Shown: piece after piece, positions 1-64,000 of the stretch
Layout: each line of letters opens with the position of its first letter
Position numbering within the stretch: position 1 is the first letter of the stretch
From: Nanobdellota archaeon
Lineage (GTDB): Archaea > Nanobdellota > Nanobdellia > Pacearchaeales > GW2011-AR1
Assembly (NCBI GenBank): GCA_038045945.1
Contig: JBBSXC010000001.1
Location: forward strand, 52,592-116,591
DNA length: 64,000 nt
Reading direction: 5' to 3'
Notes under the pieces: model-generated
Told to the model about the DNA's origin: nothing
The model's database searches: none
What the model saw: the letters and a program-made list of their open reading frames with translations, nothing else
Made by a program: the position numbers and the translations under genes

Positions 1-84
1 GCCAGAAGTATCCTAATAAGAATATTATTCCAACACCGAACCATATCAGGTCCGTGGTTAATAACTGTGATATTAGAGCCATCG

Positions 85-648
85 TTACTTTTTGTTTATT
101 CCGTAAAGCATTTTAGTGTATCCAGAATTATCAATTGATCCTAGACCCTCACCAATCATCGATATTACTTCTTTAATCAATTTTTTCGCCCCCATTATTT
201 CTTTTCTGGCGTGGCATAAGTATTCTATTTCCATCCAGTACCCTATATTGCTAACTTTGTTTATTTCTATGTGCAGCTTGTTATTCTTTTTGTAAGTGTA
301 AACTTCGCTTATTTTTTTCTTGTGTATCCATTCTTTGAACCCTAAGTCTTTTTGCAGTTCTAAGAAGAATTTTACGTCGCTTTTATGGTTTAGCACTAGT
401 TCGAATTCTTCTTTTACAACTACTTCCTTATCTGATAGGTTATCAGACTTTTTTTTGAAGTTTACAACATACTGGTTTTTTACTTTTCTTATCCTGAAGG
501 ACTTTTTTGGGTATCCTTTTATGTGTAATGCGAAATAATCATCATTTTTTGTTTGTTTTTCTTTAAATGTCGCTATTTTTGCTACTTCTTTTTTTATTTT
601 TTTGTAGTCTAAAATTTTTATTTTTGATTCTACTTCGTACCATGACAT
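85..648 (-). CDS. CYTH-domain protein (class IV adenylate cyclase / triphosphate tunnel metalloenzyme-like)
   Basis: N-terminal YEVExKxKILD (ExExK-like motif), central FRIRK, C-terminal MEIEYL; size 187 aa fits CyaB/CYTH. Confidence 0.5.
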   Translation of the reverse strand: MSWYEVESKIKILDYKKIKKEVAKIATFKEKQTKNDDYFALHIKGYPKKSFRIRKVKNQYVVNFKKKSDNLSDKEVVVKEEFELVLNHKSDVKFFLELQKDLGFKEWIHKKKISEVYTYKKNNKLHIEINKVSNIGYWMEIEYLCHARKEIMGAKKLIKEVISMIGEGLGSIDNSGYTKMLYGINKK

Positions 649-763
649 TATTTATTCACCATTCTTTTATGATTTATTAATGGTTTTTTAGTTTTATAAA
701 ACTATTCAGTGCAGAGCAATAGAATTTTTAAAGAAAAAGGTTTCTTTTTTGTGATCAACAGAA

Positions 764-1120
764 ATGACTAATACTAAAAAAGAATCTAAAGATAGAAGAT
801 TTTTAAGGCAACCTCGCGAATATGGACCGAATGATTTTTTTGAGGGTGAAAGAGTCGTTATATATTTATTTCCAGAACATGGTCTAGAAGCAGACTTGAT
901 TAGAGGTACTGTGACGTCAACTGATTCTTATAAAAGATGGTATAACCAGACATTCCCTGCGTTAAGGGTGATAATTGAGGGTTCTGCTTTAACATCTAGT
1001 GTAAGAAGTAGAGTGCCAAGAGAGAATTTTTGGTTAAAAACATCTCTACCTTATGAAACACCAATAGCGTATTATAGAATTGCTAGAAAAAATCCTTATG
1101 TTCAAGACCAGGCTAAATAA
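764..1120 (+). CDS. hypothetical protein
   Basis: 118-aa ORF with ordinary composition; no recognisable motif. Confidence 0.35.
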   Translation: MTNTKKESKDRRFLRQPREYGPNDFFEGERVVIYLFPEHGLEADLIRGTVTSTDSYKRWYNQTFPALRVIIEGSALTSSVRSRVPRENFWLKTSLPYETPIAYYRIARKNPYVQDQAK

Positions 1121-1629
1121 ACGTATAATTCTTCAAAGAATAATTTTTGTTTTGCTACTATTTTGAATTTGTATCCTTCTCTTACCAAGATTTTTTCTAC
1201 GTCTGGTGTCATTGAGCTTGACAAAAATAATATTTTTCCATCTTCTACTAAGAAGTTTTTTGCTCCAATGAGAAATCTTTCTATTATTTCGTTGCCTTTT
1301 TCTCCTCCGCTGGTTATTACTGCGCTTTCTTCATCTTCTAATTCTTCTTTTGGTAGGTATGGTGGATTAAATATTATTATGTGGAATTTGTCTGATTCTG
1401 GTACGTTATCGAATAAGTCTGATTGTTTTGTTTTTATTCCTAAATTTTTGCAGAATTTTACTGCTTCCTGGTTTATGTCTACTGCGTATACTTCTGCTCC
1501 GCACTCTTTTGCTTCTAGTGCTAGTATTCCGCTTCCTGTTCCCACGTCTAATACTTTCATTCCTTCTTTTACGTAGTCGCTTATTTCGTACTTTAGTAAA
1601 AACGAGTCTTCTGCTGGTTCGTAAATCAT
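1102..1629 (-). CDS. HemK/Mtq2-family N5-glutamine (release factor) methyltransferase
   Basis: VLDVGTGSGILAL SAM motif I and the diagnostic IIFNPPYLP (NPPY) motif. Confidence 0.8.
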   Translation of the reverse strand: MIYEPAEDSFLLKYEISDYVKEGMKVLDVGTGSGILALEAKECGAEVYAVDINQEAVKFCKNLGIKTKQSDLFDNVPESDKFHIIIFNPPYLPKEELEDEESAVITSGGEKGNEIIERFLIGAKNFLVEDGKILFLSSSMTPDVEKILVREGYKFKIVAKQKLFFEELYVYLAWS

Positions 1630-1952
1630 GAAAATTTCCCTCTTCTAATTTTCAGGATGTCGAAATGTACACATTTCTTAATCATAAATTTATTGTAATA
1701 CTTCCCCATATAAACCTTTTTATGTCAAGAAGATTGTTTTTTTATTATCATAAATTTTTTATGCAGAACTTTAAAAGTTTGTAATCAGAACTTTTATATA
1801 CTAGTTATGCTATAATGTATTATGTTAGTTATAAGACAGCTTACAACAATGAATTCTATTAAGGCTGGCTGTGCTTATGATAATATTAAGTGCTTCTACT
1901 GAAGAGCTCTTAATAAATAACTAAAAATTTCTTAAGAAACATCTTCCAAAAC

Positions 1953-2270
1953 ATGACACTTAAATCTATAACCCCTGAACTTGAACATAAGCTGACAGTT
2001 AGCAACTTAGTCTTTTTAGCTATTAGTAAGCTTAGTATTAGGCAGCTTGAAATATTGAAGAAGGTTCACAAGTATCATAGTGTTAAGTCTTCTTCTCTTA
2101 TTCGTGAGGTTGAGAGAAGGCTTGGTTTTTCTAAGAAGAAGACGATTAGTGAGATTGAGGAATTGGGTGAACTAAAACTTCTTGCTCCTAGGATTATTGA
2201 TAATAGCAGGGAGCTTGAGCTTACTGAGCTTGGTGAACTTATAACTGCTGAAGTTGAAAGAGAAGTATAA
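1953..2270 (+). CDS. hypothetical small protein (possible wHTH)
   Basis: 105-aa ORF, helical heptad-like sequence; weak. Confidence 0.3.
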   Translation: MTLKSITPELEHKLTVSNLVFLAISKLSIRQLEILKKVHKYHSVKSSSLIREVERRLGFSKKKTISEIEELGELKLLAPRIIDNSRELELTELGELITAEVEREV

Positions 2271-2276
2271 AAAATT

Positions 2277-3548
2277 TTAGTCAAGAATAATTGGTTTTGC
2301 TGTATTCAAAATGTTATCAAAGACTTTTTTTACTTTTGTGAAGTTTTTGTTACCTAATGATTTGTGTAGTATCGCTACAGGATGGTAACCCAAGTATTCT
2401 CCAACCATCATTTTGTCATTAACAGAATGCATTAATTCTTCATTGTCCACGATTATCATTGGTGCAGCTATTTTTCCAGGATAAGTGTAAACCGATAAGT
2501 TTTTTGATTTTCCAGAACGAAGATATATGTCTCTTAAATTTGCTACTGTTGCTAACCATTCATGCATCATGCGGCTGTCTTTAACATTTTTAACAAATTT
2601 TTCTTCTGTAAACACTCTTTCTTGAAATTCTTTAGTTGATGAGTCGGCTAATAACACTCTTACTTGCTGGTCTTTTTTTATTAGTTCTATTATTTTTTTA
2701 CGCCCTTCATGAACAGCTGATAGGCATGTTGATCCTAAAATATCTATTGACTTATTTGCTTTTTCGAAAAAGTTGTACAGGTTTATTTCGTGACGTGAAT
2801 CAAAAACCTTTTTGTCGCTTAATGCTATTGCCCATAATTTTTCAAAATAACTTTGAAATGATGCTGCTGCGCTTTGAGAGTGGATAACTACTGATATTAT
2901 TGGTCTTGCATCCCATAAAACCCATGCTACTTTATCTCCATAAACCCATGTGGAGGTTGAGCTTTTGTGAGCGGACTTTAAAAAACGCAGTTCTCCGCTA
3001 ATATTCTTCATAAATGGTAGTGAGTCTGACAAGTCGTTAAGAATAACTCTTGATTTTACACCAAGCCTCTTTTTTTTCATTTGAGCTGATTTGTAGTAGT
3101 CTTCTCCGACGTTACGAACCATTTCGCTACTTCTTCCTATTGCCACGTATTCCTTTTTCGTTTTAGCACACCAGTCTAACATTCCTTCAAAAAATGATTT
3201 GAAACCGTTAAATCCTATTAGTGTATCGATTTTTGATTCTTTTTCGGTTTCTCTTAATGATTTAGAACTATCAATTATTTTTTTTATTTTTGCTAGTTCG
3301 CTCTTTAGGTTATCTTTTGCTTCCTCACCATATCTTTGCAAGGCCATTATGTTAATAGAATAAACTTTTAGCCCGTTTGTTAGGTTGCATAAAACAAGGC
3401 CTTTTTCTTCTAATCTTCTTATAGAGTTGTAAGCTGTTCCTTTGTGAAGTCCTAGATGTTTAATTACGCTACCAAGTGATGTTTCTCCAGCTGTTAAAAC
3501 TTCGTTAAATATTGATTCTTCTACCTTTGTTAGCTTAAATGTCTTCAT
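2277..3548 (-). CDS. TrmB-family transcriptional regulator with long C-terminal domain
   Basis: N-terminal wHTH (LGSVIKHLGLHKGTAYNSIRRLEEKGLV) as in sugar-specific regulator TrmB, followed by ~330-aa C-terminal region. Confidence 0.55.
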   Translation of the reverse strand: MKTFKLTKVEESIFNEVLTAGETSLGSVIKHLGLHKGTAYNSIRRLEEKGLVLCNLTNGLKVYSINIMALQRYGEEAKDNLKSELAKIKKIIDSSKSLRETEKESKIDTLIGFNGFKSFFEGMLDWCAKTKKEYVAIGRSSEMVRNVGEDYYKSAQMKKKRLGVKSRVILNDLSDSLPFMKNISGELRFLKSAHKSSTSTWVYGDKVAWVLWDARPIISVVIHSQSAAASFQSYFEKLWAIALSDKKVFDSRHEINLYNFFEKANKSIDILGSTCLSAVHEGRKKIIELIKKDQQVRVLLADSSTKEFQERVFTEEKFVKNVKDSRMMHEWLATVANLRDIYLRSGKSKNLSVYTYPGKIAAPMIIVDNEELMHSVNDKMMVGEYLGYHPVAILHKSLGNKNFTKVKKVFDNILNTAKPIILD

Positions 3549-3634
3549 AGTAGTCGTATAAGGCGACTAATCTTGTTTAAATATATTGTTATTTTGTTTT
3601 ATTAATGAATGATTGGAGGAATGACTGATTTATC

Positions 3635-4453
3635 ATGGGGATCTATATACCGTATCCCTCTTCAAATCATACTACATCTGTAAGTGACTTTGTTATAACT
3701 ACTTTAACTTCTAAATGGCCTTTAACTGCTAAAAAACTCCATTACCATATTAAGTCTTATCAGAATTGTTCTTATCAGGGCGTTCATAAAGCTCTTAAAC
3801 AACTTTTAGAGTTTCAAGTTGTTGAAAAGGTTGGTAGAGAGTACTTTATCAGTAAGGATTGGTTACGATCCACTGCTAATCATTTGAAGCTTATTGAGCA
3901 GCAGTATAATAAGCCTAATAAAGCGGTTAATAACACTTTTATTTTTAATAGTTTAGAAGAAGCTGAGAGGTTTAAGAACGATCTTCATTGGAATCATCTT
4001 TATCATGGTGGACCTCAGGTCCTTTATGCTCATGTTTATCATTTAAGGTCTCCTATTATTAATACTGAGAGCATTCTTAAAAAGATTGAGAAGGATAGAG
4101 CTTCTAATAATGAGTCTTTTATTATTGTTCATGGCCAGACTAAGCTTGATAAGCATTGTAAGCATTTTTATGAGCAGTCTGGCAAGAATAATGTTGTACT
4201 TGGTAAAATTTTAGAAAATGATTGTGAGTTAAGAGTTATGGGTGATACTATAACTCAGATGTATCTTCCTAAAGAGCTTATTAGTCAACTTGACGAGTTT
4301 TATGATTCTGCTTCTATTAATAATCTCGAATTATACAAATTGTATGGTTTATTCAAAGAACAACACCAGATCAGGATTACTGTAACTATTAATAAGGAAA
4401 TGGCTAACTTGTTAAAAAAGCAGATTCTTCAGTCTTTTATATCTTCAAATTGA
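3635..4453 (+). CDS. hypothetical protein, N-terminal wHTH-like
   Basis: YQGVHKALKQLLEFQVVEKVGREYFISKDWL resembles a winged-helix recognition segment. Confidence 0.35.
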   Translation: MGIYIPYPSSNHTTSVSDFVITTLTSKWPLTAKKLHYHIKSYQNCSYQGVHKALKQLLEFQVVEKVGREYFISKDWLRSTANHLKLIEQQYNKPNKAVNNTFIFNSLEEAERFKNDLHWNHLYHGGPQVLYAHVYHLRSPIINTESILKKIEKDRASNNESFIIVHGQTKLDKHCKHFYEQSGKNNVVLGKILENDCELRVMGDTITQMYLPKELISQLDEFYDSASINNLELYKLYGLFKEQHQIRITVTINKEMANLLKKQILQSFISSN

Positions 4454-5141
4454 ATACTCTGATGGCATTGCCATGTAATATCAGGTTTTTTTCTTCTTGT
4501 GTTAATTCAGATTTTAACACTTTTAGTATTTCTATTTGGTGATCTGAGAATGGTACGTCTGATCCGAACATTATTCTGTCTGCCCCTACTTGTTTTGCTC
4601 TTAGTTTTATTATGAATGGTGATGATACTATTGATGTTTCCACGTACACATTGTCGCATGCTTGCATTCTTGAGAAGAATTCGTCTGAGTCTCCAGCAAA
4701 ATGTCCAAACACGAATGGTATTTTTGGGTAACGTTTAGCTAATGTTAATAATCTTTCTGGATCTGTTGATGATAATCCTTCTTTTCTTGTGTGTATTATT
4801 ATGGGTTTTGATTTTTCTGATAATATTTTGAAGAACCATGATAATTGTTCATCTAAAGGGTCAAAGTCTTCTCCTCTAGGGTGGAGTTTTATTGCTACAA
4901 AATCGTCTAATACTCTAACAAGTATATTACGATCAATCACTTTAGGATTGCATCTTAAGACTGGTAATAAGTCTTGATGTAAATCTCTTAACTCTAAACT
5001 ATGCTCAAAAACATCTCTCTGAGATTTTAGAGGAAAAACAAGTGATTTAGTCACACCATGTTTTTTCATTGATTCTAACAGTTGTAGTGAGTTAAGACCT
5101 GTTTTTCCTTCTCCAACATGTGTATGGACATCAATTATCAT
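4437..5141 (-). CDS. amidohydrolase-2 family metal-dependent hydrolase (TIM barrel)
   Basis: MIIDVHTHVG N-terminal metal-binding motif, HTRKEG, FGSDVPF; overlaps upstream gene end (5138/5141). Confidence 0.7.
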   Translation of the reverse strand: MIIDVHTHVGEGKTGLNSLQLLESMKKHGVTKSLVFPLKSQRDVFEHSLELRDLHQDLLPVLRCNPKVIDRNILVRVLDDFVAIKLHPRGEDFDPLDEQLSWFFKILSEKSKPIIIHTRKEGLSSTDPERLLTLAKRYPKIPFVFGHFAGDSDEFFSRMQACDNVYVETSIVSSPFIIKLRAKQVGADRIMFGSDVPFSDHQIEILKVLKSELTQEEKNLILHGNAIRVFNLKI

Positions 5142-5689
5142 AATAATTCTACTCCTATACCAAATGCGTCTCCTCTTTCATATCTTAATACACTATATGT
5201 TCTATTTAAGTTGTCATCCTTTGATAATGGACGAGTTTTTGTCAGCATTCGTCCATAACATCCCTCGACTATTTTTCTTGTTATTTTATAATCTTTTATT
5301 TTTTCTTCAGATACGCATTCATCTAGTATGTTTCTTAATGAATGTTCAATAATAGGGTTTTGTGTTGTTGTTTTTATATTCCTTAGTTTACGTGATAGTC
5401 CTTCATCAACTCTGCACCTCAAAAGGCTATAATAATGACCATTTTTGTGTTTTTCTTCTCTTACTACTGAGCCTGCTAAGTAAAAACTTCCTTCTGATAG
5501 GCTCATTGATGAAAAGCCTACAGCCTTCCCACGTTCATAAGTAACAAATACTAATTCTGGTTCCTGTATATGCCTCTTTACTTCTTCTGGGCTCATTCCT
5601 GAACCAAAAGTAGCAATTGATAAGTCTACTAGTTCATTCATAACACCTTCTGGTATTGGATTTGTTGATTTTTCGAACTTGTTTATCAT
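5138..5689 (-). CDS. hypothetical protein, possible GNAT-like acyltransferase fold
   Basis: beta-strand/acetyl-CoA-like segment VVREEKHKNGHYYSLL; overlaps both neighbours by 4 nt. Confidence 0.35.
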   Translation of the reverse strand: MINKFEKSTNPIPEGVMNELVDLSIATFGSGMSPEEVKRHIQEPELVFVTYERGKAVGFSSMSLSEGSFYLAGSVVREEKHKNGHYYSLLRCRVDEGLSRKLRNIKTTTQNPIIEHSLRNILDECVSEEKIKDYKITRKIVEGCYGRMLTKTRPLSKDDNLNRTYSVLRYERGDAFGIGVELL

Positions 5690-6279
5690 AATGGTTCTCC
5701 TAAAATTATTCTATTCTCTCTTGATGTTACAGGTAAAAATTTTATTTCGGCTTCGAACCCTTCGCTTTTAACTCTTCTTAATCTTGCTTCATCTATGAAG
5801 TGTCCAACTGATTGATAATTCTGAACGCTTTCACCACGCATTAAGTCAGCATATGCCAGAAGATTTCTTTGTGTATGACAACATGTTTGCACAACAAATG
5901 GACTTTTGTTTTTTACTGCTGCTGATATTAATTTGTCTGTTAATTCTCCACATAAGTGCAAACCTGTTAGGAATGCATCTGTTGGTATATCCGTATAATC
6001 TTCTATTCTGCCTACAAATCTAATAAATGGCTTCTTTATTAGTGCAGAATAATAATCAGCTTTTCTTATTAATGCTGGTTCAACCGTTCTTACTGACTTA
6101 ACACTGTCATGTCTTGATAGCATGTAAGCTAATTGATGATCACCTGAGCCTACATCAACTATTTCATAACCGCCTGATATAGAATCAAAAAATTTTGTTG
6201 CTTCTTTATAAAAAGCGAGAACCTTGTCATCAAGGTTAATCTTTCTCTTAGACATCTCTAGCCACCATTCTACCGACAT
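5686..6279 (-). CDS. SAM-dependent methyltransferase
   Basis: EIVDVGSGDHQLAYML motif I, LHLCGELTD motif; overlaps neighbours. Confidence 0.55.
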   Translation of the reverse strand: MSVEWWLEMSKRKINLDDKVLAFYKEATKFFDSISGGYEIVDVGSGDHQLAYMLSRHDSVKSVRTVEPALIRKADYYSALIKKPFIRFVGRIEDYTDIPTDAFLTGLHLCGELTDKLISAAVKNKSPFVVQTCCHTQRNLLAYADLMRGESVQNYQSVGHFIDEARLRRVKSEGFEAEIKFLPVTSRENRIILGEPL

Positions 6280-7810
6280 GGTACAAGTGTTTAATTAATC
6301 CATTAACTCTTTCATCTGTATGGTGATTCATTATTTGGACGTATAATCCTCCAAATCCTTCCGCTTTTTCGTTTAGCCCTACTTTTCTTTTTGATTCTTT
6401 GTATGCTGCTAAGTCTTCTAGTGTTCTTACTTTCATAGTATCACTGTGGGATATGTAGTATCTTTCTTCGTCTCCTGATTCATTAATCCTGTGATATACT
6501 CGATCATTAGCTTTATGTCCCCCTTCTTTCATCTCAAATGGTATTATTGGGCATGCTGAACCAGTTATTAATTTGAACGGGCTTTCTGGGCTTTCTAGTG
6601 CTTGTGATAATTTTTTTGTTAGTCCTTGCATCCTTTCTGCTTCTTTCCTTAGACCGCTCATTCCTCTGCTTGTTAAATAAGCCCATAGCATTACCGCGTT
6701 ATGGCCTGATCTTGATATGAACATTCCGGGTAATTGTCCCATTTCTTCAACAAATTCATAACCTTGGCTTTTATCACTGTGTAAATATGGTGATTCTAGA
6801 CTTGTCTCGTTCATTAGTTCTGTATCTCTGAACATTACAACTCCTCCCCCGTATACTGCCCCTGGTGTTTTGTGAGGGTCTAAAATTATTGCTTTTACTC
6901 CTTCTATCCCAAAGTCCCATTCTTGATGGATTGATTTTTCTCCAATAACAGATGAGAACAAAAATTGTTGTGCTGCATCCACAATTATTGGTGGAGTATT
7001 TTTTCCTCCGTATTTTTCTTTTAGTATTTCAAACATCTCACTTACTTTGTCAAGTCTTCCCTTACTAACGTCACCTACTGTTGGAATAACTGCTAGTATA
7101 TTATCTCCTTGCTTGTGAATTTCATCAATTCTTTCTCTAAAACTTTTAAGGTCTGTTTGATATTTATTATCTAATCCATAGTGTACGACTGAGTCAATAC
7201 CTAAGCCTAAAACATCTGCTGCTCTCTCAACACATAGATGTGCGTCAACGGGTACAAGAATTTTTGGTTTGTCTCCTAAGAAACTTTGTAAGCCTGAAGC
7301 TCTAATTTTTGGTTTATCATGTTTGTTATTGTTTGCGAATGAAAAACCTTCTTTTTCTCTGAAATATTTGTTTCTAAAGGAATAAAGTGCTTGAGTCATT
7401 GATTCGCTGCCTCCCGAGGTAAACCAGGCGTTGCATCTTCTAATGTTTGGGTGGTGCATTAATTCGCCAAGCATGCTCATTGTTTCCCTTTCTAACTCAA
7501 ACATTCCTACAAACATTGCAGGATCAACCAGGTTAGGGTGTATTCTTCCAACTACACTAGCTGCTAGACTATAAGAGAATTGGTCTGGTAAAGTTCCAGG
7601 TTTAGCGTCCATTATTCCTTTATCATAACGAACGGCGCATCTTTCAACTGCTTTTTCCACTTCTTCGACTAATAATTCTTTATCAATGCCTTTTTCTGGT
7701 ATTTTAAAGCATCTTTTTCTTTGTGGAATTATATCAACTAACTTTTTTTTGTTTTGTTGTTTTTCTGAAGAATGATAGCGCTGTATTGGATCAAAAAAAT
7801 CTGCTGTCAT
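6248..7810 (-). CDS. PLP-dependent group II amino-acid decarboxylase
   Basis: TSGGSESM (S-G-G-S-E-S signature of group II decarboxylases) and PLP-lysine context ILDPHKTPGAVYGGGVV; 520 aa. Confidence 0.8.
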   Translation of the reverse strand: MTADFFDPIQRYHSSEKQQNKKKLVDIIPQRKRCFKIPEKGIDKELLVEEVEKAVERCAVRYDKGIMDAKPGTLPDQFSYSLAASVVGRIHPNLVDPAMFVGMFELERETMSMLGELMHHPNIRRCNAWFTSGGSESMTQALYSFRNKYFREKEGFSFANNNKHDKPKIRASGLQSFLGDKPKILVPVDAHLCVERAADVLGLGIDSVVHYGLDNKYQTDLKSFRERIDEIHKQGDNILAVIPTVGDVSKGRLDKVSEMFEILKEKYGGKNTPPIIVDAAQQFLFSSVIGEKSIHQEWDFGIEGVKAIILDPHKTPGAVYGGGVVMFRDTELMNETSLESPYLHSDKSQGYEFVEEMGQLPGMFISRSGHNAVMLWAYLTSRGMSGLRKEAERMQGLTKKLSQALESPESPFKLITGSACPIIPFEMKEGGHKANDRVYHRINESGDEERYYISHSDTMKVRTLEDLAAYKESKRKVGLNEKAEGFGGLYVQIMNHHTDERVNGLIKHLYHVGRMVARDV

Positions 7811-7812
7811 TT

Positions 7813-8847
7813 CTAATAGTATTTTAGAAGCATTACTTTTCTTACTTCTTCCATAGTTTTGCTTGCTTCCTCCCTTGCTTTTTCTCCTCCTTCTCTTAGT
7901 ACTGTCTCTATTGTTTTGTCTGATATGCTGTCAAACCTGTTTCTGTATTCTTTGTATGTTGTTGACATTAATGGTGGTAGTTTTTGTTTGCATTCTCCAC
8001 ATCCTAGTATTGCTTGCCTACAACCGTAGTATACTTCAGCGAATTTTTCTTGGTTGTATATTCTGTGAAGGTCGTAAACGCTGCATTCGTCTGGGTTTCC
8101 TGCGACTTGCATACTTGTTCTTTTTGGGTCTATTCTCATCTTTGCAACTTTTTCTGATAATGTTTTTCCTGTGTCTTGTGGGCTTATCGTGTTTGCGTAA
8201 CTCTTTGACATTTTTCTTCCGTCTGTTCCTAGTATTCTTGGCGCGTTACTTGTCAGTATTTCTGGTACTGGGAATATTGGTCCGTATGTTGCGTTGAATC
8301 TTTTTGCTAATTCTTGGCATAGTTCTATGTGTGGTTTTTGGTCGTCTCCTACAGGTACATATTTTGCTTTGTGTACTAGTATGTCTGCTGCTTGTAATAA
8401 TGGGTATCCTAAAAACCCGTAACTTACTTGGTCTGCTTCTAATTTTTTTCTGTTATGTCCTTCTTCTTTCATTATTTGTACGTATTCTGTGAATGTTGGC
8501 ATTCTCTGAAGTCTTGCTACTGTGTTTAGCATTGATAACGCTACGTGTAACTCTGCGTGTTGTGGTACGTCTGATTGTACAAATATTGTTGATTTTTTTG
8601 GGTCTATTCCGAAAGCTAACCAGTCACGAACCATGTCATAAGTGTTTTTTCTTATTTCTTTTGATTCTGTGTTTGTTGTTAGTGCGTGCCAGTCTGCTAC
8701 GAAGAATTTGCATGCGTATTCTTCTTGTAATTGTAACCATTTTCTTAATACTCCTTCTATGTGCCCTATGTGTAGTCTTCCTGTTGGTCTCATCCCGGAT
8801 AATACTGTAGGTTTTAATTCATCATTAGTTTTTTCTTCTAAACTCAT
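7813..8847 (-). CDS. trpS: tryptophanyl-tRNA synthetase, bacterial type, with C-terminal Cys cluster
   Basis: LSGMRPTGRLHIGH (HIGH), GIDPKKSTIFVQS (near-identical to E. coli GIDPEKSTIFVQS), KMSKS; C-x20-C-x6-C-x2-C near C-terminus resembles [4Fe-4S] TrpRS motif. Confidence 0.9.
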   Translation of the reverse strand: MSLEEKTNDELKPTVLSGMRPTGRLHIGHIEGVLRKWLQLQEEYACKFFVADWHALTTNTESKEIRKNTYDMVRDWLAFGIDPKKSTIFVQSDVPQHAELHVALSMLNTVARLQRMPTFTEYVQIMKEEGHNRKKLEADQVSYGFLGYPLLQAADILVHKAKYVPVGDDQKPHIELCQELAKRFNATYGPIFPVPEILTSNAPRILGTDGRKMSKSYANTISPQDTGKTLSEKVAKMRIDPKRTSMQVAGNPDECSVYDLHRIYNQEKFAEVYYGCRQAILGCGECKQKLPPLMSTTYKEYRNRFDSISDKTIETVLREGGEKAREEASKTMEEVRKVMLLKYY

Positions 8848-9155
8848 AATTATTCATTATTAAAAAGAAACGAAATAGCTTTGGTTGAAGCTTATTCTTT
8901 TTTTAGTGTTATTATTATAAACTAATAGTTGATTTTTTCCTTTATTACTTTAGTATTATGTAGTTTTTCTTGCACAAAACCTTTTTATAGCTCATTATTC
9001 CTTGTTTATTTAATGGAAAGAAGTTTTGGTTCATTAGTCATGGTTTGTAGTATTATGCCTAGATGGACTTATACACCTTCTTCTCATATTTTTGGTTAAG
9101 AGGCTAATTTTTTAGCACTTCTTAAAAAAATAAACTTTTTTACCTCTAAACCAAA

Positions 9156-9518
9156 ATGACTAATAAAAATAAATCTAATGCTTTTGAATTTGACTTAGTA
9201 CTGTCAAGTGTTTTGTCTTTTGTTAAGTGTAAGATTCCTCAGAAACATATTGATGCTCTTAGAATAATTCATCAGGTTGATAGTGAGCTTAATGCTACTT
9301 CTCTTATTACTCTTATTTCTGGTAGTTTGTACTGTTCTACTTCTACTTCTTGGAACATTTTAAGGTCTCTTAATAAGCACGGATTTATTGTTTGTGGTAC
9401 TAAGGATGATAAGGGTAAACTTGTTCGTCTTACAAATTTCGGTATAGTAGTAATAGGAGGTGTTTTTGATGACAAAAAAGTCTTGTCCAAGAATCATAGA
9501 AGAATATTTGCTTCATGA
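9156..9518 (+). CDS. winged-helix (MarR/PadR-like) transcriptional regulator, putative
   Basis: WNILRSLNKHGFIVCGTKDDKGKLVRLTNFG wing pattern. Confidence 0.4.
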   Translation: MTNKNKSNAFEFDLVLSSVLSFVKCKIPQKHIDALRIIHQVDSELNATSLITLISGSLYCSTSTSWNILRSLNKHGFIVCGTKDDKGKLVRLTNFGIVVIGGVFDDKKVLSKNHRRIFAS

Positions 9519-9681
9519 CCCTTTACTTATTGATGACGGCTTGAAGGGTAGAGAAGTTAGTAAGGGTTTAGATGTTCTCCTTAGTGATGGTATGCAGAAC
9601 TCTAATAATTCTTATGATGATCTTAGGAGTATTATTGTTCCCGGCTATGATGGAGGTAATAGTTATGGTGGTATGATCTAG
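9460..9681 (+). CDS. hypothetical small protein
   Basis: 73-aa ORF overlapping end of previous; weak. Confidence 0.2.
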   Translation: MFLMTKKSCPRIIEEYLLHDPLLIDDGLKGREVSKGLDVLLSDGMQNSNNSYDDLRSIIVPGYDGGNSYGGMI

Positions 9682-9756
9682 TGCTCTTTTAGGATATAAT
9701 TAGAAATAATAGTTTTTAGTATAGATTTACTTAAAAGAGAACAGAAACTCATTAGG

Positions 9757-10827
9757 ATGATGTTAGCTGGTACATTCTCAAATACTGATATAAGAAAAGC
9801 CATAAGTAGCGGGGAGATTATTTCTAGAGCTGAAATAAGTGATGTTCAAGTTCAGCCTTCTTCTCTTGATTTAACTATTGGTAGAAAAATTTGGTGTTTA
9901 CCTTACTCTTCAATACCTCAGGGGAGAATAGAGGATTACTTGGATGGGAAGAAGTCTGATGTTGAAGATAAAGACGAGACTTATTTGCATAAGAGAGTTT
10001 TATACGTTGCTGAAATAAATGAGGAGTTAAGATTACCTGGCGATGTTGAAGGAAAATCTGAGCCTAAGAGTTCAACTGGTAGGATTGATGTTCATGTAAG
10101 GCTTCTTACGCAGGGCGGACAAGCTTATGATCAGGTGAGACCTGGTTATAATGGAAAATTGTTTTTAGAAATTTTTTCTAAAACTTTTGATTTAAAAATA
10201 AAGTCTGGCACTTCTCTTAACCAGTTAAGATTATCTGATAATGGTTGCGAATTTTTGAGTAAGTCTAGGCTTGAGGAGTTATGCACTGATCAGAGAGTTA
10301 TTTTTACCGGCGATGGTAAGGCTATTAGCCCTGATGAATTTTTGGAGGATGATTCTATATCTATGACTCTTGATCTTAGTGGTGATAATCCTGGCTATAT
10401 TGGTAGGGATGATGCTCCCCCTCTTGATCTTTCTCGCTTCGATCATGGTTTACTTAAATATTTTGATGTTCCTAAAGTTTTTGATGAGGGTCTTGTTACT
10501 AGGCCTGGTGCTTTTTATTTGCTTAGGTCTAGGGAGAGGGTTAGGATTCCTCGCAGGTATGGTGGTGAAATGGTTAGTATGGAAACAAATCTTGGTGAGT
10601 TTAGGGCTCATTATGCTGGTTTTTTTGATCCTGGCTTTAATGCTCGTGCGGTTTTAGAGGTTAGGAATATTGGTGGTTCTCCTTTCTTGTTAAGGCATGG
10701 TCAAAGGATTGCTAACCTCAAACTTTTAAGGTTGAAGACTAAGCCTTCAATAATTTATGGTAGGGGCATTGGTAGTAATTATCAGGGTCAGCAATTAAAC
10801 CCCGGTAAATATTTTAAAGCAATTTAG
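9757..10827 (+). CDS. dCTP deaminase family protein, long (two-domain) form
   Basis: N-terminal DIRKAI..VQPSSLDLTIG resembles Dcd (..VDVRLG); 356 aa fits long DCD family. Confidence 0.6.
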   Translation: MMLAGTFSNTDIRKAISSGEIISRAEISDVQVQPSSLDLTIGRKIWCLPYSSIPQGRIEDYLDGKKSDVEDKDETYLHKRVLYVAEINEELRLPGDVEGKSEPKSSTGRIDVHVRLLTQGGQAYDQVRPGYNGKLFLEIFSKTFDLKIKSGTSLNQLRLSDNGCEFLSKSRLEELCTDQRVIFTGDGKAISPDEFLEDDSISMTLDLSGDNPGYIGRDDAPPLDLSRFDHGLLKYFDVPKVFDEGLVTRPGAFYLLRSRERVRIPRRYGGEMVSMETNLGEFRAHYAGFFDPGFNARAVLEVRNIGGSPFLLRHGQRIANLKLLRLKTKPSIIYGRGIGSNYQGQQLNPGKYFKAI

Positions 10828-10872
10828 ATATTTGGAGTGTAGGTTTATTAATTTGTAAATCTCTGTTATAAT

Positions 10873-11142
10873 ATGTCAAAAAAAGAAATCTCTACTGGTG
10901 TAGTTCATGGTGTGCCTGATGATTTGCGTAAGACTCTTGCTTCTTCTTCGCATGCTCTAAAATCTTGGGAGAGTCTTACTCCTCTTGCTCGTAATGAGTG
11001 GATTTGTTGGGTTGAGTCTGTTAAAAAGGTTGAGACTAGGAATGATCATCTTAGAAGGCTTCTTCAGGATCTTATTAATGGTAAGCGTCGTCCTTGTTGT
11101 TGGGCTGGTTGTATTCATCGATTTAAAAATAAGAGAAATTAG
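10873..11142 (+). CDS. YdeI/OmpD-associated family protein
   Basis: LARNEWICWVESVKKVETR motif typical of YdeI-like domain. Confidence 0.5.
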   Translation: MSKKEISTGVVHGVPDDLRKTLASSSHALKSWESLTPLARNEWICWVESVKKVETRNDHLRRLLQDLINGKRRPCCWAGCIHRFKNKRN

Positions 11143-11155
11143 CCATATTTACAAA

Positions 11156-11167
11156 ACGCCCCCACCG
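11156..11167. repeat. 12-13 nt fragment identical to tRNA-Glu 3' end (acgcccccaccg)
   Basis: exact match to reverse complement of the 3' acceptor/T-stem of both tRNA-Glu genes; isolated GC-rich island in AT-rich spacer. Confidence 0.4.
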
Positions 11168-11205
11168 CCGAAGGAGTCATCAATGCATCAAGCAGGGATA
11201 TAAAA

Positions 11206-11424
11206 TTAAGTTTTCTTCTTATCAGAAATTTTTCTTATCCATTGTACATCAATTAATATTATTAAAAATGCTATGCCTATCTTTAACCACCATACTCCCT
11301 TAAAACCTTCCAGTAAATCTTGTATCCCTAGGGCTCCTAAACCGCCAGCAGCCATTATTAAGAACTCATCAAAAAGTGTCTGATCCATTTTACTATAAAC
11401 TACAATCTCTCTCTTTTTTACCAT
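11206..11424 (-). CDS. small membrane protein
   Basis: 72 aa, two hydrophobic segments. Confidence 0.35.
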   Translation of the reverse strand: MVKKREIVVYSKMDQTLFDEFLIMAAGGLGALGIQDLLEGFKGVWWLKIGIAFLIILIDVQWIRKISDKKKT

Positions 11425-11529
11425 ACCTAATGATTAATATCTTAGTTTATAATAATTATCGAGATAGAATATATCAGAGAAAGCTAAATAAACTAATTAA
11501 AACTGATAATCTAATAAAAAGGTGATAAA

Positions 11530-12279
11530 ATGAGTATCCCAAAATTTAAAGATAAACATCTCTACGACTCTATGGTTAATCCCGCTAATGCTATGAGCAT
11601 TATTAACAAAAAATTCAAGAATCTTCCCAAAAAGTATCTCTTTGTTTATGAAAAGTTCGCACTTCGATATTTTTTAAGAAAGTATAAGCCTAAGAAATTG
11701 GTTCTTTCAGGGAGAATGACTATTTATCTGCATAAAGATATCGGTTTTGTTAGAATGGAAGGTATCGGTGCTCCTTACACTGTGGGTTTCATGGAAAACC
11801 TAATTGGTCTTGGAGGGAAGGTCTTCCTCAATATTGGCTTTGCTGGAGGACTTCATAAAGAGGGAATTATCCTTTGTAAAAAATCTTTAAGGGATGAAGG
11901 AACTAGCCATCACTATATCCCTCATGGAGATTATGCTCATCCAGATGAAGAATTAACAAAAAAGCTTGCTAATTTTCTTGATAAGAACAAGGTAGAATAT
12001 TCTGCTGGAGACTCCTGGACTACAGACTCTTACTTTAGAGAAACTAAAGAAGAAGTTGCAAAGTATTCTAAAGAAGGAATAATAGCTGTAGAAATGGAAA
12101 GCTCTGCCTTGTTTACGGTTGGTAAATTCAGAAACGTAAAAGTAGCATCAGCTTTTGTTGTTAGCGATATCTTAAGAGACAAGTGGGAACAAAAAGCTGA
12201 ACACTATAATGTTAAGGGCGGTCTAAAGAAATTAGTTGATCTGGGAATAAAGTTTTTAGGAAATAACGGAGTTAAATGA
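11530..12279 (+). CDS. nucleoside phosphorylase family 1 (PNP/UDP/MTAP-like)
   Basis: GIIAVEMESSALF motif characteristic of PNP_UDP_1 family; 249 aa. Confidence 0.75.
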   Translation: MSIPKFKDKHLYDSMVNPANAMSIINKKFKNLPKKYLFVYEKFALRYFLRKYKPKKLVLSGRMTIYLHKDIGFVRMEGIGAPYTVGFMENLIGLGGKVFLNIGFAGGLHKEGIILCKKSLRDEGTSHHYIPHGDYAHPDEELTKKLANFLDKNKVEYSAGDSWTTDSYFRETKEEVAKYSKEGIIAVEMESSALFTVGKFRNVKVASAFVVSDILRDKWEQKAEHYNVKGGLKKLVDLGIKFLGNNGVK

Positions 12280-12282
12280 ATA

Positions 12283-12540
12283 ATGGCTAGAGACAGAGGA
12301 ATAGAACACGCAGACAGGCAATTTGATCTGATCAAACTGATAAATGATAAGCTCAAACATAAGAGGAAGATAAGAATTCTCGATGCTGGTTGCGGTCATG
12401 GAGTAGCTATGATAGAAATAGCAAAAAAGTTTGGAGATAAAGTTGAGATTCATGGATTTTTAGACAATCCTGCTGTTGGAAATCCAAAAATAATTCGTGA
12501 AGAGTTTCTTCAGTTACTCTGGTTATGTCATCAATTTTGT
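12283..12540 (+). pseudogene. truncated class I SAM methyltransferase (N-terminal fragment only)
   Basis: IRILDAGCGHGVAMIEIAKKFGDKVEIHGFLD motif I/post-I, then frame decays into low-complexity and overlaps an opposite-strand ORF. Confidence 0.45.
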
Positions 12541-12778
12541 AAACTTCTGTTATTTTTCTCATTATCCAAGCAATCCTTGAACGAATATTGTTTAACCTTA
12601 CAAATCCTCTTGGTCCTTTCTGAGAATTCGATGCCACATTAAGACCCATCTCCATATCAGAAACATAACGCAACAATATATCAGAGTTCTGAGTGCTTAA
12701 ACCAGGAATGCCTTCTCTGGTCTTTTTCTTCCAATTCTCATACTGTTCCTTATGTTTGTAGGGGTCTATTTTTACCAT
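12407..12778 (-). CDS. hypothetical protein; possibly N-terminal fragment of a recombinase/integrase-like protein
   Basis: 123 aa; helical N-terminal domain; assignment weak. Confidence 0.25.
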   Translation of the reverse strand: MVKIDPYKHKEQYENWKKKTREGIPGLSTQNSDILLRYVSDMEMGLNVASNSQKGPRGFVRLNNIRSRIAWIMRKITEVYKIDDITRVTEETLHELFLDFQQQDCLKIHESQLYLQTFLLFLS

Positions 12779-12921
12779 TTTTTGTTTTTTATACGCTCCG
12801 CTAAGTTTTAACCTAAAAGAGCGTTGAAGTCACATGGACTATTAAGTTTAAAAGTCTTGTCGCAAAACAATATATCCGTTCAGAAGCATGGAGTCACGCA
12901 AGAATAAAAGTTTAAAGCCCT

Positions 12922-13716
12922 CTACTTTTCTTGGTTTGATGTGAGGACTTTGCCTAAAGATTTCTTAACTATGTAATCTGAACCTAAACTGCCGGCTAAA
13001 AATGCTATTATAGCCCATATCAGATTATCTTTAAACGCCTCTAAAGAAACTTGGTATCGGTCATAAAGAAAGTAAACTAAAGCTCCGCATATAATTATTC
13101 TTAGAATCCATTTCCAGATATTTCTCCAGTTTATATTTGGTAAATGAAATCTTATTGTTATATCCTTTTGTAAAAATGGCTTTAATTTCGGATATTTTTC
13201 TGATAGGCTATCAAAAAACCTATAAAACATCAGAGAAACTATTCTACTAAAGAACGCAATTGATAGCCCTATAAACATAAAAGAAACTAACATCACTATC
13301 AAAGCCCATCCGATATTTCCTTTTTTTATAAGCATTAAAGTTAGGTTAAAAGCTAACAATGAGAATACGCTATAAAAAAATGTATTCTCTATAGTGTAAA
13401 GCCGATAGTTATAAGCGATTTCTATTGGTAAAATCTTTAGAAACTCTTGATAGTCTTTTTCCCTAAGTTTTTTTAATTCTTTGTTAAGGTGTTTTTTACC
13501 TTCTTCGGTTATAAAAAACATTAGACCCCAATCCTCTTGAGATTCAGCTATATACTTGTCTTTTTGTAGTAAATCTTGAATACTTAATGTAACATGTTTA
13601 TTAATCTCTGGATATCTTGTTGTCTTACCCCAAATTTCAGACCAATTTGTTCCGCCTCTCTTAGAATAATAGTTTACTAAAAGAAGTACCAATAGCTTAA
13701 CTTTTTCTTTATCCAT
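12922..13716 (-). CDS. integral membrane protein
   Basis: multiple hydrophobic helices in C-terminal half. Confidence 0.5.
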   Translation of the reverse strand: MDKEKVKLLVLLLVNYYSKRGGTNWSEIWGKTTRYPEINKHVTLSIQDLLQKDKYIAESQEDWGLMFFITEEGKKHLNKELKKLREKDYQEFLKILPIEIAYNYRLYTIENTFFYSVFSLLAFNLTLMLIKKGNIGWALIVMLVSFMFIGLSIAFFSRIVSLMFYRFFDSLSEKYPKLKPFLQKDITIRFHLPNINWRNIWKWILRIIICGALVYFLYDRYQVSLEAFKDNLIWAIIAFLAGSLGSDYIVKKSLGKVLTSNQEK

Positions 13717-13740
13717 GTTCTTTAGTTTTATAAGGAAAAT

Positions 13741-14391
13741 TTATTTTTTCTCTTTTGTTATTGAATCGCTTATTATTTTTATTATTCCTAAAATCGCTGG
13801 TGAGATAAGAGCTACTGCGGTTATATGTGTTTGGAAAAAAATCAATGTTAAGGCGATTATAACAATCCAAACTATACTGCCTATCAAATAGTATCTTGCA
13901 CTACTTGATAACCTGTAGAATAAATCCTTTTTATCTATAGCCAGAGTTATTGCAGTGTTAATTATATTGGATGTGATAAAAATAGCCATAATACTTAGTA
14001 TAAATCCTGCGATAAATATTTGTAGTGGTGTGATTGTTCCTACTAGGAGCTTGGGTAGAATTGCTGGAACTTTATCTAATACTATGAACCATAATATTGT
14101 TATCAAGACGTAAATTACTCCTATTGGACTAGCTTTCCAGTGTTTTATTCTTTCTTTCATAAACTTTTTATGTCTAGAAGGATAATAAATTTCAAAAGAA
14201 ATTTTATCTTCTATTATGTCTTTATCTTCTTTAAGTTCTTCAATTATCTCATCTATTTCTCCTTCAGAATATTTTTTGCTAAAGCTTTCTTTTATCTTTT
14301 TGTCTGTTAAATTTATCAAATCTTTTGATTTTGTTACTTTTTCTATATAGCTAAAAACTTCTTTCTTCTTTTCCTGTTTTATTTTAGTCAT
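13741..14391 (-). CDS. integral membrane protein
   Basis: N-terminal charged region then 4 TM helices. Confidence 0.5.
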   Translation of the reverse strand: MTKIKQEKKKEVFSYIEKVTKSKDLINLTDKKIKESFSKKYSEGEIDEIIEELKEDKDIIEDKISFEIYYPSRHKKFMKERIKHWKASPIGVIYVLITILWFIVLDKVPAILPKLLVGTITPLQIFIAGFILSIMAIFITSNIINTAITLAIDKKDLFYRLSSSARYYLIGSIVWIVIIALTLIFFQTHITAVALISPAILGIIKIISDSITKEKK

Positions 14392-14392
14392 T

Positions 14393-14656
14393 TTAGCTTA
14401 AATCTGAAAGCTGTTTTTTAAAATAATAAACTAGGGCAGCTAATAATCCCCCTGAAAATATAATCCATCTAAAAAGTTCGTTAGCTCCTACAAATTGTGT
14501 AATTATTACTGAAACAACATAAAGCCCTAGTAAAAATAAGACCGGTAAAATTATGAATCTAAAAACTGCATTATTGTATGCATCCTCAATATCGAATCTA
14601 GCCATAAAAACATATAATCCTCTTGATTTTAAACCTTTTTGTATCATCTTATACAC
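14393..14656 (-). CDS. small membrane protein
   Basis: 87 aa, 2 TM helices. Confidence 0.4.
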   Translation of the reverse strand: MYKMIQKGLKSRGLYVFMARFDIEDAYNNAVFRFIILPVLFLLGLYVVSVIITQFVGANELFRWIIFSGGLLAALVYYFKKQLSDLS

Positions 14657-14693
14657 TTAGTTTAAATGAGATAAATAGCTCAAATTAAAATTC

Positions 14694-14735
14694 ATATCCC
14701 TGAAAGATGCACTGATAGATTCACGCCACAACCGG
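14694..14735. repeat. att-like partial copy of tRNA-Glu(CTC) 3' end plus downstream flank (direct repeat, copy A)
   Basis: about 42 nt, 36 identical, versus 16814..16855, which spans the 3' end of the intact tRNA-Glu gene. Confidence 0.6.
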
Positions 14736-14775
14736 CAAGTTGCCTATTTTGTGATTTTAAGGGGCGTACTTTTTA

Positions 14776-15531
14776 TCATTTTTTAGCCAAACCCCATAGT
14801 AGTCTAGCATATGTTTTAAAAGAATCTGCAACATCTTGGTTTTGTATAACTACGGAAAATGACTTCCCCTTATTAATACCGATAGTAATAGTGTCAGCAT
14901 ATATCTCCATCCACGCATGAGTGATTAACTCTTTTGGCATATAACGAACCTCACTTAATGGATAAGAAGCAGATTCTTTACCAAAAGGATACCGAGCATA
15001 ATCATTATACAGATAATAACATTTAATTCCCTTTTTGTATCGGCGTTTGTGATAGTCTGAAAAGTATGGAGTTAGCTTATCATAAGGAGTTCTTGCAATT
15101 CCTATAATCCACATTTCATCACCTTTTTTCATAATATTTAGGGTTCTTTCTCTAGCCGTTTGAATGCCCTTTAGTCCATCATAAACTTGGGCTGTCTCAG
15201 AAGTAAGAGCTGTTTTGTGCTTAGATTCTAACTGAGGAATAATCTCTTGAAGTTCATGTTCTTGTTGTTTAAGTCTGTCTTGCTTTTCTTTATTGTATAC
15301 TAAGAGTCTTTCGGGGTTAGTGGCTTTGAAACGTTTAATATCGTCCTTGATAATATGAGAAACAAGACCTTTCTTAGCTAAACGACTTAAAATTTGGTAC
15401 ACTTTAGAGAGAGAAACTCCAGATTCTTCAACAATCGGTCCAGAGGTGACTTCTCCTAGGCCTATAAGAGCAAGGTAAACTTTTATTTCTCCCGAAGTAA
15501 GACCTAATTCACGTAATGGTTCGATATTCAT
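14776..15531 (-). CDS. TrmB-family wHTH transcriptional regulator
   Basis: N-terminal LTSGEIKVYLALIGLGEVTSGPIVEESGVSLSKVYQILSRLAKKGLV. Confidence 0.55.
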   Translation of the reverse strand: MNIEPLRELGLTSGEIKVYLALIGLGEVTSGPIVEESGVSLSKVYQILSRLAKKGLVSHIIKDDIKRFKATNPERLLVYNKEKQDRLKQQEHELQEIIPQLESKHKTALTSETAQVYDGLKGIQTARERTLNIMKKGDEMWIIGIARTPYDKLTPYFSDYHKRRYKKGIKCYYLYNDYARYPFGKESASYPLSEVRYMPKELITHAWMEIYADTITIGINKGKSFSVVIQNQDVADSFKTYARLLWGLAKK

Positions 15532-15597
15532 TATACCCCACTAAGGGGGAAATAGTATTTATATATTTAGTATCTCCTTATAGTAGTAAATAATAAC

Positions 15598-16800
15598 ATG
15601 AAACAGCAAATCATAAAACTCCTAGACCCAAGGGAAGTGCAAGAGGAGTTCAATTTAAGGGCGAGAAAGAGAAAAGGTATAGCCAAGGTGCTCTCAAATC
15701 GTTTCTCAAATTACATTAATGAAAAGTTTGACAGTGATGTGAAAACTCTCCTCAATAAGCACTTCAAAGAATCCCATTTTAAGAATGTTCTAGAAGTAGG
15801 AGTCGGGATAGGAAGAATAGCCCCATTCTTTATAGAAAGATCAGAAACGTTCTACGGAGTGGATTTTTCTGAAGGTATGCTTAATGAAGCTTCAAAAAAC
15901 CTTTCTCCTCATAAAAATATAGAATTAATCTATGGAGATGCTTCAGAGTTAGAATTCAAAAAGGGATTTTTTGACCTTGGAATACTCAGCCTTATACTTA
16001 AGCATAACAATGATAAGCAGACAAGAAAGATTATCAAAAATATGAAAAAATGGTGTAAAAAAATACTTCTTATAGAACATGTAATCGGAGGGGCTCTTGG
16101 AAGTAAAATAGCAGTTATAAGAACTTTTGATTGGTATAAAAGAGAGTTCTTACCAAAAAGAATAACAATTCATGAATCATTTCACAGAGATAAAGATTGC
16201 ATTGTCTTCTGTTTTTTTGAATCATCTTTACAAACTTTTTTACTTATAAGACACGGAGTTGTAGAAGTCCCTCATGAAAATTTCATTTATGGTCAAAGAC
16301 ATAACCCTCCTCTATCTATGAAAGGCAAAAGAGAAATGAGGGAGTTAGCTAGAAAGAAAAGTCTTTTTTTTAATTCTATAGATCAAGTTTATTCTAGTGC
16401 TCTTCATAGGTCACTTGAGACTGCACATCTACTCTTTAGAAATAAGCCTATTATTCAAGATGAAAGACTTAAAGAAATAGATTTTGGTGCTTATAGTGGC
16501 GTAGATATAAGGGATCATCCTAAAGTCTTTTCTTCTAAGTACAAATCTCTACTAAAACATAATCAACCTTTCACTGATGGAGAGAGTATTCTTAGTGTAA
16601 AAAAGAGATTAAACCTGTTTAATAAAGAGATTCTTAAGAGTGGAAAATCTTCTTTTTGCATTGTTTCTCATCAATGGCTTCTAAACTGCTACATGAAGCT
16701 ACTCTTGCATACTAACGAGGAATTTATCTTTGAACAAGGAAAGATAACACAGATTATCTTAGAAGATGGAGAAGTAATTTCCTATAAACACAATGTCTAA
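15598..16800 (+). CDS. fusion protein: class I SAM methyltransferase + histidine phosphatase (phosphoglycerate mutase family)
   Basis: LEVGVGIGRIAP (motif I), VDFSE, FDLGILSLIL; C-terminal LLIRHGVVEVPHEN...ALHRSLETAHLL (RHG motif of branch-1 histidine phosphatases). Confidence 0.7.
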   Translation: MKQQIIKLLDPREVQEEFNLRARKRKGIAKVLSNRFSNYINEKFDSDVKTLLNKHFKESHFKNVLEVGVGIGRIAPFFIERSETFYGVDFSEGMLNEASKNLSPHKNIELIYGDASELEFKKGFFDLGILSLILKHNNDKQTRKIIKNMKKWCKKILLIEHVIGGALGSKIAVIRTFDWYKREFLPKRITIHESFHRDKDCIVFCFFESSLQTFLLIRHGVVEVPHENFIYGQRHNPPLSMKGKREMRELARKKSLFFNSIDQVYSSALHRSLETAHLLFRNKPIIQDERLKEIDFGAYSGVDIRDHPKVFSSKYKSLLKHNQPFTDGESILSVKKRLNLFNKEILKSGKSSFCIVSHQWLLNCYMKLLLHTNEEFIFEQGKITQIILEDGEVISYKHNV

Positions 16801-16813
16801 TGCAGGATAAAAA

Positions 16814-16855
16814 TATCCCCGAAAGATGCACTGATAGGTTCACGCCCCCACCGGG
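16814..16855. repeat. direct repeat copy B (overlaps the 3' end of tRNA-Glu(CTC) and 29 nt of downstream flank)
   Basis: pairs with 14694..14735. Confidence 0.6.
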
Positions 16856-16915
16856 ATTCGAACCCGGGTTACAAGCTTGAGAAGCTTGTGTCCTTGGCCT
16901 CTAGACGATAAGGGC
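16843..16915 (-). tRNA. tRNA-Glu (anticodon CTC)
   Basis: manual fold: acceptor GCCCTTA/TGGGGGC, D-loop AGAGGCCA, anticodon stem CAAGC/GCTTG with loop TTCTCAA, T-arm CCGGG-TTCGAAT-CCCGG. Confidence 0.85.
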
Positions 16916-16925
16916 GTTACTGTGA

Positions 16926-16953
16926 AAGAAGCTTTTTAAGCATTAAAAAGCTT
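16926..16953. promoter_or_regulatory. palindromic A/T-rich element (aagctttttaa-gca-ttaaaaagctt) between divergent tRNA-Glu and a CDS; candidate bidirectional TATA/BRE region
   Basis: 11-bp perfect inverted arms centred between tRNA 5' end (16915) and CDS start (16959). Confidence 0.4.
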
Positions 16954-16958
16954 ATGGG

Positions 16959-17825
16959 ATGATGACTGATGAGGTAATAATTGTTAATAAGGAAGATTTT
17001 GATAAGAAGGTTTTATCAATGAGTAGGGCCGGCTCTGGTAGTTTGCAGATTATTAGTGATTTTGATAAGACTCTTACTAAGAGTGTTAATATTAAGGGAG
17101 ACAAAGTTCCATCAATTATTTCTTGGCTTCGTAGGGGTAAGTACCTGAATGATAATTATTCTGATAAAGCTGAAGCTTTATTTTCTAAGTATCATCCTTA
17201 TGAGTTATCAACTGATATTTCAGATAAGGAAAAGTCTTCTATGATGCATGAGTGGTGGGAGACTCATTTTAGGCTTTTGGCTGATTGTGGTCTTGACACT
17301 TTTACTATAAGGAAGGCAACTCAGGAGATGGTTGATAAGGGAGAATTACTTTTAAGGGATGGAGCAGAAGAATTTTTTGTTCGTTTATGGAAAGCTAAAG
17401 TTCCTTTAGTTATTATTTCTGCCAGTATTGGTGATATTATTAAGGAATATTTAAAGATTAAAAGTTTTCATTTTGATAATGTTCACATAATTGCTAATAT
17501 GTTAAAGTATGATAATAATGGAAAATTCTTGGGCGTTATTGAGCCTATTATCCATAGTATGAATAAGAAGGAGATTGAGATTAAGAATCATTCAGAATAC
17601 AAAAATTTGTCAGGTAAGAATAATATTATTCTTTTGGGTGATGGTTTAGGTGACTTGGGCATGAGCGAAGGTTTACATTACGACAACATTATTAGGGTTG
17701 CTTTTTATAATGATGGTGAATCTGACTCTTTAGATTTGTACAAGAAGTCTTTTGATGTTATTATTAAGGGTGAAGCAAGTTTAGAATATGTTAATGATTT
17801 GATAGAAAAGATAGAGAATAATTAA
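16959..17825 (+). CDS. HAD-superfamily pyrimidine 5'-nucleotidase (cytosolic 5'-nucleotidase III / UMPH-1 family)
   Basis: LQIISDFDKTLT (DxDxT motif I), VIISASIGDII, NIILLGDGLGDLGM; collinear with eukaryotic NT5C3. Confidence 0.8.
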   Translation: MMTDEVIIVNKEDFDKKVLSMSRAGSGSLQIISDFDKTLTKSVNIKGDKVPSIISWLRRGKYLNDNYSDKAEALFSKYHPYELSTDISDKEKSSMMHEWWETHFRLLADCGLDTFTIRKATQEMVDKGELLLRDGAEEFFVRLWKAKVPLVIISASIGDIIKEYLKIKSFHFDNVHIIANMLKYDNNGKFLGVIEPIIHSMNKKEIEIKNHSEYKNLSGKNNIILLGDGLGDLGMSEGLHYDNIIRVAFYNDGESDSLDLYKKSFDVIIKGEASLEYVNDLIEKIENN

Positions 17826-17898
17826 TAGCCCCACCAGGACTCGAACCTGGATTTGCGGCTCCAGAGGCCACTGTACTTACCAATTATACTATAGGGCT
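17826..17898 (-). tRNA. tRNA-Gln (anticodon CTG)
   Basis: acceptor AGCCCTA/TGGGGCT, D-stem GTAT/GTAC, anticodon stem GTGGC/GCCGC with loop CTCTGGA, T-arm CCAGG-TTCGAGT-CCTGG. Confidence 0.8.
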
Positions 17899-17998
17899 AT
17901 TGAGATATTGATTCTTTTAGCGCTTTTAAAATTATCTGCTAGGAAAATATATTTAAAGTGGTAAATTCATTGTTTTCTTATAAAGAGATGAATAATTA

Positions 17999-18328
17999 AT
18001 GGCTAGTCCTATAATAATAATGATTGGTATCCTTTTAGTGTTGTGGATACTTGTTAAGTTTAAGGAGATGAGGCACAGATTTTTAGGCACTATTCTTCTA
18101 CTGCTTATACTTTCTTTGTTCCTTTCTGCTACTTATGTTATTAATAAGGAAAATATTGATTTGAAGAGTGGTGATGGTCTTAGTAAGTTTACTAAGTATT
18201 ATGTTTTTTGGTTAGGTAACATTTTTTCTAATGCTAAGCAAATAACTGGTAGTGTTATTAATCAGGATTGGGCTTTAAATAATACTAATCTTGAGTTGCC
18301 AAAGATGGGTAATAGTACTGCACAATGA
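17999..18328 (+). CDS. small membrane/secreted protein
   Basis: N-terminal TM helices. Confidence 0.4.
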   Translation: MASPIIIMIGILLVLWILVKFKEMRHRFLGTILLLLILSLFLSATYVINKENIDLKSGDGLSKFTKYYVFWLGNIFSNAKQITGSVINQDWALNNTNLELPKMGNSTAQ

Positions 18329-18582
18329 GGTTTTTTACTATAATCATTGTTTTTTTGCTTGTTGGTGTTTTCTTTATTATTTCTGAGAAGGGCCTTAATG
18401 TTGCTTCTTCTTCTGACTTGAAAATTCTTAAGAGTGATTATTCTTCATGGCTCTTGACTACTGCTAAGAATTCTGCTTTTTTTGTTGGTCAGGCAATAAA
18501 GATGGAATGGTTGCCTGAAACTAATATGTCCGATTCATCATTAGGGATCATTGAGAGTAACGATAGTAATAAGAGTGAATAA
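18325..18582 (+). CDS. small membrane/secreted protein
   Basis: N-terminal hydrophobic segment; start overlaps previous stop. Confidence 0.4.
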   Translation: MRFFTIIIVFLLVGVFFIISEKGLNVASSSDLKILKSDYSSWLLTTAKNSAFFVGQAIKMEWLPETNMSDSSLGIIESNDSNKSE

Positions 18583-18658
18583 TTAGTTTTTTCTCTTAAT
18601 GGAACAAGTTTTTTTTCTTTAGCTTAATTTTATAAACCTCTCTGGACTTGTTTACTTT

Positions 18659-19183
18659 ATGGTTAAAGAAAATGATTCTAATCCTGTTAAGGAGTCTAAA
18701 GAGGGTAAGCTTGATAAGTTTAGAGCTAATTATGAAAAGTTAGCTAAGAAGCATTCTTTACCTTCTTTTGATATGCTTAATAATTATTTTGATATTGAGG
18801 AATTGTCTAGTAAGAGTACTGATAGGGTTTTGAGGATTATTAGAAGAAGAATTACTGAGAAGACTAGTTCATACTTGAGATTCATGGAAGTTTTCCTTAA
18901 TCCTTCACAAGCACCCTTATTTTACATGGTTTTGACTAAGAATATGCCTGATGAGGGTAGGAAGATCATTAATGAGTCTTATTTTGATCTTGGTAGGATT
19001 GAGATTGATCATTTGCGTATGGAACTGCAGGATTATGATGAAAAAGCAGAATCTGAATTAATTAAGGATTTTTGTGCTATTTGGTCAACTGTTAAGAAAC
19101 AAATGAAGGTTTTAGTGGAAATTTTTGATAAGCAGTGGAAGCAGAAAAGGTCTGAGTCGCGAGAGAAAACTTATTTAGGATGA
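18659..19183 (+). CDS. hypothetical protein
   Basis: 174-aa charged helical protein. Confidence 0.4.
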   Translation: MVKENDSNPVKESKEGKLDKFRANYEKLAKKHSLPSFDMLNNYFDIEELSSKSTDRVLRIIRRRITEKTSSYLRFMEVFLNPSQAPLFYMVLTKNMPDEGRKIINESYFDLGRIEIDHLRMELQDYDEKAESELIKDFCAIWSTVKKQMKVLVEIFDKQWKQKRSESREKTYLG

Positions 19184-19227
19184 TAATTTACAACAGATAT
19201 TAATATAAATAGATAAATCTGGTTTTA

Positions 19228-19611
19228 TTGATGGCTGGTAGCGTTGATACACTAGTTGATTCTTACGTTGTTTCTCTTGCTAAACATTTTGTTTGTGAGG
19301 ATGGGGAAAATTTTGATTTTTTGAGAGATGCTTACTTATCAAACTATAATCTTTTAGGAATGATTGCTCACCGAGGTTTGAGAGATGTTAGAGATAGGAA
19401 AAGCTTTTGCGATCTATCTGAGATGACCCTTGGTTTGTATGATCTTATGATAACGATGAATGTCGATTACTCTAGGGACAGTTTTTTGTTTGATGAATTA
19501 GAAGCTACTAAGGCATTAATGGAAACTGAAGAATTCATTAATGAAGCCCCTGATTCTTATTGGAATGATGATAATAATTGGTCTATTGATTCAAGACCAA
19601 TAGTTAGATAG
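19228..19611 (+). CDS. hypothetical acidic protein
   Basis: 127 aa, acidic C-terminus. Confidence 0.4.
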   Translation: MMAGSVDTLVDSYVVSLAKHFVCEDGENFDFLRDAYLSNYNLLGMIAHRGLRDVRDRKSFCDLSEMTLGLYDLMITMNVDYSRDSFLFDELEATKALMETEEFINEAPDSYWNDDNNWSIDSRPIVR

Positions 19612-19642
19612 ATTATTTAAACATTATTCCCTTGCCCTTTTC

Positions 19643-20356
19643 ATGACTGTTGATTTTAATGATTTGATTGATAATTATCTTAAGAAGGAGTCTTATCCTC
19701 GTACTATTGGTAGGTATTGGCCTAGTGAGGCTGGTGGATGCTTGAGGAAGAATTGGTATAGTTTCAGGATTCCTAAACCTGTTGATAAGCCTTTATCTAG
19801 AATATTTGAGGCTGGTAATATGATTCATGAGTTTGTTGCTGATGTAATTCAGTCTGATAAGAATAGTCATGTTGAACTCCTTGATAAGGAGTTGCCAATT
19901 AAGATTCAGAGAGATGGTTATGTTGTTTCTGGTAGGATTGATGACTTAATACTTGTTTTGTTAGAGGGCAGGGAGTACTTGGTTGAGGTTAAGTCTACAA
20001 AGTATTTGCCTGTTCAGCCCCGTGTTGAGCATTTGATGCAGTTGCAATTATATATGAGTTCTTTGGGCGTTCACGATGGTATTATGCTTTATATTAAGAA
20101 GGATGATTTGCAAACTAAGCAGTTTAGTGTTGATTATGATGAATCGCAAGTTTTGGAGGTTTTGGAAAGGTTTGATAAGTTGCATAAACACTTAGTTAGT
20201 GATAAGATCCCAGAGGCTGAGGCTAAAACTGTTTATGACAAAAATTGGATGTGTGCTTTTTGTCCTTATCTTAAGGAGTGTGATGAAGAAGTAATTAGGA
20301 GTAAGGTTGTTCGCGACTTGGAAAATTCTAAGAATCAAGAATTAGTTGGCAGTTGA
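19643..20356 (+). CDS. Cas4-like PD-(D/E)xK nuclease with Cys cluster (stand-alone, no CRISPR)
   Basis: GRIDDL...LVEVKST (D..EVK core), Q-rich motif, N-terminal Cys (GGCLRK) plus C-terminal C-x2-C-x5-C (CAFCPYLKEC). Confidence 0.6.
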   Translation: MTVDFNDLIDNYLKKESYPRTIGRYWPSEAGGCLRKNWYSFRIPKPVDKPLSRIFEAGNMIHEFVADVIQSDKNSHVELLDKELPIKIQRDGYVVSGRIDDLILVLLEGREYLVEVKSTKYLPVQPRVEHLMQLQLYMSSLGVHDGIMLYIKKDDLQTKQFSVDYDESQVLEVLERFDKLHKHLVSDKIPEAEAKTVYDKNWMCAFCPYLKECDEEVIRSKVVRDLENSKNQELVGS

Positions 20357-20737
20357 GTTTTTTGCTAGGTTTGTTGATGATCCTATTGTTAGTAGGAATG
20401 ATTGCACGTTTCTTGATTCCCAATTTTTAGGATAAATAATTTTTGTTTTGTTTCCGAACTTGTTTATTAGCATTATGTTTTGTATTATTCTTGCTAGTGT
20501 TTCTGCTCTCATTTTTCCTTCAGTATTTTTTAGTTCTTCCAAATTTATTATGAATGATACTCCTTTTTGTTTTGCTATTTTGCATAATACTTGGTTTAGT
20601 CCTGAGTCTCTTTCGTATAATGAGTCGCGTTTGTTGTCAGAGTGGTTTAGTACTAAGAATTTTGTTTTTTTGTTTTCTATTATTTGTCTGTTTTGGTCTG
20701 AGTTTCCTCCGTAGAATAATCCTTCTTTTTCTTTCAT
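20342..20737 (-). CDS. RNase P protein component 3 (Rpp30)-like, N-terminally reduced
   Basis: GVSFIINLEEL..KMRAETLARIIQNIMLINKFGNKTKII aligns with C-terminal half of Rpp30 (GLAFELVYSPAI..MRRYTISSALNLMQICKGKNVII); only 131 aa. Confidence 0.45.
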   Translation of the reverse strand: MKEKEGLFYGGNSDQNRQIIENKKTKFLVLNHSDNKRDSLYERDSGLNQVLCKIAKQKGVSFIINLEELKNTEGKMRAETLARIIQNIMLINKFGNKTKIIYPKNWESRNVQSFLLTIGSSTNLAKNSTAN

Positions 20738-20739
20738 GA

Positions 20740-21429
20740 CTATATTGTTATTTCTGTGCCTATAAATTCTTTTCCTTCTATTAGGTTAACAAAGTTTTTC
20801 ACGTCGTTTCCTATGATGAATGTTTTTATTTTTTTGTTCATTACTATTTTTGCTGCTTCTTGGTCTATTACGAAGTGTTGTCCTGGTGTAAACTTCATTT
20901 TGTTTGCCATTTTTTTCATTTCTTTAGCGCTTATTTTGCTTATTAGTTTAGCATCCTTGTTTTTTCTTGGGTCGCTTGTGTATAGTCCGTTAACGTTTGT
21001 TAGATTGATGAATTCTGCGTTTAGGAAGCTTGCTAGTTTGGCTGATGTTGAGTCGCTTGTTTGTTTATCAGCGTATCTTAATGCTCCGCAGAATACTATG
21101 TCGTGTTTGTTCAGTAGTCTGTCTACGTGTTTCATATCGTGGGGTATTCCTTCGTCTGGGTCGTGGTCGAAGAAGTAGCTTACGAATCTTGCGTTTGTTC
21201 TGGTTATTGATATTCCCATCAGGCTTTGTAATCGTTCTGATACTCCTGCTTTTTTTAGTGAGTTTATGTATGTTCTTGCTACGCTTCCTCCTCCGCATAC
21301 TATCACGAACTTGTTTTTTCTTGATAATTTTTTTATTGCTGTTTTTATTTCTGTTAAGAATTCGTTATCAACGCCGCTGCTAGGCACTATTAAGCTGCCG
21401 CCAAGACTTAGCACAAAAACCCTCTTCAT
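20740..21429 (-). CDS. pyrH: uridylate (UMP) kinase, archaeal type
   Basis: VFVLSLGGSLI amino-acid-kinase fold N-terminus, VIVCGGGSVAR, 229 aa. Confidence 0.85.
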   Translation of the reverse strand: MKRVFVLSLGGSLIVPSSGVDNEFLTEIKTAIKKLSRKNKFVIVCGGGSVARTYINSLKKAGVSERLQSLMGISITRTNARFVSYFFDHDPDEGIPHDMKHVDRLLNKHDIVFCGALRYADKQTSDSTSAKLASFLNAEFINLTNVNGLYTSDPRKNKDAKLISKISAKEMKKMANKMKFTPGQHFVIDQEAAKIVMNKKIKTFIIGNDVKNFVNLIEGKEFIGTEITI

Positions 21430-21510
21430 TTAGTCATCCTCTCTTTAGTCTTAATGTGTACTAACTACTATTTAAATGTTTGAGGATTATTTTATAGTAA
21501 CAAAAGATCC

Positions 21511-21798
21511 TTATTTTATTATGAATATTTTGTCGTTGGTTACGTCGAAGAATCCTAGTTTTGATCCTGTGTCTAGCCATCCGTGCGCGTAGTTTAGTGC
21601 CGCAAAACAGTTTACTAAATCTTCCTTTTTTTTGAAGTATTCTGCGTCGCTTATGTATCTTGATGCCATATCTAGTATTGTTTCTGCTTCTTCTTTGTGT
21701 GATTTGTTTATTGCTTCTTTTGCTTCTTTGAATGCGCTTTTTGATATCTCAAAATATTTTTCTATTTTTTCTGGTGTTATTTTGTCTGATTTTTTCAT
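21511..21798 (-). CDS. conserved hypothetical protein
   Basis: 95-aa helical protein downstream of pyrH. Confidence 0.35.
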   Translation of the reverse strand: MKKSDKITPEKIEKYFEISKSAFKEAKEAINKSHKEEAETILDMASRYISDAEYFKKKEDLVNCFAALNYAHGWLDTGSKLGFFDVTNDKIFIIK

Positions 21799-21897
21799 GT
21801 TTATTTGATGTTTTCTCTCCTTATAAATTTAAACCATTTCTTGGCTGATGATACTAAAGTTTATATACGATTTTTGTCCTTTTAGTTATAGCTTAAC

Positions 21898-24135
21898 ATG
21901 AAAGAAATAAGAGGTGGTAAAGTACTTTTGGGTTTTTTGTTAATAATTGTTTTCTTATTTTCCTTATTTCTTTTTGCTAATAATGGTTCTTATTCTGGTT
22001 TAGCTGTTTATAATTTTGGCCCTTTTGATGATAGTAATAGTTTTGGTCTTTGGACTTCTAGTGGTTCTAGTATGGACGGTTCTTACTCTATTGACAATCA
22101 AGTTTTTTCTGGTGGTACTGGTAGTTTGAAGGGTTCTACAGCCGGTCATAATAAGTCTTTTGTTGGCGTTACTCTTAGTCAGAAGCTTTCTCCTAATATG
22201 ACTCAGAATGGTGAATACCTCAATTTTTATTGGCGTAAGTCTTATCAGAATTCTTTATCTGTTACTAATAATATGTCTATTATTCTTTTAAGACCTGATA
22301 ATAGTAAGGTTGTTTTGTGGAATGATTTGTCTAATAATTATGATTCTTGGTCTGGTGAATCTGTTCAGATTAATTCTTTTAATCAACAGGGGGATTATTA
22401 TCTGGTTTTGGGTTGTGATTTGAAAACTGGTGAACTTTCTGATAATTCTTCTTCTACTTCTTGTTATTTTGATGAGGTAGTTATTGATACTCAGGGGAGT
22501 CCTTCTTCGCCCATTAGCCCTTTCTTTTATTCTTATCAGCAAACTCCTTCTAGTGGTGTTTCTTATAATGTTTCTACGGTTTATGATTTTAGGGTTTCTG
22601 TTTCTAATTCTGATGGTAAACCTTGGATTGATTTGGATAGTGCTAATAGGAGTCTTTCTCAAGTTTCTGGTAATACTTATCGTTTATTGGCCAGTAATTT
22701 GAGTGCTGGTACGCATTCTTTTTATTATTGGAGTTGGAATAATGGCGGTATTGCTAGTAGAGCTAGGAATTCTTCTCCTGTTATGACTTATCAGGTAACT
22801 AAAGGTTTTGGGGAGCTTAAGACTATTATTAATGGTTATAGGGGCGATTACACTGTTTCTAACAACACTGTTATTTGTTTTTCTGTTATTGCTCCAGATT
22901 CTGCTGATGGTTTGAGAACTATTTCTGTTAATGGTAAGTTGTTTGGTAAGCACGATAGTAACTTTCAGAATTGTACTTCTTTCTCTACCCCTCAGGTTGT
23001 TAATATTAGTTCTTATTGGGATGGCGGTACTAACTACTTTTCTGATTCTGAGTCATGGCAACTTAGAGTTATTAAGGAGTCTGAAATAGTTAATTATAAT
23101 GAGACTGTGATTAAGGTTCTTTCACCTTTCAATATAGATTATTCTTCTGATACTAAATTTTTAGATTTCTCTCTTGTTTCTAATACTGATCTTCGTGAGT
23201 GTCGTTATTCCTTAAACGGTTTAGAATCAGTACTTATGGATAAGGCTAATGGTACTTCTTTCTCTAAAAACGTTATTACAACTCCTGGCTCTCACCAATT
23301 GTTCTTTATATGTAAGGATAATCTTGGTACTGTTTTTAATGTTCAACCAGTTATTAATTTTAATGTTAAGGATCAGCCTAAAGTTGGTGTTATTAAGTCT
23401 AATTTGAATTTTTCTTCAGTTAATGATTCTTGTACTCCTTCTTGGAAGTGTTCAGAGTGGTCTGATTGTTCTGCTGTTTCTTATGATCCTAGTGAAATAA
23501 TTAGTGGTAAGATTGATGTTAGGGGTGAGCAGAGGAGGATTTGTTATGATACTACTATTTGTAAGAATGCGGTTATTGAGAAGCAGGTTTGTGATGTTAG
23601 GATCCCTGTTAGGGCTGAGGCTAAGTTTTGGTGTGAACAAAACTATATTGAGATTTATGATTTAGTTACTAACCAGTTAGTTAGTAGGATTAAGGAGAGG
23701 GATATTGGCAATACTAAGACTGCTGATATTGGTTTTGTTATGAGTGAATTTGGTGATTATTGTGATTATTGTTATAATGATGCTCGTGATTTTGATGAAG
23801 CTGGTATTGATTGTGGTGGTAAAAATTGTCCTGCTTGTTACAATAAGAGTTCGCAGAAGGCTCTTTCTTCTAATGCTTTAAGGTTTTCTTTAACTATTAT
23901 TGAAGTTTTAGTTTTGGGTAGCATTATTTCTTACTTGTTTTATTGGTTGATTGTTAAAAGGTTGTGGGCTGGTGAAGAGTCTGAAGAGTTGGTTAGTCCT
24001 GCGATGTCGCTTGTTAAGCAGGCTATGAAGAGGGGTTATTCTAAGGACCAAATTTATGAATTGTTCAAGAAGAAGGGTTGGAAGGATAGGGATATTGATC
24101 AGTTAATAAGGGAATCGCAAAAAAAGTTTGATTAA
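21898..24135 (+). CDS. large cell-surface protein (signal/TM anchor, Cys-rich region, C-terminal TM and cytoplasmic tail)
   Basis: N-terminal hydrophobic helix, S/T/N-rich extracellular repeats, Cys-rich segment, TM LTIIEVLVLGSIISYLFYWLIV. Confidence 0.6.
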   Translation: MKEIRGGKVLLGFLLIIVFLFSLFLFANNGSYSGLAVYNFGPFDDSNSFGLWTSSGSSMDGSYSIDNQVFSGGTGSLKGSTAGHNKSFVGVTLSQKLSPNMTQNGEYLNFYWRKSYQNSLSVTNNMSIILLRPDNSKVVLWNDLSNNYDSWSGESVQINSFNQQGDYYLVLGCDLKTGELSDNSSSTSCYFDEVVIDTQGSPSSPISPFFYSYQQTPSSGVSYNVSTVYDFRVSVSNSDGKPWIDLDSANRSLSQVSGNTYRLLASNLSAGTHSFYYWSWNNGGIASRARNSSPVMTYQVTKGFGELKTIINGYRGDYTVSNNTVICFSVIAPDSADGLRTISVNGKLFGKHDSNFQNCTSFSTPQVVNISSYWDGGTNYFSDSESWQLRVIKESEIVNYNETVIKVLSPFNIDYSSDTKFLDFSLVSNTDLRECRYSLNGLESVLMDKANGTSFSKNVITTPGSHQLFFICKDNLGTVFNVQPVINFNVKDQPKVGVIKSNLNFSSVNDSCTPSWKCSEWSDCSAVSYDPSEIISGKIDVRGEQRRICYDTTICKNAVIEKQVCDVRIPVRAEAKFWCEQNYIEIYDLVTNQLVSRIKERDIGNTKTADIGFVMSEFGDYCDYCYNDARDFDEAGIDCGGKNCPACYNKSSQKALSSNALRFSLTIIEVLVLGSIISYLFYWLIVKRLWAGEESEELVSPAMSLVKQAMKRGYSKDQIYELFKKKGWKDRDIDQLIRESQKKFD

Positions 24136-24191
24136 AATCTTTAACCTATTAGTGTTTTTATGCTGAGAAAACTTTTAAGTTTTCGAGGCAA

Positions 24192-24782
24192 TCAAGAAGC
24201 ACTTATAAGCTTCTTTATGTCTAAGTACTTTGTTATTATGAATCTGCTTCCGGCTAGGTCTGATAGTACTGCTGTTATAGAATAATTTTTGTAAGCGGCA
24301 TTGAATACTCCTTCTGTTGGGTATGTTTTTGCTAGGTTTGCGAAGTCTGCTATTACTCTTTTTATTTCATCTTCCGATAATGTTACTGCTGTTGTTTCTT
24401 CTCCACCTGGCTTCTTTATCACTAATGGCTTTTCTGGCCCCTGGCATTCTACTACGTATACGTCTCCTCCTATAACCTCGCTTACTTTTCCTAAATCTAT
24501 TTTTTCTTCTTGATAAAACTTCTTGTTAGTTAAAGGAGTTGTTATTGTTTTGTTTTCTGTTTGTGGTGTTACAGTGGCGAATTTTACTTTTGGTAAGTCT
24601 TGCGGATTAATTCTTTCGTTTATTTCTTTTAGTATGTAATCTTTGTTTTTTATTACTTCTTTTAGTCTTCCTTTTATTTCTCTTCTTATTTCTTCACGGA
24701 ACTTGTTAGAATTAATGTTTACTAGTATTTCTCTTGTGAATTCTCTTAGGAAGAACCATGATTGTTCGTCACTGCTTAGCAT
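24192..24782 (-). CDS. hypothetical protein
   Basis: 196 aa. Confidence 0.4.
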   Translation of the reverse strand: MLSSDEQSWFFLREFTREILVNINSNKFREEIRREIKGRLKEVIKNKDYILKEINERINPQDLPKVKFATVTPQTENKTITTPLTNKKFYQEEKIDLGKVSEVIGGDVYVVECQGPEKPLVIKKPGGEETTAVTLSEDEIKRVIADFANLAKTYPTEGVFNAAYKNYSITAVLSDLAGSRFIITKYLDIKKLISAS

Positions 24783-24784
24783 TA

Positions 24785-25303
24785 TTACACCTTTGGTTCT
24801 TCTTTGACTTGGAATCTTGTTGGTCCTAAATCTATTCTTTCCATTCTTTGTCTAGTTATTTGAGGTATTGTTGGTTGTGGAAATGATCTATTGTTTTGTG
24901 ATCCTGGTGCCGGAGTCTCTCCGTACAATTTTTCTTTTAGGTCGTCTCCTAATAATGATAATCCTTTTGCTATTGTTTTGTTTTGGTCTAGTAGTGTGTT
25001 TAGTTTTCCTAAGAATTCTGCTTCTTTTTGTAAGTCTCCGCTTCCTACTGCTCCGCTAGGCCTAAAGTTTTTTTCTGCGAAGCTTCTTGCTGATACTTCG
25101 AATATTTGCAGTAGTTTGCTTATGTTCATTGTTAATAAGTCCATTTTTTCAGCGTTTGTTACTAGCACTTTTTGCAGCCTTACAAAGTTGTCTATTAGTA
25201 CTTGGTTTAGGTGTTCTGATCCTGATGTAGAAAATCCGCTTCTGTTTGATTCTTTGTGGCCGCTCACCCTTTTCTTAACCATAAAATATTCGAGGTTTAG
25301 CAT
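24785..25303 (-). CDS. hypothetical protein
   Basis: 172 aa. Confidence 0.4.
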   Translation of the reverse strand: MLNLEYFMVKKRVSGHKESNRSGFSTSGSEHLNQVLIDNFVRLQKVLVTNAEKMDLLTMNISKLLQIFEVSARSFAEKNFRPSGAVGSGDLQKEAEFLGKLNTLLDQNKTIAKGLSLLGDDLKEKLYGETPAPGSQNNRSFPQPTIPQITRQRMERIDLGPTRFQVKEEPKV

Positions 25304-25389
25304 ATTTATAAAGGTTATGCAGAGACTATGTGCTTTTGAGGAGATAAATCCTTAAAAGTGTCTTTTACTCTTTTTTTGTCGTGACTTGG

Positions 25390-26817
25390 ATGTTGTTTAA
25401 CTCTTTGCAGTTTTTGGTGTTTTTCTTAGTTGTTGTTTCATTATACTTTATTCTTCCTCATAAGTATCGTTGGTTTTTGTTGCTTGTTTCTAGTTACTAT
25501 TTTTATATGAGTTATCTTCCAGAGTACGTTCTTGTTTTGTTGTTTGCTACAGTCATGGACTATTTTTTGGCTATTAGGATAGCTTCAATTAAGGATTATA
25601 CTAAGAGAAAGTTATTCCTTGTTTTTAGTATTTTTTCTAATCTTGGTTTATTGTTTGTTTTTAAGTACTTTAATTTTTTTGGTGATTCTTTAAGGTCTCT
25701 TCTTAGTTTGGCTTCTTTGGATGTTAGTATTCCTTATAGCTCTTTGATTCTTCCTTTGGGTTTGTCTTTTCATACTTTTCAGAGTTTGGGTTATATGATC
25801 GAGGTTTATAGGGGTGAGATTAAACCTCAGAAGCATTTTGGTATTTTTGCTTTGTATATTGCTTTTTTTCCTCAGCTTGTTGCTGGGCCTATTGAGAGGG
25901 CTAAGAATCTTATTCCTCAGTTTTATGTGAGTCACAAATTTGATTTTTTGAGAATTGTTGGTGGTCTTAAGATTGTTCTTTGGGGTTTTTTCTTAAAGGC
26001 TGTTCTTGCTGACCGTTTGGCTGTTCCTGTTGATTATGCTTTCACTCATCCTTCTTGGCCTGGTGGTATTTCTCTTCTTTTGGCTACAATATTTTTTGCT
26101 TTCCAAATCTATGGCGATTTTGCTGGTTATACTTTCATTGCTATTGGTACTGCTAAAATTATGGGTTTTTCTTTAATGGATAATTTTCGCAGGCCTTACT
26201 TGTCTGGGTCTTTCGTTGATTTTTGGCGTAGGTGGCATATTTCTTTGTCTTCTTGGTTTAGGGATTACTTGTATATTCCTCTAGGTGGTAGTAAGAAGGG
26301 TTTTGTTAGGACTCTTGTTAATTTGTTTATTGTTTTCTTACTTAGTGGTTTGTGGCATGGTGCTGCTTGGACTTTCGTTATTTGGGGTATTATTCACGGA
26401 TTATTAGTAATTGGTAATACTTTAGTTATCAAGCTTAGTGGTAAGAAAAAGAAGGTTAAGCATAATTTTGGTACAGGCATTATTAATTTCTTTAAGTCTG
26501 TCTTTGTTTTCTCTTTTGTTTGTTTTGCTTGGATTTTTTTCCGTGCTAATTCTGTTTCTGATGCTTTAATAATCATTAAAAGGATTTTTTCTTGGACTGC
26601 TCCTAAAATTATTACTTTGAGTTTGACTTCTATTGATTTGTCTATTGCTGTTTTCTTAATTTTGTTTGTTATGATTGTTGATTTCTTTACTGAGAAAAGG
26701 TTTTTTGGCGATAAGACTCCTTGGTGGGCAGAATTATTGTTTTATCTTTTGGTTTTTTGGTTTATTATTATTTTAGGCTCCTTTGGGGGTAGGGAGTTTA
26801 TTTACTTCCAATTTTAG
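25390..26817 (+). CDS. MBOAT-family membrane O-acyltransferase (AlgI/DltB-like)
   Basis: FFPQLVAGPIERA and WRRWHISLSSWFRDYLYIPLGG (catalytic His region); ATG at 25390, ORF track starts at GTG 25381. Confidence 0.85.
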   Translation: MLFNSLQFLVFFLVVVSLYFILPHKYRWFLLLVSSYYFYMSYLPEYVLVLLFATVMDYFLAIRIASIKDYTKRKLFLVFSIFSNLGLLFVFKYFNFFGDSLRSLLSLASLDVSIPYSSLILPLGLSFHTFQSLGYMIEVYRGEIKPQKHFGIFALYIAFFPQLVAGPIERAKNLIPQFYVSHKFDFLRIVGGLKIVLWGFFLKAVLADRLAVPVDYAFTHPSWPGGISLLLATIFFAFQIYGDFAGYTFIAIGTAKIMGFSLMDNFRRPYLSGSFVDFWRRWHISLSSWFRDYLYIPLGGSKKGFVRTLVNLFIVFLLSGLWHGAAWTFVIWGIIHGLLVIGNTLVIKLSGKKKKVKHNFGTGIINFFKSVFVFSFVCFAWIFFRANSVSDALIIIKRIFSWTAPKIITLSLTSIDLSIAVFLILFVMIVDFFTEKRFFGDKTPWWAELLFYLLVFWFIIILGSFGGREFIYFQF

Positions 26818-26818
26818 T

Positions 26819-27979
26819 ATGGACAAAAGAATGTTTTTCTTATCGGTAATTGTTGTTTTGTTATTTTTAATGCCTTTGATTGTTCAGTTACTTTTGCCTT
26901 TTGGTTATGATAGTTTTCGCATTTGGGATTCTGTTTCTAGGGCTTTTATTAATTCTGATAAGCCTTTTTATTCTAATATTAACATTAGTAGGGTCGAGGT
27001 TGGTGATTTGGCTCATGGTACCGAGTTTGAGGTTAATAGGTCTGTTACTTGGTTTACTGATAGTAGAGGTTTTAGGACGCAAGAGTCTATTGATGATTTT
27101 TATGATGTTGTTATTCTTGGTGACTCTACTATTGCTGGTGCTGGTTTGAGTCAGGAGGATATGCTTTATTCTGTTATTAGTAATAAGACTGGTTTGAGGG
27201 TTTATTCTATGGGTCAGGTTGGTATTAATCGTTTTTTGAGTGATTCTCGTTTTGTTCTTAATCCTCCTAAAGTTTTGGTTTTTGGTGTTCTTGAGAGGAA
27301 TATGAATAATATTGATGTGTTGAATAAAAGTGTTATTGTGAGGAGTAAATACTTTTTTCCTATTAAGGAGAGGCTTGTTGATTTGCTTGATCGTTCTTTA
27401 AAACTTAATTTTATTAGAAAGAAGATTTCTCCTTCTATTTCTTCTGATAATTTAGCTGTTAATAATAGTACTAGGATGGTTTTTTATGATGTTTCTCTTA
27501 CTCAACAATTAACTAATTCTTTTGTTGTTACACAGTTGGTTGATGAAATTTCTTCTTATAATGATTTGTTAGCTGATCGTAATATTACTTTGATATTTTT
27601 GCCTGTTCCTAATAAGGAGACTGTTTATTATGATGATTTGCCTCAGAATTTTAAGAATAGGTATTCTAAGTCTAATTTTACTTCTCATATTTCTTTCTTA
27701 ACTAATAATGCTGGTGTTAAAACTGTTGATTTATTACCTATTTATAATAAAGAAAAATCTCAGAGTTTTTTGTATCAGTTGGATGATACTCATTGGAATA
27801 GGGATGGTGTTTTGATTGCTGCTGATGAGGTTATTAAACTGATGAATGTTTCCGACATTAATCACTCTGTTTTTAAGAAGCCTATTGTTAGTGATTTGGT
27901 TTTTGAGTTGTTAGTTTATGAGGCTTTTTTCTTACTTTTCGTTCTTGCTTTTCTTCTTAGAATTTTTGATCGTAAATGA
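26819..27979 (+). CDS. AlgJ/AlgX/DltD-like (DHHW-motif) periplasmic partner of MBOAT
   Basis: N-terminal TM, LDDTHWNRDG (D-x-H-W motif); ATG at 26819 immediately after MBOAT stop. Confidence 0.6.
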   Translation: MDKRMFFLSVIVVLLFLMPLIVQLLLPFGYDSFRIWDSVSRAFINSDKPFYSNINISRVEVGDLAHGTEFEVNRSVTWFTDSRGFRTQESIDDFYDVVILGDSTIAGAGLSQEDMLYSVISNKTGLRVYSMGQVGINRFLSDSRFVLNPPKVLVFGVLERNMNNIDVLNKSVIVRSKYFFPIKERLVDLLDRSLKLNFIRKKISPSISSDNLAVNNSTRMVFYDVSLTQQLTNSFVVTQLVDEISSYNDLLADRNITLIFLPVPNKETVYYDDLPQNFKNRYSKSNFTSHISFLTNNAGVKTVDLLPIYNKEKSQSFLYQLDDTHWNRDGVLIAADEVIKLMNVSDINHSVFKKPIVSDLVFELLVYEAFFLLFVLAFLLRIFDRK

Positions 27980-27982
27980 TTA

Positions 27983-28054
27983 TGGGTCCGGAGAGATTCG
28001 AACTCTCATCCTTCGCTCTGGAGGCGAAGAGACTAACCGTTATCCTACGGGCCC
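27983..28054 (-). tRNA. tRNA-Trp (anticodon CCA)
   Basis: acceptor GGGCCCG/CGGACCC (one C-A mismatch), anticodon stem TTCGC/GCGAA with loop CTCCAGA, T-arm GAGAG-TTCGAAT-CTCTC; no intron. Confidence 0.8.
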
Positions 28055-28111
28055 TTTGCTAGTTATTGTTTGGAATGAAATGCTTAAAAATGTTGCTAAC
28101 TAAGAATTATC

Positions 28112-28510
28112 ATGGTTGAAGTATTACTTGACACTAATTTTTTGATTAGTTGTGTTAAGCAAAAGATTCATTTTGTTGATGCTATTAAGGAGTTATTATC
28201 TGACTCCGAGATAGTTGTGCCTGCGCAGGTTGTTTCTGAGCTCCAGAGGATTTCTACCGATCATGATCGTAAGTATCGTTTGGAGGATCGTGAGCATGCT
28301 AGTCTAGCTCTTCAACTTATTGTTAAGTATCGTGTTATTAAGGGTAAGGGCAAGTATGCTGATAAGGCCATTATTGGTTATGTTCATGAGAAGAATTATC
28401 GTAGTGAGCAAGTTATTGTTGCTACTATTGATTCTGGTCTTGTGTCAAAGGTTAGGAATGTTTCTAGAGTAATTAAGATTAGGGGTCTTAAGCGTTTAGT
28501 TATCGAATAA
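28112..28510 (+). CDS. PIN-domain nuclease, Fcf1/Utp24-like
   Basis: LLDTNFLISCV N-terminus and VATIDSGLVSKVR (Fcf1 VATxDxxLRxRL-like). Confidence 0.6.
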   Translation: MVEVLLDTNFLISCVKQKIHFVDAIKELLSDSEIVVPAQVVSELQRISTDHDRKYRLEDREHASLALQLIVKYRVIKGKGKYADKAIIGYVHEKNYRSEQVIVATIDSGLVSKVRNVSRVIKIRGLKRLVIE

Positions 28511-28572
28511 AAAACCTATTTTTTATTTGTAGTAACCTTTAAAAACATCGAAATTTTCGGAAAAAATTTCGT

Positions 28573-28603
28573 GGCTTAAAAAGCTGCACTCCAAAGCTTT
28601 TTA
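28573..28603. promoter_or_regulatory. inverted A/T-rich element (ttaaaaagc-11nt-gctttttaa) upstream of rpoE' operon
   Basis: same arms as the 16926 palindrome; about 25-50 nt upstream of ATG 28627. Confidence 0.35.
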
Positions 28604-28626
28604 AACTAACTTTTTCTAACATTTTG

Positions 28627-29229
28627 ATGTTCTACTTAGCAGAAGTTGAAGATTATATTAGAGTTGAACCTAAATTATTTGGGCTTGATACTCGCGAGGC
28701 TGTTAAAGAACAACTTAAGACTGCTTATAGCGGTTTTGTTAGTAAGGAATTAGGTTATGTTGTTTCCGTTTTGGATGTTTTGACTGTTCAGGAAGGAGTT
28801 GTTATTCCAGGGGACGGTGCTGTTTATTATAATTCACGATTCAAACTTTTAGTTTGGAAGGCTGAACTTGGAGAGCTTGTTTATTGTATGGTTAAGGAAG
28901 TTGCTAACTTTGGTGCTTTCATGAGTTTGGGTATTACTGATGGTCTTATTCATGTTACTCAGGTTACTGATGATTATGTTAGTTTTTCCAAAACTGGTAC
29001 TTTGGTTTCCAAGTCTGGTAAGAAAAGCCTTAAGAAGGGCGATTTATGTTTAGCTAGAATAGTTGCTGTCTCTTATAAGGCTGGAGAACCTAAGATGAGT
29101 TTAACTATGAGACAGCCAGGTCTTGGTAAGATTGAGTGGATTAAGGATGATAAGAGAAAGTCTAAAGTTAAGGGTAGGGGCGAAAGTGAAGAGAAAGAAT
29201 CTAAACCTAAAAAGTCTAAGAAAGAATAA
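28627..29229 (+). CDS. rpo7: DNA-directed RNA polymerase subunit E' (Rpo7) with S1 domain
   Basis: MFYLAEVEDYIRVEPKLFG N-terminus, S1-like KGDLCLARIVAV; heads archaeal rpoE'-spt4-S24e-S27ae cluster. Confidence 0.8.
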   Translation: MFYLAEVEDYIRVEPKLFGLDTREAVKEQLKTAYSGFVSKELGYVVSVLDVLTVQEGVVIPGDGAVYYNSRFKLLVWKAELGELVYCMVKEVANFGAFMSLGITDGLIHVTQVTDDYVSFSKTGTLVSKSGKKSLKKGDLCLARIVAVSYKAGEPKMSLTMRQPGLGKIEWIKDDKRKSKVKGRGESEEKESKPKKSKKE

Positions 29230-29417
29230 TGGGTAACAAAAAAGCTTGCAAATTATGCAAAAGAATATATGAAGAAGGGAATTGTCCTAGTTGTGGAAGT
29301 AACGAATACGTGAAAGATTACAAGGGAATTCTTGTTGTTTTCGACCCTGTAAATTCTGATATTGCTAAAAGTATGAAAATAAACAATGCTGGAGAATACG
29401 CTGTTAAGGTTAAATAA
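29229..29417 (+). CDS. spt4: transcription elongation factor Spt4 (RpoE'')
   Basis: 62 aa with C-x2-C...C-x2-C zinc ribbon (CKLCKR...CPSCGS). Confidence 0.8.
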   Translation: MGNKKACKLCKRIYEEGNCPSCGSNEYVKDYKGILVVFDPVNSDIAKSMKINNAGEYAVKVK

Positions 29418-29422
29418 TTATC

Positions 29423-29725
29423 ATGGAACATCATAATATACTCAGTGATAAGGATAACAAAACTTTAGGTTTTAGAGAGGTTGAAATATTGATGCCTTTC
29501 TCTAAGACACCAACAACTGTTGAAATAACTAAAATAATTGCTGATAAGTATAAGGCATCTGAGGATTCTTGTTCTATTCAGATGATTAAGGGTAGTTTTG
29601 GTAAAAACCTTTTTTCTATTAAGGCTAGAATTTATGCTAATAAGGAAAATAAGGATAAGATTGAACATAAGAATAAGAAACCTAAAAAGGCTCCTGGAGC
29701 CGCTGTCGGAGGTAAGAAGAAATAA
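29423..29725 (+). CDS. rps24e: 30S ribosomal protein S24e
   Basis: 100 aa, FREVEILMPFSKTPT...IQMIKGSFGK pattern of S24e. Confidence 0.85.
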   Translation: MEHHNILSDKDNKTLGFREVEILMPFSKTPTTVEITKIIADKYKASEDSCSIQMIKGSFGKNLFSIKARIYANKENKDKIEHKNKKPKKAPGAAVGGKKK

Positions 29726-29961
29726 TGGCTGGTGACAAAGGCAGTAAAGGTAAAAGGAAGAGGAAAAAACACCCTTCTTCTAAGAGATACAAAATGTATA
29801 CTGTTAGCGGTGATAAAATTACTTCTAGGAAGAGAATGTGCCCAAGATGCGGCCCTGGAATATTCTTAGCAGTTGCACCTAACAGAGTATTCTGTGGTAA
29901 GTGCGCTTACACAGAATTTGCAGCAAGCACAACATTGAAAGCACAAGAAAAGAAAAAGTAA
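29725..29961 (+). CDS. rps27ae: 30S ribosomal protein S27ae
   Basis: KKHPSSKRYK...CPRCGPGIFLA...FCGKC zinc-ribbon S27a signature. Confidence 0.85.
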   Translation: MAGDKGSKGKRKRKKHPSSKRYKMYTVSGDKITSRKRMCPRCGPGIFLAVAPNRVFCGKCAYTEFAASTTLKAQEKKK

Positions 29962-29976
29962 AAATTTTATAAAAAA

Positions 29977-30969
29977 TTATCTCTTAGTTTCAACACTATC
30001 AAAGAGAGCACTCAAACTATCACCCTTAATTGTTCTGTAAATAGCTTCACCAAATAATGGAATCAGAGATATGGTTTCAAGATTGGGACTTCCACTGTTT
30101 ACTAGGGTATCAGAAACAAATAGTTTGTCTAGTGTAGAAAATCTTTCTAGTCCTGCGCTGAATAGTCCGTGAGTTCCATAAGCATAAACGCTTTTAGCCC
30201 CATTCTCTCTCAAAGATGCTTCAGTCATGGCTATAGTCCCACCAGTATCAATCATGTCATCAACAATTAGACAATTCCTGTCTTTAACATCACCTATTAT
30301 TACAACTTTATCAACAACATTATCTTTAAGTCTAATTTTGTCACCTATAGCAACATTCACTTCTAGACCGCTGGCCCTTAGCCTCTTAGCAAGACTTCTA
30401 ACTCTTTTAGCCCCACCCATGTCCGGTGAAACAACAGCTAAATCCTCAAAAATTAATGGGTGTTTACTTCCCAGATAATCGATTAGTGTTGGAAAAGAAT
30501 AAAGATTATCAAAAGGAATATCAAAAAATCCTTGCATTGCAGGGTTATGAAGATCAACGGTCATTGCTCTGTCAGCATAAGTAGAGATCATCTTAGCAAG
30601 AGCTTTAGCATTAACACTAACCCTACTTTCATCCTTTCTTTCTTGACGAGCGAAACGAGTATAAGGAAGAACAACATTTATTTCTTCAGGCGAAGAGAAC
30701 TTTAGTGCATCAAGGACAAAGTTAAGTTCTGTGTACCAGTCTGATGGGGACTTGTTAGAATCATGAATTAGATAACATTGCCTTCTGCGAACGTTCTTAG
30801 CAATACGAAGTTTGAATTCTCCATCCTTAAAGTCTTCTCTTTTGACAGTGACTAAGTCTACCTCAAAATCTCTTTTTGGCTTATATAGAAGGTGATTATA
30901 AACACCGATAGCAAAATCGTAACCTTTACTGTTAGGATCGGCAATTATTGCAGCATCACCATTTTCCAT
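29977..30969 (-). CDS. prs: ribose-phosphate pyrophosphokinase (PRPP synthetase)
   Basis: N-terminal Prs domain, PRPP-binding loop VIIGDVKDRNCLIVDDMIDTGGTI. Confidence 0.85.
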   Translation of the reverse strand: MENGDAAIIADPNSKGYDFAIGVYNHLLYKPKRDFEVDLVTVKREDFKDGEFKLRIAKNVRRRQCYLIHDSNKSPSDWYTELNFVLDALKFSSPEEINVVLPYTRFARQERKDESRVSVNAKALAKMISTYADRAMTVDLHNPAMQGFFDIPFDNLYSFPTLIDYLGSKHPLIFEDLAVVSPDMGGAKRVRSLAKRLRASGLEVNVAIGDKIRLKDNVVDKVVIIGDVKDRNCLIVDDMIDTGGTIAMTEASLRENGAKSVYAYGTHGLFSAGLERFSTLDKLFVSDTLVNSGSPNLETISLIPLFGEAIYRTIKGDSLSALFDSVETKR

Positions 30970-31140
30970 AAAATCTTTTGCCGTGTTAGCTATTTAAGGA
31001 TTATTGGTATAGAAAAATAAATGTATGATTATGAAAACACGGTGCATCTTATATAAATAACTGCTTTCTTTCTCCGTGAAAAGCGGAATGCTTTTTTTTT
31101 TGTTTGAATATGAAATTCTTTGCTGTAATTAACTTCTAAA

Positions 31141-31266
31141 TCAAGCTTGTACCATATTTTAGAATGGTTTGCTTTCTAGTTAATAATTCTGCAAAGAATC
31201 ATTTTTGCTTTTAGGATAAGCGGCTATATCAAGTTTGTACCCTGTTTTAGAAGGGTTTACTTTCTA
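31141..31266. repeat. two paralogous ~40-nt repeats (31141..31181 and 31220..31266), each containing a 5-bp hairpin with compensatory changes
   Basis: tcaagcttgtaccatattttagaatggtttgctttctag vs tcaagtttgtaccctgttttagaagggtttactttctag; stem accat/atggt becomes accct/agggt. Confidence 0.6.
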
Positions 31267-31802
31267 GCTTATCACTTAAAGCTTCAAGAATGTTAATTCT
31301 TGAGACCCAAAAATCTTATAGATTTTTGAGTTTTTTTTTATCAAGTCGAGTTGATTATTATTTTAAGAATTCTTTATGAGGACTTCTTTGTTAACTTTTA
31401 GATATAGAAAATCTTTCTTATCCTTACTGTATAAATTATTTGTCCTAGAATTCTTGTCTGAAATCTAACTTTTCTTTACTTCTTATCTAAGTACCAGTAG
31501 TACTTAAACTTATCTATTGATCACCCTTTACCATCTTTTTGCCACCCTCAATCCTCTAATTACTCAGATTTGTATTGGTGAAAGTGAAAGGTGATGATCT
31601 TTTGATTATAAAACCCTGGAAGAGGCTTTTATGCACTTAAATTAGGTTGCACTAAGCCTCTTCTGGGTAAAAAGAGGTGATATAATATGTAGGCAAAAGA
31701 CCTATTTAAACCTTTCGATATTGTTATCATTACACAATGACAATATCTGCTCTTTATTTTTGACCCGTGGGTTTATAATATTTGTTTGTTTGTGTTTTAT
31801 TG

Positions 31803-32780
31803 ATGGATGATCAGCCCAAAATTGAGGTGAATAAAGTAGAGGTGAGTAGTACTGTTCTTGATAGTATGAATCAGGACGAGGTTTACGGTCTTCTTCTTGA
31901 TAATGAGGTTGGTTGGCAGGCTATTCTTTATGATTTGATTAATACTGAGCGGCTTGATCCTTGGAATCTTGATCTTGTTGCTCTTACTCAGAAGTATTTG
32001 GAGAAGGTTAGGATTCTTGAGGAGGCTAACTTCTTTATTTCTTCTAATATTATTCTTGCTGCTTCTTTGCTTCTTAGGATTAAGTCTGAGATTCTTCTTG
32101 ACCATTATATTCCTTCTCTTGATGCTATTCTTTATGGTAAGAAGGATGAGGAGAAGAAGTCTTTGGAGAGGATTCATATTGATGAGTCGCAGCTTCCTTT
32201 GATTTATCCTAGGAGTCCTATGCCTAGGAACCGTCAGGTTACTCTTTCTGAGCTTGTTAGTGCTCTTTCTCATGCTATTAAGACTGAGAATAGGCGTATT
32301 CGTAAGGAGCTTATTATTAGGTCTGCTAGGCGTGAAACTGATATTGTTTTTCCTAAGATGAAGATTCGTATTCAGGATCGTATTAGGCAGATTTATGCTA
32401 AGATTCTTTCTAAATTCCAACAAAAGAAGGAGCGTATTCCTTATTCTGATATTGCTTCTGGTCGTGAGGATCGTATTGCTGGTTTTTTGCCTGTTCTTCA
32501 TCTTGATAACCAACAGAAGGTTTTTTTGCAGCAGGAGGCTCATTATGAGGAGATTTATGTTTGGGTTTACAAGCATTATAAGGAATTGAATCCTCATGTT
32601 GTTTCTGCCGAATTAGAAGAGGTTGATTCTTCTGAGATTGCTAATCACGAGCAACTTGAAAATTTTGATGCTCAGGAGCAGGAAATTATTGATGAACTAA
32701 ACAAGTCTAGCAAGCTTTCTGATAAGACTGGTTTTGATAATCCTTTAGGTAATTTGCTTAGTGAATCGGGTGCAGAATAA
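31803..32780 (+). CDS. scpA: segregation and condensation protein A (ScpA, kleisin)
   Basis: ERLDPWNLDLVALTQKYLE N-terminal ScpA motif; ATG at 31803 (ORF track starts at TTG 31782). Confidence 0.75.
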   Translation: MDDQPKIEVNKVEVSSTVLDSMNQDEVYGLLLDNEVGWQAILYDLINTERLDPWNLDLVALTQKYLEKVRILEEANFFISSNIILAASLLLRIKSEILLDHYIPSLDAILYGKKDEEKKSLERIHIDESQLPLIYPRSPMPRNRQVTLSELVSALSHAIKTENRRIRKELIIRSARRETDIVFPKMKIRIQDRIRQIYAKILSKFQQKKERIPYSDIASGREDRIAGFLPVLHLDNQQKVFLQQEAHYEEIYVWVYKHYKELNPHVVSAELEEVDSSEIANHEQLENFDAQEQEIIDELNKSSKLSDKTGFDNPLGNLLSESGAE

Positions 32781-32784
32781 TTTT

Positions 32785-33945
32785 TTATTCTAATAATTCT
32801 TTTTCTCCTACTTTTTCTTCTTTTCCGCTTGTTAGGTCTTTTATTGTGAACTTTTTTTCTTTTATTTCCTTTTCACCTATGAATACTGCTTTGTTTATAC
32901 TGTAGGAATTTGCGTATTCTAGTGCTTTGCTTGGTTTTCCGTAGAATATTACGCATGATTTTCCTTGTGATCTTAATTTTTTTGTTATTTCTATTGTTTT
33001 TTCGTCTTGGTTTAGTGATACTACTAAGTATTGTGTTTTTGGTAATGGGATTTCTGCTAATACGCTTAGTCTTTCTATGCTTGTTCCAAAGCCGATGCCT
33101 TCAATATTGCCTATGATGTATCTTCCGCCGCCTAGTATTGTTTGTTTCATAACTTTAGATTTTATTTCAAAAATTGTTCCTGTGTAATAGCTAAGTCCTC
33201 TGGCTAGTGATGGGAGGAATTGTACTTCGAATCCGAATTGCTTGCAATATTCTTTTACTTCTTTTATTTCAGAGTAGTTTTTGTATTTTTCAAAGTAACT
33301 TTCTGGTTTGCTAAATATTTTTATTAATGATTCAGCACCGAATTTTTTAAGGTTTTTTGTTACTTCTTCGTCTGTTAGTTTGTCTAATTTGTCTATTTCT
33401 CTTATTACTTGTTTTCTGTCTTCTTCTTTTATTCCCTCTCCTGAGAGTATTTCGTCAATTAGTTTTCTATTGTTAAAGTATATGTTTACTTCCCCTAAAT
33501 TAAGTTTTTTTGTTATTTGGTTTGCCACGGATAATATTTCTGCGTCGCTTTTTATGTTAGAGTCTATTATGTCTACTTCGCATGTTGTAAACTGTCTAGT
33601 CCTGTTTTCTGCTACAGGTTCATCTCGGAATACTGGCCCTATTTGGTATCTTCTGTAAGGTAATTTTTTTCCTTGGGCTATTCTTTTAAGTTGGAATGTG
33701 AACTCGTATCTTAATGCTAGTTTTCTTTTCCCTTTGTCTGTAAGTTTGTATGTGTCGCTTACTGCTTCATCCGATGGGTTGTCTCCTCTCACGAATTCTT
33801 CATCCTCAATTATTGGTGTTTCTGCTGGTTCGAATCCGTAACTTCTAAAGATGTCCTCAACGATTCTTTGTGTTTCTTGACGCTTAAGAGCTTCTAGGCC
33901 AGTATAGTCTCTAAATCCTTTAACTGGTTCTTTTATGTTTGTCAT
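32785..33945 (-). CDS. hisS: histidyl-tRNA synthetase
   Basis: class II motifs: FRDYTG (motif 1 region), IGPVFRDEP..R (motif 2), GGGRY, anticodon-binding C-terminal; real start ATG at 33945, the longer ORF runs into the tRNA-His gene. Confidence 0.85.
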   Translation of the reverse strand: MTNIKEPVKGFRDYTGLEALKRQETQRIVEDIFRSYGFEPAETPIIEDEEFVRGDNPSDEAVSDTYKLTDKGKRKLALRYEFTFQLKRIAQGKKLPYRRYQIGPVFRDEPVAENRTRQFTTCEVDIIDSNIKSDAEILSVANQITKKLNLGEVNIYFNNRKLIDEILSGEGIKEEDRKQVIREIDKLDKLTDEEVTKNLKKFGAESLIKIFSKPESYFEKYKNYSEIKEVKEYCKQFGFEVQFLPSLARGLSYYTGTIFEIKSKVMKQTILGGGRYIIGNIEGIGFGTSIERLSVLAEIPLPKTQYLVVSLNQDEKTIEITKKLRSQGKSCVIFYGKPSKALEYANSYSINKAVFIGEKEIKEKKFTIKDLTSGKEEKVGEKELLE

Positions 33946-33970
33946 TTTTTCACCTTTTTTGTGATTTTGA

Positions 33971-34042
33971 AAGCGGAAGGAGGGAGTTGAACCCTCGTCT
34001 CGAGAGCCACAGTCTCGCATACTACCGTTGTACTACAACCGC
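33971..34042 (-). tRNA. tRNA-His (anticodon GTG) with encoded G-1; acceptor stem has two U-U mismatches
   Basis: G(-1)GCGGTTG..D-stem GTAC/GTAT..anticodon stem CGAGA/TCTCG with loop CTGTGGC..T-arm GAGGG-TTCAACT-CCCTC..CTTCCGC-T; sits 25 nt upstream of hisS on same strand. Confidence 0.6.
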
Positions 34043-34225
34043 CATATTTATTACACTTACGAGTAAGTGATTGTGAGGGTATAAAAGAATTGCTATTTGT
34101 TATGAAGTTGAAACTAGGGTTTTCTTTACTGCGAACAATGATTAAACTCCTGTAGTTTTGTGTTCATAGTATTGTTAGTGTTTTATCAGTTTATAAAATT
34201 ATTGTTTGGAAATTCTTGTAGATTT

Positions 34226-34525
34226 TCAAGCCACAAAATTCAAAGAATTTTGATGTTTAGTAATGTTTGTAGTTGTTGTTTCTAATAATAAGAGTTTTTC
34301 ACCTTTGGGCACTTGTTTTATTTTGTATTCTAGTTTTGATGCTTCTGATCTGTTTCCTGCTGTTTTTACCAGTAATAGTTTTCCGTACCCTTTTCTTTTT
34401 ACATATTTGCTTCCGCGTCCGTTTATGTGTGCTTTCATTCTTTTTTCCAGGTTATTTGTTATTCCTGTATAATAAGTCCCATCTAAGCATTCTATTATGT
34501 AAACGCACCAATCTTTTTTTATCAT
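34226..34525 (-). CDS. GIY-YIG nuclease domain protein (UPF0213/YhbQ-like)
   Basis: WCVYIIECLDGTYYTGITNNLEKRMKAH matches GIY...YIG..N..RR...H core. Confidence 0.7.
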   Translation of the reverse strand: MIKKDWCVYIIECLDGTYYTGITNNLEKRMKAHINGRGSKYVKRKGYGKLLLVKTAGNRSEASKLEYKIKQVPKGEKLLLLETTTTNITKHQNSLNFVA

Positions 34526-34639
34526 TTATTTAGTCGATTTTTTTGATGATGCTGCTATTACTCTTTTCTTTGCTTTTTTTACTCCACGCATTCTTCTTGT
34601 CATGGATCTGTGTTTGTGTGCTGCGTATCTTCTTCCCAT
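34526..34639 (-). CDS. 37-aa highly basic small ORF (possible ribosomal-like or nucleic-acid-binding peptide), translationally coupled to GIY-YIG gene
   Basis: MGRRYAAHKHRSMTRRMRGVKKAKKRVIAASSKKSTK; its TAA directly abuts ATG of downstream GIY-YIG gene; not in ORF track (below length cut-off). Confidence 0.3.
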   Translation of the reverse strand: MGRRYAAHKHRSMTRRMRGVKKAKKRVIAASSKKSTK

Positions 34640-34696
34640 GTTTTTTCTTAAGAAATGGTGCCTTATAAAGTTTTAGAAGAGGGATCCAGAGTTTTT

Positions 34697-35545
34697 TTAT
34701 GTTGTTATTATTGTTTGGTTTGCTAGCTTGTTTATTACTGGTACGAAGTATTCTGCTGGTAGTGCGAACCCTATGTTTTCTGCTTCTCCTACTTTGAAGT
34801 TGTTTATTCCTACTACTTTTCCGTCTTGGTCTATTAGCGGTCCTCCCGAGTTTCCCGGGTTTAGTGCTACGTCTGTTTGTATATATCTTGCTGGGCTTGA
34901 GCTTACTTGTCTGTCTAGCGAGCTTATTATTCCTTGTGTTACTGAGAATGATAATCCTAATGGGTTTCCTATTGCTATTACTTTTTCTCCTACTTTTGGT
35001 TCCTTGTTTAGTTCAAGTGGTTCGTAAGTTGTTTGTACTCTTAGTAGTGCTACATCCATTTTTTGGTCGTACCCTACTAGTTCTGCGTATTCTGAGTTTT
35101 TGTTTGAGTCTATTATTTGTGTGTATCTTCCCCCTTCTAGTACGTGCGCGTTTGTTACTATGTAGCTTTCTCCGTTCACCTTAGCTATTACAAATCCTGT
35201 TCCTTGCCCTACGTCTGTTTTTATGCTTAGTACACTCACGATTGATTGTTCTATTACTCCTGAGAAGTCATCTGTTGTGTGTGCTTTTAGTATGTTTATT
35301 TCTGCTTTTATTGTTGATTGTGTTTGTACTAGCGCGTTTGATAAATCGCTTATTTTTGTTTGTGCGTCTAGACTGTTCGTCGCTATTGTTTTCTTTATTT
35401 CGTTTATGCTTTCGTTTAATGCGTTGCTTATTTGTTTGTTGTTTTGGTAGAAGTATGTGAATGTTACTATTTGTGTTATTAGTAGTACACCGATTATTGT
35501 GTATAGTAATATTATGTGTGTGTTTTTATTATAAGCCATAAGCAT
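34697..35545 (-). CDS. membrane-anchored trypsin-like serine protease (S1C/HtrA-type protease domain, no obvious PDZ)
   Basis: catalytic triad contexts TNAHV (His), DVALL (Asp), GNSGGP (Ser); N-terminal TM. Confidence 0.8.
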   Translation of the reverse strand: MLMAYNKNTHIILLYTIIGVLLITQIVTFTYFYQNNKQISNALNESINEIKKTIATNSLDAQTKISDLSNALVQTQSTIKAEINILKAHTTDDFSGVIEQSIVSVLSIKTDVGQGTGFVIAKVNGESYIVTNAHVLEGGRYTQIIDSNKNSEYAELVGYDQKMDVALLRVQTTYEPLELNKEPKVGEKVIAIGNPLGLSFSVTQGIISSLDRQVSSSPARYIQTDVALNPGNSGGPLIDQDGKVVGINNFKVGEAENIGFALPAEYFVPVINKLANQTIITT

Positions 35546-35671
35546 TTTTTGTTGTTTTTGCTTTAAAAGAGTTATGAAGATAGAATACTTTCAAAAAAAT
35601 TCTTTATTTGAACATTTTCTTCAAAGTTTTAGAAATTTTATTATTATAAGACTTGAGCATAATCCTTTTTT

Positions 35672-36412
35672 TTATATTCCTAAATCCTTTGCTATTTTGT
35701 CTGCCGCGATTATTTCCGGTATTGTTACTATTTCTGCTCCCGCTCTTTTTAGTTTTGATACCATCCCCGGACTTTCGCATCTTGAGTGTACTTCTATTTT
35801 TGGGTTTAGTTCTTTTGCTGTTAGCGTTAGTAGTATGTTTGTTTCTGTTTTTGGTAGTGTTAGTATTATTTTTGCTGCTTTTTCTATATTTGCTGCCTTT
35901 AGTGCTTCGTCGTTTTGTGCGTCTCCTTTAACAACCAAGTATTTTTTCTTTCTTAGTTGCGATACCATTTTTTGTTCCGATTCTATGATTAAGAAGTCTC
36001 TATTCTTTGTTTTTAGTACTCTTGCTATTTCTTCTCCCACTCTCCCACCCCCCACTATTATTATGTGGTTTTTCATCTTCATCACTTTTGATATGGATAT
36101 TCTTCTTTTTAAATACTCTCTGACCTTTCCCTCGAGGATTAAGTCTGCTATGCTCCATAATACCCACCACACTAAGAATACTCCTACTATTGCTAGTGTC
36201 ATCTCCATGAATCTTTCTGGTATTGTGCTATCATCATTGAACATGAATGCTAATGTGTGCGTTGTTCTGTATAATGATGCACTTATTGTTTCTTCTGATG
36301 TTACTCTAAAACCTATTGTTCCAAAAACGAATAAGAATAGTATCACCCAAAAAAATATTCTTAATCTTTTTGGTAATTCTTCTATTTCTTTTATTCCTGC
36401 CCCTTTTGACAT
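35672..36412 (-). CDS. two-TM membrane protein with RCK/TrkA-N NAD-binding domain (K+ channel-related; no canonical GYG filter seen)
   Basis: IIIVGGGRVGEEIARVL Rossmann of TrkA-N; N-terminal 2 TM helices. Confidence 0.65.
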   Translation of the reverse strand: MSKGAGIKEIEELPKRLRIFFWVILFLFVFGTIGFRVTSEETISASLYRTTHTLAFMFNDDSTIPERFMEMTLAIVGVFLVWWVLWSIADLILEGKVREYLKRRISISKVMKMKNHIIIVGGGRVGEEIARVLKTKNRDFLIIESEQKMVSQLRKKKYLVVKGDAQNDEALKAANIEKAAKIILTLPKTETNILLTLTAKELNPKIEVHSRCESPGMVSKLKRAGAEIVTIPEIIAADKIAKDLGI

Positions 36413-36506
36413 GTTATTGCTATTTTTTCCCCTCCTTCTAAATTAACTAAAACCTCCATAGTTTAAAAGCCCTTTTATAAAAAATAGAACAAATAAATAA
36501 TATAGA

Positions 36507-36579
36507 ACGCCCCCACCGGGATTCGAACCCGGGTTACCAGCTCGAAAGGCTAGTGTCCTTGGCCTCTAGACGATAAGGG
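36507..36579 (-). tRNA. tRNA-Glu (anticodon TTC)
   Basis: near-identical scaffold to tRNA-Glu(CTC); anticodon stem CTAGC/GCTGG with loop CTTTCGA. Confidence 0.8.
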
Positions 36580-36633
36580 CATTAAAGAGATAATAAGAAA
36601 TACGTTTTTAAAGGTTTGGAGTGATAAATTTTT

Positions 36634-37068
36634 TTATTTTGTTTGAACTTTTTCTGTGTAAGCTACAGATGCTACATTTCCTGATACTACTTTATTAAAT
36701 GTTGATGCAATTAGTTCTAACTCTTCTCTTTGGCCGTTTATTAATGCTAAAGGTGATTTGTTTAGGTATAATAATCCAGAGTATCTTTCTAAGTCTCCTT
36801 CTATTGAGGGATTTAGTGGTAGTTCTGTGTATGATTCTGCTTTTAGTTCTAATGATCTCATTGAGTTTACACCTCTTATTTCTACACTTTCAACCCACGA
36901 GTCTTCTTTTCTATGCTCGCCTTTATAGAATTCTTCTGTTCTTCTTCCAGAAATTCTTACTTCTCTATTATTAACTCTTGCAAGACGACTAAGAGAATCT
37001 GTAAGTTGTCTTCTTGTGATGCCATATGAGAAATTAATCCTTGCTACTACTTCTGATGGATTTTTCAT
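36634..37068 (-). CDS. hypothetical protein
   Basis: 144 aa. Confidence 0.35.
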   Translation of the reverse strand: MKNPSEVVARINFSYGITRRQLTDSLSRLARVNNREVRISGRRTEEFYKGEHRKEDSWVESVEIRGVNSMRSLELKAESYTELPLNPSIEGDLERYSGLLYLNKSPLALINGQREELELIASTFNKVVSGNVASVAYTEKVQTK

Positions 37069-37123
37069 AATGAATAATTATAATAATCCTTTTTTAAGAT
37101 TAGTGGTGACTGTTTTCTACTGT

Positions 37124-37507
37124 TTATAGCTTCATCATTTTTGCGAATTTTCCTACTATTGGTACATTTCTGTATTCGCCTTTTATTGCGTAGAACCAGC
37201 TCAAGACCCACAGTAGTACTGCTATAACGTATACTATTGGTCCGATGATCCATCCGAATCCAGGTATGCTTACAGCTACTGCTGATATTAGGTATACTAT
37301 GAATATCATTAGTGATTGTTTAGCGTAGAACATTACGTAGTGGTCTCTTCTTCTTACTAGTAGTGCTATGAAGAATCCTACTATGCTGAAGAATGTTGCT
37401 ATGAATGCGAATAGTTTGCTGTCATCGTTAAGCACCAGGTTTATTCTTGATTCAATTCCTGCTAAACCTTTTTCTTCCTTCTTTTTTGTGTTTCTTCTTT
37501 TTGCCAT
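37124..37507 (-). CDS. small membrane protein
   Basis: 3 TM helices. Confidence 0.45.
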   Translation of the reverse strand: MAKRRNTKKKEEKGLAGIESRINLVLNDDSKLFAFIATFFSIVGFFIALLVRRRDHYVMFYAKQSLMIFIVYLISAVAVSIPGFGWIIGPIVYVIAVLLWVLSWFYAIKGEYRNVPIVGKFAKMMKL

Positions 37508-37513
37508 TGTTTA

Positions 37514-37828
37514 TTATTTTTTGTGTGTTTCTCTTATTAGTTTAATTCCTGTTACTATTCCCCATATCCATGCTGCTGTTGGTGCTATAATTATTATTGG
37601 CACTCCTAGGGCTATTCCTACTCCGCTGATTATTAGCATTGTTCCTAAAAGTAGTCCTCCGAGGATTATTGCTATTTGCCATACTCCTTCTTTTATTTTT
37701 CCAGCTATTAGGCTTCCTAATCCTGGTAAGATTATTATGTTAAGTATTAGTGCTAGAATTGCTATGCTTTGTTCGTGATTAGCGTTGTTAATAGATTCTT
37801 TACCACCACTCTTTTTCTTTGCAGTCAT
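37514..37828 (-). CDS. small membrane protein
   Basis: Gly-rich TM helices. Confidence 0.45.
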   Translation of the reverse strand: MTAKKKSGGKESINNANHEQSIAILALILNIIILPGLGSLIAGKIKEGVWQIAIILGGLLLGTMLIISGVGIALGVPIIIIAPTAAWIWGIVTGIKLIRETHKK

Positions 37829-37903
37829 GAAAATTGTAAGATTTAGTAGTATTTAAATATTAATACTGAAGAAAAATTGTTATTTTTTTATAAGAAATTA
37901 GAA

Positions 37904-38041
37904 TGAGCCTATGCGGATTTGAACCGCAGACCTCCGGCTTTCTTAGCACGTATATGCCACTAAAGCATTAGTTCGCTCAAGTTGCTTGAGAGAACAACGT
38001 CTTATAAGACCGGCGTTCTAACCGGGCTGAACTATAGGCTC
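37904..38041 (-). tRNA. tRNA-Ile (anticodon TAT = UAU) containing a ~63-nt intron at the canonical 37/38 position
   Basis: acceptor GAGCCTA/TAGGCTC (perfect), D-arm GTTC-AGCCCGGTTA-GAAC, anticodon stem CCGGT...GCCGG with loop CTTATAA interrupted after position 37, T-arm TGCGG-TTCAAAT-CCGCA. Confidence 0.7.
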
Positions 38042-38223
38042 ATTCCCTAAAACCCATATCGCTACTAGCTAAAAAAGTGAAGTAAAAAACTCTATTTAAA
38101 GGTATTGTCCAGGTTCTTCACTTAACCTTTTCCCAATCCTCAATTCTGCCCTTAACAACTGCAAATAAGGTGTTATTTTCAGGTATGAAGAACTTTTTTG
38201 TTATTTTTTCTTTAAGGAAACCT

Positions 38224-38544
38224 TTATTTTTTATCAATAAATTTTGAGAATTCTCTAACTACTTTTCTAAACTTTTTTGTGTGCCCTCTTTTAGAGCCGC
38301 TTATTTGTCTGCTGTAGGCGTGGGCTAATTCATGTATTAATGTATTTATTTGTGATAATAAAGAGTTATTCTCTCCTATTGATATTATCCTTTTTTTTAT
38401 TTTGTAGTATCCCTTAACTTCTCTTTTTTTGTGGAATCCGTCAAAAAGGTTTATTTCTTTTATTACTAGTTTTCCTTTACAAAATTTTTTGTTAATTAGA
38501 AGTGTTATCTTCTTAAAAAGTAAGATTTTTTCTTTATTCTCCAT
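38224..38544 (-). CDS. small HExxH zinc-metallopeptidase-like protein (SprT/WLM-like)
   Basis: LIHELAHAY HExxH motif in 106-aa basic protein. Confidence 0.45.
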   Translation of the reverse strand: MENKEKILLFKKITLLINKKFCKGKLVIKEINLFDGFHKKREVKGYYKIKKRIISIGENNSLLSQINTLIHELAHAYSRQISGSKRGHTKKFRKVVREFSKFIDKK

Positions 38545-38651
38545 TGTTATTGTAATGTTTTTCTCGTATAAAAGGGCTTTTGTTGGACCGTTTTTTTAAT
38601 TGATAATGAGTTATAGGATAGTTTTTAATACTAAGATTAAGAAATAATTTT

Positions 38652-39836
38652 ATGTTAATAGGACTTGTTGGTGCCCCTAATGTTGGTAAAAGTACTTTTT
38701 TTAAGGCTGCTACTTTAGCTGATGTTTTAATAGCTAATTATCCTTTTGCTACTATAAAGCCTAATCATGGAGTAGCTTATGTTCGTATTGATTGTATTGA
38801 TAAAGAATTAGGCGCTAAGTGTAATCCTCGTGAGGGTTATTGTGTTGATGGTCAACGTTTTGTTCCTTGTGAATTAATGGATGTTGCTGGTTTAGTTCCT
38901 GATGCTTCTAAGGGTAAGGGTTTGGGTAATCAGTTTTTAGATGATTTGCGTCAGGCTGATGCTTTTATTCAAATTGTTGATTTGTCTGGTAAGAATAATG
39001 AAGAAGGTAAGGCTGTTGATGATTATTATCCTGGTAACAGTATTGCTTTTTTGGAGAAGGAGTTAGATTTGTGGTATTTGGGAATTCTCAAAAAGGTTTG
39101 GCCTGTTTTTGTTCGTACTGCTGAGATGCAAAAGCAGAATTTTGCTCAGGCTGTAACAAAACAGTTTTCAGGGCTGAAAGTAACTGAGGATGATGTTAAG
39201 AAAGTTTTGTTAAAGACGGGTTTAGACCCCCTTCATCCAACTAAGTGGTCTGATGATGAATTAATGAAGTTTTCAAACATGCTTCGGTCTTTGACTAAGC
39301 CTATGATTATTGTTGGTAACAAGATTGATTCAGCTAAGGGTAAGGAGAATTATGATAAGATTAAGAAGGATTTTTCTTATGAGGTTATTCCAGTATCAGC
39401 TGAGAGTGAATTAGCTTTGCGTGAAGCATCAAAGAATGGAATAATAGATTATGTTCCTGGCGATAAGGACTTTATTATAAAAGATGAGTCTAAACTTACT
39501 GATAAGCAAAGAATGGCTCTAAAGTTTGTTAAAGAAAAAATTCTTGACGTTTATGGCTCGACCGGTGTTCAAAAAGTTCTTAACATGGTAGTTTTTGATT
39601 TGTTAAAGTATATCGCTGTTTTCCCTGCTGGTACAAAAAAGTTAGCTGATAGTAAAGGAAATATTTTACCAGATTGTTATTTGATTCCTTCAGGTAGTAC
39701 TGCTTTAGATTTTGCTTTTAAGCTTCATACTGATTTAGGTAAAAACTTTATTAGAGCAATTGACGTTAGAACTAAACAAACTGTTGGTAAAGATCACAAA
39801 CTTAAAAATCGTGATGGTATTGAGATAGTAACTTAA
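38652..39836 (+). CDS. Obg-family P-loop GTPase/ATPase (YchF/OLA1-like) with C-terminal TGS domain
   Basis: GLVGAPNVGKSTFF (G1), DVAGLV (G3), NKID (G4), C-terminal TGS-like segment. Confidence 0.75.
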   Translation: MLIGLVGAPNVGKSTFFKAATLADVLIANYPFATIKPNHGVAYVRIDCIDKELGAKCNPREGYCVDGQRFVPCELMDVAGLVPDASKGKGLGNQFLDDLRQADAFIQIVDLSGKNNEEGKAVDDYYPGNSIAFLEKELDLWYLGILKKVWPVFVRTAEMQKQNFAQAVTKQFSGLKVTEDDVKKVLLKTGLDPLHPTKWSDDELMKFSNMLRSLTKPMIIVGNKIDSAKGKENYDKIKKDFSYEVIPVSAESELALREASKNGIIDYVPGDKDFIIKDESKLTDKQRMALKFVKEKILDVYGSTGVQKVLNMVVFDLLKYIAVFPAGTKKLADSKGNILPDCYLIPSGSTALDFAFKLHTDLGKNFIRAIDVRTKQTVGKDHKLKNRDGIEIVT

Positions 39837-39899
39837 GAATTCTTCTTTAGTTTCTTTTGCACATAAATCTTTTAATACGTATTAATCATTATCCTAATT

Positions 39900-41273
39900 A
39901 TGAGTTTTGATGAAAAGTTAGATCATTATGTTAATGGTATGGTTGATTCTTATTCTAGTGAGTTGTGTGATTTGGTTAATATTCCAAGCGTATCAAACGA
40001 TCCTACAAAGAAGGATGATTTACAAAGAATTTTGTTAAGAGTTAGTGAAATCGTTCAGCCTATTGGTTTTGTTACCCAAATTGTTCCAACAAAGGGTAAT
40101 CCTGCTATGATAGCAACACTAAAAATTAGTGATGATAAACCCTGGCTTATGATTTATAATCATATGGATGTTCAGCCTGCTAATGAGCCTGAGTGGAAGA
40201 CTCAAGCGTTCACCGCTACTATTACTAACGGTAAAATTATTGGTAGAGGTAGTACTGATGATAAGGGTCCTGCTCTTTCAGTTATTCATGCTATAAAGTT
40301 TTTGAAAGATAATAATCATGATTTGCCTAATATTCAACTGGTTTATGAAACTGAGGAAGAAATTGGTTCTCCCAATTTTGGTTCTTTTATTGAAGAAAAC
40401 CTTAAGATTGGTAAACTCATGATTCCTTCATCAATTCTTGTTTCTGATACTATTTTTGAGGGTGATAGTCCTAGTATTTCTTATAAGCTTAGGGGTGTTG
40501 TTAGGGCTTTTGTTACTCTTCAGACTGCTGATAAGGAAGTTCATTCTGGAATGGCTGGTGGTATTGCTAAGAATCCACTTAAGATTTTGATTAAGGCTCT
40601 TAATTCTTGTTATGAGGAAAATAATATTTTGATTCCTGGTTGGCATGATGGGATAATACCATTAACTGATAAGGAGAAGGAATCAACGAAGAAGGCTTCA
40701 ACATCGCTAATTATTGAGAAGTTTAAGAGTGATTTAGGATTGCTTGAAACTCATACTGATAACTCGCAAGAGGCTATTATGAGGCTTTGGCATCAGCCTA
40801 CTTTTGAGGTTCATGGCTTTGAGGGTGCTCAGCATTTGCCTGGTTCTATTAAGACTGCTATTCCTAAGTCTGTTACTGCTAAACTCACCATGAGGATTGT
40901 TCCAGGTCAAGATGTTGATAACTTGTTATTTCTCTTAGGCGAGCATTTGAGGAATACTCATCCTGGAATAATTGTTAGAGGTGATGGTCTTCCAGCATCA
41001 ATTACTGATATTAATAATCCTTTTGTTAAGAGGGCTGAGCAAGCATGTCTTTACGGTTTTGGTAAGGAGCCTTTGTTTGTTGGTTGTGGTGGCTCTATTG
41101 GTGCTGTTACAGAATTTCAGAGATTACTTGAGGGTGTTCCAGTTGTCTTAATCGCTCAATCTCTTCTTTCTGATGGTTATCATGCTCCTAATGAAGAATT
41201 TCGTTTAACTCAGGCTCAGGCTGGTTGTAAAACAATGGCTAAGTATATTAGTAGTATTGCGTTAATGAGGTAA
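39900..41273 (+). CDS. M20-family metallopeptidase (dipeptidase, CNDP/PepV-like)
   Basis: YNHMDVQPA and GRGSTDDKGP motifs. Confidence 0.8.
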   Translation: MSFDEKLDHYVNGMVDSYSSELCDLVNIPSVSNDPTKKDDLQRILLRVSEIVQPIGFVTQIVPTKGNPAMIATLKISDDKPWLMIYNHMDVQPANEPEWKTQAFTATITNGKIIGRGSTDDKGPALSVIHAIKFLKDNNHDLPNIQLVYETEEEIGSPNFGSFIEENLKIGKLMIPSSILVSDTIFEGDSPSISYKLRGVVRAFVTLQTADKEVHSGMAGGIAKNPLKILIKALNSCYEENNILIPGWHDGIIPLTDKEKESTKKASTSLIIEKFKSDLGLLETHTDNSQEAIMRLWHQPTFEVHGFEGAQHLPGSIKTAIPKSVTAKLTMRIVPGQDVDNLLFLLGEHLRNTHPGIIVRGDGLPASITDINNPFVKRAEQACLYGFGKEPLFVGCGGSIGAVTEFQRLLEGVPVVLIAQSLLSDGYHAPNEEFRLTQAQAGCKTMAKYISSIALMR

Positions 41274-41314
41274 TTACAATAATTTTTATAAAGTGAAACA
41301 ATCATTTTTTTGTT

Positions 41315-41833
41315 ATGGATTCTAAACAAGCTGATTCTTTTTTGGGTTTTACTTATTTAAGTCTTGATGCTTTGCAACAATTCTTAAGTGTTGATATTCC
41401 AAAGGCGAGGGATCCTTCTGTTCGTTTTCCTTCTTTAAGGCTTGATGATATAAGAGTTGTTGGTGTTGGCTCTTCTCATGATGGAACTAAGGCAGTTAGA
41501 GCTACTATTAGGGATTATTTTAGTTCTAGGAACGGAGATGTTTCTGGTAAGATAGTTTATGGCAAGGTTTTAGCTACTATGTCTGATGATCATAAAGGGG
41601 TTGTTGAGGCTGTAAGGTTTAGGCTCGATAGAGAAATACCTTTGATTAATCCTAGAAGTGGTGGTAGGCGTTGTAATTTTGCTCCTGAAACTAGTATTAG
41701 TCCTTGTAATACGAAAGTTTTAGCTCTTCATAATAAGGATAATTTTAGGTTGATGTTTGGTGCTGGTACTCTTAGTTTTTCTCAGGATTATTTTATTTCT
41801 GAGAAAGGTCTTGATCTTATGTATTCTTTCTAA
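41315..41833 (+). CDS. hypothetical protein
   Basis: 172 aa. Confidence 0.4.
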   Translation: MDSKQADSFLGFTYLSLDALQQFLSVDIPKARDPSVRFPSLRLDDIRVVGVGSSHDGTKAVRATIRDYFSSRNGDVSGKIVYGKVLATMSDDHKGVVEAVRFRLDREIPLINPRSGGRRCNFAPETSISPCNTKVLALHNKDNFRLMFGAGTLSFSQDYFISEKGLDLMYSF

Positions 41834-41845
41834 AAAAAAAGTTTT

Positions 41846-43882
41846 TTAGTGGTATTCGTTTCTTGCTTTGAATGAGTCTATGAATTTGCTGTTGTCGTCT
41901 CTGTTTACTACGCTGTTTAGTTCGTATGCTTCTGTGTCTCCTTTAACTATCTTTTTGACTTTTGTTGCTGATGCTACTCTTCTTTGCATTTGTTGTGATA
42001 GTAATACTTCGCTTGTTGCTCCGTCTGCTAATTTTTTTGCTAGGCTTAGTGTTTGTCCTAGGCTTGTGAATTTTAGTTTTTTTGTTTGTTTGTCTATTTC
42101 TACTACTAGGTCTCCGTGGTTTATTCCTATTCCGAATTCTATTTTGTTTGCTGGGTTTGATTTTGAGTTGTGTAGTGTTAGTACGGATTTTATTTCTTGT
42201 GCTATTATTAGGCTTGTGTTTTCTGTTTTGTATGTTTTCGTTGCGCTTGGTGCTAGTATTCCTATGATGAATTCTTCTGCTTGGTATACTGATCCTTTAA
42301 CTTTTGTTATTTGTGCTATTATTGTTTCTAGTGCTGTTTTGTAGTAGTCTTGTTTTTCTATTTTTTGTTTGTTTTTTATTTTTATTGCTATTATTGAGCA
42401 TGGTTCTTTAACTCCCCTTATTACTAGTGAGTGTTCTGCTTCTTTTGGTGTTACTCTTCCTATTGTTACGTCTGAGCTTCTTATTGTGCTTATGTTTGGT
42501 GCTTCGTAGTTTGTGTTTCCGTACTTGTTTCCTTTTACAAGCCTACTTAATGCTGCCAGTGAAGGCATGTAGTGTATGAATTTTTGTTTTCCTAAGCCTT
42601 TTGATACTCCGAATATGAATAGTCCTAATACGCCTAGTATGAATAGCCATACTAGCGAGTATCTTGTTATTATTGATGTGCTGTCTGCTACGTCGATAAG
42701 TCTTACTGCATTACCTGTTAGTGATATTCCTGATGCTGAGAATTTTCCTACCCCATCTGTTGCTGATACGTCGTAACTTCCGTCTGGTGCTTGTAAACTG
42801 TATATTGCGCTTTCACCAACTCCTAATTCTAAGTCTATTATTTCTTTGTTTGGTCCTATTCCTACCTCAACGCTTTTTTTGTATGGTACGTTTCCCGTAT
42901 TTGCTATTTTTAGTGTTGTGTTGACTATTTCGAATGTTACTTTTTCTACTTCTGGTACGTAGAAGAATCGTTTGTTGCTTAGTGATTCTACTTTTACTAC
43001 TATTGTTCTGTATCCTGGTGTTTCGTTTATTGGTAAATCAATCATTATGTCTTCTCCCGAGTTTACTATTTGGTCGTTTATTTTTGTGTCTTCTCCGTTT
43101 AGTAATGAGTATCTTGCTTGTGTTGTTATTTCTTTATCTGTTTGGTCGTATACTAATATTTTGAATTTGTATGGTGTTCCTGGTGTTGCTTCTTGGTTTT
43201 CTATTGATACTTCTATTTTTCTTGCTTCTTGTTTTACGAATATGTTGCTTTCTAGGTTTGCGTCGTTTATTATGTTTCCTTGTTTGTCTTTTTCGTAAAC
43301 TTTTGTTTTTATTGAGTATGTTCCTGATGCCATGTTTTGTGGTAGGCTGAAGTTGTATACTGCTACTCCGTTAATTACTGGTAAGTCTAGTGATATTCCT
43401 GCTTCTGCGAATGTTACTGATGCGAATCCGTTTATTGCTTTTCCGTTTGCTTTTGTTGCGCTTATTCTTATGATTATGCTTTCGCTAGGCCCTACTTCTT
43501 TTTTGTCTATTTCTGCGTATGCGTCGGTGTGGTCGCTTATTGTGAATGTTTGGCTTTGAACTGATGATGTTCCGTATGTTGCTGCTATGAAGCATGATCC
43601 TTTTAGTGGTCCTATGAATGAGTTTGATAAAGTGAATGATTTTCTTACAATTGTTGATGATAATATGTCGTGTGTTATTACTACTTTGTTTTGTTCGCAG
43701 TTAAGACTCATATCGAAGAAGTTGTCTGATAAGCTGTCCACTGTTGCTGCTAGTGTTATTTCGTCGCCTAAGTTGTAAATTGCTGCTGGTTGTTCTAAGA
43801 ATACTTCAGCTCGCACAGCGCTAACTGTTAGTAATAATGTTACTGCTAAAACTATTAATAATACTGTTGATGACTTCACCAT
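41846..43882 (-). CDS. receptor-like surface protein: signal peptide, large extracellular region, single TM, cytoplasmic degenerate class III nucleotidyl-cyclase homology domain
   Basis: N-terminal MVKSSTVLLIVLAVTLLLTVSAVRA; TM LVWLFILGVLGLFIFGV; C-terminal FGIGINHGDLVV...LGQTLSLAKKLADGATSEVLLS matches cyclase (R)IGIHTG..VVG...GDTVNLAARLE..G.ILVS, but metal-binding Asp positions are replaced (IIAIKIKN). Confidence 0.55.
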   Translation of the reverse strand: MVKSSTVLLIVLAVTLLLTVSAVRAEVFLEQPAAIYNLGDEITLAATVDSLSDNFFDMSLNCEQNKVVITHDILSSTIVRKSFTLSNSFIGPLKGSCFIAATYGTSSVQSQTFTISDHTDAYAEIDKKEVGPSESIIIRISATKANGKAINGFASVTFAEAGISLDLPVINGVAVYNFSLPQNMASGTYSIKTKVYEKDKQGNIINDANLESNIFVKQEARKIEVSIENQEATPGTPYKFKILVYDQTDKEITTQARYSLLNGEDTKINDQIVNSGEDIMIDLPINETPGYRTIVVKVESLSNKRFFYVPEVEKVTFEIVNTTLKIANTGNVPYKKSVEVGIGPNKEIIDLELGVGESAIYSLQAPDGSYDVSATDGVGKFSASGISLTGNAVRLIDVADSTSIITRYSLVWLFILGVLGLFIFGVSKGLGKQKFIHYMPSLAALSRLVKGNKYGNTNYEAPNISTIRSSDVTIGRVTPKEAEHSLVIRGVKEPCSIIAIKIKNKQKIEKQDYYKTALETIIAQITKVKGSVYQAEEFIIGILAPSATKTYKTENTSLIIAQEIKSVLTLHNSKSNPANKIEFGIGINHGDLVVEIDKQTKKLKFTSLGQTLSLAKKLADGATSEVLLSQQMQRRVASATKVKKIVKGDTEAYELNSVVNRDDNSKFIDSFKARNEYH

Positions 43883-44002
43883 TTTTCTTCTATAGTGTTA
43901 TCGAGCAAATAATGTATATAAATGTTATGAGGAAGAGAAACATACAATAAAGATAGTTATTTATCAGCAATCTCTGCAGACAAAGTTTATATAATTAGGA
44001 TT

Positions 44003-45145
44003 ATGACTGTTTTTATGGTAAAGGGTGAATCAATGAAGGTTACTCCTTATGAAGCAAAAGGGGAAATAGACTATGATCAATTAGTAAAACAGTTCGGTGT
44101 TGAGAGGATTGATCAAGATTTAATGAAGAGGATAGAAAAGAAGGCAGGTGAGCTACATTTCATGCTTCGCAGAGGAGTCTTTTTTGCGCATAGAGACTTA
44201 AAATTTGTACTTGAAGAGTACGATAAGGGAAACAAGTTTTATCTTTACACTGGGAGAGCTCCAAGTGGACCAATACATTTAGGGCATCTACAACCTTGGA
44301 TTTTTACTAAGTGGTTACAGGATACTTTTGGTGTAGAGTTATGGTTTCAATTCCCTGATGAAGAAAAATTTTTGTTTAAACCAGAGATGAGTTTTGAGGA
44401 TGGACAAAAATATCTTAATGATAATATGTTGGACATTATAGCTTTAGGTTTTGATCCTAAAAAGACTCACTTCTTGATAGATACTAAGCATGCAAATGCT
44501 ATGTACAAAGAAGCATGTAAAGTAGCAAAAAAGATTACTTTTAACATGGTAAGGTCATCATTCGGATTTGATGAAAGTGATAATATAGGATTAATATTTT
44601 ACACTAGTATGCAAGCTGTTCCAGCATTTTTGCCTTCGGTAATCGCAAAAAAGAATATTCCTTGTTTGATTCCTCACGCAGTTGACCAAGACGTCCACTT
44701 TAGGTTAACTAGGGATATTTTGCCAAAACTAGGTTATTATAAACCTGCAAGTATTCAATGCGTATTTTTGCCGCCTTTACAGGGGGTTGCTGGAAAGATG
44801 AGTTCATCACAAAGCAGTGAAGCAATACTAACTACTGATACACCAAAGGAAGTTGAGCGTAAGATTAACAGGTACGCTTTTAGTGGGGGAAGAGATACCA
44901 TTGAGGAGCATCGTAAACTTGGAGGAAATCCTGATGTTGATGTTTCTTACCAATATTTGAGGATGCTATTAGAAGATGATGATAAGAAACTAAAAAAGAT
45001 TCATGATGATTATAAGAGTGGAAAGATGACAACAGGCGAATTAAAGAAATATACTATTGATAAAATTAATTCTTTTTTAGCAGTTCATCAAAAGAAGCGC
45101 GAAGAAGCAAAAAAGGTTGTTGACAAATTTATTTGGAAAGAATGA
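44003..45145 (+). CDS. trpS: tryptophanyl-tRNA synthetase, archaeal/eukaryotic type
   Basis: YLYTGRAPSGPIHLGHLQPWIFTKWLQDTFGVELWFQFPDEEKF and AFSGGRDTIEEHRKLGGNPDVDVSYQYL are near-collinear with human WARS catalytic core; KMSSS. Confidence 0.9.
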   Translation: MTVFMVKGESMKVTPYEAKGEIDYDQLVKQFGVERIDQDLMKRIEKKAGELHFMLRRGVFFAHRDLKFVLEEYDKGNKFYLYTGRAPSGPIHLGHLQPWIFTKWLQDTFGVELWFQFPDEEKFLFKPEMSFEDGQKYLNDNMLDIIALGFDPKKTHFLIDTKHANAMYKEACKVAKKITFNMVRSSFGFDESDNIGLIFYTSMQAVPAFLPSVIAKKNIPCLIPHAVDQDVHFRLTRDILPKLGYYKPASIQCVFLPPLQGVAGKMSSSQSSEAILTTDTPKEVERKINRYAFSGGRDTIEEHRKLGGNPDVDVSYQYLRMLLEDDDKKLKKIHDDYKSGKMTTGELKKYTIDKINSFLAVHQKKREEAKKVVDKFIWKE

Positions 45146-45146
45146 A

Positions 45147-45785
45147 TTATTTTTCTTTATAAAAGACGTGTTTGAATTCTTTAGCATTTTTTATTTCATC
45201 AAAAGTTTTTCTTTCCATTAGTTTTGAGCCAGCCCATTTAGGACTAATAGCTAAAGTGTGATAATGAGTTTGTCCAAGATTATAAGAATTGGAATTTTCT
45301 CCTAAGACAGTATCTGCAGCTGTTAAGCATTCTTCCCATGATTTCGAGTCATATCTTTGTGGGTCCATAAGTTTTTTCTTATTAGGATCATTATCGTTAA
45401 AGCATGAGTATTGCCACTCTTTAAGTATAGAATCCTTTATTGTTTCCCCATTCCACTTTTTCCCATCTTTAGCTCTATTAATTGCCGTGTAAGCAATAAC
45501 CCTTTTTTCTTCTCTAGAACAGTTTCTTGCTTCTCCAAAAAGCATTCTAGCAATTATTACTTTATCACTATCATTTTTAAAATCATTAGTGCTATAATCT
45601 ACTTGTTTGGCTTTTTGTTTATCACTTTTTGGTAAATCAAATAATTCTAAGCGTTCTTCTAGTTGCGAGTTATTTGTTATTCCCTTAGGATTTTCTTCAG
45701 TATAAGTTTGGCTTTTATCAAAATAGTATATAAGCGCACTTAGACCTATTATTCCCCCAGCAACTATTTTTTGTCTAGTGTTCAT
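45147..45785 (-). CDS. SleB/CwlJ-like cell-wall (peptidoglycan) hydrolase domain protein, membrane-anchored
   Basis: N-terminal TM; IIARMLFGEARNCSREEKRVIAYTAINRA resembles Hydrolase_2 (SleB) core. Confidence 0.55.
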   Translation of the reverse strand: MNTRQKIVAGGIIGLSALIYYFDKSQTYTEENPKGITNNSQLEERLELFDLPKSDKQKAKQVDYSTNDFKNDSDKVIIARMLFGEARNCSREEKRVIAYTAINRAKDGKKWNGETIKDSILKEWQYSCFNDNDPNKKKLMDPQRYDSKSWEECLTAADTVLGENSNSYNLGQTHYHTLAISPKWAGSKLMERKTFDEIKNAKEFKHVFYKEK

Positions 45786-45797
45786 TTTTGTCTAAGC

Positions 45798-46046
45798 TTA
45801 TAGATGCGCTGCCTCCATTCTTCTATGCAATTTTTCTTTAGTTAATCCTAAATTTATTGCTTCGTCTAATAATTTTTCGTCAGCTAGGATAATAGCAGCA
45901 GCTAATTCTTTACCCTCAGGAGAATAATTATTACCTGCATTATTAGAGAAGTCTGTTCTTAGTGCTTCAAGGTCTATACTTCTTTGAGCGATTATTAAAG
46001 CGTACTGAGGTTTTTCTTTTAGTTTAGAGAAGTATTCTGGTTCCAT
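45798..46046 (-). CDS. hypothetical protein
   Basis: 82 aa; A-rich codon usage unlike T-rich neighbours. Confidence 0.35.
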   Translation of the reverse strand: MEPEYFSKLKEKPQYALIIAQRSIDLEALRTDFSNNAGNNYSPEGKELAAAIILADEKLLDEAINLGLTKEKLHRRMEAAHL

Positions 46047-46327
46047 TATTGATTGCTCCCTTCATAATTTTCTTCGTTAATTTTTCCAATAGGTTTGCAT
46101 TCGTCAAAAACTATTTCTTCAGCTTCAAGAACGCCTAAATCACTAGCTAAAGCAACAACTCCCCTTTCTCTTCTTTCAAGTTCTCTTGTAAGCATCCTGC
46201 TCTTATGGTGATTCAAAACTCCTGAACGGTAGCGTCCTTCAACTTGGTTATTAGCTACTTCAGCTGCATTGACGACAGGTCTAAATGCAGCAGCAGCATA
46301 CAAGACTTCTTTATAGTCAACTCTCAT
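46046..46327 (-). CDS. hypothetical protein
   Basis: probable start MRVDYKEV at 46327; stop overlaps next start (ATGA). Confidence 0.35.
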   Translation of the reverse strand: MRVDYKEVLYAAAAFRPVVNAAEVANNQVEGRYRSGVLNHHKSRMLTRELERRERGVVALASDLGVLEAEEIVFDECKPIGKINEENYEGSNQ

Positions 46328-46427
46328 AAAAACTACAGGAAAAAGAACTATATAAATCTTACTGATAGTGTATCTTAGTAGTAGTAACAAAAGGAAGATT
46401 TATATAGTATTGATGAATCAATGATTT

Positions 46428-46853
46428 ATGGTTAAAAAAGAAGTTTTTGATTGTGGATGTTACAGAGTATCGGGAAACTTTTATGATGACAATGACGAAA
46501 CTATAGCAACAGCTGTGGCTAGTGCTGCAAGGGAAGCTGAAGTAGCATCAAGAAATGCTAGTCAAAGACCAAAAGATTTGGACTTAATAGCGGGTAGTTT
46601 AGATGTCAGATTCAGAATTAGAGGATTTAGGGGGGAAGGAAGTCCTAGGGAATGGAGAACTGCTCCATTGAGTAATTTATCACATGCAGCCGGTTTTACT
46701 CGTGAGAAAGCAATAAGAGACTTTGGAAGAGCAAACTACCAGTTATTGGAAGATCCATTAATGCCACTACAAGAACACATATATGGGGACGGGATGTACA
46801 GAGCTACTCTAGAAAAAGCGCAATTAGCTGTAAAGTTAGAAGAAATGAGATAA
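46428..46853 (+). CDS. hypothetical protein
   Basis: 141 aa; YRVSG...ETIATAVASAAREAEVAS...DVRFRIRGF (faint dodecin-like pattern, not asserted). Confidence 0.35.
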   Translation: MVKKEVFDCGCYRVSGNFYDDNDETIATAVASAAREAEVASRNASQRPKDLDLIAGSLDVRFRIRGFRGEGSPREWRTAPLSNLSHAAGFTREKAIRDFGRANYQLLEDPLMPLQEHIYGDGMYRATLEKAQLAVKLEEMR

Positions 46854-46917
46854 AAAGTGAGAAAAATTATTATTATCTAATTAAAACTTTTATAAACTCT
46901 TCTTTTGTTGTTATTGT

Positions 46918-48216
46918 ATGGCTGATTTTAAGTTTAATTTTGGTGATTTTGTTAAGATTAAGGATAATAATGAATTTTTAGAGGGCGTTATACTTGAGAG
47001 TCCTGATAGCGAGTTTTATTTGTTGAAGCTTAATAGTGGTTATAATATTGGTGTTAGAAAAGAGAATATTGTTTCAATAGAGGTCGTTAATAGGAGGGTT
47101 GTGGAAAAAGTTGTTGATGTTAAGAAAAGTGTTGATAGTGGTCTTCCTAAAGTTGATATTATTATGACAGGTGGCACTATTAGTAGTCGTCTTGATTATA
47201 GAACTGGTGGTGTTACTAGTCTTACAAGCCCAGAGGACTTTTTTCGTTTTTACCCAGAAATTTTTAAGATTGCGAGCGTTAATAGGGTTGTTGTTCCTTT
47301 CATGAAGTTGTCAGAGAACATGGAGATTAAAGATTGGAAGATTATTGGTGAAGAAGTTGAGAAGAGTATGAATAATCCTGAGGTTGATGGTGTTATTGTT
47401 ACTCATGGTACTGATATTTTACATTATACTTCTTCTGCTTTATCTTTTTTCTTTCCTAAGCCTAATAAGCCTGTAGTTTTGACTTTTAGTCAGAAGAGTA
47501 CTGATAGGGCTTCTTCTGATGCTTCTTTGAATTTGCAGTGTGCTGCTAGACTTGCAGTATCAAATATTGCCGAGGTTGTTATTGTTGGTCATTCTAGTAC
47601 TAATGATGATTTTTGTTATGCTCTTCTGGGAACTAAGGTTAGGAAGATGCATTCTACTTCTAGAGATGCTTTCAAACCTGTGAATATTGATCCTTTAGTT
47701 AAGGTTTATTCTGATAGGATTGAGAAGTTGAATTATTTTAGAGAGAGACCTTCTAAGTCTGATAAGAGTGAAAAATTAAAGGGCGATATATTTATTAGTG
47801 AAAAGGTTGGCCTAATAAAGTTTTATCCTGGTCAAAGTTTTGAGATACTTGATTATTATTCTAAGATTTGTGAAGCTTTAATAATTGAAGGTGTTGGCGT
47901 TGGTAATGTTCCTGTTGAGGGTAATAATTCTTGGATTCCTTCTATTAAGAAGGCTATTAATAATGGTATGATGATTTTTATGACTTCTCAGACTGTTTTT
48001 GGTAGGACAGAGCCTTATGTTTATTCTACGGCTAGAGATTTGCAAAAAGCTGGCGTGATTTTTTTAGAGGATATGTTGAGTGAGGCTGCTTTTGTTAAGC
48101 TTTCTTGGGTTCTTGGTAATAAGAATTGGAATAAGGATAAAGAAACTATTAAGAAGAAGATGCTTGAGAATGTTAGTGGTGAGATTAATAATAGATTGCA
48201 GTTAAGGGGGGATTAG
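46918..48216 (+). CDS. gatD: Glu-tRNA(Gln) amidotransferase subunit D
   Basis: asparaginase-type DIIMTGGTISS motif, VVTHGTDIL, 432 aa with N-terminal extra domain typical of GatD. Confidence 0.85.
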   Translation: MADFKFNFGDFVKIKDNNEFLEGVILESPDSEFYLLKLNSGYNIGVRKENIVSIEVVNRRVVEKVVDVKKSVDSGLPKVDIIMTGGTISSRLDYRTGGVTSLTSPEDFFRFYPEIFKIASVNRVVVPFMKLSENMEIKDWKIIGEEVEKSMNNPEVDGVIVTHGTDILHYTSSALSFFFPKPNKPVVLTFSQKSTDRASSDASLNLQCAARLAVSNIAEVVIVGHSSTNDDFCYALLGTKVRKMHSTSRDAFKPVNIDPLVKVYSDRIEKLNYFRERPSKSDKSEKLKGDIFISEKVGLIKFYPGQSFEILDYYSKICEALIIEGVGVGNVPVEGNNSWIPSIKKAINNGMMIFMTSQTVFGRTEPYVYSTARDLQKAGVIFLEDMLSEAAFVKLSWVLGNKNWNKDKETIKKKMLENVSGEINNRLQLRGD

Positions 48217-48218
48217 TT

Positions 48219-48758
48219 ATGTCTGTTAAGATTACTTATTTTGTTCATGGTACAACCACGGATAATGAGGAGGGGCTTTCTACTGGCCAAAATGATGGAG
48301 AGTTATCTGAACTTGGAGTAAAACAATCAAAGGATTTGCCAGGACAAGTAAAAGATAAGTCTTTTGTTGAAGTATTCTCCTCTGATTTAAGGAGGGCTAT
48401 TGATTCTTCAGAGATTTCTTTTGGTGAGAATCGCCAGATAAGAATTGATGTGAGATTAAGAGAGTGTGATTATGGCAAGCTTAATGGGTCTAAGGAAGAA
48501 AAAGTTGATTATTCAGAACACATTGATAACCCATTTCCTGATGGAGAATGCTTAAAGGATGTTGAGGAAAGAATGAGGAACTTTTTAAAATTCTTGAAAA
48601 GAAATTATTCTGGTAAACATATAGCGATTGTAGCTCATAAGGCACCACAATTAGCTTTGGAAGTTTTAACAAATAATAAGACCTGGAAGGAAGCCATTGA
48701 GCAAGATTGGAGAAAAGTTGGTAAGTGGCAACCAGGATGGATTTATACTGTTAAATAA
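48219..48758 (+). CDS. histidine phosphatase (phosphoglycerate mutase-like) family protein, non-canonical RHG motif
   Basis: ITYFVHGTTTDNE (His retained, Arg replaced by Val), SSDLRRAIDS; C-terminal AHKAP. Confidence 0.6.
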   Translation: MSVKITYFVHGTTTDNEEGLSTGQNDGELSELGVKQSKDLPGQVKDKSFVEVFSSDLRRAIDSSEISFGENRQIRIDVRLRECDYGKLNGSKEEKVDYSEHIDNPFPDGECLKDVEERMRNFLKFLKRNYSGKHIAIVAHKAPQLALEVLTNNKTWKEAIEQDWRKVGKWQPGWIYTVK

Positions 48759-48770
48759 TTTTATTAGATT

Positions 48771-49457
48771 TTAAGCTAAGGGCGTTATTGTTTTTCCAGC
48801 GAACATTACTAAGAATATTACTGCTAATACTAATAATGCTAGCGGTATTATTATTAGTGCTAGGAATGCTTTCATCTTGGTCATTTTTTGGTATTTTGCT
48901 AGTGCTGCTATTTCGAAGTAGAATACGTGTATTATTTGTATTATGAAAACTATCATTAGTCCTATGTATTCTGGACTTGTGTATGCGTCTGTTATTTGGC
49001 TTGACCCTACTCTTAGTATTAGTGCTGCGCTTAGTATTGATGTTATTATTCCATAAGGCATCCCTAAAACCGCTCCGTACGTTGATGGTTTGTATGTGTT
49101 AAAGTATCCTTGTTTTCCTCCAAATATTAGTACCCCTAAGTGTATTATTCCTGCGAATATGAATGGTGTTACAAATGAGAATATTAATCCTGATAATAAA
49201 TTGAGTATCATTCCGCCTGTGCTTGTTGGGTTATTGCTTCTTAGTATCAGTGCTGTTATTATCGTGCTTAGTATTGTTATCCACACGTATGTTTTTACGT
49301 AGAAGAACATTATTCCCTGGTAGTCTTTTTCTTCGTTCATTGATTCAGCGAACTTTTTAGGGTGGAAGAATAATTTTGAGAATTTAGAAAAGTATCCACT
49401 TATGCCTTTAGCACCTTGGACTTTATTGCCTCTTTCTTTAGCCATTAAAAGAGTCAC
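48771..49457 (-). CDS. Yip1-like multi-TM membrane protein
   Basis: 5 TM helices, soluble N-terminus. Confidence 0.45.
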   Translation of the reverse strand: MTLLMAKERGNKVQGAKGISGYFSKFSKLFFHPKKFAESMNEEKDYQGIMFFYVKTYVWITILSTIITALILRSNNPTSTGGMILNLLSGLIFSFVTPFIFAGIIHLGVLIFGGKQGYFNTYKPSTYGAVLGMPYGIITSILSAALILRVGSSQITDAYTSPEYIGLMIVFIIQIIHVFYFEIAALAKYQKMTKMKAFLALIIIPLALLVLAVIFLVMFAGKTITPLA

Positions 49458-49559
49458 ACAAAAAGCATTAATAAAGGTTATCAGAGAAACAATAAGCGTA
49501 GTAACTACTTATTAGTTACAAAAAGAAAGGTTTTTAAAGGAAAATGCCTGTTTATTTTA

Positions 49560-50702
49560 ATGACAGACCTAAATAAAAGCCATAGGATTATGGGCACGAT
49601 TATATATGGACTTGAAAGAGGAGTGGAAGGTAAAGAAGGATTCGAAGCATCTTTATCAAGACTTCATCTAGCCTTACTGAGCGGCCATAAACCCGAGTAT
49701 AGCTCCAAATCAGATTTTGTTAATGGAATTGTTGCTGACATGGAAAAATATTGTGGACTAGTTAAGGCTAGAAGAAATATCGTTGTTGAGGGCTCTAGCA
49801 GAGAGATGGCTACTGAAACTGAAGCACTAGAAAGCTTGAAGTATGCTGTTAAGATCGCTAAAGATTACTTAACGCCTTTTATGAGAAGGAGATTTGATTT
49901 TTCTGATAAGGTTTTTCACGATATCCATGACCTGGGAATAGCCTATGTAAACGCTGTAACTGACAGTGCTTCAGAAGAGTATATTCCTCGTGAAGCAACT
50001 GTTGATGCTAAATTAAGATCAACTAATCTTGCTAAGCAAGCTTCAAGAACGAGGAGAACTTATGCAGCAGACCATGTAAAGAAGGCAGATTTAGAAGACA
50101 CATTGTCAGTTTTGTCTGATTCAGTTTCAAAGAATACCACTGAATCTTATATGAGGCCTTATGAAAATGTTGTTGTTACTCCTAAGAAAGTTTCTAAAAA
50201 AAGAAAGTTTACTGATAGGTTGATTGATGGACTAACTACAAGCTTAGGTACCGCTGAGAAATTAGAGTTTGTTCCAGATGTTATATTCCCTATAGCTACA
50301 GGTGGCGTGGAGTTAGGTATCGATGTCGCCATTGTTTATGAAAATTTTGGTTTTGACCCAATTGTTTATCCTGTAATGTTCTCTATGAAAACTAGAAAGC
50401 ATAGGCACCCTTGGACTGCAAATGATGAAGAATTTTTAAGAACTAGAAATCATGAGGGAGAAAAGTTTTTAATAACTGAAGACTGGGTTACAACTGGTAA
50501 CACTGTTAGAGGAGTAATAAACGAATTAGAATCCAGTTTTCCTAAAGAAATAAGAGTGGCTACAATAAAGAGAGATCCAAAAATATCTAGAATGCCTATA
50601 CTTGATAAATACAGATTCTATGTTGGCCAGTGGATCCCTTATAGAGGAAGCAAAACCGATTCAATAGCGGATCAGGCAGCACCTGAAAGTAAGTCTGAGT
50701 AG
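49560..50702 (+). CDS. two-domain protein with C-terminal type I phosphoribosyltransferase (PRTase) fold
   Basis: KFLITEDWVTTGNTVRGV matches PRPP-binding motif (VLIVDDVLTTGGT); N-terminal ~220 aa unassigned. Confidence 0.5.
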   Translation: MTDLNKSHRIMGTIIYGLERGVEGKEGFEASLSRLHLALLSGHKPEYSSKSDFVNGIVADMEKYCGLVKARRNIVVEGSSREMATETEALESLKYAVKIAKDYLTPFMRRRFDFSDKVFHDIHDLGIAYVNAVTDSASEEYIPREATVDAKLRSTNLAKQASRTRRTYAADHVKKADLEDTLSVLSDSVSKNTTESYMRPYENVVVTPKKVSKKRKFTDRLIDGLTTSLGTAEKLEFVPDVIFPIATGGVELGIDVAIVYENFGFDPIVYPVMFSMKTRKHRHPWTANDEEFLRTRNHEGEKFLITEDWVTTGNTVRGVINELESSFPKEIRVATIKRDPKISRMPILDKYRFYVGQWIPYRGSKTDSIADQAAPESKSE

Positions 50703-50759
50703 ACTTTAGTTTTTCCTCTTTTACTAAACCTTTAATAATCTCTTTGTTTTCTTTTTTTT

Positions 50760-52271
50760 ATGTCTAAAAAAGTTCCGAAGGATAAGAAGGTTTTAGAAGA
50801 AGCTGAGGAGAAAAAAGTTTTTGATAATGATGACTTAGTTCTTGATATGAAGTGTGGTATTGAGATTCATCAGCAGCTTAATACTAATAAATTGTTTTGC
50901 AATTGTCCTTCTGTTCTTCGTGCGGATAATCCTGATTTTAAAGTTATGAGGAAGTTACACTTGGTTGCTGGTGAGGGTGGCGTTGTTGATGCTGCTGCTG
51001 TTCATGAATCCAGTAAAGAAAAAACTTTTTTTTATGAGGGTTATAAGGATAATACTTGTCTTGTTGATTTGGATGAGGAGCCCCCTCATGATATTAATAA
51101 GGATGCTCTTAAGACTGGAGTACAAGTTGCACTCATGCTTAATTGTGAAATTTTACCTTTAACTCAGATTATGCGTAAGACTGTTATTGATGGTAGTAAT
51201 ACTAGCGGTTTTCAAAGGACTGTTCTTATTGCTAGAAATGGTTATGTTCAGACTGATAGCGGCAAGGTTAGGATTGATTCTGTTTGTTTAGAGGAGGATT
51301 CTTCAAGAACTATTAGCGAGGATAAGGGTGTTAAGATTTATCGTCTTGATAGGTTAGGCATTCCGCTTGTTGAGATTGCTACAGCTCCTGATATTAAGTC
51401 TCCAGAACAGGCTAAGGAAGTTGCTTTGTTTATTGGTGATATTTTGCGTTCTTCTAATGTTAAGCGAGGTATCGGTACTATTCGTCAGGATGTTAATGTT
51501 TCTGCTTGTGTTAATGGTTTGTGGGGTAGTCGTGTTGAGATTAAGGGTGTTCAGGATCCTTCACTTATAGAAAAATCTGCGAGTATTGAGGTTGATAGAC
51601 AGAAGACTTTGATTCTTGAGGGAAAATCTGTTGGTGAGGTAAGGAAAGCTAATGAGGATGGTACTAGTGATTTTTTAAGGCCTATGCCAGGTGCTGCTAG
51701 GATGTATCCTGAAACTGATCTTCCTCTTTTAAGGATTACTAGAGAAGAAATTAATGATTCTAAGAAGACTCTTCCTAAGCTTAAGTCTGCTATTAAGGGT
51801 GAACTTAGTAGTGCTGGTCTTAGTGATGAGATGATTAAGCTCGTTCTTGATAATAATAAGATTTCTGATTTGCAAGAATTACTTAAGGTTTATCAGAATC
51901 CTAATCTTATTGCTAAAATGCTTGTTTTGTGGCCTAGTGAAATTAGTAAGAAGACTAACGAAAAGTTAGATTCTTTGGATAAGAAGTTAACTCTTGATGT
52001 TTTAGAAACTGTTCTTTTTGCTATTAATACTAAGAAGCTTGATGAGAGTAACGCTAAAGAAGCCATTAGTAGGATTGTTTCGGGTATTCCTGTTAAGGAT
52101 GCTATAATTTTCCATAAGACTGAGAACTTGGAAGAGTTGATTATGAAAATTGTTAATTCTAAGCCAGGTCTTTCTAAGCAAGGTTATATGGGTTTGGTTA
52201 TGGCTCAGCTTAGGGGTAAGGCTTCTGGTAAAGAAGTTATGGATGTTCTTAACACTTTAATAAAAGATTAA
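50760..52271 (+). CDS. gatE: Glu-tRNA(Gln) amidotransferase subunit E
   Basis: MKCGIEIHQQLNTNKLFCNCPS (GatE-type G-x-EIHQQL...KLFC), AspRS-like insertion, C-terminal GatB/YqeY-like tail. Confidence 0.8.
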   Translation: MSKKVPKDKKVLEEAEEKKVFDNDDLVLDMKCGIEIHQQLNTNKLFCNCPSVLRADNPDFKVMRKLHLVAGEGGVVDAAAVHESSKEKTFFYEGYKDNTCLVDLDEEPPHDINKDALKTGVQVALMLNCEILPLTQIMRKTVIDGSNTSGFQRTVLIARNGYVQTDSGKVRIDSVCLEEDSSRTISEDKGVKIYRLDRLGIPLVEIATAPDIKSPEQAKEVALFIGDILRSSNVKRGIGTIRQDVNVSACVNGLWGSRVEIKGVQDPSLIEKSASIEVDRQKTLILEGKSVGEVRKANEDGTSDFLRPMPGAARMYPETDLPLLRITREEINDSKKTLPKLKSAIKGELSSAGLSDEMIKLVLDNNKISDLQELLKVYQNPNLIAKMLVLWPSEISKKTNEKLDSLDKKLTLDVLETVLFAINTKKLDESNAKEAISRIVSGIPVKDAIIFHKTENLEELIMKIVNSKPGLSKQGYMGLVMAQLRGKASGKEVMDVLNTLIKD

Positions 52272-52307
52272 ACAACACCCAACTATTTTTTTAGTGAAGT
52301 GTTGTTG
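52272..52307 (+). terminator. hairpin (aacaacac-N20-gtgttgtt) immediately after gatE stop
   Basis: 8-bp inverted repeat with T-rich loop starting 1 nt after the TAA. Confidence 0.4.
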
Positions 52308-52534
52308 AAAGAAAATAAGATACTAAGAACACTAACATCCCTAGTATTATAAGTGCTGATGCTATAGTTTTTGCTGTGAAGAAGCGAAATTCTTTTTGAC
52401 TCATAAATTAGTAATGTTTAAACTTCTATAAAAATAGTTGTGGTCTAAAAAAATACAAAAATTGAAACGTAACAAAAATACTTTTTTTTGAGATACAACA
52501 AAGATTAATAAATATGGTTCACTAATATTTTTTT

Positions 52535-52942
52535 ATGCCTAAGCTTAATCGACCTATTCATTTTGAGATTCAGGGTGAGAATCCTGAAAAACTTGCTAAG
52601 TTTTATTCTGATGTTTTTGGTTGGGTTATTAAGAAGTGGGATAGTCCTGATATGGATTATTGGATGATTATGACTGATGATAAGGATAGTAATAATCCTG
52701 GTATTAATGGCGGTCTTCTTAAGAGGCCTTGTCCTGCTCCTGCTTTAGAACAAGGCACTAATGCTTTTACTTGTACTATGAATGTTGAAAGCGTTGATGA
52801 TATGATTAAGAAGGTCGTTAAGCATGGTGGTAAGATTGCTATGCCTAAGTTTGCTATTGCTGATATGGCCTGGCAAGCTTACTGTGTTGATCCGGAGAAT
52901 AATGTTTTTGGTCTTCATGAAGAATTCAAAAAGGTTAAGTGA
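52535..52942 (+). CDS. VOC-family (glyoxalase/bleomycin-resistance) protein
   Basis: IHFEIQGENPEKLAKFYSDVFGW, GINGGLLKR. Confidence 0.7.
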   Translation: MPKLNRPIHFEIQGENPEKLAKFYSDVFGWVIKKWDSPDMDYWMIMTDDKDSNNPGINGGLLKRPCPAPALEQGTNAFTCTMNVESVDDMIKKVVKHGGKIAMPKFAIADMAWQAYCVDPENNVFGLHEEFKKVK

Positions 52943-52987
52943 TTCTGCTACAATAATATTTTTAAGCTAGCTTTGCAGTGATTAATT

Positions 52988-53347
52988 ATGATAGCGCTTT
53001 ATGATCCTTTGAAGAAGGAGTTAGGATTCTATATTGATGAAAAAAGAGAATCTGCCAGGTCATATCTTGAGGGTCCATTAATTGTTAAAGGAATGGAGAA
53101 TGATGGAGTTTTAAGAAGAGCCGCAATAAGTTTTCCTCGTGATGCTATGTATAGCGAATTTCAAACTAATTCAGAATTTTTTTCTGACAAGCCTCGCGAA
53201 CTAACTCAGGTAAGTCTTACATTAACTCCTTGGGCTAGAACAAGACTTGATGAAAAAAAGGCGATTATTCCAGTGAAAAATCCGGGTATAGAGGTGATTG
53301 TTAGTTTAGAGCCTGATATGAGTTTATTATCATCATCTGCCGCTTAA
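52988..53347 (+). CDS. hypothetical protein
   Basis: 119 aa. Confidence 0.35.
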   Translation: MIALYDPLKKELGFYIDEKRESARSYLEGPLIVKGMENDGVLRRAAISFPRDAMYSEFQTNSEFFSDKPRELTQVSLTLTPWARTRLDEKKAIIPVKNPGIEVIVSLEPDMSLLSSSAA

Positions 53348-53412
53348 GGGGCAGGCTAGTAATAATTCTTAAATCATAATCTTAATAAACCCGTTCTTGT
53401 AATATTATAACT

Positions 53413-54687
53413 ATGGAAAGAAAAATGATTAGCGATTTGAAGGAGGGCGAGCATTCTTTGATTAAGGGTTGGGTTCATGAAATTCGTGATTTGTCTAAGA
53501 TGAAGTTTATTCTACTTAGGGATTCTTCGGGTATTGTCCAGTGCATTATTAAGGATGATAAGTTGATGAAGGATTCTTCTAGCATTAGTTTGGAGAGCGT
53601 TATTGAGATTGAAGGAGCGGTGAATAAGGCTTCTGTTAAGGCTGATCTTGCTCGTAAAGATGTTGAACTTCATGCTAAGTCTATTAAGATTCTTAGTTTG
53701 GCTGAAACTTTACCTATTCAAGTTAATGAAAAAACAATAACTACTGAATTACCAACAAGGCTTGATCATCGTTCTTTAGATGTTAGGAAGCCTAAAATTT
53801 CAGCTATTTTTAAGATTCAGAGTGAAATAGCTAATTCTTTCAGAAAGTTTTTTTATAAGAATGGTTTTACTGAGATTCAACCACCTTTTATTATTGGAGC
53901 AGCAAGCGAGGGTGGAAGTGAAGTTTTTGAGGTTAAATATTTTGATAAGAAGGCTTACTTAGCTCAAAGTCCTCAATTGTATAAACAAATGATGGCTTGT
54001 GCTTTTGAGAAAGTTTTTGCTTTAGGCCCTGCTTGGAGAGCAGAGAAGCATAATACTACTAGACACATTAATGAGATAAGGCAAATGGATGTAGAAGTAG
54101 CCTTCACCGACCAAATGCAAATAATGAAGTTGCAAGAGGAGGTTTTACAATTCATAATTCAGAACGTTAAAGAAAGATGTTCAAGAGAACTAGAAATATT
54201 GGGAAGAAGTGATATAAAAGCTCCTAAGGGTGTATACTTACATTATGAGGATGCTATTAAGAAGTCTGGTGGAAAAATTGGTGAGGATTTTACTCCTGAA
54301 CAGGAAAGGAAGCTTTGTGACATGTACCCTGGGGACATAGTGTTTACTCATTCTTGGCCTACAAGCATTAAAGTTTTTTATATAATGCCTAAGGATGGTA
54401 AGAAGAATGCTACTGAAAGTTGTGGTTTTGATTCTTTGTATGGCGGCGTTGAGATTTCTAGTGGTGGTCAACGTATTCACATTCCAGAATTATTAATTGA
54501 TAGGATTAAAGCTAAGGGTTTGAACCCTAAAGATTTTAAAACTTATATTGATAGTTTCCGTTACGGTGCTCCACCTCATAGCGGTTGGGCTTTAGGTCTT
54601 GAAAGACTTACCCAAATGATTTGCGGTCTTGATAATATTAAAGAAGCAACATTATTCCCTAGAGACAGGGATAGGTTGACACCTTAG
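53413..54687 (+). CDS. aspS: aspartyl-tRNA synthetase, archaeal type
   Basis: OB-fold N-terminus, class IIb motifs FRAEKHNTTRHINE, GGVEISSGGQRIH, C-terminal FPRDRDRLTP. Confidence 0.85.
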   Translation: MERKMISDLKEGEHSLIKGWVHEIRDLSKMKFILLRDSSGIVQCIIKDDKLMKDSSSISLESVIEIEGAVNKASVKADLARKDVELHAKSIKILSLAETLPIQVNEKTITTELPTRLDHRSLDVRKPKISAIFKIQSEIANSFRKFFYKNGFTEIQPPFIIGAASEGGSEVFEVKYFDKKAYLAQSPQLYKQMMACAFEKVFALGPAWRAEKHNTTRHINEIRQMDVEVAFTDQMQIMKLQEEVLQFIIQNVKERCSRELEILGRSDIKAPKGVYLHYEDAIKKSGGKIGEDFTPEQERKLCDMYPGDIVFTHSWPTSIKVFYIMPKDGKKNATESCGFDSLYGGVEISSGGQRIHIPELLIDRIKAKGLNPKDFKTYIDSFRYGAPPHSGWALGLERLTQMICGLDNIKEATLFPRDRDRLTP

Positions 54688-54691
54688 AACC

Positions 54692-56026
54692 ATGGTTAAA
54701 AAAGTAGAAAAAGTTTCTGTTGATACTCACAGCGAATCATTCATTAGTATTTCTGATGCTATCAAGCAAGGTTCTGGTCGTGTTTCTATTAGAGGTTGGG
54801 TTTATCGTGAGAGGGATGGAAAAGAATTAAGATTCATAGTCCTAAGAGACTCAAGTAATATAATACAGTGCGTGTTGAAAAAGGAAAAGTTTGAAAAACA
54901 ATGGGGAGAGATAAGTAAAATAGGAATTGAAAGCTCACTAGAAATAGTTGGGGAAATAAAAGCAGACGCTCGAGCACCAACAGGTTACGAAATATCAGCA
55001 GAAAAAATAATAATAGTGCAAATAGCTGAGGATTTCCCCATTAACAAAGATTTGAACGAGGAGTTGCTTGGAGACAGAAGGCATTTGTGGCTTCGTAGTA
55101 GAAAGATGACTTCTATTATGAAGATTAGAAGCAGGTATATACAGGCTAGAGAAGCATTCTTTCATAAAGAGGGATTTTATCGTTTTGATACTCCTATACT
55201 TCAACCAACACAAAGCGAAGGTGGAAGTACAGTTTTTGAAGTAAAATATTATGATAAAAAAACGTTTTTAGCCCAAACATGGCAGTTATACGGCGAATCA
55301 GCAATTTTCGCTCTTGAAAAAGTTTACAATATGGGTCCAACTTTCAGGGCTGAGAAGAGTAATACTTCAAGACATTTATCTGAATTTTGGATGGCAGAAG
55401 TAGAAGTGGCCTGGTGGGGTCTTAAAGAAATATCTGAGTTTGCAAAAAAAGAATTAAAACATTGTATAAGCATAGTGGTAAAAGAATGTGAGGAAGAGTT
55501 TAAGATATTAGGAGTGGATGCAAAAAAATTGTTAGAGATGACAAAGAAAGAGTGGCCTACAATTAAGTATCGTGATGCACTAAAATTAATAAAAGAAAAA
55601 GATGGGATGACAGTACCGTTCGGCAAGGATTTAAGGACAATTGAAGAACAAACAATAATGAAACATTTTGATACTCCTGTTGTTGTTACTCATTATCCTA
55701 AAGAAATAATGGCTTTTTATAAGCCGAGTGACCCAAAAAGTCCTGATGAAGCATTATGCTTTGATATGTTAGCTCCACAGATAGGCATAGAGATAGTTGG
55801 AGGAAGCCAAAGAGACTTGAATGTTGAGGAGATGTCAAAAAAACTAAAAGCTGATGGTGAAGACCCAAAAAATTATCAGTTTTATTTTGATACTAGGAAG
55901 TATGGAAGTGTGCCTCATTCAGGATACGGAGTAGGAATCGAGAGGGTAATACAGTGGATTTGTGGTCTTGAAAGTATTAAGGATGCTATTGCCTTCCCTA
56001 GGACTATGAATAGGACAACTCCTTAA
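54692..56026 (+). CDS. asnS: asparaginyl-tRNA synthetase
   Basis: FRAEKSNTSRHLSEFWMAEVEVAW (AsnRS-specific SNTSRHL.EFWM), C-terminal FPRTMNRTTP. Confidence 0.85.
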   Translation: MVKKVEKVSVDTHSESFISISDAIKQGSGRVSIRGWVYRERDGKELRFIVLRDSSNIIQCVLKKEKFEKQWGEISKIGIESSLEIVGEIKADARAPTGYEISAEKIIIVQIAEDFPINKDLNEELLGDRRHLWLRSRKMTSIMKIRSRYIQAREAFFHKEGFYRFDTPILQPTQSEGGSTVFEVKYYDKKTFLAQTWQLYGESAIFALEKVYNMGPTFRAEKSNTSRHLSEFWMAEVEVAWWGLKEISEFAKKELKHCISIVVKECEEEFKILGVDAKKLLEMTKKEWPTIKYRDALKLIKEKDGMTVPFGKDLRTIEEQTIMKHFDTPVVVTHYPKEIMAFYKPSDPKSPDEALCFDMLAPQIGIEIVGGSQRDLNVEEMSKKLKADGEDPKNYQFYFDTRKYGSVPHSGYGVGIERVIQWICGLESIKDAIAFPRTMNRTTP

Positions 56027-56129
56027 ATAATTGCGATAATTACTAAAAAGATTATGAGTGCGCCTTAATGATTGATCAGTATAGTTTGTTTCAGCAATTC
56101 TTAAATAACGTTCTAACAACTAATTTTTT

Positions 56130-56933
56130 ATGAAGAGACGTTATTTTCCTTTGACTCGTGGTAAAAGGTTGAGGGAAGCAAATTTTGATTCCACTTGGGA
56201 TAGTTATCTTAAAGGTAGAAGCGATTATGATCGTAATGCTTTGGTAGAGCATTATATGCCTTTAGTTGATGATGTTATTAATTCTTTAATTAGGACTTTG
56301 CCCCCTTATATTGATGTTCAAGAGTTGTCAGGTCCTGGGAATATGGGTCTTCTTCAAGCAGTTATTAATTGTGATTCTAAAAAACTAACAGTTTTTGATC
56401 ATTATGCTAGGAAGAGAATAAAGGGTTCTGTTCTTGATCATTTGAGAAGTTTAGACTTTATGCCTAGGACTAGAAGAATATTTTTGAAGAAGTCAAAGAA
56501 GGCTGAGTTAAATCTCAATAATAAGCTTGGTAGAAAATGCACTGATGAGGAATTATGTAAATATATGGGTATGAGTTATGATGATTATTATAAGAAGATG
56601 TCTGAGGCTCGCGAAGTTGAGAGTTTGGAGTATGATGATTTTGGTACAGAAACAGCCTCTAATGATTTGAGAAGAAGGAGACTTTTATTAGAAGATTTAG
56701 ATTTAGATCCTCAAATAGCAACTACTCTAAGAGAAGTTTCTAGTATAGCCAGGGATAATCTTTCTGATGAAGATTATAAGATGCTAACTTTAAGAATGGA
56801 GAATAGAGGTAATGAGGAGATAGGTATAAGTATTCGTGGTTTAGCTCCTTCCACAATTTGTGCTAGATTAAGAAAAGCGGTTTATCCTTGTATTAAGGAG
56901 AAATTGGGTGAAGGTTATGAAGAAGCAGCATAA
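56130..56933 (+). CDS. sigma-70 family RNA polymerase sigma factor, FliA/sigma-28-like (bacterial type)
   Basis: region 2: ALVEHYMPLVDDVINSLIRTLPPYIDVQELSGPGNMGLLQAVINCD...FDHYARKRIKGSVLDHLRSLDFMPRTRR aligns position-by-position with E. coli FliA (YVPLVRHEALRL..LPASVELDDLLQAGGIGLLNAVERYD...[28 protein letters not shown]); region 4 LSDEDYKMLTLRMENRGNEEIGISIRGLAPSTICARLRKAV. Confidence 0.8.
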   Translation: MKRRYFPLTRGKRLREANFDSTWDSYLKGRSDYDRNALVEHYMPLVDDVINSLIRTLPPYIDVQELSGPGNMGLLQAVINCDSKKLTVFDHYARKRIKGSVLDHLRSLDFMPRTRRIFLKKSKKAELNLNNKLGRKCTDEELCKYMGMSYDDYYKKMSEAREVESLEYDDFGTETASNDLRRRRLLLEDLDLDPQIATTLREVSSIARDNLSDEDYKMLTLRMENRGNEEIGISIRGLAPSTICARLRKAVYPCIKEKLGEGYEEAA

Positions 56934-57741
56934 ATTAGGAGTTTTTCTTGAAGGTGGTGGCATTAAGACTTTTTATGGAGGTGGAGTTATTGATCAATTA
57001 AAGGCTTTTGGGATAAAGCCCGATTATTATGCTGGCATAAGTGCTTCTGCTGGTACAATATTTGGTAACATTTTTTCTTGTAGTGAAGAAATAATTGATA
57101 TTTTTGGTAAGAGGTGTGATAATAATAAGAAAAACTTTTATTTCTTTAGAAAGCCTCACTTTCCTCATAACCATATGATGGAGAATTCTCTTATAAAAAT
57201 TTTTGATAAGCACATAAAGAATCCTAATTCTAAATCAGAATTCAAAATTATTGCCGGAATAACGAATAATAACTATTCTTGGGTTAAGACCCATTTGGTT
57301 CTTTATTTGATGATAATGAAAAATCTTCTTCGCATAAACCTCTTTGATTATTTCAGAAAAATGTTTTCTGTTAAAGAATCAAGTATTACCTCTGATGATA
57401 ACTTAGATAAAAAAGTTATTGTTAATTTTATTATGGGTTCTTCAAGCATCTATCCTTTCATCAAACCCCATTATCATGATGGTAAACTCTTGCTCGAGGC
57501 TAATTGTTTAGATCTAGATTACCAGAATTGTCTAAGTAATTGTGATAAAGGTATAATAATTCATAATTCTACTGGTAAAAGTTTTGTTAATGGTAAATTT
57601 TTACATGTTTATTCTTCTACTAGTTTGCCCAGTAACATTTTAGATTATACTAGCAAAGAAAAGCTTGTTAGTTTAAGAAAAGTTGGTATGCTAGAGGTAA
57701 AAAAGCAGAAATTTTTTGTTGAAAAGTTTATTTCTTCTTAA
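56917..57741 (+). CDS. patatin-like phospholipase
   Basis: LEGGGIKTFYGGG (oxyanion G-G-G-x-K motif), GISASAG (nucleophile-Ser region); alternative GTG start 56908; overlaps last 17-26 nt of sigma gene. Confidence 0.7.
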   Translation: MKKQHKLGVFLEGGGIKTFYGGGVIDQLKAFGIKPDYYAGISASAGTIFGNIFSCSEEIIDIFGKRCDNNKKNFYFFRKPHFPHNHMMENSLIKIFDKHIKNPNSKSEFKIIAGITNNNYSWVKTHLVLYLMIMKNLLRINLFDYFRKMFSVKESSITSDDNLDKKVIVNFIMGSSSIYPFIKPHYHDGKLLLEANCLDLDYQNCLSNCDKGIIIHNSTGKSFVNGKFLHVYSSTSLPSNILDYTSKEKLVSLRKVGMLEVKKQKFFVEKFISS

Positions 57742-57809
57742 TTTTCTCTTCGTTCTTGTCAACTTCTTGTATCTTTTAAGTGGTAATGTACAGTTTATTA
57801 AAAAAAGTG

Positions 57810-57827
57810 TCGTCGATTTATCGACGA
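57810..57827. promoter_or_regulatory. perfect palindrome tcgtcgat-tt-atcgacga upstream of ftsZ (candidate operator)
   Basis: 8-bp arms, 2-nt centre, in the 310-nt spacer before ftsZ. Confidence 0.35.
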
Positions 57828-57941
57828 TAAAACAACGTAGCTATAGGGTAAAAATATATAAAGAAGAAGTGCTTCGTGTTTGTATTAATTTGACCCGCCA
57901 AGATTAAATTAATACCGTTCGTTTAATGAAGAGTATTTCTT

Positions 57942-57969
57942 AAGAGTTATTTGTAACTCTTTTTATTAA
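57942..57969 (+). promoter_or_regulatory. hairpin aagagtta-tttg-taactctt followed by tttttatt (terminator/attenuator-like) about 90 nt upstream of ftsZ
   Basis: 8-bp stem, 4-nt loop, T-run. Confidence 0.35.
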
Positions 57970-58052
57970 TAGGATAAAGAACAAACAAGTATTTAAACTT
58001 GCCGTTTTATATTCTATCTAACAACACAAAAAGGAGGATACAAAAAAAGAAA

Positions 58053-59126
58053 ATGTTAAATTTTGCGGAAGAGGCGATTAAGAATTCTGCTGCTTACAGC
58101 ATCAACTTTGATGAACTTAAAGCCGGAAAAGCCAATATCAAGGTTTTCGGTTGTGGTGGAGCTGGTTGTAATATGATTACATGGCTCTTCAATAAGGGTA
58201 TCAATGGTGCTACTGTTTATGGTTTGAACACTGATGCACTTCACCTTAGTATTACTAAGGCTGATGAAAAAATCTTAATAGGTAAGGAACTTACTAGAGG
58301 TCTTGGATGTGGTGGTTTTCCTGCTAAAGGAAGAGAAGCTGCTAAAGAGTCAATCTCTGATATTAAGAAGGGTGTTAGTGGTGCAGACATGGTCTTCGTT
58401 CTTGCTGGTATGGGTGGAGGTACAGGTACTGGTTCAGCACCTGTTGTTGCTCAACTTGCTAAGGAAGCTGGCTCAGTAGTTATTGGTGTTGTCACTATGC
58501 CTTGGGAGATGGAGAAGGCTAGAATTGACAAAGCAGAATTTGGACTTCAGGAGCTTAGAGATGCAACGGACACTACAATTGTCCTTGACAATAACAGGCT
58601 TACTGATATTGCTGGTAATTTGCCTATTGAGCAAGCATTCGCTGTTGCTAATGAACTGGTTAGTACAATGATTAAGGGAATAGTGGAAACTATTACTCTC
58701 CCATCATTAATCAACCTGGACTATGCAGACGTTTCGGCCATCATGAAGGGTGGTGACGTTGCTGTCATTGGTATTGGTGAAAGCGACACTCAGAATAGAG
58801 TAGATGAAGCTGTTCGTCAAGCATTGACTCACCCATTACTGGATGTTGACTATAGGGGCGCTACTGGTGCTCTTGTTCACATTAGTGGTGGTACTGACTT
58901 AAAGCTTGAAGAATTTAGTAATATTGGTATGTTAGTTACTGAAAACCTTTCACCAGATGCTCAAGTGATCATCGGTGCGAGAATCAACAAGGATTTTGCA
59001 GGTAAAGTAAGAGTTATTACCATCATGACTGGTGTTAAGAGCCCTTATGTTCTTGGCAAACAAAGAACTAACTCCTATGAGTCTAGCTCAGAGATGTCAG
59101 AGCTTGGAATAGAGGTTTTAAGATAA
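58053..59126 (+). CDS. ftsZ: cell division GTPase FtsZ
   Basis: [11 protein letters not shown], tubulin signature GGGTGTG, T7 loop; GGAGGA Shine-Dalgarno 14 nt upstream of ATG 58053 (ORF track extends to 57999). Confidence 0.9.
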
Positions 59127-59183
59127 TAGTTTCCAAATTATTATCATACTCCAGTATTCGGCAAGCTCATGATTTGTTTTTTT

Positions 59184-59252
59184 GAGGATCCGCCCATAAG
59201 GGAAGCGTTTCGCGACGCGTCCTAAGGGATTGGGCGGCCTCCATTTTTTTAT
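59184..59252 (+). terminator. GC-rich compound stem-loop followed by T7 run downstream of ftsZ
   Basis: gagg-at-ccgccca ...34 nt... tgggcgg-cctcc then attttttt; ~60% GC against ~30% background. Confidence 0.45.
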
Positions 59253-59301
59253 GTTTTATGGCTGCAAGTATGAAAGGTTTTTTAGGCTACTAGTCTTTTT
59301 T

Positions 59302-59856
59302 TTAGAATATTTTTATTAATGTGTTGCTGAAGTATCCTGTGTTTGAGCAGTGGTATACTTTGTGTGTTACTTGATTTAGATTTCCGTAATAGATTAAGTT
59401 GTTTTTTTCTAATAATTCATCGTTTTCTTTTGCGTATTTTACTTGTGGTGGTTTGAACTTTTCTGGTTTGTAGCCTAAACATTCTTGGAATGCTTTTATT
59501 CCTTCATTCATTTCTTCTTGTGTTCTTTGTGTTTCGAATTCTCTATAAGTATGGCGTATTCCGTGCAGCCCTAATGTTTTATTGAAGCTTTTAATGTAGT
59601 TGCACCATTGTGTGTTATTTGCTATTGACTGGTTTTGGTATAGTGGTATAATCCATAAAACATCGCTTTTTCTTATTAGTTCTTCATCGCATTGTATTAG
59701 TGGGTTTAGATCGTCTAACTCTGCTCGGTTTATTAGTCTGATTGTAAATAATGCTAATATCAGTATTAGTATAGTAGCTGTTGTTATTATCAATCCCTTT
59801 TTTGTTTTGTTCATTAGAAAGAATTTATTGTCTTTTGTTCTTATCCCATTCTTCAA
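59302..59856 (-). CDS. membrane-anchored hypothetical protein
   Basis: N-terminal TM, 184 aa. Confidence 0.4.
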   Translation of the reverse strand: MKNGIRTKDNKFFLMNKTKKGLIITTATILILILALFTIRLINRAELDDLNPLIQCDEELIRKSDVLWIIPLYQNQSIANNTQWCNYIKSFNKTLGLHGIRHTYREFETQRTQEEMNEGIKAFQECLGYKPEKFKPPQVKYAKENDELLEKNNLIYYGNLNQVTHKVYHCSNTGYFSNTLIKIF

Positions 59857-60376
59857 AGTATAGTGTGTCTTCTATTTTTGGTTTCGCTGTCGCTTTTTTT
59901 CTGTCTCCTAACTTTACTGGTGCTTCGTAACCTATTGGTATTATTGCTTCCACTTCTACTTCTTTTGGTATTTTTAGTAATCTTTTTATTATTCTGTCTG
60001 AGAAGTGTCCTATCCAACAACTTGCCATTCCTGCTTCACTTATTGCTAGTAGCATGTTGTTTATTGCTGCTCCTGCTTCTTGGTGTGCGAACATTTCTCC
60101 TTTTTTTTCAAAGTTTCTTAATAGTTGTTCTTTTCGCGAGCATACGACTATTATTGCTGATACATCTGCCAGGAATCCTTGTTGGCATGCGTCTGCTATT
60201 TGCATAATCTTTTTTTGTTCGCTTACTATTATGTAGTTTAGTGTTGGTATGTTTCCTGCTAGTGGTACTTGGTTTGCGTAGTCTATTATTTCTGCTACTT
60301 CTTTCCAACTCACAGTTTTTTCTTTTATGTATGATCTTACTGATTTTCTCTTTTTTAATAAGTCGTAAAAATTCAT
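59825..60376 (-). CDS. nitroreductase-family protein
   Basis: KRKSVRSY (R-x-S-x-R nitroreductase N-motif), probable start MNFYDLL at 60376. Confidence 0.7.
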   Translation of the reverse strand: MNFYDLLKKRKSVRSYIKEKTVSWKEVAEIIDYANQVPLAGNIPTLNYIIVSEQKKIMQIADACQQGFLADVSAIIVVCSRKEQLLRNFEKKGEMFAHQEAGAAINNMLLAISEAGMASCWIGHFSDRIIKRLLKIPKEVEVEAIIPIGYEAPVKLGDRKKATAKPKIEDTLYFEEWDKNKRQ

Positions 60377-60452
60377 ATAATGAGTATGTTTGGCAGGTAT
60401 AAAAACTTTGAGATGCATTTTGTTAAGCACTTCTAAACCTCAAGAACTTTTT

Positions 60453-60824
60453 TTATAATATGTCGGCTCTGTCTATTTGTTCAAGAGTACTTTTAAGTGT
60501 TGCATCCAGGTCTTTTGCGTTAACACGGTTATTTCTAACAATCAACTTTTTTGCTTCTGCAAGGTTTCTTTCTGCTTCTTTCCATAAGCCTTTACTTAGT
60601 GATGCGCCTTCAAATGTTCCTACGTAGAAGTCTCTTCTGAGCCCGCCAGTCATACCCCTTCTTCTTTCTACTTCTGTTACAACAACGTTTGTGTTAGTTC
60701 CCTCATAGTTTGCTATGTAGAAGTTATGGTTTGCGTCATCATCACTTATAGTCATATTCGGTTCTTCACCATTAATTCCTGCTCTTCTCAGCGTTTCTGC
60801 CTTAGCGTATCCTGTTAGTGTCAT
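60453..60824 (-). CDS. hypothetical protein
   Basis: 123 aa. Confidence 0.35.
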   Translation of the reverse strand: MTLTGYAKAETLRRAGINGEEPNMTISDDDANHNFYIANYEGTNTNVVVTEVERRRGMTGGLRRDFYVGTFEGASLSKGLWKEAERNLAEAKKLIVRNNRVNAKDLDATLKSTLEQIDRADIL

Positions 60825-60864
60825 GATTATCTAGGGTTATTTGGTATTAAAAGCATTGTTGTTT

Positions 60865-61986
60865 TTAGGAGGATACTATTCCACCACCTATTACTTCGTA
60901 GCTTTTTGGTTTGTATATTACGCTTGCTTGCCCTTGACTTATTCCTGTTGCTCCTTCTTTTAGTGTTATTGTGAAACTTTTCTTTTTTGTTTCGTATTTC
61001 ATTTTTGCTGGTAATAATTCTCCTACTTTTCTTATTCTAACGTCCACCGTCATTTTTTTCTTTTTTGTTTCCTTAATGTCTTCTGTTATTAGGTGTAAAT
61101 TTTTTATTGTGAAGTATTTTTTCAGTAATATTGGGTGTCCTTTTGGTGCTGCTACTATTATGTTTTTCTTTACGTCTTTTTTTGCTACGTACCACCTTTG
61201 TGAATTAATCCTGTCGCGCACGCCAGGATTAATGTCAATACCAAAACGCGGGCCTATTCTTTGTCCTATTGTGTAGTAGAACACTCCGTCATGTTCTCCT
61301 ATGATTTTTCCTTCTGGCGAGAGTATTTTTCCTTTTTTTTGTTTTATTTTCTTTTTTAAGAATTCTTTCAGATTTACCTTTCCTATGAAGCATATTCCTT
61401 TTGTTGATTCTCTGTCATGGTTTGGTAATTCTAGTTTTTTTGCTATGTTTCTTATTTCTTTTTTTGTGTATTCTCCTATTGGGAATAGTGTGTGGCTTAA
61501 GTCTTCTTGACTTAGTCTGTATAGGAAGTATGATTGATCTTTTAGGTCTTCTTTTCCTCTAAGTAAATAATACTTGTTTTTTTTCTTTTTTATTCTTGCG
61601 TAATGTCCCGTTACTATGTACTGGCACCCTAATTTTTTTGCTGCTTTCCATAATAATGGGAATTTTACTAGTTGGTTGCAGTCTACGTCAGGGTTTGGTG
61701 TTATTCCTTCTTTGTATTGTTTGAACATTTCTTCTACTACACTTTTGCGGTATTCTTTTTCGAAATCTAGGGTTATTAGCGGTAGGTTTAGTTTTGCTGT
61801 TACACGTCTTGCCATTCTTCTGTCTTCGCGCCAGGAGCATTCTCCCATATCGTTTTTTGTGTCACTCCAATTTTTCATGAATGCACAAATAACTTCGTGT
61901 CCTTCTTTATTCATTAAGTATGCTGCAATACTTGAGTCTACTCCACCCGATAACGCTACTAGTACTTTAGTTTTTTTCTTTTCCAT
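60865..61986 (-). CDS. mnmA: tRNA-specific 2-thiouridylase MnmA (bacterial type)
   Basis: KVLVALSGGVDSSIAAYLM PP-loop (SGGxDS), catalytic Cys contexts, 373 aa. Confidence 0.85.
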   Translation of the reverse strand: MEKKKTKVLVALSGGVDSSIAAYLMNKEGHEVICAFMKNWSDTKNDMGECSWREDRRMARRVTAKLNLPLITLDFEKEYRKSVVEEMFKQYKEGITPNPDVDCNQLVKFPLLWKAAKKLGCQYIVTGHYARIKKKKNKYYLLRGKEDLKDQSYFLYRLSQEDLSHTLFPIGEYTKKEIRNIAKKLELPNHDRESTKGICFIGKVNLKEFLKKKIKQKKGKILSPEGKIIGEHDGVFYYTIGQRIGPRFGIDINPGVRDRINSQRWYVAKKDVKKNIIVAAPKGHPILLKKYFTIKNLHLITEDIKETKKKKMTVDVRIRKVGELLPAKMKYETKKKSFTITLKEGATGISQGQASVIYKPKSYEVIGGGIVSS

Positions 61987-62018
61987 GATGTTTTTTAGAA
62001 ATGTTTTGTTAAAAGTTT

Positions 62019-62603
62019 TTATTTGCTCATCTTTTTTAGTAATTCTACCACTATTGGTAATTCTTTTGTGCTGGCTGTTTCTTCGTCAAAGTGTCCCATT
62101 CCGGATAGCATTATTATTTCGCTGTCTAGGTTGCTTTGGTATAGTGTTACGTTGTTCATTGGTACGTATGGGTCGTTGTCCGAGAATATTGCTACAAACT
62201 TCTTTGCTCTAGTTTTTATTTTTTCAAAGTTTGTTTTCATTTCCAGCCATGGTTTAGCTGTTAGCTTCATTTGAGGCTCAGGCGTTGCTTCTTTGCTTAG
62301 TGAGAACCATCCTCCTACGAATATTACTCCTCCGCATACGTCTCCATCTGCTACTTCTCCTTCTAAATATTTCATTACTGCTTTGCATCCTATGCTGTGG
62401 CATATGAAGTATGTTTCTTCGTCTACTTCTCCTACAATTTTTACTAGTTTTTCTACCCATTCCCTAATTACTGGTGAATGTGTGTCTGGCATTTCTGGTA
62501 TTTCTACTTTGAATCCTTCTTTTTCGAGTGTTCTGGCTACACTTTCGTACCAGTTCATTTTTGGGTTAAAATCCCATCCGTGAATAATGAATACTCTCTT
62601 CAT
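62019..62603 (-). CDS. alpha/beta serine hydrolase, RBBP9/YdeN-like
   Basis: MKRVFIIHGW, nucleophile elbow FICHSIGC, 194 aa. Confidence 0.6.
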   Translation of the reverse strand: MKRVFIIHGWDFNPKMNWYESVARTLEKEGFKVEIPEMPDTHSPVIREWVEKLVKIVGEVDEETYFICHSIGCKAVMKYLEGEVADGDVCGGVIFVGGWFSLSKEATPEPQMKLTAKPWLEMKTNFEKIKTRAKKFVAIFSDNDPYVPMNNVTLYQSNLDSEIIMLSGMGHFDEETASTKELPIVVELLKKMSK

Positions 62604-62694
62604 AGCAATAATTTAGGGTTTTTTGTCATATATTAATCTTGCTAATAAGTTTGTTATAGTTAAGCTTATAAATTAGGAAAATTGGTTTTATTTT

Positions 62695-62928
62695 ATGAGT
62701 AGGGCTTTGGAGTTTTTTAGACGAATCGATTTAAAATCATTAGCTAATGCTGCTGGCCAAGTAGTCGTTCCCGGTTATTCCACGGCTCATTATGTTTATT
62801 TTGATAGGTACGCCGCTAACCCTCAAACTGATGGAAAAGTTTATGTTTTTGAGCAGAGAGCTAAAAGGTTTGGTTTAGATCTTGTTAAAGGCTTGGCTTG
62901 GTACGGTCTTTATGAGATTGTTAAATAA
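62695..62928 (+). CDS. hypothetical small protein
   Basis: 77 aa. Confidence 0.3.
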   Translation: MSRALEFFRRIDLKSLANAAGQVVVPGYSTAHYVYFDRYAANPQTDGKVYVFEQRAKRFGLDLVKGLAWYGLYEIVK

Positions 62929-62935
62929 CATTTTT

Positions 62936-63415
62936 TTATTCTATTTTTAGCCCTGGGAATAGTTTTCTTTCTTCTTGTAATTCTGCCTTTCTTTCGCTCA
63001 TTTTCCAGCCTAAGTCTAATAATTGGTCTTTTCCCATTGCTTTTCTTGCTTTTGGGAACATTTCTGATTCTTCTTCATGGGCGTGATGCCCTACTAACTC
63101 TTTTAGTATTTTAGCTTTTGCTGAGAATACGTCTTGGTTTTTTTCTCCTCCCATTTTTGATATTAGGTAGTCTACTAGCTCTTGCTCTTCGTGTGCTTCA
63201 TAGAATAATTCTCTTCCTTCTTGTGTATTAACTGCGTTTTTGAATGCTGGATAAAATATTTCTTCTTCTATTTTAGTGTGTATAGTTAGTTCTTTCTTTA
63301 TTTTTTTAAATAATTCTTCATTAATGATTTTTGATGCTGTTAGTCTTTTTAATAATTCTCTAACTGTTTTATGATCATCTTTCAATAATTTAATTGCGTC
63401 CATTCTCTTAGCCAT
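62936..63415 (-). CDS. hemerythrin-like (HHE cation-binding) domain protein
   Basis: LLKDDHKTVRELL, EEEIFYP, HHAHEEESEMFP His/Glu ligand pattern. Confidence 0.65.
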   Translation of the reverse strand: MAKRMDAIKLLKDDHKTVRELLKRLTASKIINEELFKKIKKELTIHTKIEEEIFYPAFKNAVNTQEGRELFYEAHEEQELVDYLISKMGGEKNQDVFSAKAKILKELVGHHAHEEESEMFPKARKAMGKDQLLDLGWKMSERKAELQEERKLFPGLKIE

Positions 63416-63531
63416 TATACTTAGAGTTCAATGACCCATAAAAAGCCGTGCAGTATGAAAGATAACGACTAAAATATAGAATTCTCCCATCCTTTAATGC
63501 TAGTTTTAGTGTTCTTTATCTAGCGTGTGTA

Positions 63532-63606
63532 CGTCCCGGGGAGGATTTGAACCTCCGACCCCCTGATTAACAGTCAGGTGCTCTAACCGGACTGAGCTAC
63601 CGAGAC
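63532..63606 (-). tRNA. tRNA-Asn (anticodon GTT)
   Basis: acceptor GTCTCGG/CCGGGAC, D-arm GCTC-AGTCCGGTTA-GAGC, anticodon stem CCTGA/TCAGG with loop CTGTTAA, T-arm GGAGG-TTCAAAT-CCTCC. Confidence 0.85.
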
Positions 63607-63702
63607 ACAAAACAAACAAGAAAATACGCGTATTTAAGTTTAATTGTTAATAGGATGAATCCTGCGTTCTAGTATAGAAGTGTTTAAATTGTTCTTAGTC
63701 AT

Positions 63703-64000
63703 GATACACTCCATGGATTCTAGACCTATTCCTGAAAGAATAAGTGAAAGAGTTTATAATGGTAGGAGTTTAGCTGAGATGCTCAATTTTTCTAGGGATT
63801 ATGGTGCTAGTGATATTAAGTTTGTTGTTGGTTTGCCACCTTATTTTAGAAGGGGTGAAGGATTAGTTCATAATCTTGGTGATGGTAAGGGCGCTTTTGA
63901 GCCAGTAAATCTTGAAACTATGAATAAGTTTGTTGATTGTTTAACAACACAAAAGCAGAGGGACAAGTTATTATCTGGAGAGGAGGATTTAGATATGTCA
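63703..64000 (+). CDS. PilT-like type IV pilus retraction ATPase, N-terminal part (truncated by window end)
   Basis: GASDIKFVVGLPPYFRRGEGLVH...EPVNLETMNKFVDCLTTQKQRDKLL parallels PilT N-domain (ASDLHLSAGLPPMIRVDGDVRRI...IMNDKQRKDF). Confidence 0.6.

What the first reader, a model, noticed from the sequence alone, without database searches (positions are those of the whole stretch)
4437..8847. Five-gene overlapping operon pairing a second, bacterial-type TrpRS with an amine-modifying enzyme set
The genes are, in minus-strand order, bacterial-type trpS (7813..8847), a PLP-dependent group II decarboxylase (6248..7810), a SAM methyltransferase (5686..6279), a GNAT-like protein (5138..5689) and an amidohydrolase (4437..5141). 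Their ends abut or overlap by 3-32 nt, so they very likely form one transcript and are translationally coupled. A canonical archaeal-type TrpRS sits elsewhere in the window at 44003..45145, which makes this copy auxiliary. In bacteria, auxiliary TrpRS copies are typically self-resistance genes for tryptophan-analogue antibiotics (indolmycin, chuangxinmycin), or they supply Trp-tRNA to tRNA-dependent biosynthesis. A decarboxylase plus an N-acyltransferase plus a methyltransferase is the enzyme logic of tryptamine/serotonin-to-melatonin-type pathways. Taken together this looks like an undescribed tryptophan-derived metabolite or resistance cassette in an archaeal genome.
Basis: partly seen in the sequence, partly recalled or inferred. 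Interest (0 to 1): 0.8.

Follow-up and report, generated by a model that had tools for sequence, protein, structure and literature searches.

The report
Extra tryptophan-tRNA ligase paired with decarboxylase
A tiny symbiotic (DPANN) archaeon carries a second, bacterial-type tryptophan-tRNA ligase in one operon with a new kind of amino-acid decarboxylase, and the pairing recurs across many related archaea, resembling the tyramine and histamine gene clusters of lactic acid bacteria but built around tryptophan.

Summary
The five minus-strand genes are real and sit at the stated coordinates. They are:
- a bacterial-type, Fe-S-motif TrpRS;
- a group II PLP decarboxylase of a new subfamily;
- a PF13679 methyltransferase;
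- a classical GNAT;
- an Amidohydro_2 hydrolase.

An intact archaeal TrpRS (44003-45145) and an A73 tRNA-Trp lie elsewhere in the window.

The main new result is conservation. In 13 of 14 independent loci from other DPANN archaea (GC 30-50%), this rare decarboxylase family lies within four genes of a TrpRS gene. In 11 of them the two genes are directly adjacent. Two different TrpRS lineages fill that position.

The other three genes are not a fixed set. The amidohydrolase occurs only in this window. The methyltransferase, and a GNAT+deacylase pair, also accompany the extra TrpRS where no decarboxylase is present, sometimes with trpE/G or a trpD-like gene.

The closest known architecture is the tyrS-tdc and hisS-hdc biogenic-amine loci. 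The melatonin-like reading and the indolmycin-type resistance reading have no specific support. The decarboxylase substrate is inferred, not shown.

Verdict: a new variant of a known kind, and moderately interesting.

The parts
7813..8847 (-). TrpRS2: a bacterial-type tryptophan--tRNA ligase with the four-Cys [4Fe-4S] motif (C255-x20-C276-x6-C283-x2-C286). HIGH and KMSKS are intact.
   Evidence: TIGR00233 304.5 bits against 176.75. Best solved structure is 2g36, T. maritima Fe-S TrpRS, at 301 bits, and all four Cys align. Motifs and Trp-site positions checked. It falls in a DPANN clade next to bacterial Fe-S TrpRS.
6248..7810 (-). Group II PLP-dependent decarboxylase of a new, rare subfamily, called F0 here. 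The PLP lysine is K314, in DPHK. Substrate not established; Trp is inferred from context.
5686..6279 (-). PF13679 (Methyltransf_32) SAM-dependent methyltransferase, called F4 here. An alternative start at 6255 gives 189 aa. Substrate unknown; it could be tRNA or a small amine.
   Evidence: PF13679 34.8 bits against 27, plus a weak TRM13 hit. Conserved HxCGxLTD and PCC(Y/H) motifs. Present in 5 of 7 TrpRS2 loci sampled without regard to the decarboxylase. NCBI start.
5138..5689 (-). Single-domain GNAT N-acyltransferase, called F5 here. It belongs to a family with no Pfam model of its own.
4437..5141 (-). Amidohydro_2 metal-dependent hydrolase with an N-terminal HxH motif (DVHTH). It occupies the position held by an AstE/AspA-type deacylase in other loci, and is not conserved elsewhere.
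   Evidence: PF04909 86.8 bits. Solved-structure matches 3cjp and ACMSD are weak. No homologue in any of the 24 fetched loci.
8848..9155 (.). 308-bp AT-rich intergenic region upstream of TrpRS2. It is the presumed promoter region shared with the divergent ORF at 9156-9518.
   Evidence: Read directly from the sequence. No promoter test was made, because the available scanner covers only bacterial sigma-70 sites.
9156..9518 (+). Divergently transcribed 120-aa ORF of unknown family. It is a possible small DNA-binding regulator by position only.
   Evidence: No Pfam or NCBIfam hit. In other loci the same position holds Lrp/AsnC regulators. NCBI names it a hypothetical protein, MEK6918486.
44003..45145 (+). 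Canonical archaeal-type TrpRS, the presumed housekeeping copy.
   Evidence: NF008927 512.5 bits against 478. HLGH and KMSSS intact. 56-57% identical to the archaeal TrpRS that shares a contig with a TrpRS2-decarboxylase pair in L004.
27983..28054 (-). The only tRNA-Trp(CCA) in the window. It has archaeal identity (G1-C72, discriminator A73) and a C4-A69 mismatch.
   Evidence: ARAGORN and Rfam; sequence read. The identity rule (bacteria G73, archaea A73) is taken from PMC5370408.
2277..3548 (-). TrmB-like winged-helix regulator downstream of the operon. Whether it belongs to the operon is uncertain.
   Evidence: PF01978 25.2 bits, just below the cutoff of 25.6. A paralogue lies at 14776-15531, and family members sit near the cluster in L011 and L014.

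Best explanation
This is a tryptophan-dedicated auxiliary module of DPANN archaea. It is built like the tyrS-tdc and hisS-hdc loci of lactic acid bacteria.

The operon co-expresses two core genes:
1. A catalytically intact, horizontally acquired bacterial Fe-S-type TrpRS.
2. A novel group II PLP decarboxylase that most likely acts on L-tryptophan or a close derivative, giving tryptamine.

The extra TrpRS would keep tRNA-Trp charged while the Trp pool is being drained, and/or while tryptamine, a competitive TrpRS inhibitor, accumulates. It would work alongside the housekeeping archaeal TrpRS.

The GNAT and its partner hydrolase (Amidohydro_2 here, an AstE/AspA-type deacylase elsewhere) would N-acylate and deacylate the amino acid or the amine. 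The PF13679 methyltransferase would methylate either the amine or tRNA.

**Shown:** gene identities, intact catalytic motifs, operon packing, and the conserved TrpRS-decarboxylase linkage.

**Inferred:** the decarboxylase substrate, the role of TrpRS2, and the targets of the GNAT, hydrolase and methyltransferase.
For: **Linkage**
- 13 of 14 independent loci of the decarboxylase family have a TrpRS gene within four genes or fewer. In 11 they are directly adjacent on the same strand. GC content of the loci runs from 30 to 50%.
- Two unrelated TrpRS lineages fill that position. Usually it is the bacterial Fe-S type. In L012 and L013 it is a divergent archaeal-type paralogue.
- In L021, a different PLP-decarboxylase-like gene sits next to TrpRS2.

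**TrpRS2 looks like a working TrpRS**
- HIGH, KMSKS, the Trp-site residues and the four Cys match T. maritima TrpRS, which was shown to charge tRNA-Trp.

**The decarboxylase looks active**
- It keeps the PLP lysine, the Asp and the His.

**Context and precedent**
- The neighbourhood is tryptophan-centred: trpE/trpG, a trpD-like gene, a weak chorismate-mutase-like match, and Lrp/AsnC regulators in sister loci.
- Precedents: the tyrS-tdc-tyrP-nhaC operon, and tryptamine as a competitive TrpRS inhibitor (PMC3315439; PMC12607914).
Against: - The window operon has no precursor/product antiporter, which is a defining part of the lactic-acid-bacterial loci. Transporters appear only sporadically (L004 MFS, L020 Na+/H+ exchanger).
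- TrpRS2 also occurs without the decarboxylase (L017, L019, L020, L022). Coupling to the decarboxylase therefore cannot be its only role.
- Both tRNA-Trp genes seen (window and L021) have A73, whereas bacterial TrpRS normally needs G73. Efficient charging by TrpRS2 is not guaranteed.
Confidence: 0.45

Rival explanations
1. Tryptophan-limitation regulon. The extra TrpRS is a starvation-adapted or high-affinity enzyme. It is co-regulated with Trp-supplying functions: deacylases and peptidases that release Trp from N-acyl-Trp or peptides, and trpE/G/D. The decarboxylase would serve some other need, not Trp degradation.
For: - Lrp/AsnC-type amino-acid-responsive regulators flank many loci.
- AstE/AspA-type deacylases, M20/M28 peptidases and an amidohydrolase recur.
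- trpE+trpG and a trpD-like gene lie next to TrpRS2 in L019, L022, L007 and L023.
- The methyltransferase and GNAT families are almost Trp-free: 0 Trp in 5 of 7 and in 5 of 6 members, against a window mean of 0.95%.
- Mukai et al. made a similar suggestion for other extra TrpRS genes in DPANN and CPR organisms (PMC5370408).
Against: - It gives no reason why a decarboxylase is the tightest partner of TrpRS, across two TrpRS lineages.
- TrpRS2 and the decarboxylase themselves are not Trp-depleted.
- The active site of TrpRS2 is unchanged relative to housekeeping bacterial enzymes.
Confidence: 0.18
2. One reading: a biosynthetic cassette for a Trp-derived antimetabolite that inhibits archaeal/eukaryote-type TrpRS. 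The product might be used against the host archaeon. The bacterial-type TrpRS would be the self-resistance enzyme.
For: - Resistance by a second, evolutionarily distinct aaRS copy is well documented (PMC9437257).
- The two TrpRS copies here are of different domain types.
- Tryptamine competitively inhibits TrpRS.
- The accessory gene content varies between loci, as it does in biosynthetic gene clusters.
Against: - No core enzymes of known TrpRS-inhibitor pathways are present.
- The His43-equivalent and all other checked Trp-site residues are the same as in housekeeping bacterial Fe-S TrpRS.
- TrpRS2 occurs in loci that lack the decarboxylase, so resistance to the decarboxylase's product cannot be general.
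- The producer's own tRNA-Trp is A73, so TrpRS2 would first have had to adapt to it.
Confidence: 0.12
3. A tRNA-centred pathway. TrpRS2 charges a tRNA. The partner enzymes then act on the aminoacyl-tRNA or on the tRNA itself, giving a parallel channel comparable to SepRS/SepCysS or PSTK/SepSecS/SelB. The partners would be the PLP enzyme, the GNAT, the PF13679 methyltransferase and, in L012, an EF-1alpha paralogue.
For: - PF13679 includes P. aeruginosa PA14_68100, whose loss removes nearly all tRNA Gm and about a quarter of Cm. There are also weak TRM13 hits.
- The methyltransferase is the most constant partner of TrpRS2 in the sample taken without regard to the decarboxylase (5 of 7 loci).
- L012 has a divergent EF-1alpha paralogue directly after the decarboxylase, and a second EF-1alpha after the canonical TrpRS. 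The two are 43% identical.
- L021 carries a tRNA-Trp gene and a third TrpRS type next to the module.
Against: - The GNAT is a plain single-domain acetyl-CoA-type fold, not a Fem or L/F-transferase type.
- The methyltransferase proteins are not notably basic (pI 5.7-9.0).
- The EF-1alpha association is seen in a single locus.
- No dedicated tRNA gene lies in or beside the window operon.
Confidence: 0.1
4. Chance adjacency of unrelated housekeeping genes.
For: Compact DPANN genomes pack unrelated genes tightly. The amidohydrolase is not conserved in the other loci.
Against: The TrpRS-decarboxylase adjacency recurs in 13 of 14 independent loci at 28-36% protein identity and across 30-50% GC, and with two different TrpRS lineages.
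Confidence: 0.03

Closest known systems
Tyramine (tyrS-tdc-tyrP-nhaC) and histamine (hdcA-hisS) loci of lactic acid bacteria
   Same: A second aaRS gene for the cognate amino acid sits directly beside a group II PLP amino-acid decarboxylase, while a housekeeping aaRS is encoded elsewhere. The cluster-linked aaRS genes form their own clade (PMC3315439; PMC12607914; the histamine case is from my own knowledge).
   Different: - The amino acid here is Trp, and the organisms are DPANN archaea.
- The decarboxylase is a new subfamily, only 84 bits (profile search) to any solved structure.
- The window operon has no antiporter gene.
- No T-box leader is expected in archaea.
- The extra aaRS comes from another domain of life.
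- GNAT, deacylase and PF13679 genes accompany it.
Thermotoga maritima TrpRS (TM0492, PDB 2g36), the [4Fe-4S] TrpRS family
   Same: - Whole-length match (residues 14-341), 301 bits.
- All four cluster-ligating Cys.
- HIGH and KMSKS.
- The YP(V/L)LQAADIL Trp pocket.
   Different: - The first Cys spacing is x20, against the x21-24 reported for the family.
- The host is an archaeon with an A73 tRNA-Trp and a second, archaeal TrpRS.
- It is embedded in an operon with a decarboxylase.
Extra TrpRS genes of DPANN and CPR organisms (TrpRS-A / TrpRS-A-like with ORF1; Mukai et al. 2017, PMC5370408)
   Same: - Additional TrpRS copies coexist with the canonical archaeal TrpRS in DPANN.
- They lie in operon-like, Trp-related settings.
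- Their function is unresolved.
- The divergent archaeal-type TrpRS genes of L012, L013 and L021 may belong to these groups.
   Different: - The window's extra copy is bacterial-type, not TrpRS-A.
- That paper reports no decarboxylase partner: the word is absent from its text.
- I did not look for ORF1 in the loci studied here.
Deinococcus radiodurans TrpRS II - nitric oxide synthase pair, and indolmycin-resistant TrpRS1 of Streptomyces
   Same: An auxiliary bacterial-type TrpRS teams up with a Trp-modifying enzyme, or protects against a Trp analogue (PMC9437257; PDB 1yi8 and 2a4m appear among the hits).
   Different: - No NOS gene and no antibiotic pathway genes are present.
- TrpRS2 is much closer to housekeeping Fe-S TrpRS (301 bits) than to TrpRS II (about 166 bits).
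- No resistance-type active-site change is seen.
MfnA (archaeal tyrosine/aspartate decarboxylase)
   Same: It is the best-scoring characterised relative. It shares the fold and the DPHK, VDAA and AH motifs.
   Different: - 114 bits against a cutoff of 299.
- F0 is about 120 residues longer, with a conserved N-terminal extension and insertions.
- Its genomic context is different.

Membership tests
Bacterial-type TrpRS (TIGR00233 / PF00579) | Score above the curated cutoff of the TrpRS equivalog model | tested here: met
   304.5 bits against 176.75. The TyrRS models score only 56-59 bits.
Bacterial-type TrpRS (TIGR00233 / PF00579) | Class I signature motifs HIGH and KMSKS, and the Trp-pocket Asp (Bst D132) | tested here: met
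   HIGH at residue 26, KMSKS at residue 212, and YPLLQAADIL with the Asp.
Bacterial-type TrpRS (TIGR00233 / PF00579) | Aminoacylation of the organism's tRNA-Trp | not testable with these tools
   The only tRNA-Trp genes seen have A73. Bacterial enzymes normally prefer G73 (PMC5370408).
[4Fe-4S] TrpRS (TmTrpRS type) | C-x(21-24)-C-x6-C-x2-C motif in the anticodon-binding domain | tested here: met
   C255-x20-C276-x6-C283-x2-C286. All four align with Tm C236, C259, C266 and C269, with the first spacer two residues shorter. Cluster binding itself cannot be tested here.
Group II PLP-dependent decarboxylase (PF00282) | Pfam score above the gathering threshold, and the PLP-binding Lys, Asp and His | tested here: met
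   103.9 bits against 27. K314 (DPHK), D278 (VDAA) and H191 (DAH) are invariant in 13 homologues and align with MfnA. The fold is confirmed.
MfnA / PanP housekeeping decarboxylases | Score at or above the equivalog cutoff | tested here: not met
   MfnA 114.2 bits against 299.4. PanP 63.9 bits against 606.
Aromatic amino-acid / tryptophan decarboxylase (AADC, TDC, RUMGNA_01526 type) | Closer in sequence or structure to AADC/TDC than to decarboxylases with other substrates | tested here: not met
   - Profile against the PDB: R. gnavus TrpDC 63 bits, plant TDC 36-40 bits, MfnA 84 bits.
- This lowers 'it is an AADC'. It does not lower 'it may decarboxylate Trp'.
Lactic-acid-bacterial biogenic-amine locus (tyrS-tdc-tyrP-nhaC type) | A cognate aaRS paralogue adjacent to the decarboxylase, with another aaRS copy elsewhere | tested here: met
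   Window. 13 of 14 loci. L004 has both TrpRS types on one contig.
Lactic-acid-bacterial biogenic-amine locus (tyrS-tdc-tyrP-nhaC type) | A precursor/product antiporter encoded in the locus | tested here: not met
   No transporter in or beside the window operon. Only sporadic MFS or Na+/H+ exchanger genes elsewhere.
Lactic-acid-bacterial biogenic-amine locus (tyrS-tdc-tyrP-nhaC type) | The decarboxylase acts on the amino acid of the linked aaRS | not testable with these tools
   Needs an enzyme assay.
Antibiotic self-resistance TrpRS (indolmycin / chuangxinmycin type) | Active-site divergence from sensitive housekeeping enzymes, and co-located inhibitor-biosynthesis genes | tested here: not met
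   Eight checked positions, including the H43 equivalent, are identical to those of Thermotogae and Halanaerobiales TrpRS. No such biosynthetic genes are present. The significance of H43 is recalled from my own knowledge.
GNAT superfamily | GNAT fold with a motif-A-like beta4-alpha3 segment | tested here: met
AANAT / serotonin N-acetyltransferase | Specific similarity to arylalkylamine N-acetyltransferases | tested here: not met
Melatonin-type pathway (hydroxylase + AADC + AANAT + ASMT) | Presence of a Trp/tryptamine hydroxylase and an ASMT/COMT-type O-methyltransferase, with the set co-occurring | tested here: not met
   No hydroxylase is present. The methyltransferase is PF13679. The GNAT and methyltransferase occur with TrpRS2 in loci that lack the decarboxylase.
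PF13679 methyltransferases | Pfam score above the gathering threshold; SAM-binding motif I | tested here: met
   34.8 bits against 27 in the window, and 28-43 bits in six homologues. A DVGSGDH / CAGNG motif is present. The substrate class (tRNA or small molecule) was not determined.
Amidohydro_2 (PF04909) | Pfam score above the threshold; N-terminal HxH metal motif | tested here: met
   86.8 bits against 26.4. MIIDVHTHVG is seen in the translation.

The most novel reading that the evidence does not exclude
DPANN archaea may run a second, dedicated tRNA-Trp channel. Its parts would be an auxiliary TrpRS (bacterial Fe-S type, or TrpRS-A-like), a PF13679 tRNA methyltransferase, a PLP enzyme and, in at least one lineage, its own EF-1alpha paralogue. 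The channel would make or deliver a modified aminoacyl-tRNA. That would be a tRNA-dependent amino-acid transformation or a recoding system, not a small-molecule pathway.
Probability: 0.08. Interest if true: 0.92.

Novelty: new variant of a known kind. Interest (0 to 1): 0.62.

Why it matters
- **Genome economy.** DPANN archaea have very small genomes and usually lack amino-acid biosynthesis. A conserved module that adds a second TrpRS from another domain of life, plus a private decarboxylase family, should therefore serve something important to their symbiotic life. Candidates are Trp economy, an amine signal or weapon aimed at the host, or proton-motive energy from decarboxylation.
- **A general rule.** It would extend the 'aaRS paralogue + cognate decarboxylase' design from Firmicutes (Tyr, His) to archaea and to tryptophan. 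That would suggest a general principle: a dedicated aaRS protects tRNA charging when the same amino acid is being consumed.
- **A natural test case.** A bacterial-type TrpRS working in a cell whose tRNA-Trp has archaeal identity (A73) bears on how tRNA identity barriers are crossed. It is also relevant to designing orthogonal aaRS/tRNA pairs.
- **New enzymes.** The decarboxylase, GNAT and PF13679 families here have no characterised close relatives.

Tried and rejected
1. **Word-index protein search with the GNAT** found only the protein itself. The exhaustive HMMER search was needed to find the family.
2. **GTDB representative genomes** held only one decarboxylase locus. The metagenome scan and exact-protein look-ups supplied the rest.
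No model exists, so its substrate class stays open. The profile search against the PDB gave only a weak BamL N-methyltransferase hit (E 0.004).
4. **Fold search of the decarboxylase model** could not discriminate the substrate.
5. **A cluster-borne tRNA-Trp, especially a G73 one.** None was found in 19 loci. L021 has a tRNA-Trp, but it is A73.
6. **Remote homology among the roughly 300-350-aa unknown ORFs** that follow the decarboxylase or deacylase in L001, L003/L010, L004 and L011. None was found.
7. **Compositional signs of a recent island.** GC is 0.33-0.36, against a window value of about 0.34.
8. **Trp depletion of the operon proteins** as a starvation signature. It appears only in the methyltransferase and GNAT families, not in TrpRS2 or the decarboxylase.
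9. **A Fem or L/F-transferase-type (aminoacyl-tRNA-dependent) identity for the GNAT.** I considered it and rejected it as the leading reading, because the protein is a single classical GNAT domain.
10. **A microcin-C-like tailoring analogy** (MccD/MccE). I considered it from memory only. MccE's decarboxylase belongs to a different fold family, so I did not pursue it.

Full report
**1. The observation**

The junctions are as follows:
- TrpRS/decarboxylase: a 2-nt spacer.
- Decarboxylase/methyltransferase: a 32-nt overlap. It is 8 nt with the 189-aa start that NCBI uses.
- The last two junctions: ATGA 4-nt overlaps.

NCBI annotates the genes as consecutive proteins MEK6918481-85 of a 'Nanoarchaeota archaeon' MAG, on a 506-kb contig. 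GC content of the region does not differ from the rest of the window.

**2. The five proteins**

*TrpRS2 (7813-8847).*
- It passes the TrpRS equivalog model: 304.5 bits against a cutoff of 176.75.
- Its best solved relative is T. maritima TrpRS, PDB 2g36, at 301 bits.
- The residue-level alignment shows HIGH, KMSKS, the YPxLQAADIL Trp pocket and all four [4Fe-4S] cysteines. The first spacer is x20 rather than x22.
- TmTrpRS was shown experimentally to charge tRNA-Trp, and the motif is known from organisms with one or with several TrpRS genes (PMC2954223).
- Eight active-site positions are identical to those of bacterial housekeeping Fe-S TrpRS.
- Its nearest relatives are DPANN proteins at 49-58% identity, followed by Thermotogae, Halanaerobiales and Peptococcaceae at 44-50%.
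- A rough neighbour-joining tree puts the DPANN proteins in one clade next to the bacterial ones. This points to horizontal acquisition.

*Decarboxylase (6248-7810), called F0 here.*
- It is a group II PLP enzyme: PF00282 103.9 bits.
- K314 in DPHK, D278 and H191 are invariant and align with MfnA.
- It is far from every characterised family. The MfnA model gives 114 bits against a cutoff of 299, and the family profile scores at most 84 bits against the PDB.
- Only about 25 relatives, at 28-36% identity, were found in two very large collections.

*Methyltransferase (5686-6279), called F4 here.*
- It is PF13679, with a weak TRM13 hit.
- The one PF13679 protein I found with experimental data is P. 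aeruginosa PA14_68100. A transposon-mutant screen assigned it tRNA Gm/Cm 2'-O-methyltransferase activity (bioRxiv 10.1101/2024.07.01.601603).

*GNAT (5138-5689), called F5 here.*
- It has no special affinity for AANAT or for Fem-type enzymes.

*Amidohydrolase (4437-5141).*
- It is a small Amidohydro_2 hydrolase with an HxH motif.

*Elsewhere in the window.*
- The archaeal TrpRS at 44003-45145 passes its equivalog model and keeps HLGH and KMSSS.
- The single tRNA-Trp has the archaeal A73 discriminator.

**3. Conservation: the main new result**

I fetched loci through the decarboxylase family and, separately, through TrpRS2. I then compared them with my own ORF calling and clustering.

*Loci found through the decarboxylase.*
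- Of 14 independent decarboxylase loci with enough flanking DNA, 11 have a TrpRS gene directly adjacent on the same strand.
- Two more have one within one to four genes (L023, L001).
- Only L007 has none in the DNA available.
- These loci span 30-50% GC and 28-36% protein identity.
- In L024 the gene order is reversed (decarboxylase, then TrpRS2).
- In L012 and L013 the adjacent synthetase is not the bacterial type. It is a divergent archaeal-type TrpRS paralogue with a degenerate KMSKS loop, and L012 also carries a canonical archaeal TrpRS.
- In L021 a different PLP-decarboxylase-like gene sits beside TrpRS2. A third, divergent archaeal-type TrpRS with an A73 tRNA-Trp gene lies next to it.
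- L004 has TrpRS2, the decarboxylase and the canonical archaeal TrpRS on one contig.

Recruitment of different TrpRS lineages to the same partner argues for a functional coupling to tryptophan, not inherited synteny.

*Loci found through TrpRS2.*

The other three window genes are not a fixed set. In the seven loci reached through TrpRS2 alone, the partners were:

| Partner | Loci (of 7) |
|---|---|
| PF13679 methyltransferase | 5 |
| AstE/AspA-type deacylase | 4 |
| F5 GNAT (always directly followed by that deacylase) | 3 |
| F0 decarboxylase | 2 |
| trpE+trpG | 2 |

- A trpD-like gene with BtpA, a weak chorismate-mutase-like match (L017), M20/M28 peptidases, a HisZ-like + MBL pair and a PPDK_N-like protein also recur.
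- Lrp/AsnC regulators often flank the module.
- The window's amidohydrolase has no counterpart in any other locus. It sits where the deacylase normally sits.

**4. Mechanism**

The closest known architecture is the tyramine locus of lactic acid bacteria, tyrS-tdc-tyrP-nhaC. The histamine locus is analogous. In these loci:
- a second cognate aaRS is encoded beside a group II decarboxylase;
- the cluster-linked aaRS forms its own clade;
- it is induced when the amino acid is scarce and is thought to sense or safeguard the pool (PMC3315439; PMC12607914).

Tryptamine is a known competitive inhibitor of TrpRS.

My best-supported model (confidence about 0.45) is as follows. F0 decarboxylates Trp or a close derivative. 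TrpRS2 secures Trp-tRNA supply while that happens. The GNAT and hydrolase acylate and deacylate the amino acid or amine. The methyltransferase acts on the amine or on tRNA.

What is shown:
- the gene identities;
- the intact motifs;
- the operon packing;
- the conserved linkage.

What is inferred:
- the decarboxylase substrate;
- the role of TrpRS2;
- the targets of the three accessory enzymes.

Weak points:
- no antiporter in the window operon;
- TrpRS2 also occurs without F0;
- the A73 identity of the tRNA-Trp genes, which bacterial TrpRS normally disfavours (PMC5370408).

**5. Rivals**

- *Trp-limitation regulon* (0.18). Regulators, deacylases/peptidases, trp genes and nearly Trp-free methyltransferase and GNAT families support it. 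It does not explain the decarboxylase.
It is plausible in principle (PMC9437257). But there is no active-site change, there are no pathway enzymes, and TrpRS2 occurs without the decarboxylase.
- *tRNA-centred channel* (0.10). Hints are the PF13679 tRNA-methyltransferase precedent, the EF-1alpha paralogue that follows the decarboxylase in L012, and the tRNA-Trp/TrpRS trio in L021. Against it: an esterified carboxyl cannot be decarboxylated, and the fold is closest to true decarboxylases.
- *Chance adjacency* (0.03). The conservation data effectively exclude it.

**6. Comparison with what is known, and novelty**

- TrpRS2 is a member of the Fe-S TrpRS family; the defining features were tested and met.
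- The decarboxylase is a member of the group II superfamily. It is not MfnA/PanP, and it is not demonstrably an AADC/TDC.
- The locus works like the lactic-acid-bacterial biogenic-amine loci, but it fails one defining feature (the antiporter).
- Extra TrpRS genes in DPANN have been described before (TrpRS-A with ORF1; Mukai et al. 2017). That paper does not mention a decarboxylase.
- My literature searches found no description of a TrpRS-decarboxylase module.

I rate it a new variant of a known kind, with interest 0.62. It is a conserved, lineage-wide and directly testable association, but its chemistry is unresolved.

Noticed in passing
window 37904-38041 (-): Rfam finds a 138-nt tRNA (54.9 bits) that ARAGORN missed. 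It carries an intron of about 60 nt after the anticodon loop. The loop reads CTTATAA, which suggests tRNA-Ile(UAU).
   Followed up: partly
window 27983-28054 (-): The tRNA-Trp(CCA) has a C4-A69 mismatch in the acceptor stem and an A73 discriminator, with no encoded CCA. The L021 tRNA-Trp also has A73, but its acceptor stem is fully paired (with one G-U pair).
   Followed up: partly
L012 6534-7874 and 9293-10150: Two EF-1alpha paralogues, only 43% identical. The more divergent one (TIGR00483 504 bits, below the cutoff of 540) directly follows the TrpRS-like + decarboxylase pair. The other follows the canonical archaeal TrpRS.
   Followed up: partly
L021 4065-8689: A compact Trp cluster: tRNA-Trp(A73) and a divergent archaeal-type TrpRS (339 bits on NF008927, below the cutoff of 478) on one strand. 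Facing them are a PLP-decarboxylase-like gene that is not of the F0 family, bacterial-type TrpRS2 and the PF13679 methyltransferase.
   Followed up: partly
L020 8086-9970; L021 8716-10605: A HisRS-like protein with no anticodon-binding domain (HisZ-like, 325-334 aa) is paired with a metallo-beta-lactamase-fold protein. The pair recurs next to TrpRS2 and the methyltransferase in two loci (46% and 44% identity between the loci).
   Followed up: no
window 9757-10827 (+); L004 9887-11101: A long two-domain dCTP deaminase (PF06559/PF22569) lies close to the TrpRS2-decarboxylase pair, both in the window and in L004 (29% identity). This may be coincidence.
   Followed up: no
window 5138-6279 and homologues in L001-L022: The PF13679 methyltransferase and the GNAT families are almost free of tryptophan: 0 Trp in 5 of 7 and in 5 of 6 members of about 200 aa. 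The window mean is 0.95%. TrpRS2 and the decarboxylase are not depleted.
   Followed up: partly
L012 3409-4701; L013 8822-9967: The divergent archaeal-type TrpRS paralogues next to the decarboxylase keep HxGH. Their KMSKS loop is degenerate (MKPMDTE and DGDVMSDK), so they may not be active synthetases.
   Followed up: partly
L019 8028-8632: The PF13679 methyltransferase gene appears split into two short ORFs (125 aa and 76 aa). This is probably a frameshift or a pseudogene. The sister locus L022 has it intact.
   Followed up: no
window 2277-3548 (-), 14776-15531 (-), 3635-4453 (+): Two paralogous TrmB-like winged-helix proteins, and a 272-aa ORF of unknown family, flank the operon. I read the start of the 272-aa ORF as helix-turn-helix-like by eye only. 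It converges on the operon end and overlaps it by 17 nt.
   Followed up: no

Follow-up and report, generated by a model that had tools for sequence, protein, structure and literature searches.

A 64-kb stretch of DNA from a DPANN archaeon (the window) contains an operon that joins a bacterial-type tryptophanyl-tRNA synthetase (TrpRS), equipped with the four-cysteine motif of [4Fe-4S] TrpRS enzymes, to a rare enzyme resembling group II decarboxylases. The reading that we regard as probable is that this Thermotoga-type Fe-S TrpRS was anciently acquired and is coupled to the decarboxylase within the operon, on a logic like that of the tyrS-tdcA clusters of lactic acid bacteria. The Fe-S motif adds to a TrpRS class that is already known, at a site that is ordinary for the family; the operon linkage of synthetase and decarboxylase, which the original prediction did not foresee, is the more informative feature.

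A Thermotoga-type TrpRS with a four-cysteine site

The following features define the synthetase gene; its motifs align with those of the Thermotoga maritima enzyme TM0492 (2G36).

7813..8847, minus strand: TrpRS, bacterial-type and TmTrpRS-like, first gene of the operon
8761..8772, minus strand: HIGH signature of this TrpRS, residues 26-29
8200..8214, minus strand: KMSKS signature, residues 212-216
7990..8085, minus strand: four-cysteine motif in the anticodon-binding domain

The open reading frame begins with ATG and encodes 344 amino acids; an NCBI entry of identical sequence is titled 'MAG: tryptophan--tRNA ligase [Nanoarchaeota archaeon]'. Its product scores 304.5 bits against TIGR00233 (cutoff 176.75) and matches PF00579 at 2.5e-64. 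Among PDB sequences, 2G36 was the top match (HMMER, E 7e-89), and it was also the best fold match of an AF2 model (TM 0.87/0.92, rmsd 2.0 Å, 45% identity). The pLDDT of this model is 93.6, reaching 95-98 across residues 250-290; the lowest-confidence internal stretch (block means 62-84) is an insertion of ~9 residues relative to 2G36, at residues ~125-140. Features of the class Ic bacterial TrpRS lineage and a Trp-specific pocket are both present, and the catalytic motifs are intact: HIGH and KMSKS are shared with T. maritima TrpRS, the GxDQ motif reads GDDQ (residues 167-170, with an Asp-Gln that is invariant family-wide), and the indole-binding Asp155 of the AADIL helix, an aspartate with a Trp-binding role in TrpRS (PMC12135181), is kept here as in T. 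maritima and is invariant in 122 family members. The 7813..8847 product is thus a close relative of the sole structurally proven [4Fe-4S] bacterial-type TrpRS, and is predicted to be catalytically competent.

The original prediction described a C-x20-C-x6-C-x2-C cluster reminiscent of [4Fe-4S] TrpRS in this protein, and it was exact. The C-terminal region contains ...DECSVYDLHRIYNQEKFAEVYYGCRQAILGCGECK... and the motif is spaced Cys255-x20-Cys276-x6-Cys283-x2-Cys286, with minus-strand codons at 8083-8085, 8020-8022, 7999-8001 and 7990-7992, respectively. The protein has six cysteines in total, and it is alone among ORFs of at least 100 amino acids in the window in carrying a C-x6-C-x2-C pattern. 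The likeness to [4Fe-4S] TrpRS also held: 2G36 is the best match by sequence and by fold, and when the protein was aligned to T. maritima and other Fe-S TrpRS sequences, the four cysteines fell in register with 2G36, pairing residue-for-residue with the cluster ligands Cys236, Cys259, Cys266 and Cys269 (ligand identities and numbering from PMC2954223 and PMC4027196). The prediction depended in part on conservation of these residues in close homologues. They are conserved: all four are invariant in a 63-sequence TrpRS alignment, and of the 120 nearest database homologues all but one (119) have C-x19-22-C-x6-C-x2-C. The motif is no chance pattern.

T. maritima TrpRS does have the x22 spacing that the original prediction gave as typical, but this spacing is a minority form (9 sequences) among the 120 nearest homologues, in which x19 was counted 5 times, x20 51 times (+2) and x21 52 times; the range published in 2010 was x21-24 (Han et al., PMC2954223). 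The two-residue shortening relative to T. maritima (20 versus 22) is a loop deletion in the alignment, and the x20 spacing is ordinary family variation, within the family range.

Conservation extends to the second shell. Arg243 (in DPKR; 8119-8121) and His261 (six residues after Cys255) match T. maritima Arg224 and His242, a pair named the R-FeS-H motif by Stiebritz 2014 (PMC4027196), and among 56 DPANN Fe-S TrpRS sequences the arginine is kept in 54 and the histidine in 48. Judging from homology, the four cysteines should be spatially adjacent in the fold and would bind a [4Fe-4S] cluster in the anticodon-binding domain, as in T. maritima, with Arg243 and His261 as a second shell beside the expected position of anticodon base C34. 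Four-Cys sites are chemically ambiguous and zinc binding is possible, and an archaeal TrpRS that has the motif, that of Pyrococcus horikoshii, was crystallized without a cluster; we nevertheless give a zinc or purely structural site, lacking an iron-sulfur cluster in this organism, very little chance, since ligand identity, ligand order and the two second-shell residues all agree with a crystallographically proven site in a 45%-identical protein. The P. horikoshii enzyme (3JXE) and that of Aeropyrum pernix (3A04) resemble the window enzyme in that they too are archaeal TrpRSs whose anticodon-binding domain holds a [4Fe-4S] or four-Cys site. Unlike it, they fall in the archaeal/eukaryal TrpRS lineage, align with the window protein at no better than E 1e-16 to 1e-17, and, as archaeal-type Fe-S TrpRSs, have Gln/Asp at the second-shell positions.

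The Fe-S TrpRS class, archaea included, was reported by Han et al. 2010 (PMC2954223), who also noted that organisms with several TrpRS genes carry the motif on just one of them. The statement in the original prediction that the cluster is needed for tRNA recognition overstates this literature: the same authors offered stability or anticodon recognition as speculation, and the study in support of a tRNA-recognition role is theoretical. We treat tRNA recognition as a hypothesis for the role of the cluster. The class gains a lineage here, that of mesophilic, ultra-small DPANN archaea, which favors seeing the cluster as something other than a purely thermophilic adaptation.

The operon and its rare decarboxylase-like enzyme

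Downstream of the synthetase gene, on the same strand, lie four genes:

6248..7810, minus strand: group II PLP-dependent decarboxylase-like enzyme, divergent, 520 aa (PF00282, 1e-29)
5686..6279, minus strand: Methyltransf_32-family SAM methyltransferase, listed as 197 aa; overlaps the end of the decarboxylase gene
5138..5689, minus strand: GNAT-like protein, 183 aa (weak Pfam match)
4437..5141, minus strand: Amidohydro_2-family metal hydrolase (amidohydrolase), 234 aa, last of the co-oriented overlapping genes

The order of the operon is therefore Fe-S TrpRS, decarboxylase-like enzyme, Methyltransf_32, GNAT-like protein and amidohydrolase. The decarboxylase-like gene begins 2 nt past the TrpRS stop codon, and the downstream genes overlap. 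No transporter is encoded among the operon genes (4437..8847), and PDB and literature look-ups with the Methyltransf_32 and GNAT-like proteins gave no informative match. A scan of the operon for bacterial promoters and terminators found fewer sites than expected by chance, and such bacterial signals have no bearing on an archaeal host.

The decarboxylase-like enzyme belongs to the PF00282 group II decarboxylase family, not to SepCysS, SepSecS or SelA. Its PLP-binding Lys314 (in DPHK), Asp278, His191 and Tyr342 are invariant in its family, Tyr342 sitting in a low-confidence, presumably flexible loop. The best NCBIfam models (MfnA, PanP, GAD and DABA decarboxylase) all score far under their cutoffs (MfnA, 114 bits versus 299), and the PDB sequence and fold matches are to MfnA, GAD, TyrDC, SPL and DABA decarboxylase at 16-20% identity. 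These matches are distant and mixed, and naming a substrate from them was rejected. Tryptophan is the putative substrate. The family is rare: an exhaustive profile search yielded 34 representatives at E<=1e-30, a scan of species-representative genomes for relatives found no match with the single sequence and two loci only with the profile, and a profile search of a word-indexed protein database returned no further close members.

Of 17 distinct decarboxylase loci, 14 have a co-oriented TrpRS gene immediately upstream, 12 of them with a gap of 2-12 nt. The two proteins also diverge in step, their pairwise divergences being correlated (r 0.81, Mantel p about 0.001). The surrounding genes recur as well, at least one recurrent partner being found at every one of the 18 DPANN Fe-S TrpRS loci examined. 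Methyltransf_32 stands beside Fe-S TrpRS in nine related loci and GNAT-like homologues in four other TrpRS clusters (L001, L005, L018 and L025); partners at other loci include an AstE/AspA deacylase and an M20 peptidase, AsnC/Lrp-type regulators adjoin many of the loci, HisRS-like catalytic-domain paralogues occur in two related clusters, and an ATP-grasp/PPDK_N-like protein, methyltransferases and acyltransferases are also among the cluster neighbors. Transporters were seen near only two related loci, an MFS protein in L007 and a Na/H exchanger in L006, a locus without the decarboxylase.

The synthetase partner is not always of the Fe-S type. In L016, L017 and L019 the decarboxylase is paired with a divergent archaeal-like TrpRS, and in L021, which is apparently bacterial, with a bacterial-type TrpRS that lacks the Cys motif; with different TrpRS lineages beside the PLP enzyme, it is therefore TrpRS activity that is conserved and not one particular protein. 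A tRNA-Trp gene lies between TrpRS and decarboxylase in L021, and in L019 a tRNA-Trp adjoins another TrpRS copy. L016 has the order TrpRS-like gene, PLP enzyme, EF-1alpha paralogue, canonical TrpRS and second EF-1alpha, its two EF-1alpha copies being 43% identical. A literature search, which was not exhaustive, found no TrpRS-decarboxylase cluster.

Two TrpRS genes, one tRNA-Trp and the origin of the Fe-S copy

The original prediction asked which of the two TrpRS enzymes charges which substrate, a legitimate question. Two further features of the window bear on what the Fe-S TrpRS might charge:

44003..45145, plus strand: archaeal/eukaryal-type TrpRS, 380 aa (NF008927, 512.5 bits versus cutoff 478)
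27983..28054, minus strand: tRNA-Trp(CCA) with no encoded CCA, G1-C72, a C4·A69 mismatch and discriminator A73

The archaeal/eukaryal-type TrpRS was correctly identified in the original prediction. In contrast to 3A04 and 3JXE it has no cluster cysteines, its anticodon-binding region being devoid of Cys and cluster-free, and it is presumably the housekeeping enzyme. The claim of a single tRNA-Trp stands for the 64-kb window and does not carry over to the whole genome, the contig alone being 506 kb. This tRNA lies 19 kb from the operon, is canonical and carries the archaeal identity set (G1-C72, A73). The window contains no second or unusual tRNA-Trp and no riboswitch; at gathering thresholds, Rfam found tRNAs only, with no T-box upstream of the Fe-S TrpRS. 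To our knowledge, T-boxes are not expected in archaea. One further Rfam hit, at 37904-38041, is a tRNA that has an intron and the anticodon UAU.

The discriminator sets the window tRNA apart from bacterial tRNA-Trp, which has G73. Glu175 of the Fe-S TrpRS is the equivalent of E. coli Glu155, which hydrogen-bonds G73, and with A73 substrates the charging by bacterial TrpRS is 9- to 132-fold poorer (PMC12135181). Adaptation of the DPANN enzyme to A73 was considered and rejected: the G73-reading Glu is unchanged, with no DPANN-specific change at this position among the DPANN Fe-S TrpRS sequences, and the clade-specific positions of these sequences are only four (I27, P223, Y298 and Y343), none at a known functional site. 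The Fe-S TrpRS presumably charges the A73 tRNA-Trp all the same, but the retention of Glu175 together with an A73/G1-C72 tRNA-Trp counts against our preferred explanation.

GatD/GatE and the archaeal TrpRS are encoded on the same contig as the Fe-S TrpRS, and GatD/GatE mark the host genome as archaeal. GC content is uniform, with no anomaly around the Fe-S TrpRS gene; these archaeal markers and the uniform GC rule out an assembly or binning artefact. In a neighbor-joining (NJ) tree the DPANN Fe-S TrpRSs group as a single clade, nested next to the bacterial Fe-S TrpRS sequences, and this clade is deep (41-65% mutual identity), which rules out recent horizontal transfer. The gene would have passed from bacteria to an ancestor of Nano-, Woese- and Pacearchaeota in the distant past and would since have been inherited vertically as a second TrpRS beside the cluster-free archaeal-type enzyme, whereas T. 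maritima TrpRS is its bacterium's sole TrpRS. The window enzyme also differs from that of T. maritima in sharing its operon with the decarboxylase-like gene. An archaeal-type TrpRS accompanies the Fe-S copy in the window, L007 and L026, and in L024 the gene near the Fe-S copy is archaeal-type and TrpRS-like but more divergent (35% identity to that of the window). Where enough sequence is visible, related loci also keep the archaeal TrpRS, and the visible tRNA-Trp carries the archaeal identity set. A genome-reduced archaeal clade thus keeps a second, bacterial-derived and cofactor-expensive TrpRS that is tied to a rare decarboxylase-like enzyme.

Coupling of synthetase and decarboxylase

The nearest analogue of the TrpRS-decarboxylase operon is the tyrS-tdcA arrangement of lactic acid bacteria. 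In their tyrS-tdcA-tyrP-nhaC and hisS-hdcA clusters, a synthetase paralogue adjoins a PLP- or pyruvoyl-dependent decarboxylase and shares its regulation; synthetases linked to such clusters group in a clade of their own, and a separate housekeeping synthetase is encoded elsewhere, as in Enterococcus, whose tyramine cluster holds one tyrS and whose genome holds a second, housekeeping tyrS (PMC3315439). The window is similar in placing a TrpRS next to a co-oriented decarboxylase gene with a separate TrpRS at 44003..45145. It differs in its amino acid (Trp), in its host (a DPANN archaeon), in the Fe-S site of the synthetase, in having neither a T-box nor a conserved precursor/amine antiporter, in its decarboxylase, which belongs to a separate, rare subfamily, and in its accessory genes (methyltransferase, GNAT-like protein and deacylase).

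By this analogy, the Fe-S TrpRS would be no stand-alone spare: it is predicted to be co-transcribed, and is probably translationally coupled, with the decarboxylase-like, tailoring and hydrolytic enzymes. A dedicated synthetase copy, expressed alongside enzymes that use up its amino acid or set it free, may keep up or coordinate tRNA-Trp charging while free tryptophan is processed, for example by decarboxylation to tryptamine followed by acylation or methylation. Several observations weigh against this account. The best models for the decarboxylase (MfnA, PanP, GAD and DABA decarboxylase) are far from reaching their cutoffs. The antiporter that defines bacterial biogenic-amine clusters is missing from the window and most related loci, the benefit of co-expressing Trp-consuming and Trp-charging enzymes is not self-evident, and the placement of tRNA-Trp in L021 and L019 and the EF-1alpha duplication in L016 are not predicted by a model this simple.

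Those last observations would be accommodated by a tRNA-linked pathway, as yet undescribed, that would operate in DPANN archaea and have a bacterial relative in L021, and in which the TrpRS paralogue supplies Trp-tRNA (or Trp-AMP) as substrate to the neighboring enzymes and not to the ribosome. The PLP enzyme might then work on a tRNA-bound amino acid, by the logic of SepRS/SepCysS or SerRS/SepSecS/SelB, or a GNAT-fold transferase might pass Trp from tRNA to a decarboxylase-made amine in a Fem/L-F-transferase-like manner; the product would be an amide or metabolite derived from Trp, or else a modification made to the tRNA-bound amino acid. The re-pairing of the PLP enzyme with different TrpRS lineages fits such a pathway, as do the GNAT-like genes in five clusters and the HisRS-like paralogues in two, and SepCysS and SepSecS are likewise fold-type I PLP enzymes. 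We nonetheless consider it unlikely. The window shares with those systems only the general pairing of a synthetase with a PLP enzyme, and the PLP protein is a group II decarboxylase by family and by its four invariant residues; decarboxylation of a tRNA ester is impossible. In addition, the 64-kb window holds no dedicated tRNA or elongation factor for the operon, the tRNA-in-operon and elongation factor duplication are single cases in distant relatives (one apparently bacterial), GNAT-like genes occur in a minority of clusters, and the Trp pocket and anticodon domain of the Fe-S TrpRS appear wholly canonical. Were the pairing to reflect tRNA-dependent chemistry, it would represent a new type of pathway; it might also yield TrpRS/tRNA pairs that coexist in nature, for use in genetic-code engineering.

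We find it quite improbable that the gene is a plain redundant or condition-specific isoenzyme, that is, a second housekeeping-type TrpRS (perhaps a high-affinity or an oxygen- or iron-responsive form for tryptophan scarcity or strict anoxia) in a loose Trp-salvage neighborhood, without mechanistic coupling to neighbors that might include deacylases freeing Trp from N-acyl-Trp or peptides. Such a role would suit the co-purification of TmTrpRS with bound Trp, which suggests tight binding, the AsnC/Lrp-type regulators beside many loci, and the AstE/AspA, M20 and Amidohydro_2 partners, which are deacylase/peptidase families. Starvation- or stress-induced duplicates of synthetases have ample precedent, mammalian aminoacylase 3 (AspA family) favors N-acetyl aromatic amino acids, and DPANN archaea are typically amino-acid auxotrophs. 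The 2-nt gap, the co-divergence and the re-creation of the pair with different TrpRS lineages exceed what a loose neighborhood would give, however, and an amino acid-destroying decarboxylase is an odd partner under scarcity. Self-resistance, with the extra TrpRS shielding its producer from a Trp-derived TrpRS inhibitor (compare indolmycin and chuangxinmycin) made by the neighboring enzymes, is hardly credible. Additional TrpRS copies are documented in producers of TrpRS inhibitors, and a PLP enzyme, methyltransferases, an ATP-grasp/PPDK_N-like protein and acyltransferases would be plausible neighbors; yet the housekeeping TrpRS is of the archaeal/eukaryal type, for which a bacterial-type copy is no obvious replacement, the clusters are small and highly variable in content, the hallmark biosynthetic enzymes of known TrpRS inhibitors were not seen, and the paralogue is conserved throughout an archaeal clade instead of occurring sporadically. 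The loci offer a natural test bed for asking why clusters built around amino-acid decarboxylases take in a synthetase copy of their own, and whether the [4Fe-4S] cluster of TrpRS serves anticodon reading, stability, or redox or iron sensing.

Two other auxiliary TrpRSs are comparable in part. TrpRS II of Deinococcus radiodurans (1YI8; fold match to the window TrpRS, TM 0.88/0.91) is likewise an auxiliary, bacterial-type enzyme that still charges tRNA and works with a Trp-modifying partner, but it has no Fe-S motif and the partner is nitric-oxide synthase (NOS), not a PLP enzyme. We know of no comparable operon-level coupling of TrpRS II and NOS. In DPANN archaea and CPR bacteria, Mukai et al. 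2017 (PMC5370408) described enzymes of TrpRS-A type and of TrpRS-A-like type with ORF1, which, as in the window, are extra TrpRSs beside the canonical archaeal TrpRS in DPANN; they always have the conserved partner ORF and sometimes their own tRNA-Trp(A73), and a role in Trp metabolism was suspected. Those synthetases are of the archaeal type and are paired with ORF1, whereas the window copy is of the bacterial Fe-S type and is paired with a decarboxylase; neither a decarboxylase nor pyridoxal is mentioned in that paper. The divergent archaeal-like TrpRSs of L016, L017 and L019 may fall within these TrpRS-A or TrpRS-A-like clades.

A bacterial-type TrpRS with a predicted [4Fe-4S] site in an archaeal genome

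The following features bear on tryptophanyl-tRNA synthetase (TrpRS) function in the window:

7813..8847, minus strand: Fe-S TrpRS, 344 aa, ATG start
44003..45145: archaeal/eukaryal-type TrpRS (NF008927, 512.5 bits; cutoff 478)
27983..28054, minus strand: tRNA-Trp(CCA), with G1-C72, a C4·A69 mismatch, A73 and no encoded CCA

The first of these scored 304.5 bits against TIGR00233 (cutoff 176.75), which assigns it to the bacterial type, and matched PF00579 at 2.5e-64. Its catalytic signatures are kept: HIGH (residues 26-29), GDDQ (167-170), KMSKS (212-216) and the indole-binding Asp155. Within its C-terminal third, DECSVYDLHRIYNQEKFAEVYYGCRQAILGCGECK gives Cys255-x20-Cys276-x6-Cys283-x2-Cys286 and so matches exactly the C-x20-C-x6-C-x2-C spacing of the original prediction. 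The protein has six Cys in total, and C-x6-C-x2-C is absent from every other window ORF of at least 100 aa. An identical NCBI protein entry, from a 506-kb contig, is named 'MAG: tryptophan--tRNA ligase [Nanoarchaeota archaeon]'. The genome is archaeal, with GatD (46918..48216) and GatE (50760..52271) above NCBIfam equivalog cutoffs on the same contig, and GC is flat (0.31-0.38 across the window) and unremarkable at the gene. Together, these observations rule out both a binning artefact and a recent insertion as its source.

By sequence, the closest solved structure is T. maritima TrpRS (2G36, E 7.3e-89), in which [4Fe-4S] is bound by Cys236, Cys259, Cys266 and Cys269 (PMC2954223). In a HMMER alignment all four window cysteines fall on these ligands; the window enzyme is two residues shorter in the loop between the first and second Cys, but the ligand region is otherwise in register. 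Counterparts are also present (Arg243 and His261) for Arg224 and His242, which in a theoretical study of the T. maritima enzyme contact a cluster sulfide and the Cys269 thiolate, respectively (PMC4027196). The proposed likeness to Thermotoga [4Fe-4S] TrpRS was thus borne out at four ligands and two second-shell residues. With 63 homologues as input, AlphaFold2 gave a confident model (mean pLDDT 93.6; 95-98 across residues 250-290) whose best PDB fold match was again 2G36 (TM 0.87/0.92, rmsd 2.0 A, 45% identity). Homology to this crystal structure predicts that the four Cys are spatially adjacent, and the interpretation as an Fe-S TrpRS is supported. Given its family, its cluster ligands and its intact catalytic motifs, the window protein is most likely an active TrpRS that would bind [4Fe-4S]. 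The original prediction that the cluster is needed for tRNA recognition was too strong: Han et al. only 'speculate' on stability or anticodon recognition (PMC2954223), and C34 recognition is backed by computation (PMC4027196).

Fe-S TrpRS is an established enzyme class, to which the window protein adds one member in a situation noted already in 2010. Han et al. found the motif in bacteria and archaea and, in organisms with several TrpRS genes, in one copy only (PMC2954223); Stiebritz also reported it in mesophiles such as Legionella and in the archaeal-type TrpRS of A. pernix (3A04) and P. horikoshii (3JXE) (PMC4027196). The window fits the one-copy pattern, as the three Cys of its archaeal-type TrpRS all lie outside the anticodon-binding region.

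Conservation among close homologues proved nearly complete: C-x(19-22)-C-x6-C-x2-C occurs in 119 of the 120 best database homologues, and an alignment of 63 sequences shows no substitution at any of the four Cys, nor does a comparison of 56 DPANN-clade with 66 bacterial sequences. Since x20 (n=51) and x21 (n=52) dominate the spacing between the first two Cys in these 120 homologues, with x22 in a minority, x20 is ordinary for the family; the 21-24 range given in 2010 (PMC2954223) reflects the sampling available then. In a neighbor-joining tree, sequences from Nano-, Woese- and Pacearchaeota MAGs and metagenomic relatives formed one deep clade (mutual identity about 41-65%) beside bacterial Fe-S TrpRS of Halanaerobiales, Peptococcaceae and Thermotogae-like lineages. 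The tree, which is only indicative, looks as it would if the gene had passed once, long ago, from a bacterium to an archaeon and had since been inherited vertically. In these DPANN archaea the Fe-S TrpRS would be a second copy of ancient bacterial origin.

Two TrpRS types and the tRNA-Trp

The second, archaeal/eukaryal-type TrpRS and the single tRNA-Trp(CCA) cited in that prediction were both recovered, the latter as the one copy within the 64-kb window. Its G1-C72/A73 set is the archaeal/eukaryal identity set, and the archaeal-type TrpRS is the natural candidate for the housekeeping enzyme. In the E. coli TrpRS-tRNA complex, Glu155 reads G73 with assistance from Gln152, and bacterial TrpRS is 9- to 132-fold poorer at charging A73 substrates (PMC12135181). 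The Glu155 equivalent is kept in the Fe-S TrpRS (Glu175) and is Glu in 100% of DPANN and of bacterial family members. Where E. coli has Gln152, almost all members of both groups have Pro. At positions known to read tRNA, comparison of the DPANN and bacterial alignments revealed no change peculiar to DPANN; the only clade-distinguishing positions were I27, P223, Y298 and Y343. With Glu175 kept and no such change found, the sequence therefore gives no sign of retuning to A73. The Fe-S TrpRS may act on the same tRNA at lower efficiency, or on another tRNA-Trp located elsewhere on the 506-kb contig. In L019, one of the related loci from other assemblies and metagenomes, a 390-aa ORF and an Fe-S TrpRS are immediately preceded by a tRNA-Trp with A73, which suggests that a bacterial-type TrpRS works with an A73 tRNA in this group.

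Both TrpRS types occur in four of the loci examined, so the double-TrpRS state recurs in the clade: besides the window, an archaeal-type TrpRS lies close to the Fe-S copy in L007 (58% identity to that of the window), directly upstream of it in L026 (48%) and, in more divergent form, in L024 (35%). Of the two types, it is the Fe-S copy that is linked with the variable gene cluster.

The non-Watson-Crick C4·A69 pair in the tRNA-Trp acceptor stem was flagged by Infernal. Methyltransf_32, a partner family in the cluster, has weak similarity to the tRNA position-4 2'-O-methyltransferase TRM13 (PF05206, E 0.0015); the two observations may be unrelated.

The TrpRS-decarboxylase operon and its conservation

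The Fe-S TrpRS gene is followed by four others:

6248..7810, minus strand: PLP enzyme (decarboxylase-like), 520 aa
5686..6279, minus strand: Methyltransf_32 methyltransferase, third operon gene
5138..5689, minus strand: GNAT-like protein, fourth operon gene
4437..5141, minus strand: Amidohydro_2 hydrolase, fifth operon gene

Only 2 nt separate the TrpRS stop codon from the start of the PLP enzyme, and the ends of the last three genes, on the same strand, overlap or abut. Pfam assigns the PLP enzyme to the group II decarboxylases (1e-29), and its PDB sequence match is MfnA (7.5e-14); a fold search places it in the same group, the nearest solved folds being only 16-20% identical. It reached no NCBIfam equivalog (MfnA model 114 bits, cutoff 299). 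PLP-binding Lys314 (DPHK), Asp278, His191 and loop Tyr342 are invariant in its family, which is rare: an exhaustive profile search of 1.84 billion yielded 34 representatives at E<=1e-30, past which scores fall to generic decarboxylase background, and only two loci were found among 185,579 species-representative genomes.

Seventeen distinct decarboxylase loci, the window included, were collected from assemblies and metagenomes. In 14, a co-oriented TrpRS gene directly precedes the decarboxylase gene, with a gap of 2-12 nt in 12 of these; in the others TrpRS is 4 kb away (L008), absent within 12 kb (L011), or the locus is cut by a contig end (L023). One further locus, known without its DNA, has the same order. 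Pairwise divergences of TrpRS and decarboxylase correlate (r 0.81, Mantel p about 0.001, inflated by one identical pair). The partner need not be of the Fe-S type: it is a divergent archaeal-like TrpRS in L016, L017 and L019 (best NCBIfam model NF008925, far below cutoff) and a bacterial-type TrpRS without the Cys motif in L021. Conversely, at least one recurrent partner gene was present in 18 of 18 DPANN Fe-S TrpRS loci examined, where AsnC-type regulators are also frequent.

Table. Recurrent partners at DPANN Fe-S TrpRS loci
Decarboxylase: 12 of 18
Methyltransf_32: 9 of 18
AstE/AspA-family deacylase: 9 of 18
GNAT-like protein: 5 of 18
HisRS-like catalytic-domain paralogue with MBL-fold hydrolase: 2 of 18
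Chorismate-binding enzyme plus GATase: 2 of 18
Chorismate mutase: 2 of 18

The Fe-S TrpRS is thus welded to a rare decarboxylase-like enzyme inside a conserved but variable cluster, of which we found no description in the searchable literature.

Several neighboring genes were also recorded. The HisRS-like protein (325-334 aa, without anticodon-binding domain) and its MBL-fold partner adjoin Fe-S TrpRS and Methyltransf_32 genes in L006 (7086..8970) and L024 (8716..10605), the latter with an additional Asp/Glu racemase. Chorismate-utilising enzymes, either anthranilate-synthase-like Chorismate_bind plus GATase or type II chorismate mutase, occur in L005 (9361..11600), L025 (10314..12518), L001 (8985..9662) and L026 (10654..11349); aromatic amino-acid biosynthesis is expected to be absent from the organisms concerned. 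Divergent from the window operon, across an AT-rich spacer of ~300 nt, lies a 120-aa ORF (9156..9518, plus strand) with no Pfam match, whose C-terminal half, on visual inspection, resembles a winged-helix DNA-binding domain; many related loci have an AsnC/Lrp-type regulator at this position. A two-domain dCTP deaminase-like gene (PF06559/PF22569; NF005734 274 bits, just under the cutoff of 283) at 9757..10827 (plus strand), found again beside the TrpRS cluster of L007 (9887..11101), seems to reflect conserved synteny, without an evident functional connection.

Possible roles of the cluster and other window features

The operon and its conservation are directly observed; we infer that TrpRS and the operon enzymes share tryptophan as substrate. 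The Fe-S TrpRS would then be a dedicated second TrpRS, co-expressed with enzymes processing the same amino acid. The closest described logic is that of the tyramine cluster of enterococci and lactobacilli, in which a cluster-specific tyrS precedes tyrosine decarboxylase, a second tyrS elsewhere serves translation, and the cluster copy has been proposed either to monitor the tyrosine pool or to keep tRNA charged during decarboxylation (PMC3315439). Unlike that cluster, the DPANN one has no conserved antiporter and no T-box, its decarboxylase is a distinct subfamily, and it adds methyltransferase, acyltransferase and deacylase genes, which would suit a pathway that tailors or recycles an aromatic amine or N-acyl-tryptophan.

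Trp-tRNA itself could instead be the substrate of the enzymes encoded beside TrpRS. We consider such a tRNA-dependent pathway unlikely, as the PLP enzyme has all the decarboxylase hallmarks and a tRNA ester cannot be decarboxylated. It keeps a small share of probability because of the GNAT-like and HisRS-like partners and of three loci, each a single case, with tRNA-centred features that a tyrS-tdcA-like model does not explain: L021, where a tRNA-Trp (G73, encoded CCA) sits between TrpRS and decarboxylase among bacterial-looking neighbors; L019, whose order of tRNA-Trp, ORF and Fe-S TrpRS is reminiscent of the tRNA-ORF1-TrpRS-A operons described by Mukai et al.; and L016, which encodes a TrpRS-like protein, a decarboxylase-like protein, an EF-1alpha paralogue, a canonical TrpRS and a second EF-1alpha.

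The L021 genes (8700..11881) lie on a 349-kb contig near a hybrid histidine kinase with AraC domain and a GH114 gene, and the decarboxylase-family member has 647 aa. In L016 (3409..10150), the TrpRS-like, decarboxylase-like and canonical archaeal TrpRS proteins have 430, 591 and 373 aa; the EF-1alpha paralogue (446 aa; TIGR00483 504 bits, cutoff 540) is 43% identical to the second copy, which is cut by the contig end. This single locus therefore has two copies each of TrpRS and elongation factor.

Elsewhere in the window, two ORFs had no Pfam match at E<=1e-5: 21898..24135 (plus strand; 745 aa, 18 Cys) and 41846..43882 (minus strand; 678 aa, N-terminal signal-like segment). Translation-apparatus genes are unusually abundant. 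Tandem class IIb synthetases 4 nt apart, a non-discriminating-type AspRS (53413..54687, plus strand; NF003483 490 bits) and an AsnRS (54692..56026, plus strand; NF003037 458 bits), lie a few kb downstream of GatD and GatE. Rfam also identified a seventh window tRNA, missed by ARAGORN, at 37904..38041 (minus strand): 138 nt long, tRNA-Ile-like with anticodon UAU, and interrupted by a 64-nt intron that directly follows the anticodon loop region on its 3' side.

Follow-up and report, generated by a model that had tools for sequence, protein, structure and literature searches.

The approximately 5.7-kb island at the 3' end of the tRNA-Glu(CTC) gene in a groundwater DPANN host (11156-16854) is likely to be a decayed tandem array of integrative elements, formed through site-specific recombination by a tyrosine integrase. 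The best reading is that two or more integrase-less cassettes accreted at this tRNA gene. The preliminary description had proposed integration into the tRNA 3' end followed by decay, and this is supported by the non-random repeats, an integrase stub and the intact relatives of that integrase. All positions refer to the window, i.e., the whole stretch of 64,000 nt that was analysed (Nanobdellota archaeon, GCA_038045945.1, contig JBBSXC010000001.1, positions 52,592-116,591 of the forward strand), and the features are listed in Table 1.

Table 1. Features of the tRNA-Glu(CTC) island and its chromosomal flanks (positions in the window).
Feature	Position	Strand	Basis or remark
dCTP deaminase, before OmdA-family gene	9757-10827		Pfam annotations of L003 (same contig)
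OmdA-family gene, left chromosomal flank	10873-11142	+	Pfam annotations of L003 (same contig)
Site 3, outer attR-like boundary	11156-11201	-	core 11156-11167, 11-nt spacer, inverted arm 11179-11201
Outer segment (E_B)	11168-14693	.	3.5 kb
Membrane protein, 72 aa, outer segment	11206-11424	-	
PNP_UDP_1 phosphorylase (nucleoside phosphorylase), outer segment	11530-12279	+	Pfam
Class I SAM methyltransferase, N-terminal fragment	12283-12470	+	Pfam partial match; GxGxG motif only
Integrase remnant, 123-aa ORF	12407-12778	-	homology to ~385-aa DPANN tyrosine integrases
Three membrane proteins, outer segment	12922-13716, 13741-14391, 14393-14656	all -	
Site 2, internal attP-like junction	14694-14763	-	repeat search, blastn vs L115, alignment
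Site 2 core CCGGTTGTGGCG	14723-14735	-	degenerate, 2 mismatches to tRNA
Site 2 arms	14694-14716, 14736-14763		23-nt motif; second arm, conserved in contig L115
Inner segment (E_A)	14736-16812	.	2.1 kb
TrmB-family regulator, inner segment	14776-15531	-	Pfam
Methyltransferase + His_Phos_1 fusion, inner segment	15598-16800	+	Pfam
Site 1, attL-like	16813-16854	-	core = last 13 nt of tRNA (16842-16854)
Site 1 arm, 23-nt motif ATCAGTGCATCTTTCGGGGATAT	16813-16835	-	7-nt spacer after core
tRNA-Glu(CTC), intact, presumed integration target	16842-16916	-	ARAGORN
UMPH-1 5'-nucleotidase, right chromosomal flank	16959-17825	+	Pfam
tRNA-Gln, after UMPH-1	17825-17899		

tRNA-derived repeats at the island boundaries

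The intact tRNA-Glu(CTC) gene bounds the island at one end; its position, initially given as 16843-16915, was agreed by ARAGORN and Rfam (RF00005, 16843-16915, 58 bits). This gene is on the minus strand with its 3' end at 16842, which places the island on its downstream side. The order tRNA-Glu, UMPH-1, tRNA-Gln is kept in the two closest relatives (L004 and L005), the contigs of which stop 40 and 66 nt beyond tRNA-Glu. With close relatives' contigs of this short reach, neither an empty nor a differently occupied version of the site was found, which counts against an array. No closer genome was found among the GTDB representatives, in which the flanking gene is at most 44% identical and synteny is absent.

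A direct repeat of 42 nt, consisting of the last 13 nt of tRNA-Glu(CTC) and 29 nt downstream, was observed at 14694-14735 and 16813-16854. It is imperfect, as first described, with an identity of 38/42 (90%) and not 36/42. The tRNA 3'-end fragment reported at 11156-11167 was found at full length (12/12 nt); this 12-mer, ACGCCCCCACCG, also has exact copies in tRNA-Glu(CTC) and tRNA-Glu(TTC), the latter at 36507. The 3' part of the tRNA is repeated directly at the distal boundary above chance, both at 14694 and at 11156: at up to 2 mismatches, the 12-mer has 4 matches in the window vs 0.27 expected, and at up to 3 mismatches the 23-nt part of the flank is present in only two places, the two 42-nt copies, with 0 expected from shuffles. 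In addition, an inverted copy of the arm motif (19/23), unnoticed before, was found at 11179-11201, separated by 11 nt from the right side of the 11156 core. With up to 5 mismatches allowed over the whole window (128 kb of strands scanned), the arm motif was observed at sites 1, 2 and 3 only. The repeat is therefore boundary-associated, as originally described, and not a common spacer or terminator motif, since its two direct copies and one inverted copy in the window are all at the proposed boundaries.

The 29 nt beyond the tRNA had been taken as downstream flank. They are indeed repeated at 14694, but since the only other near-match of the 23-nt motif is inverted and 11 nt from the 11156 core, they are most likely an element arm common to related elements and not chromosomal flank. 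The 23-nt arms are putative binding sites for the recombinase or an accessory protein. Site 3 has a layout of the arm/core/inverted-arm type, and the OmdA stop codon is 13 nt outside it. Sites 2 and 3 and the L115 module described below retain only 11-13 nt of tRNA without any tRNA score, and for the partial copies at sites 2 and 3 this was so even at E<=1.

The tetranucleotide distance of the island (0.196 vs 0.140 +/- 0.021, z about 2.6) was at the top of all windows of the same size, mainly owing to the membrane-gene block, with a GC content of 32% vs 34%. This compositional deviation is modest and could reflect gene type.

Cargo genes and the integrase remnant

Most of the gene content was recovered as initially described. 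Pfam matched the TrmB-like regulator and the methyltransferase-histidine phosphatase fusion assigned to 14736-16813, a rare fusion that is divergent to the TrmB gene, as well as the nucleoside phosphorylase placed between the outer copies (PNP_UDP_1), and hydrophobic 19-mers (Kyte-Doolittle) were present in each of the three membrane proteins (2-5 each). The methyltransferase starting at 12283 is truncated as claimed: of the 145 profile positions, no more than the initial ~34 are matched (positions 2-34, by ORF residues 27-59). This fragment is convergent with the integrase remnant and abuts it, with the ORF overlap already noted, and from this arrangement both genes probably lost their 3' parts in a single deletion. 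Pfam and PHROGs searches gave no T4SS, relaxase or other transfer domains in the island. The other elements fetched contained no homologues of the island's cargo genes in their own cargo, which counts against an array. Since the flanking host genes have a nucleotide-metabolism theme that the phosphorylase suits, this gene could be native to the host.

The 123-aa ORF, which had been credited with a faint integrase look, is by homology the N-terminal quarter of a tyrosine integrase, although Pfam did not call it as an integrase. Residues 1 to ~100 (about 12470-12778) align with the N-terminal domain of full-length integrases at 42-50% identity (E 1e-24 to 7e-30, tblastn and protein homology; 46%, E 5e-25 for P0002), and the motif block shared by the N-termini of this family is MKIDPYKHKE...DMExGLN...RLN. 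The family comprises 2250 matches, many with PF00589 or labelled site-specific integrase by their sources, and its invariant residues include R188, R286-H287, W309 and Y317/Y318, all beyond the truncation point. The catalytic domain (R...R-H...W...Y) was absent anywhere in the 64-kb window by tblastn, in agreement with the view that the integrase was lost or degraded, with ~100 of ~385 residues left. Since an intact integrase is missing from the island and from the 64-kb window, the locus is classed as a remnant and not as a functional element. No integrase was found in the inner segment (14736-16812). The remnant is located centrally in the outer segment, with no significant att copy adjacent to it, which counts against an array, and the candidate near it (12872-12899) scored below background; therefore, more than two events or an internal rearrangement are likely.

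Related integrases and arm modules in other DPANN genomes

The integrases of the intact relatives are full-length and unsplit (about 383-394 aa) and are located at the margin of conjugative-like islands, next to tRNA genes and roughly 80-90 nt downstream of them. The integrase begins 76-88 nt past the tRNA 3' end in L084, L086 and L001, and an integrase fragment follows tRNA-Gly in L002. In the strain pair L086 and L084, an extra 8.3-kb integrase-bearing element is present in L086 at the 3' end of tRNA-Asp, with a second 17-nt core at 9898. This fresh insertion in tandem has the layout of the window island and includes a partial tRNA duplication. At the ends of the element, inverted arms (20/25) lie directly against the cores, and no other match in the locus is as good. 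L090 has two integrases with the core CGGTGCGGGCG ahead of each, and in L087 there are five core-like units from the tRNA to the integrase, with ~90-nt "empty" core-plus-inverted-arm units.

The DPANN islands L084-L092 and L118-L120 are similar to the window island in the integrase N-terminal domain (42-50% identity), insertion at the tRNA 3' end, short core, inverted arms and tandem arrays. They are larger than 10 kb and encode T4SS pilin/TrbC, VirB4/TraC-like ATPase, N6/N4 methylase and defence genes, whereas the window island is without such conjugation-like, methylase and defence genes and its arm sequences differ.

In a contig from the same aquifer (L115), blastn revealed an arm, the exact core and a second arm with 84% identity over 89 nt to 14680-14763, and the neighbours of this ~100-nt module are on both sides unlike those of site 2. 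In L113, the arm directly follows the intact tRNA of a different organism. Because of these other neighbours and this other tRNA, the arm is taken to be element-borne. No element with this arm motif plus an integrase was seen by blastn of the arm region, which counts against an array.

Origin of the island and comparison with known systems

The tandem array is favoured because the repeats are beyond chance and an inverted arm lies beside the 11156 core, the N-terminal integrase remnant is inside the bracketed stretch, the intact relatives insert at tRNA ends and stack (L086, L090 and L087), the tetranucleotide profile of the island is the most deviant of same-size windows, and there are precedents in the literature. 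One is a route in three steps, in which an element integrates, decays to an att-flanked form that lacks an integrase, and then accretes (PMC5704250); the other is the description of archaeal partial tRNA copies as attR sites (PMC9897764). We infer the order and number of integration events from the anatomy of the locus and from the relatives. The attP of the element would hold the last ~12-13 nt of the tRNA between imperfect inverted arms, and recombination with the tRNA gene would rebuild an intact tRNA beside one arm (site 1) and move a partial tRNA end to the element's opposite side. The first element to enter would have given site 3, its chromosomal side abutting the OmdA gene, and a later related element entering at the tRNA again would have produced the internal arm-core-arm junction (site 2). 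Decay may then have cut the integrase to its ~100-residue N-terminal stub, fused by deletion to the methyltransferase stub, with no transfer genes left, so that two att-bracketed cassettes without a working integrase would remain, one of 2.1 kb (TrmB regulator and methyltransferase-phosphatase) and one of 3.5 kb (phosphorylase and membrane proteins). Both cassettes are similar to "cis-mobilizable elements" as known from bacteria, and they are probably fixed.

It is rather improbable that a single ~5.7-kb element (11168-16812) was integrated and that the 14694 copy arose later via internal duplication, gene conversion or att-region recombination. Only one integrase remnant is present in the island, the inverted arms pair best between site 3 and either site 1 or site 2, and the inner segment is without a convincing inverted arm of its own, its distal arm matching the inverted motif only weakly, which counts against an array; however, the arm-core-arm module at site 2 is complete, recurs independently in L115 with other neighbours and therefore looks like a two-element junction or attP, and tandem arrays were seen directly in L086, L090 and L087. 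It is very improbable that the locus was never mobile, with the 23-nt motif as a conserved signal (tRNA trailer, processing or termination), partial copies that are chance GC islands or were left over from old tRNA gene duplications, and native genes between them. The motif does follow intact tRNAs in two organisms (site 1 and L113), a terminator-like hairpin (11159-11174, minus strand) overlaps the 11156 core and the island GC is ordinary, but the motif is absent after the other six tRNAs in the window, the 11-13 nt of tRNA at sites 2 and 3 and in L115 are a signature of att duplication and not of pseudogene decay, the integrase remnant lies within the bracketed stretch, and one terminator-like site was found vs 2.9 expected in shuffles. 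Archaea are not known to rely on terminator hairpins of this sort.

Split integrases are known from archaeal fuselloviruses. An SSV-type origin, in which attP lies inside the integrase gene, integration splits the gene into two end halves and the 123-aa ORF is Int(N), would suit an N-terminal fragment that survives as an ORF with a clean start codon; it is contradicted and has almost no probability, as no C-terminal half (Int(C)) is present anywhere in the 64 kb, the truncated end of the fragment abuts the methyltransferase stub and not a tRNA core, the upstream att candidate is not significant, and the integrases of the integrated relatives are unsplit. It is also conceivable, though unlikely, that the segments are more than debris and belong to a DPANN class of integrase-less att-bracketed cassettes that are captured, stacked and exchanged at tRNA 3' ends, as hinted by the L115 module, the L113 arm after a different tRNA and the run of five units in L087. 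The abundant ~385-aa integrase family would then work in trans, and the tRNA end would play a role close to that of the attachment site in an integron.

In this groundwater Nanoarchaeota genome, the locus identifies tRNA-Glu(CTC) as a hot spot of integration. About 5.7 kb, including the TrmB regulator, the rare methyltransferase-phosphatase fusion and the nucleoside phosphorylase, were probably acquired horizontally, and this flag bears on the inference of core metabolism for such reduced genomes. A concrete att architecture (12-17-nt tRNA core and ~23-25-nt inverted arms) is also provided for a DPANN integrase family that is very large and hardly described, the intact members of which carry conjugation-like and defence genes. 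An integration scar at a tRNA end is a textbook, well-known phenomenon; the lineage is little studied.

The island shares with Islander-type tRNA islands (the principle of Reiter 1989 and Williams 2002; PYG1 of Pyrococcus yayanosii) an intact tRNA, a distal direct repeat of its 3' part, tyrosine-integrase-derived sequence inside and accessory-looking cargo. It differs in that only the first ~100 residues of the integrase are present, the two segments are, at 2.1 and 3.5 kb, very small, the repeat reaches 29 nt past the tRNA, and the tRNA-derived core is 12-13 nt vs 44 bp in PYG1 (PMC9897764). CIMEs and tandem accretion are described in PMC5704250 for Streptococcus ICESt1/ICESt3-type elements (Pavlovic 2004 and Bellanger 2011, cited there). 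Like CIMEs, the window has att-flanked segments in tandem at the 3' end of the target gene that have lost integration and transfer genes, with cores and arms retained at sites 1, 2 and 3 as attL and attR and the integrase stub alone present; the three sites agree with the CIME model, in which integration and decay are followed by re-integration. Unlike CIMEs, the host is archaeal (DPANN), mobilisation by a helper is putative, and no intact resident element is present in the window. With integron arrays the island shares small promoter-poor cassettes, each with a recombination site, stacked beside a fixed attachment point. This resemblance is architectural only, since integrons have attC hairpins, an adjacent IntI and a dedicated attI with the Pc promoter, whereas the window has a tRNA 3' end and tRNA-derived cores.

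Att-like sites beside tRNA-Glu(CTC)

The tRNA-Glu(CTC) gene lies on the minus strand, so its 3' end is at 16842 and "downstream" means towards lower coordinates. The top repeat family in the window was a 42-nt direct repeat (14694-14735 and 16813-16854, 90% identity), composed of the last 13 nt of tRNA-Glu(CTC) and 29 nt beyond the tRNA end. Its 23-nt arm part (ATCAGTGCATCTTTCRGGGATAT) occurred in the window only at 14694 and 16813 at up to 3 mismatches, where shuffled sequences are expected to give none. Exact copies of the 12-mer ACGCCCCCACCG stand at 11156 and within two tRNA genes, tRNA-Glu(CTC) and the second tRNA-Glu gene, tRNA-Glu(TTC), at 36507. With this repeat, 12-mer and shuffle-tested arm, the copies of the tRNA-Glu(CTC) 3' end at 14694 and 11156 reported in the preliminary description are real; none of the partial tRNA copies received a tRNA score, even at E<=1.

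An inverted match to the arm motif (ATCAATGCATCAAGCAGGGATAT, 11179-11201, 19/23), overlooked in that description, was located 11 nt right of the 11156 core. On both strands of the whole window it is the sole site with at most 5 mismatches to the arm motif besides the two direct copies. The layouts of sites 1, 2 and 3 are those expected for attL, a junction of two related elements (equivalent to attP) and attR, respectively. A candidate for a fourth att site (12872-12899, upstream of the truncated integrase) was suggestive by eye and was rejected because its local-alignment score (13-14) is below the window background (~24).

Features of the tRNA-Glu(CTC) locus and other window features, with sites read in tRNA orientation
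Feature	Coordinates	Strand	Layout or evidence
tRNA-Glu(CTC)	16842-16916	minus	ARAGORN, Rfam
Site 1	16813-16854		tRNA core - 7 nt - arm
Site 2	14694-14763		second arm - degenerate core - 7 nt - arm
Site 3	11156-11201		inverted arm - 11 nt - core - 13 nt - OmdA stop codon
Inner segment	14736-16812		
Outer segment	11168-14693		
123-aa ORF (integrase stub)	12407-12778		
Methyltransferase-histidine phosphatase fusion	15598-16800	plus	
UMPH-1, between tRNA-Glu(CTC) and tRNA-Gln(CTG)	16842-17899		
dCTP deaminase	9757-10827	plus	DCD_N, DCD, DCD_C Pfam hits in record
138-nt tRNA	37904-38041	minus	Rfam, 54.9 bits
SNORD27-like match	13519-13582	minus	34 bits vs gathering score 52, E 0.004

The truncated integrase and its intact relatives

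The 123-aa ORF, to which a faint integrase look had been ascribed, was unrecognised by Pfam, and its direct homologues are few and all short fragments. One of them, P0002, corresponds to the beginning of a 385-codon frame on the fetched contig L001 (241-1398), which starts 84 nt past a tRNA-Glu with an intron and contains a single in-frame stop at codon 168; the frame could be a pseudogene, or the stop could reflect read-through or a sequencing error. The two halves of the frame were not recognised by Pfam or PDB sequence searches, and the integrase was instead recognised via a large homologue set. With the full-length L001 sequence as query, 2250 proteins were matched, the best 120 of which were about 385 aa long; PF00589 was present in many matches, and several were labelled by their sources as site-specific integrase of Nanoarchaeota or Pacearchaeota.

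When five full-length members were compared with the window by tblastn, only 12778 down to ~12470 aligned, corresponding to residues 1 to ~100 (42-50% identity, E 1e-24 to 7e-30), so that the integrase look, on which the HMM route had given no call, is explained by homology to this ~385-aa family. The invariant residues of the family include R188, R286-H287, W309 and Y317/Y318, all past the truncation point of the stub. In the same search no counterpart of the catalytic domain was found in the window, and an SSV-type split integrase is an unlikely account of the remaining N-terminal part. The truncated end abuts an opposite-strand methyltransferase fragment retaining the SAM-binding motif only, and the simplest explanation would be one deletion between two convergent genes that shortened both. 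The stub has a central position in the outer segment, and in intact relatives the integrase is ~80-90 nt from a core; given this position and no significant core upstream, the outer segment may itself be composite or rearranged.

In four full-length integrase contexts the gene was found at the island edge. Island genes of intact relatives (L084-L092, L118-L120) encode T4SS pilin/TrbC, TraC/VirB4-like ATPase, PrgI-like and NikA-like proteins and N6/N4 methylase, together with the defence genes SduA, OLD-TOPRIM with UvrD, and type I restriction-modification. The tRNA-integrated islands in DPANN (Pacearchaeota/Nanoarchaeota) genomes exceed 10 kb and look like integrative conjugative elements, and no description of such conjugative-like islands was found in the literature searched.

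In L084, L086 and L087, the island starts directly past tRNA-Asp. L084 and L086, which belong to one population, can be compared as the states before and after an insertion: the extra element of L086 (8.3 kb, with its own integrase) has the tRNA on one side and the older integrase on the other. In L086 the core CCCCGGTTGGGGCGTTC is present in the intact tRNA at 1578 and again at 9898, ahead of the older integrase. Next to the cores, the new element ends in the two halves of a 25-nt inverted repeat (20/25), and no other match in that locus is as good. In L090, CGGTGCGGGCG stands ahead of each of two integrases, which are separated by 10 kb. In L087 and L088, five core-like units with 82-94 nt spacing were located by pattern match between tRNA-Asp and the integrase start (L087 9545-10000), each with a tRNA-3'-end-like core CGGTnnGGGCG preceded by GGTGCCA and followed by TGGCACC (inverted arms). 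These units have diverged too far for Tandem Repeats Finder to report them, and may represent 'empty' att scars or arm-type binding sites. The layouts in L084, L086, L087 and L090 indicate that tRNA 3' ends are the insertion sites of the integrase family, that its core is short with inverted arms on either side, and that its insertions accumulate in tandem arrays. In L118, a tRNA-3'-end-like sequence (CCCGGTCGGGGCA, 9895-9915) lies upstream of the integrase on the opposite strand with no tRNA adjoining, so in this case the integrase may occupy the distal end, attR, of the element.

Arm motif and flanking genes in other genomes

When metagenomes were scanned with the arm motif, 25 matches were obtained, and by our own estimate chance alone would give about 25 for a motif with 19 specified bases; 23 of them had no tRNA-like sequence nearby and look like chance matches, leaving only L113 and L115 as relevant. 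L115, a 1.1-kb contig from a different Hainich well, has the arm and a second arm on either side of an exact 11-12-nt core. This stretch matches 14680-14763 of the window at 84% identity over 89 nt, and its flanking genes on both sides differ from the neighbours of site 2. In L113, the arm lies 7 nt past an intact intron-bearing tRNA (acceptor end CCCGGTTGGGGCG), apparently tRNA-Asp from reading of the anticodon loop. The degenerate core of site 2 (CCGGTTGTGGCG) has one mismatch to this Asp-type end and two to the Glu end, which would be consistent with an element having supplied the core. As a sequence found just past a tRNA at site 1 and in L113, the arm might be read as a terminator or trailer signal; this is unlikely, and the arm, which in L115 stands between different genes, is most likely element-borne rather than chromosomal. 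Viral-contig scans gave no match for the arm motif, the tRNA or the integrase family, for the last of these in a pattern-limited scan of IMG/VR.

No empty site for the tRNA-Glu(CTC) locus was found among relatives reached via UMPH-1. The closest, L004 (70% identity) and L005 (57%), keep the tRNA-Glu(CTC)/UMPH-1/tRNA-Gln order; their sequence past the tRNA is unrelated to the window, and the contigs end 40 and 66 nt after it, breaks that may reflect strain-variable DNA. L006-L009 (50% identity) showed no synteny. The single-protein UMPH-1 scan of genome contigs gave no match, and among 74 loci found by the alignment-based scan, all at 44% identity or less, none had tRNA-Glu/UMPH-1 synteny or an integrase. 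GTDB species representatives are too distant for an empty-site comparison.

Setting, cargo and proposed history of the locus

The window is DNA of a DPANN archaeon with a GC content of ~34%; the 123-aa protein is recorded on 445- and 506-kb contigs of Hainich groundwater assemblies. The 138-nt tRNA, missed by ARAGORN in bacterial mode, is presumably an intron-containing archaeal tRNA, and an intron in a tRNA is expected for an archaeon. The dCTP deaminase is of the long 356-aa form and makes up a local nucleotide-salvage gene cluster with the nearby UMPH-1, a eukaryote-type pyrimidine 5'-nucleotidase, and the phosphorylase. The weak C/D-box snoRNA-like match lies within the 264-aa membrane-protein gene and is probably due to chance.

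The gene content named in the preliminary description was borne out. The tetranucleotide profile of the island (0.196 vs 0.140 +/- 0.021) was the most deviant of all same-size windows, mainly owing to the membrane-gene block, and its GC was ordinary. No viral hallmark was found among the island genes with PHROGs, and the cargo proteins had no homologues in the cargo of other fetched elements. The methyltransferase-histidine phosphatase fusion is rare, with 6 matches at E<=1e-30 among 1.84 billion cluster representatives; P0247 (398 aa, 59% identity) has the same domain order, and three of the six apparently have the reverse order, as judged from alignment of the query's methyltransferase part with the C-terminal half of these proteins.

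The best-supported history at tRNA-Glu(CTC) is integration, decay, second integration and further decay. An element would have integrated into the tRNA-Glu 3' end and decayed, a second, related element would have integrated at the regenerated tRNA, and further decay would have left two att-bracketed cassettes without a working integrase. The earlier reading of integration into a tRNA 3' end followed by decay is thus supported, refined by the inverted arm at site 3 and the probably element-borne arm. It is improbable that tRNA genes of DPANN archaea are places at which such small cassettes between att sites are actively exchanged in trans.

Since the locus lacks the intact integrase by which an integrative element is defined, it is classed as a remnant. 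Judged from its sequence, it would qualify structurally as a cis-mobilizable element (CIME), and the proposed history follows the route of integration, decay and accretion known from such elements in bacteria (PMC5704250). The way in which partial tRNA genes generally arise in archaea (PMC9897764) agrees with this history as well, and the locus is a fresh example of a known feature type in an under-studied lineage.
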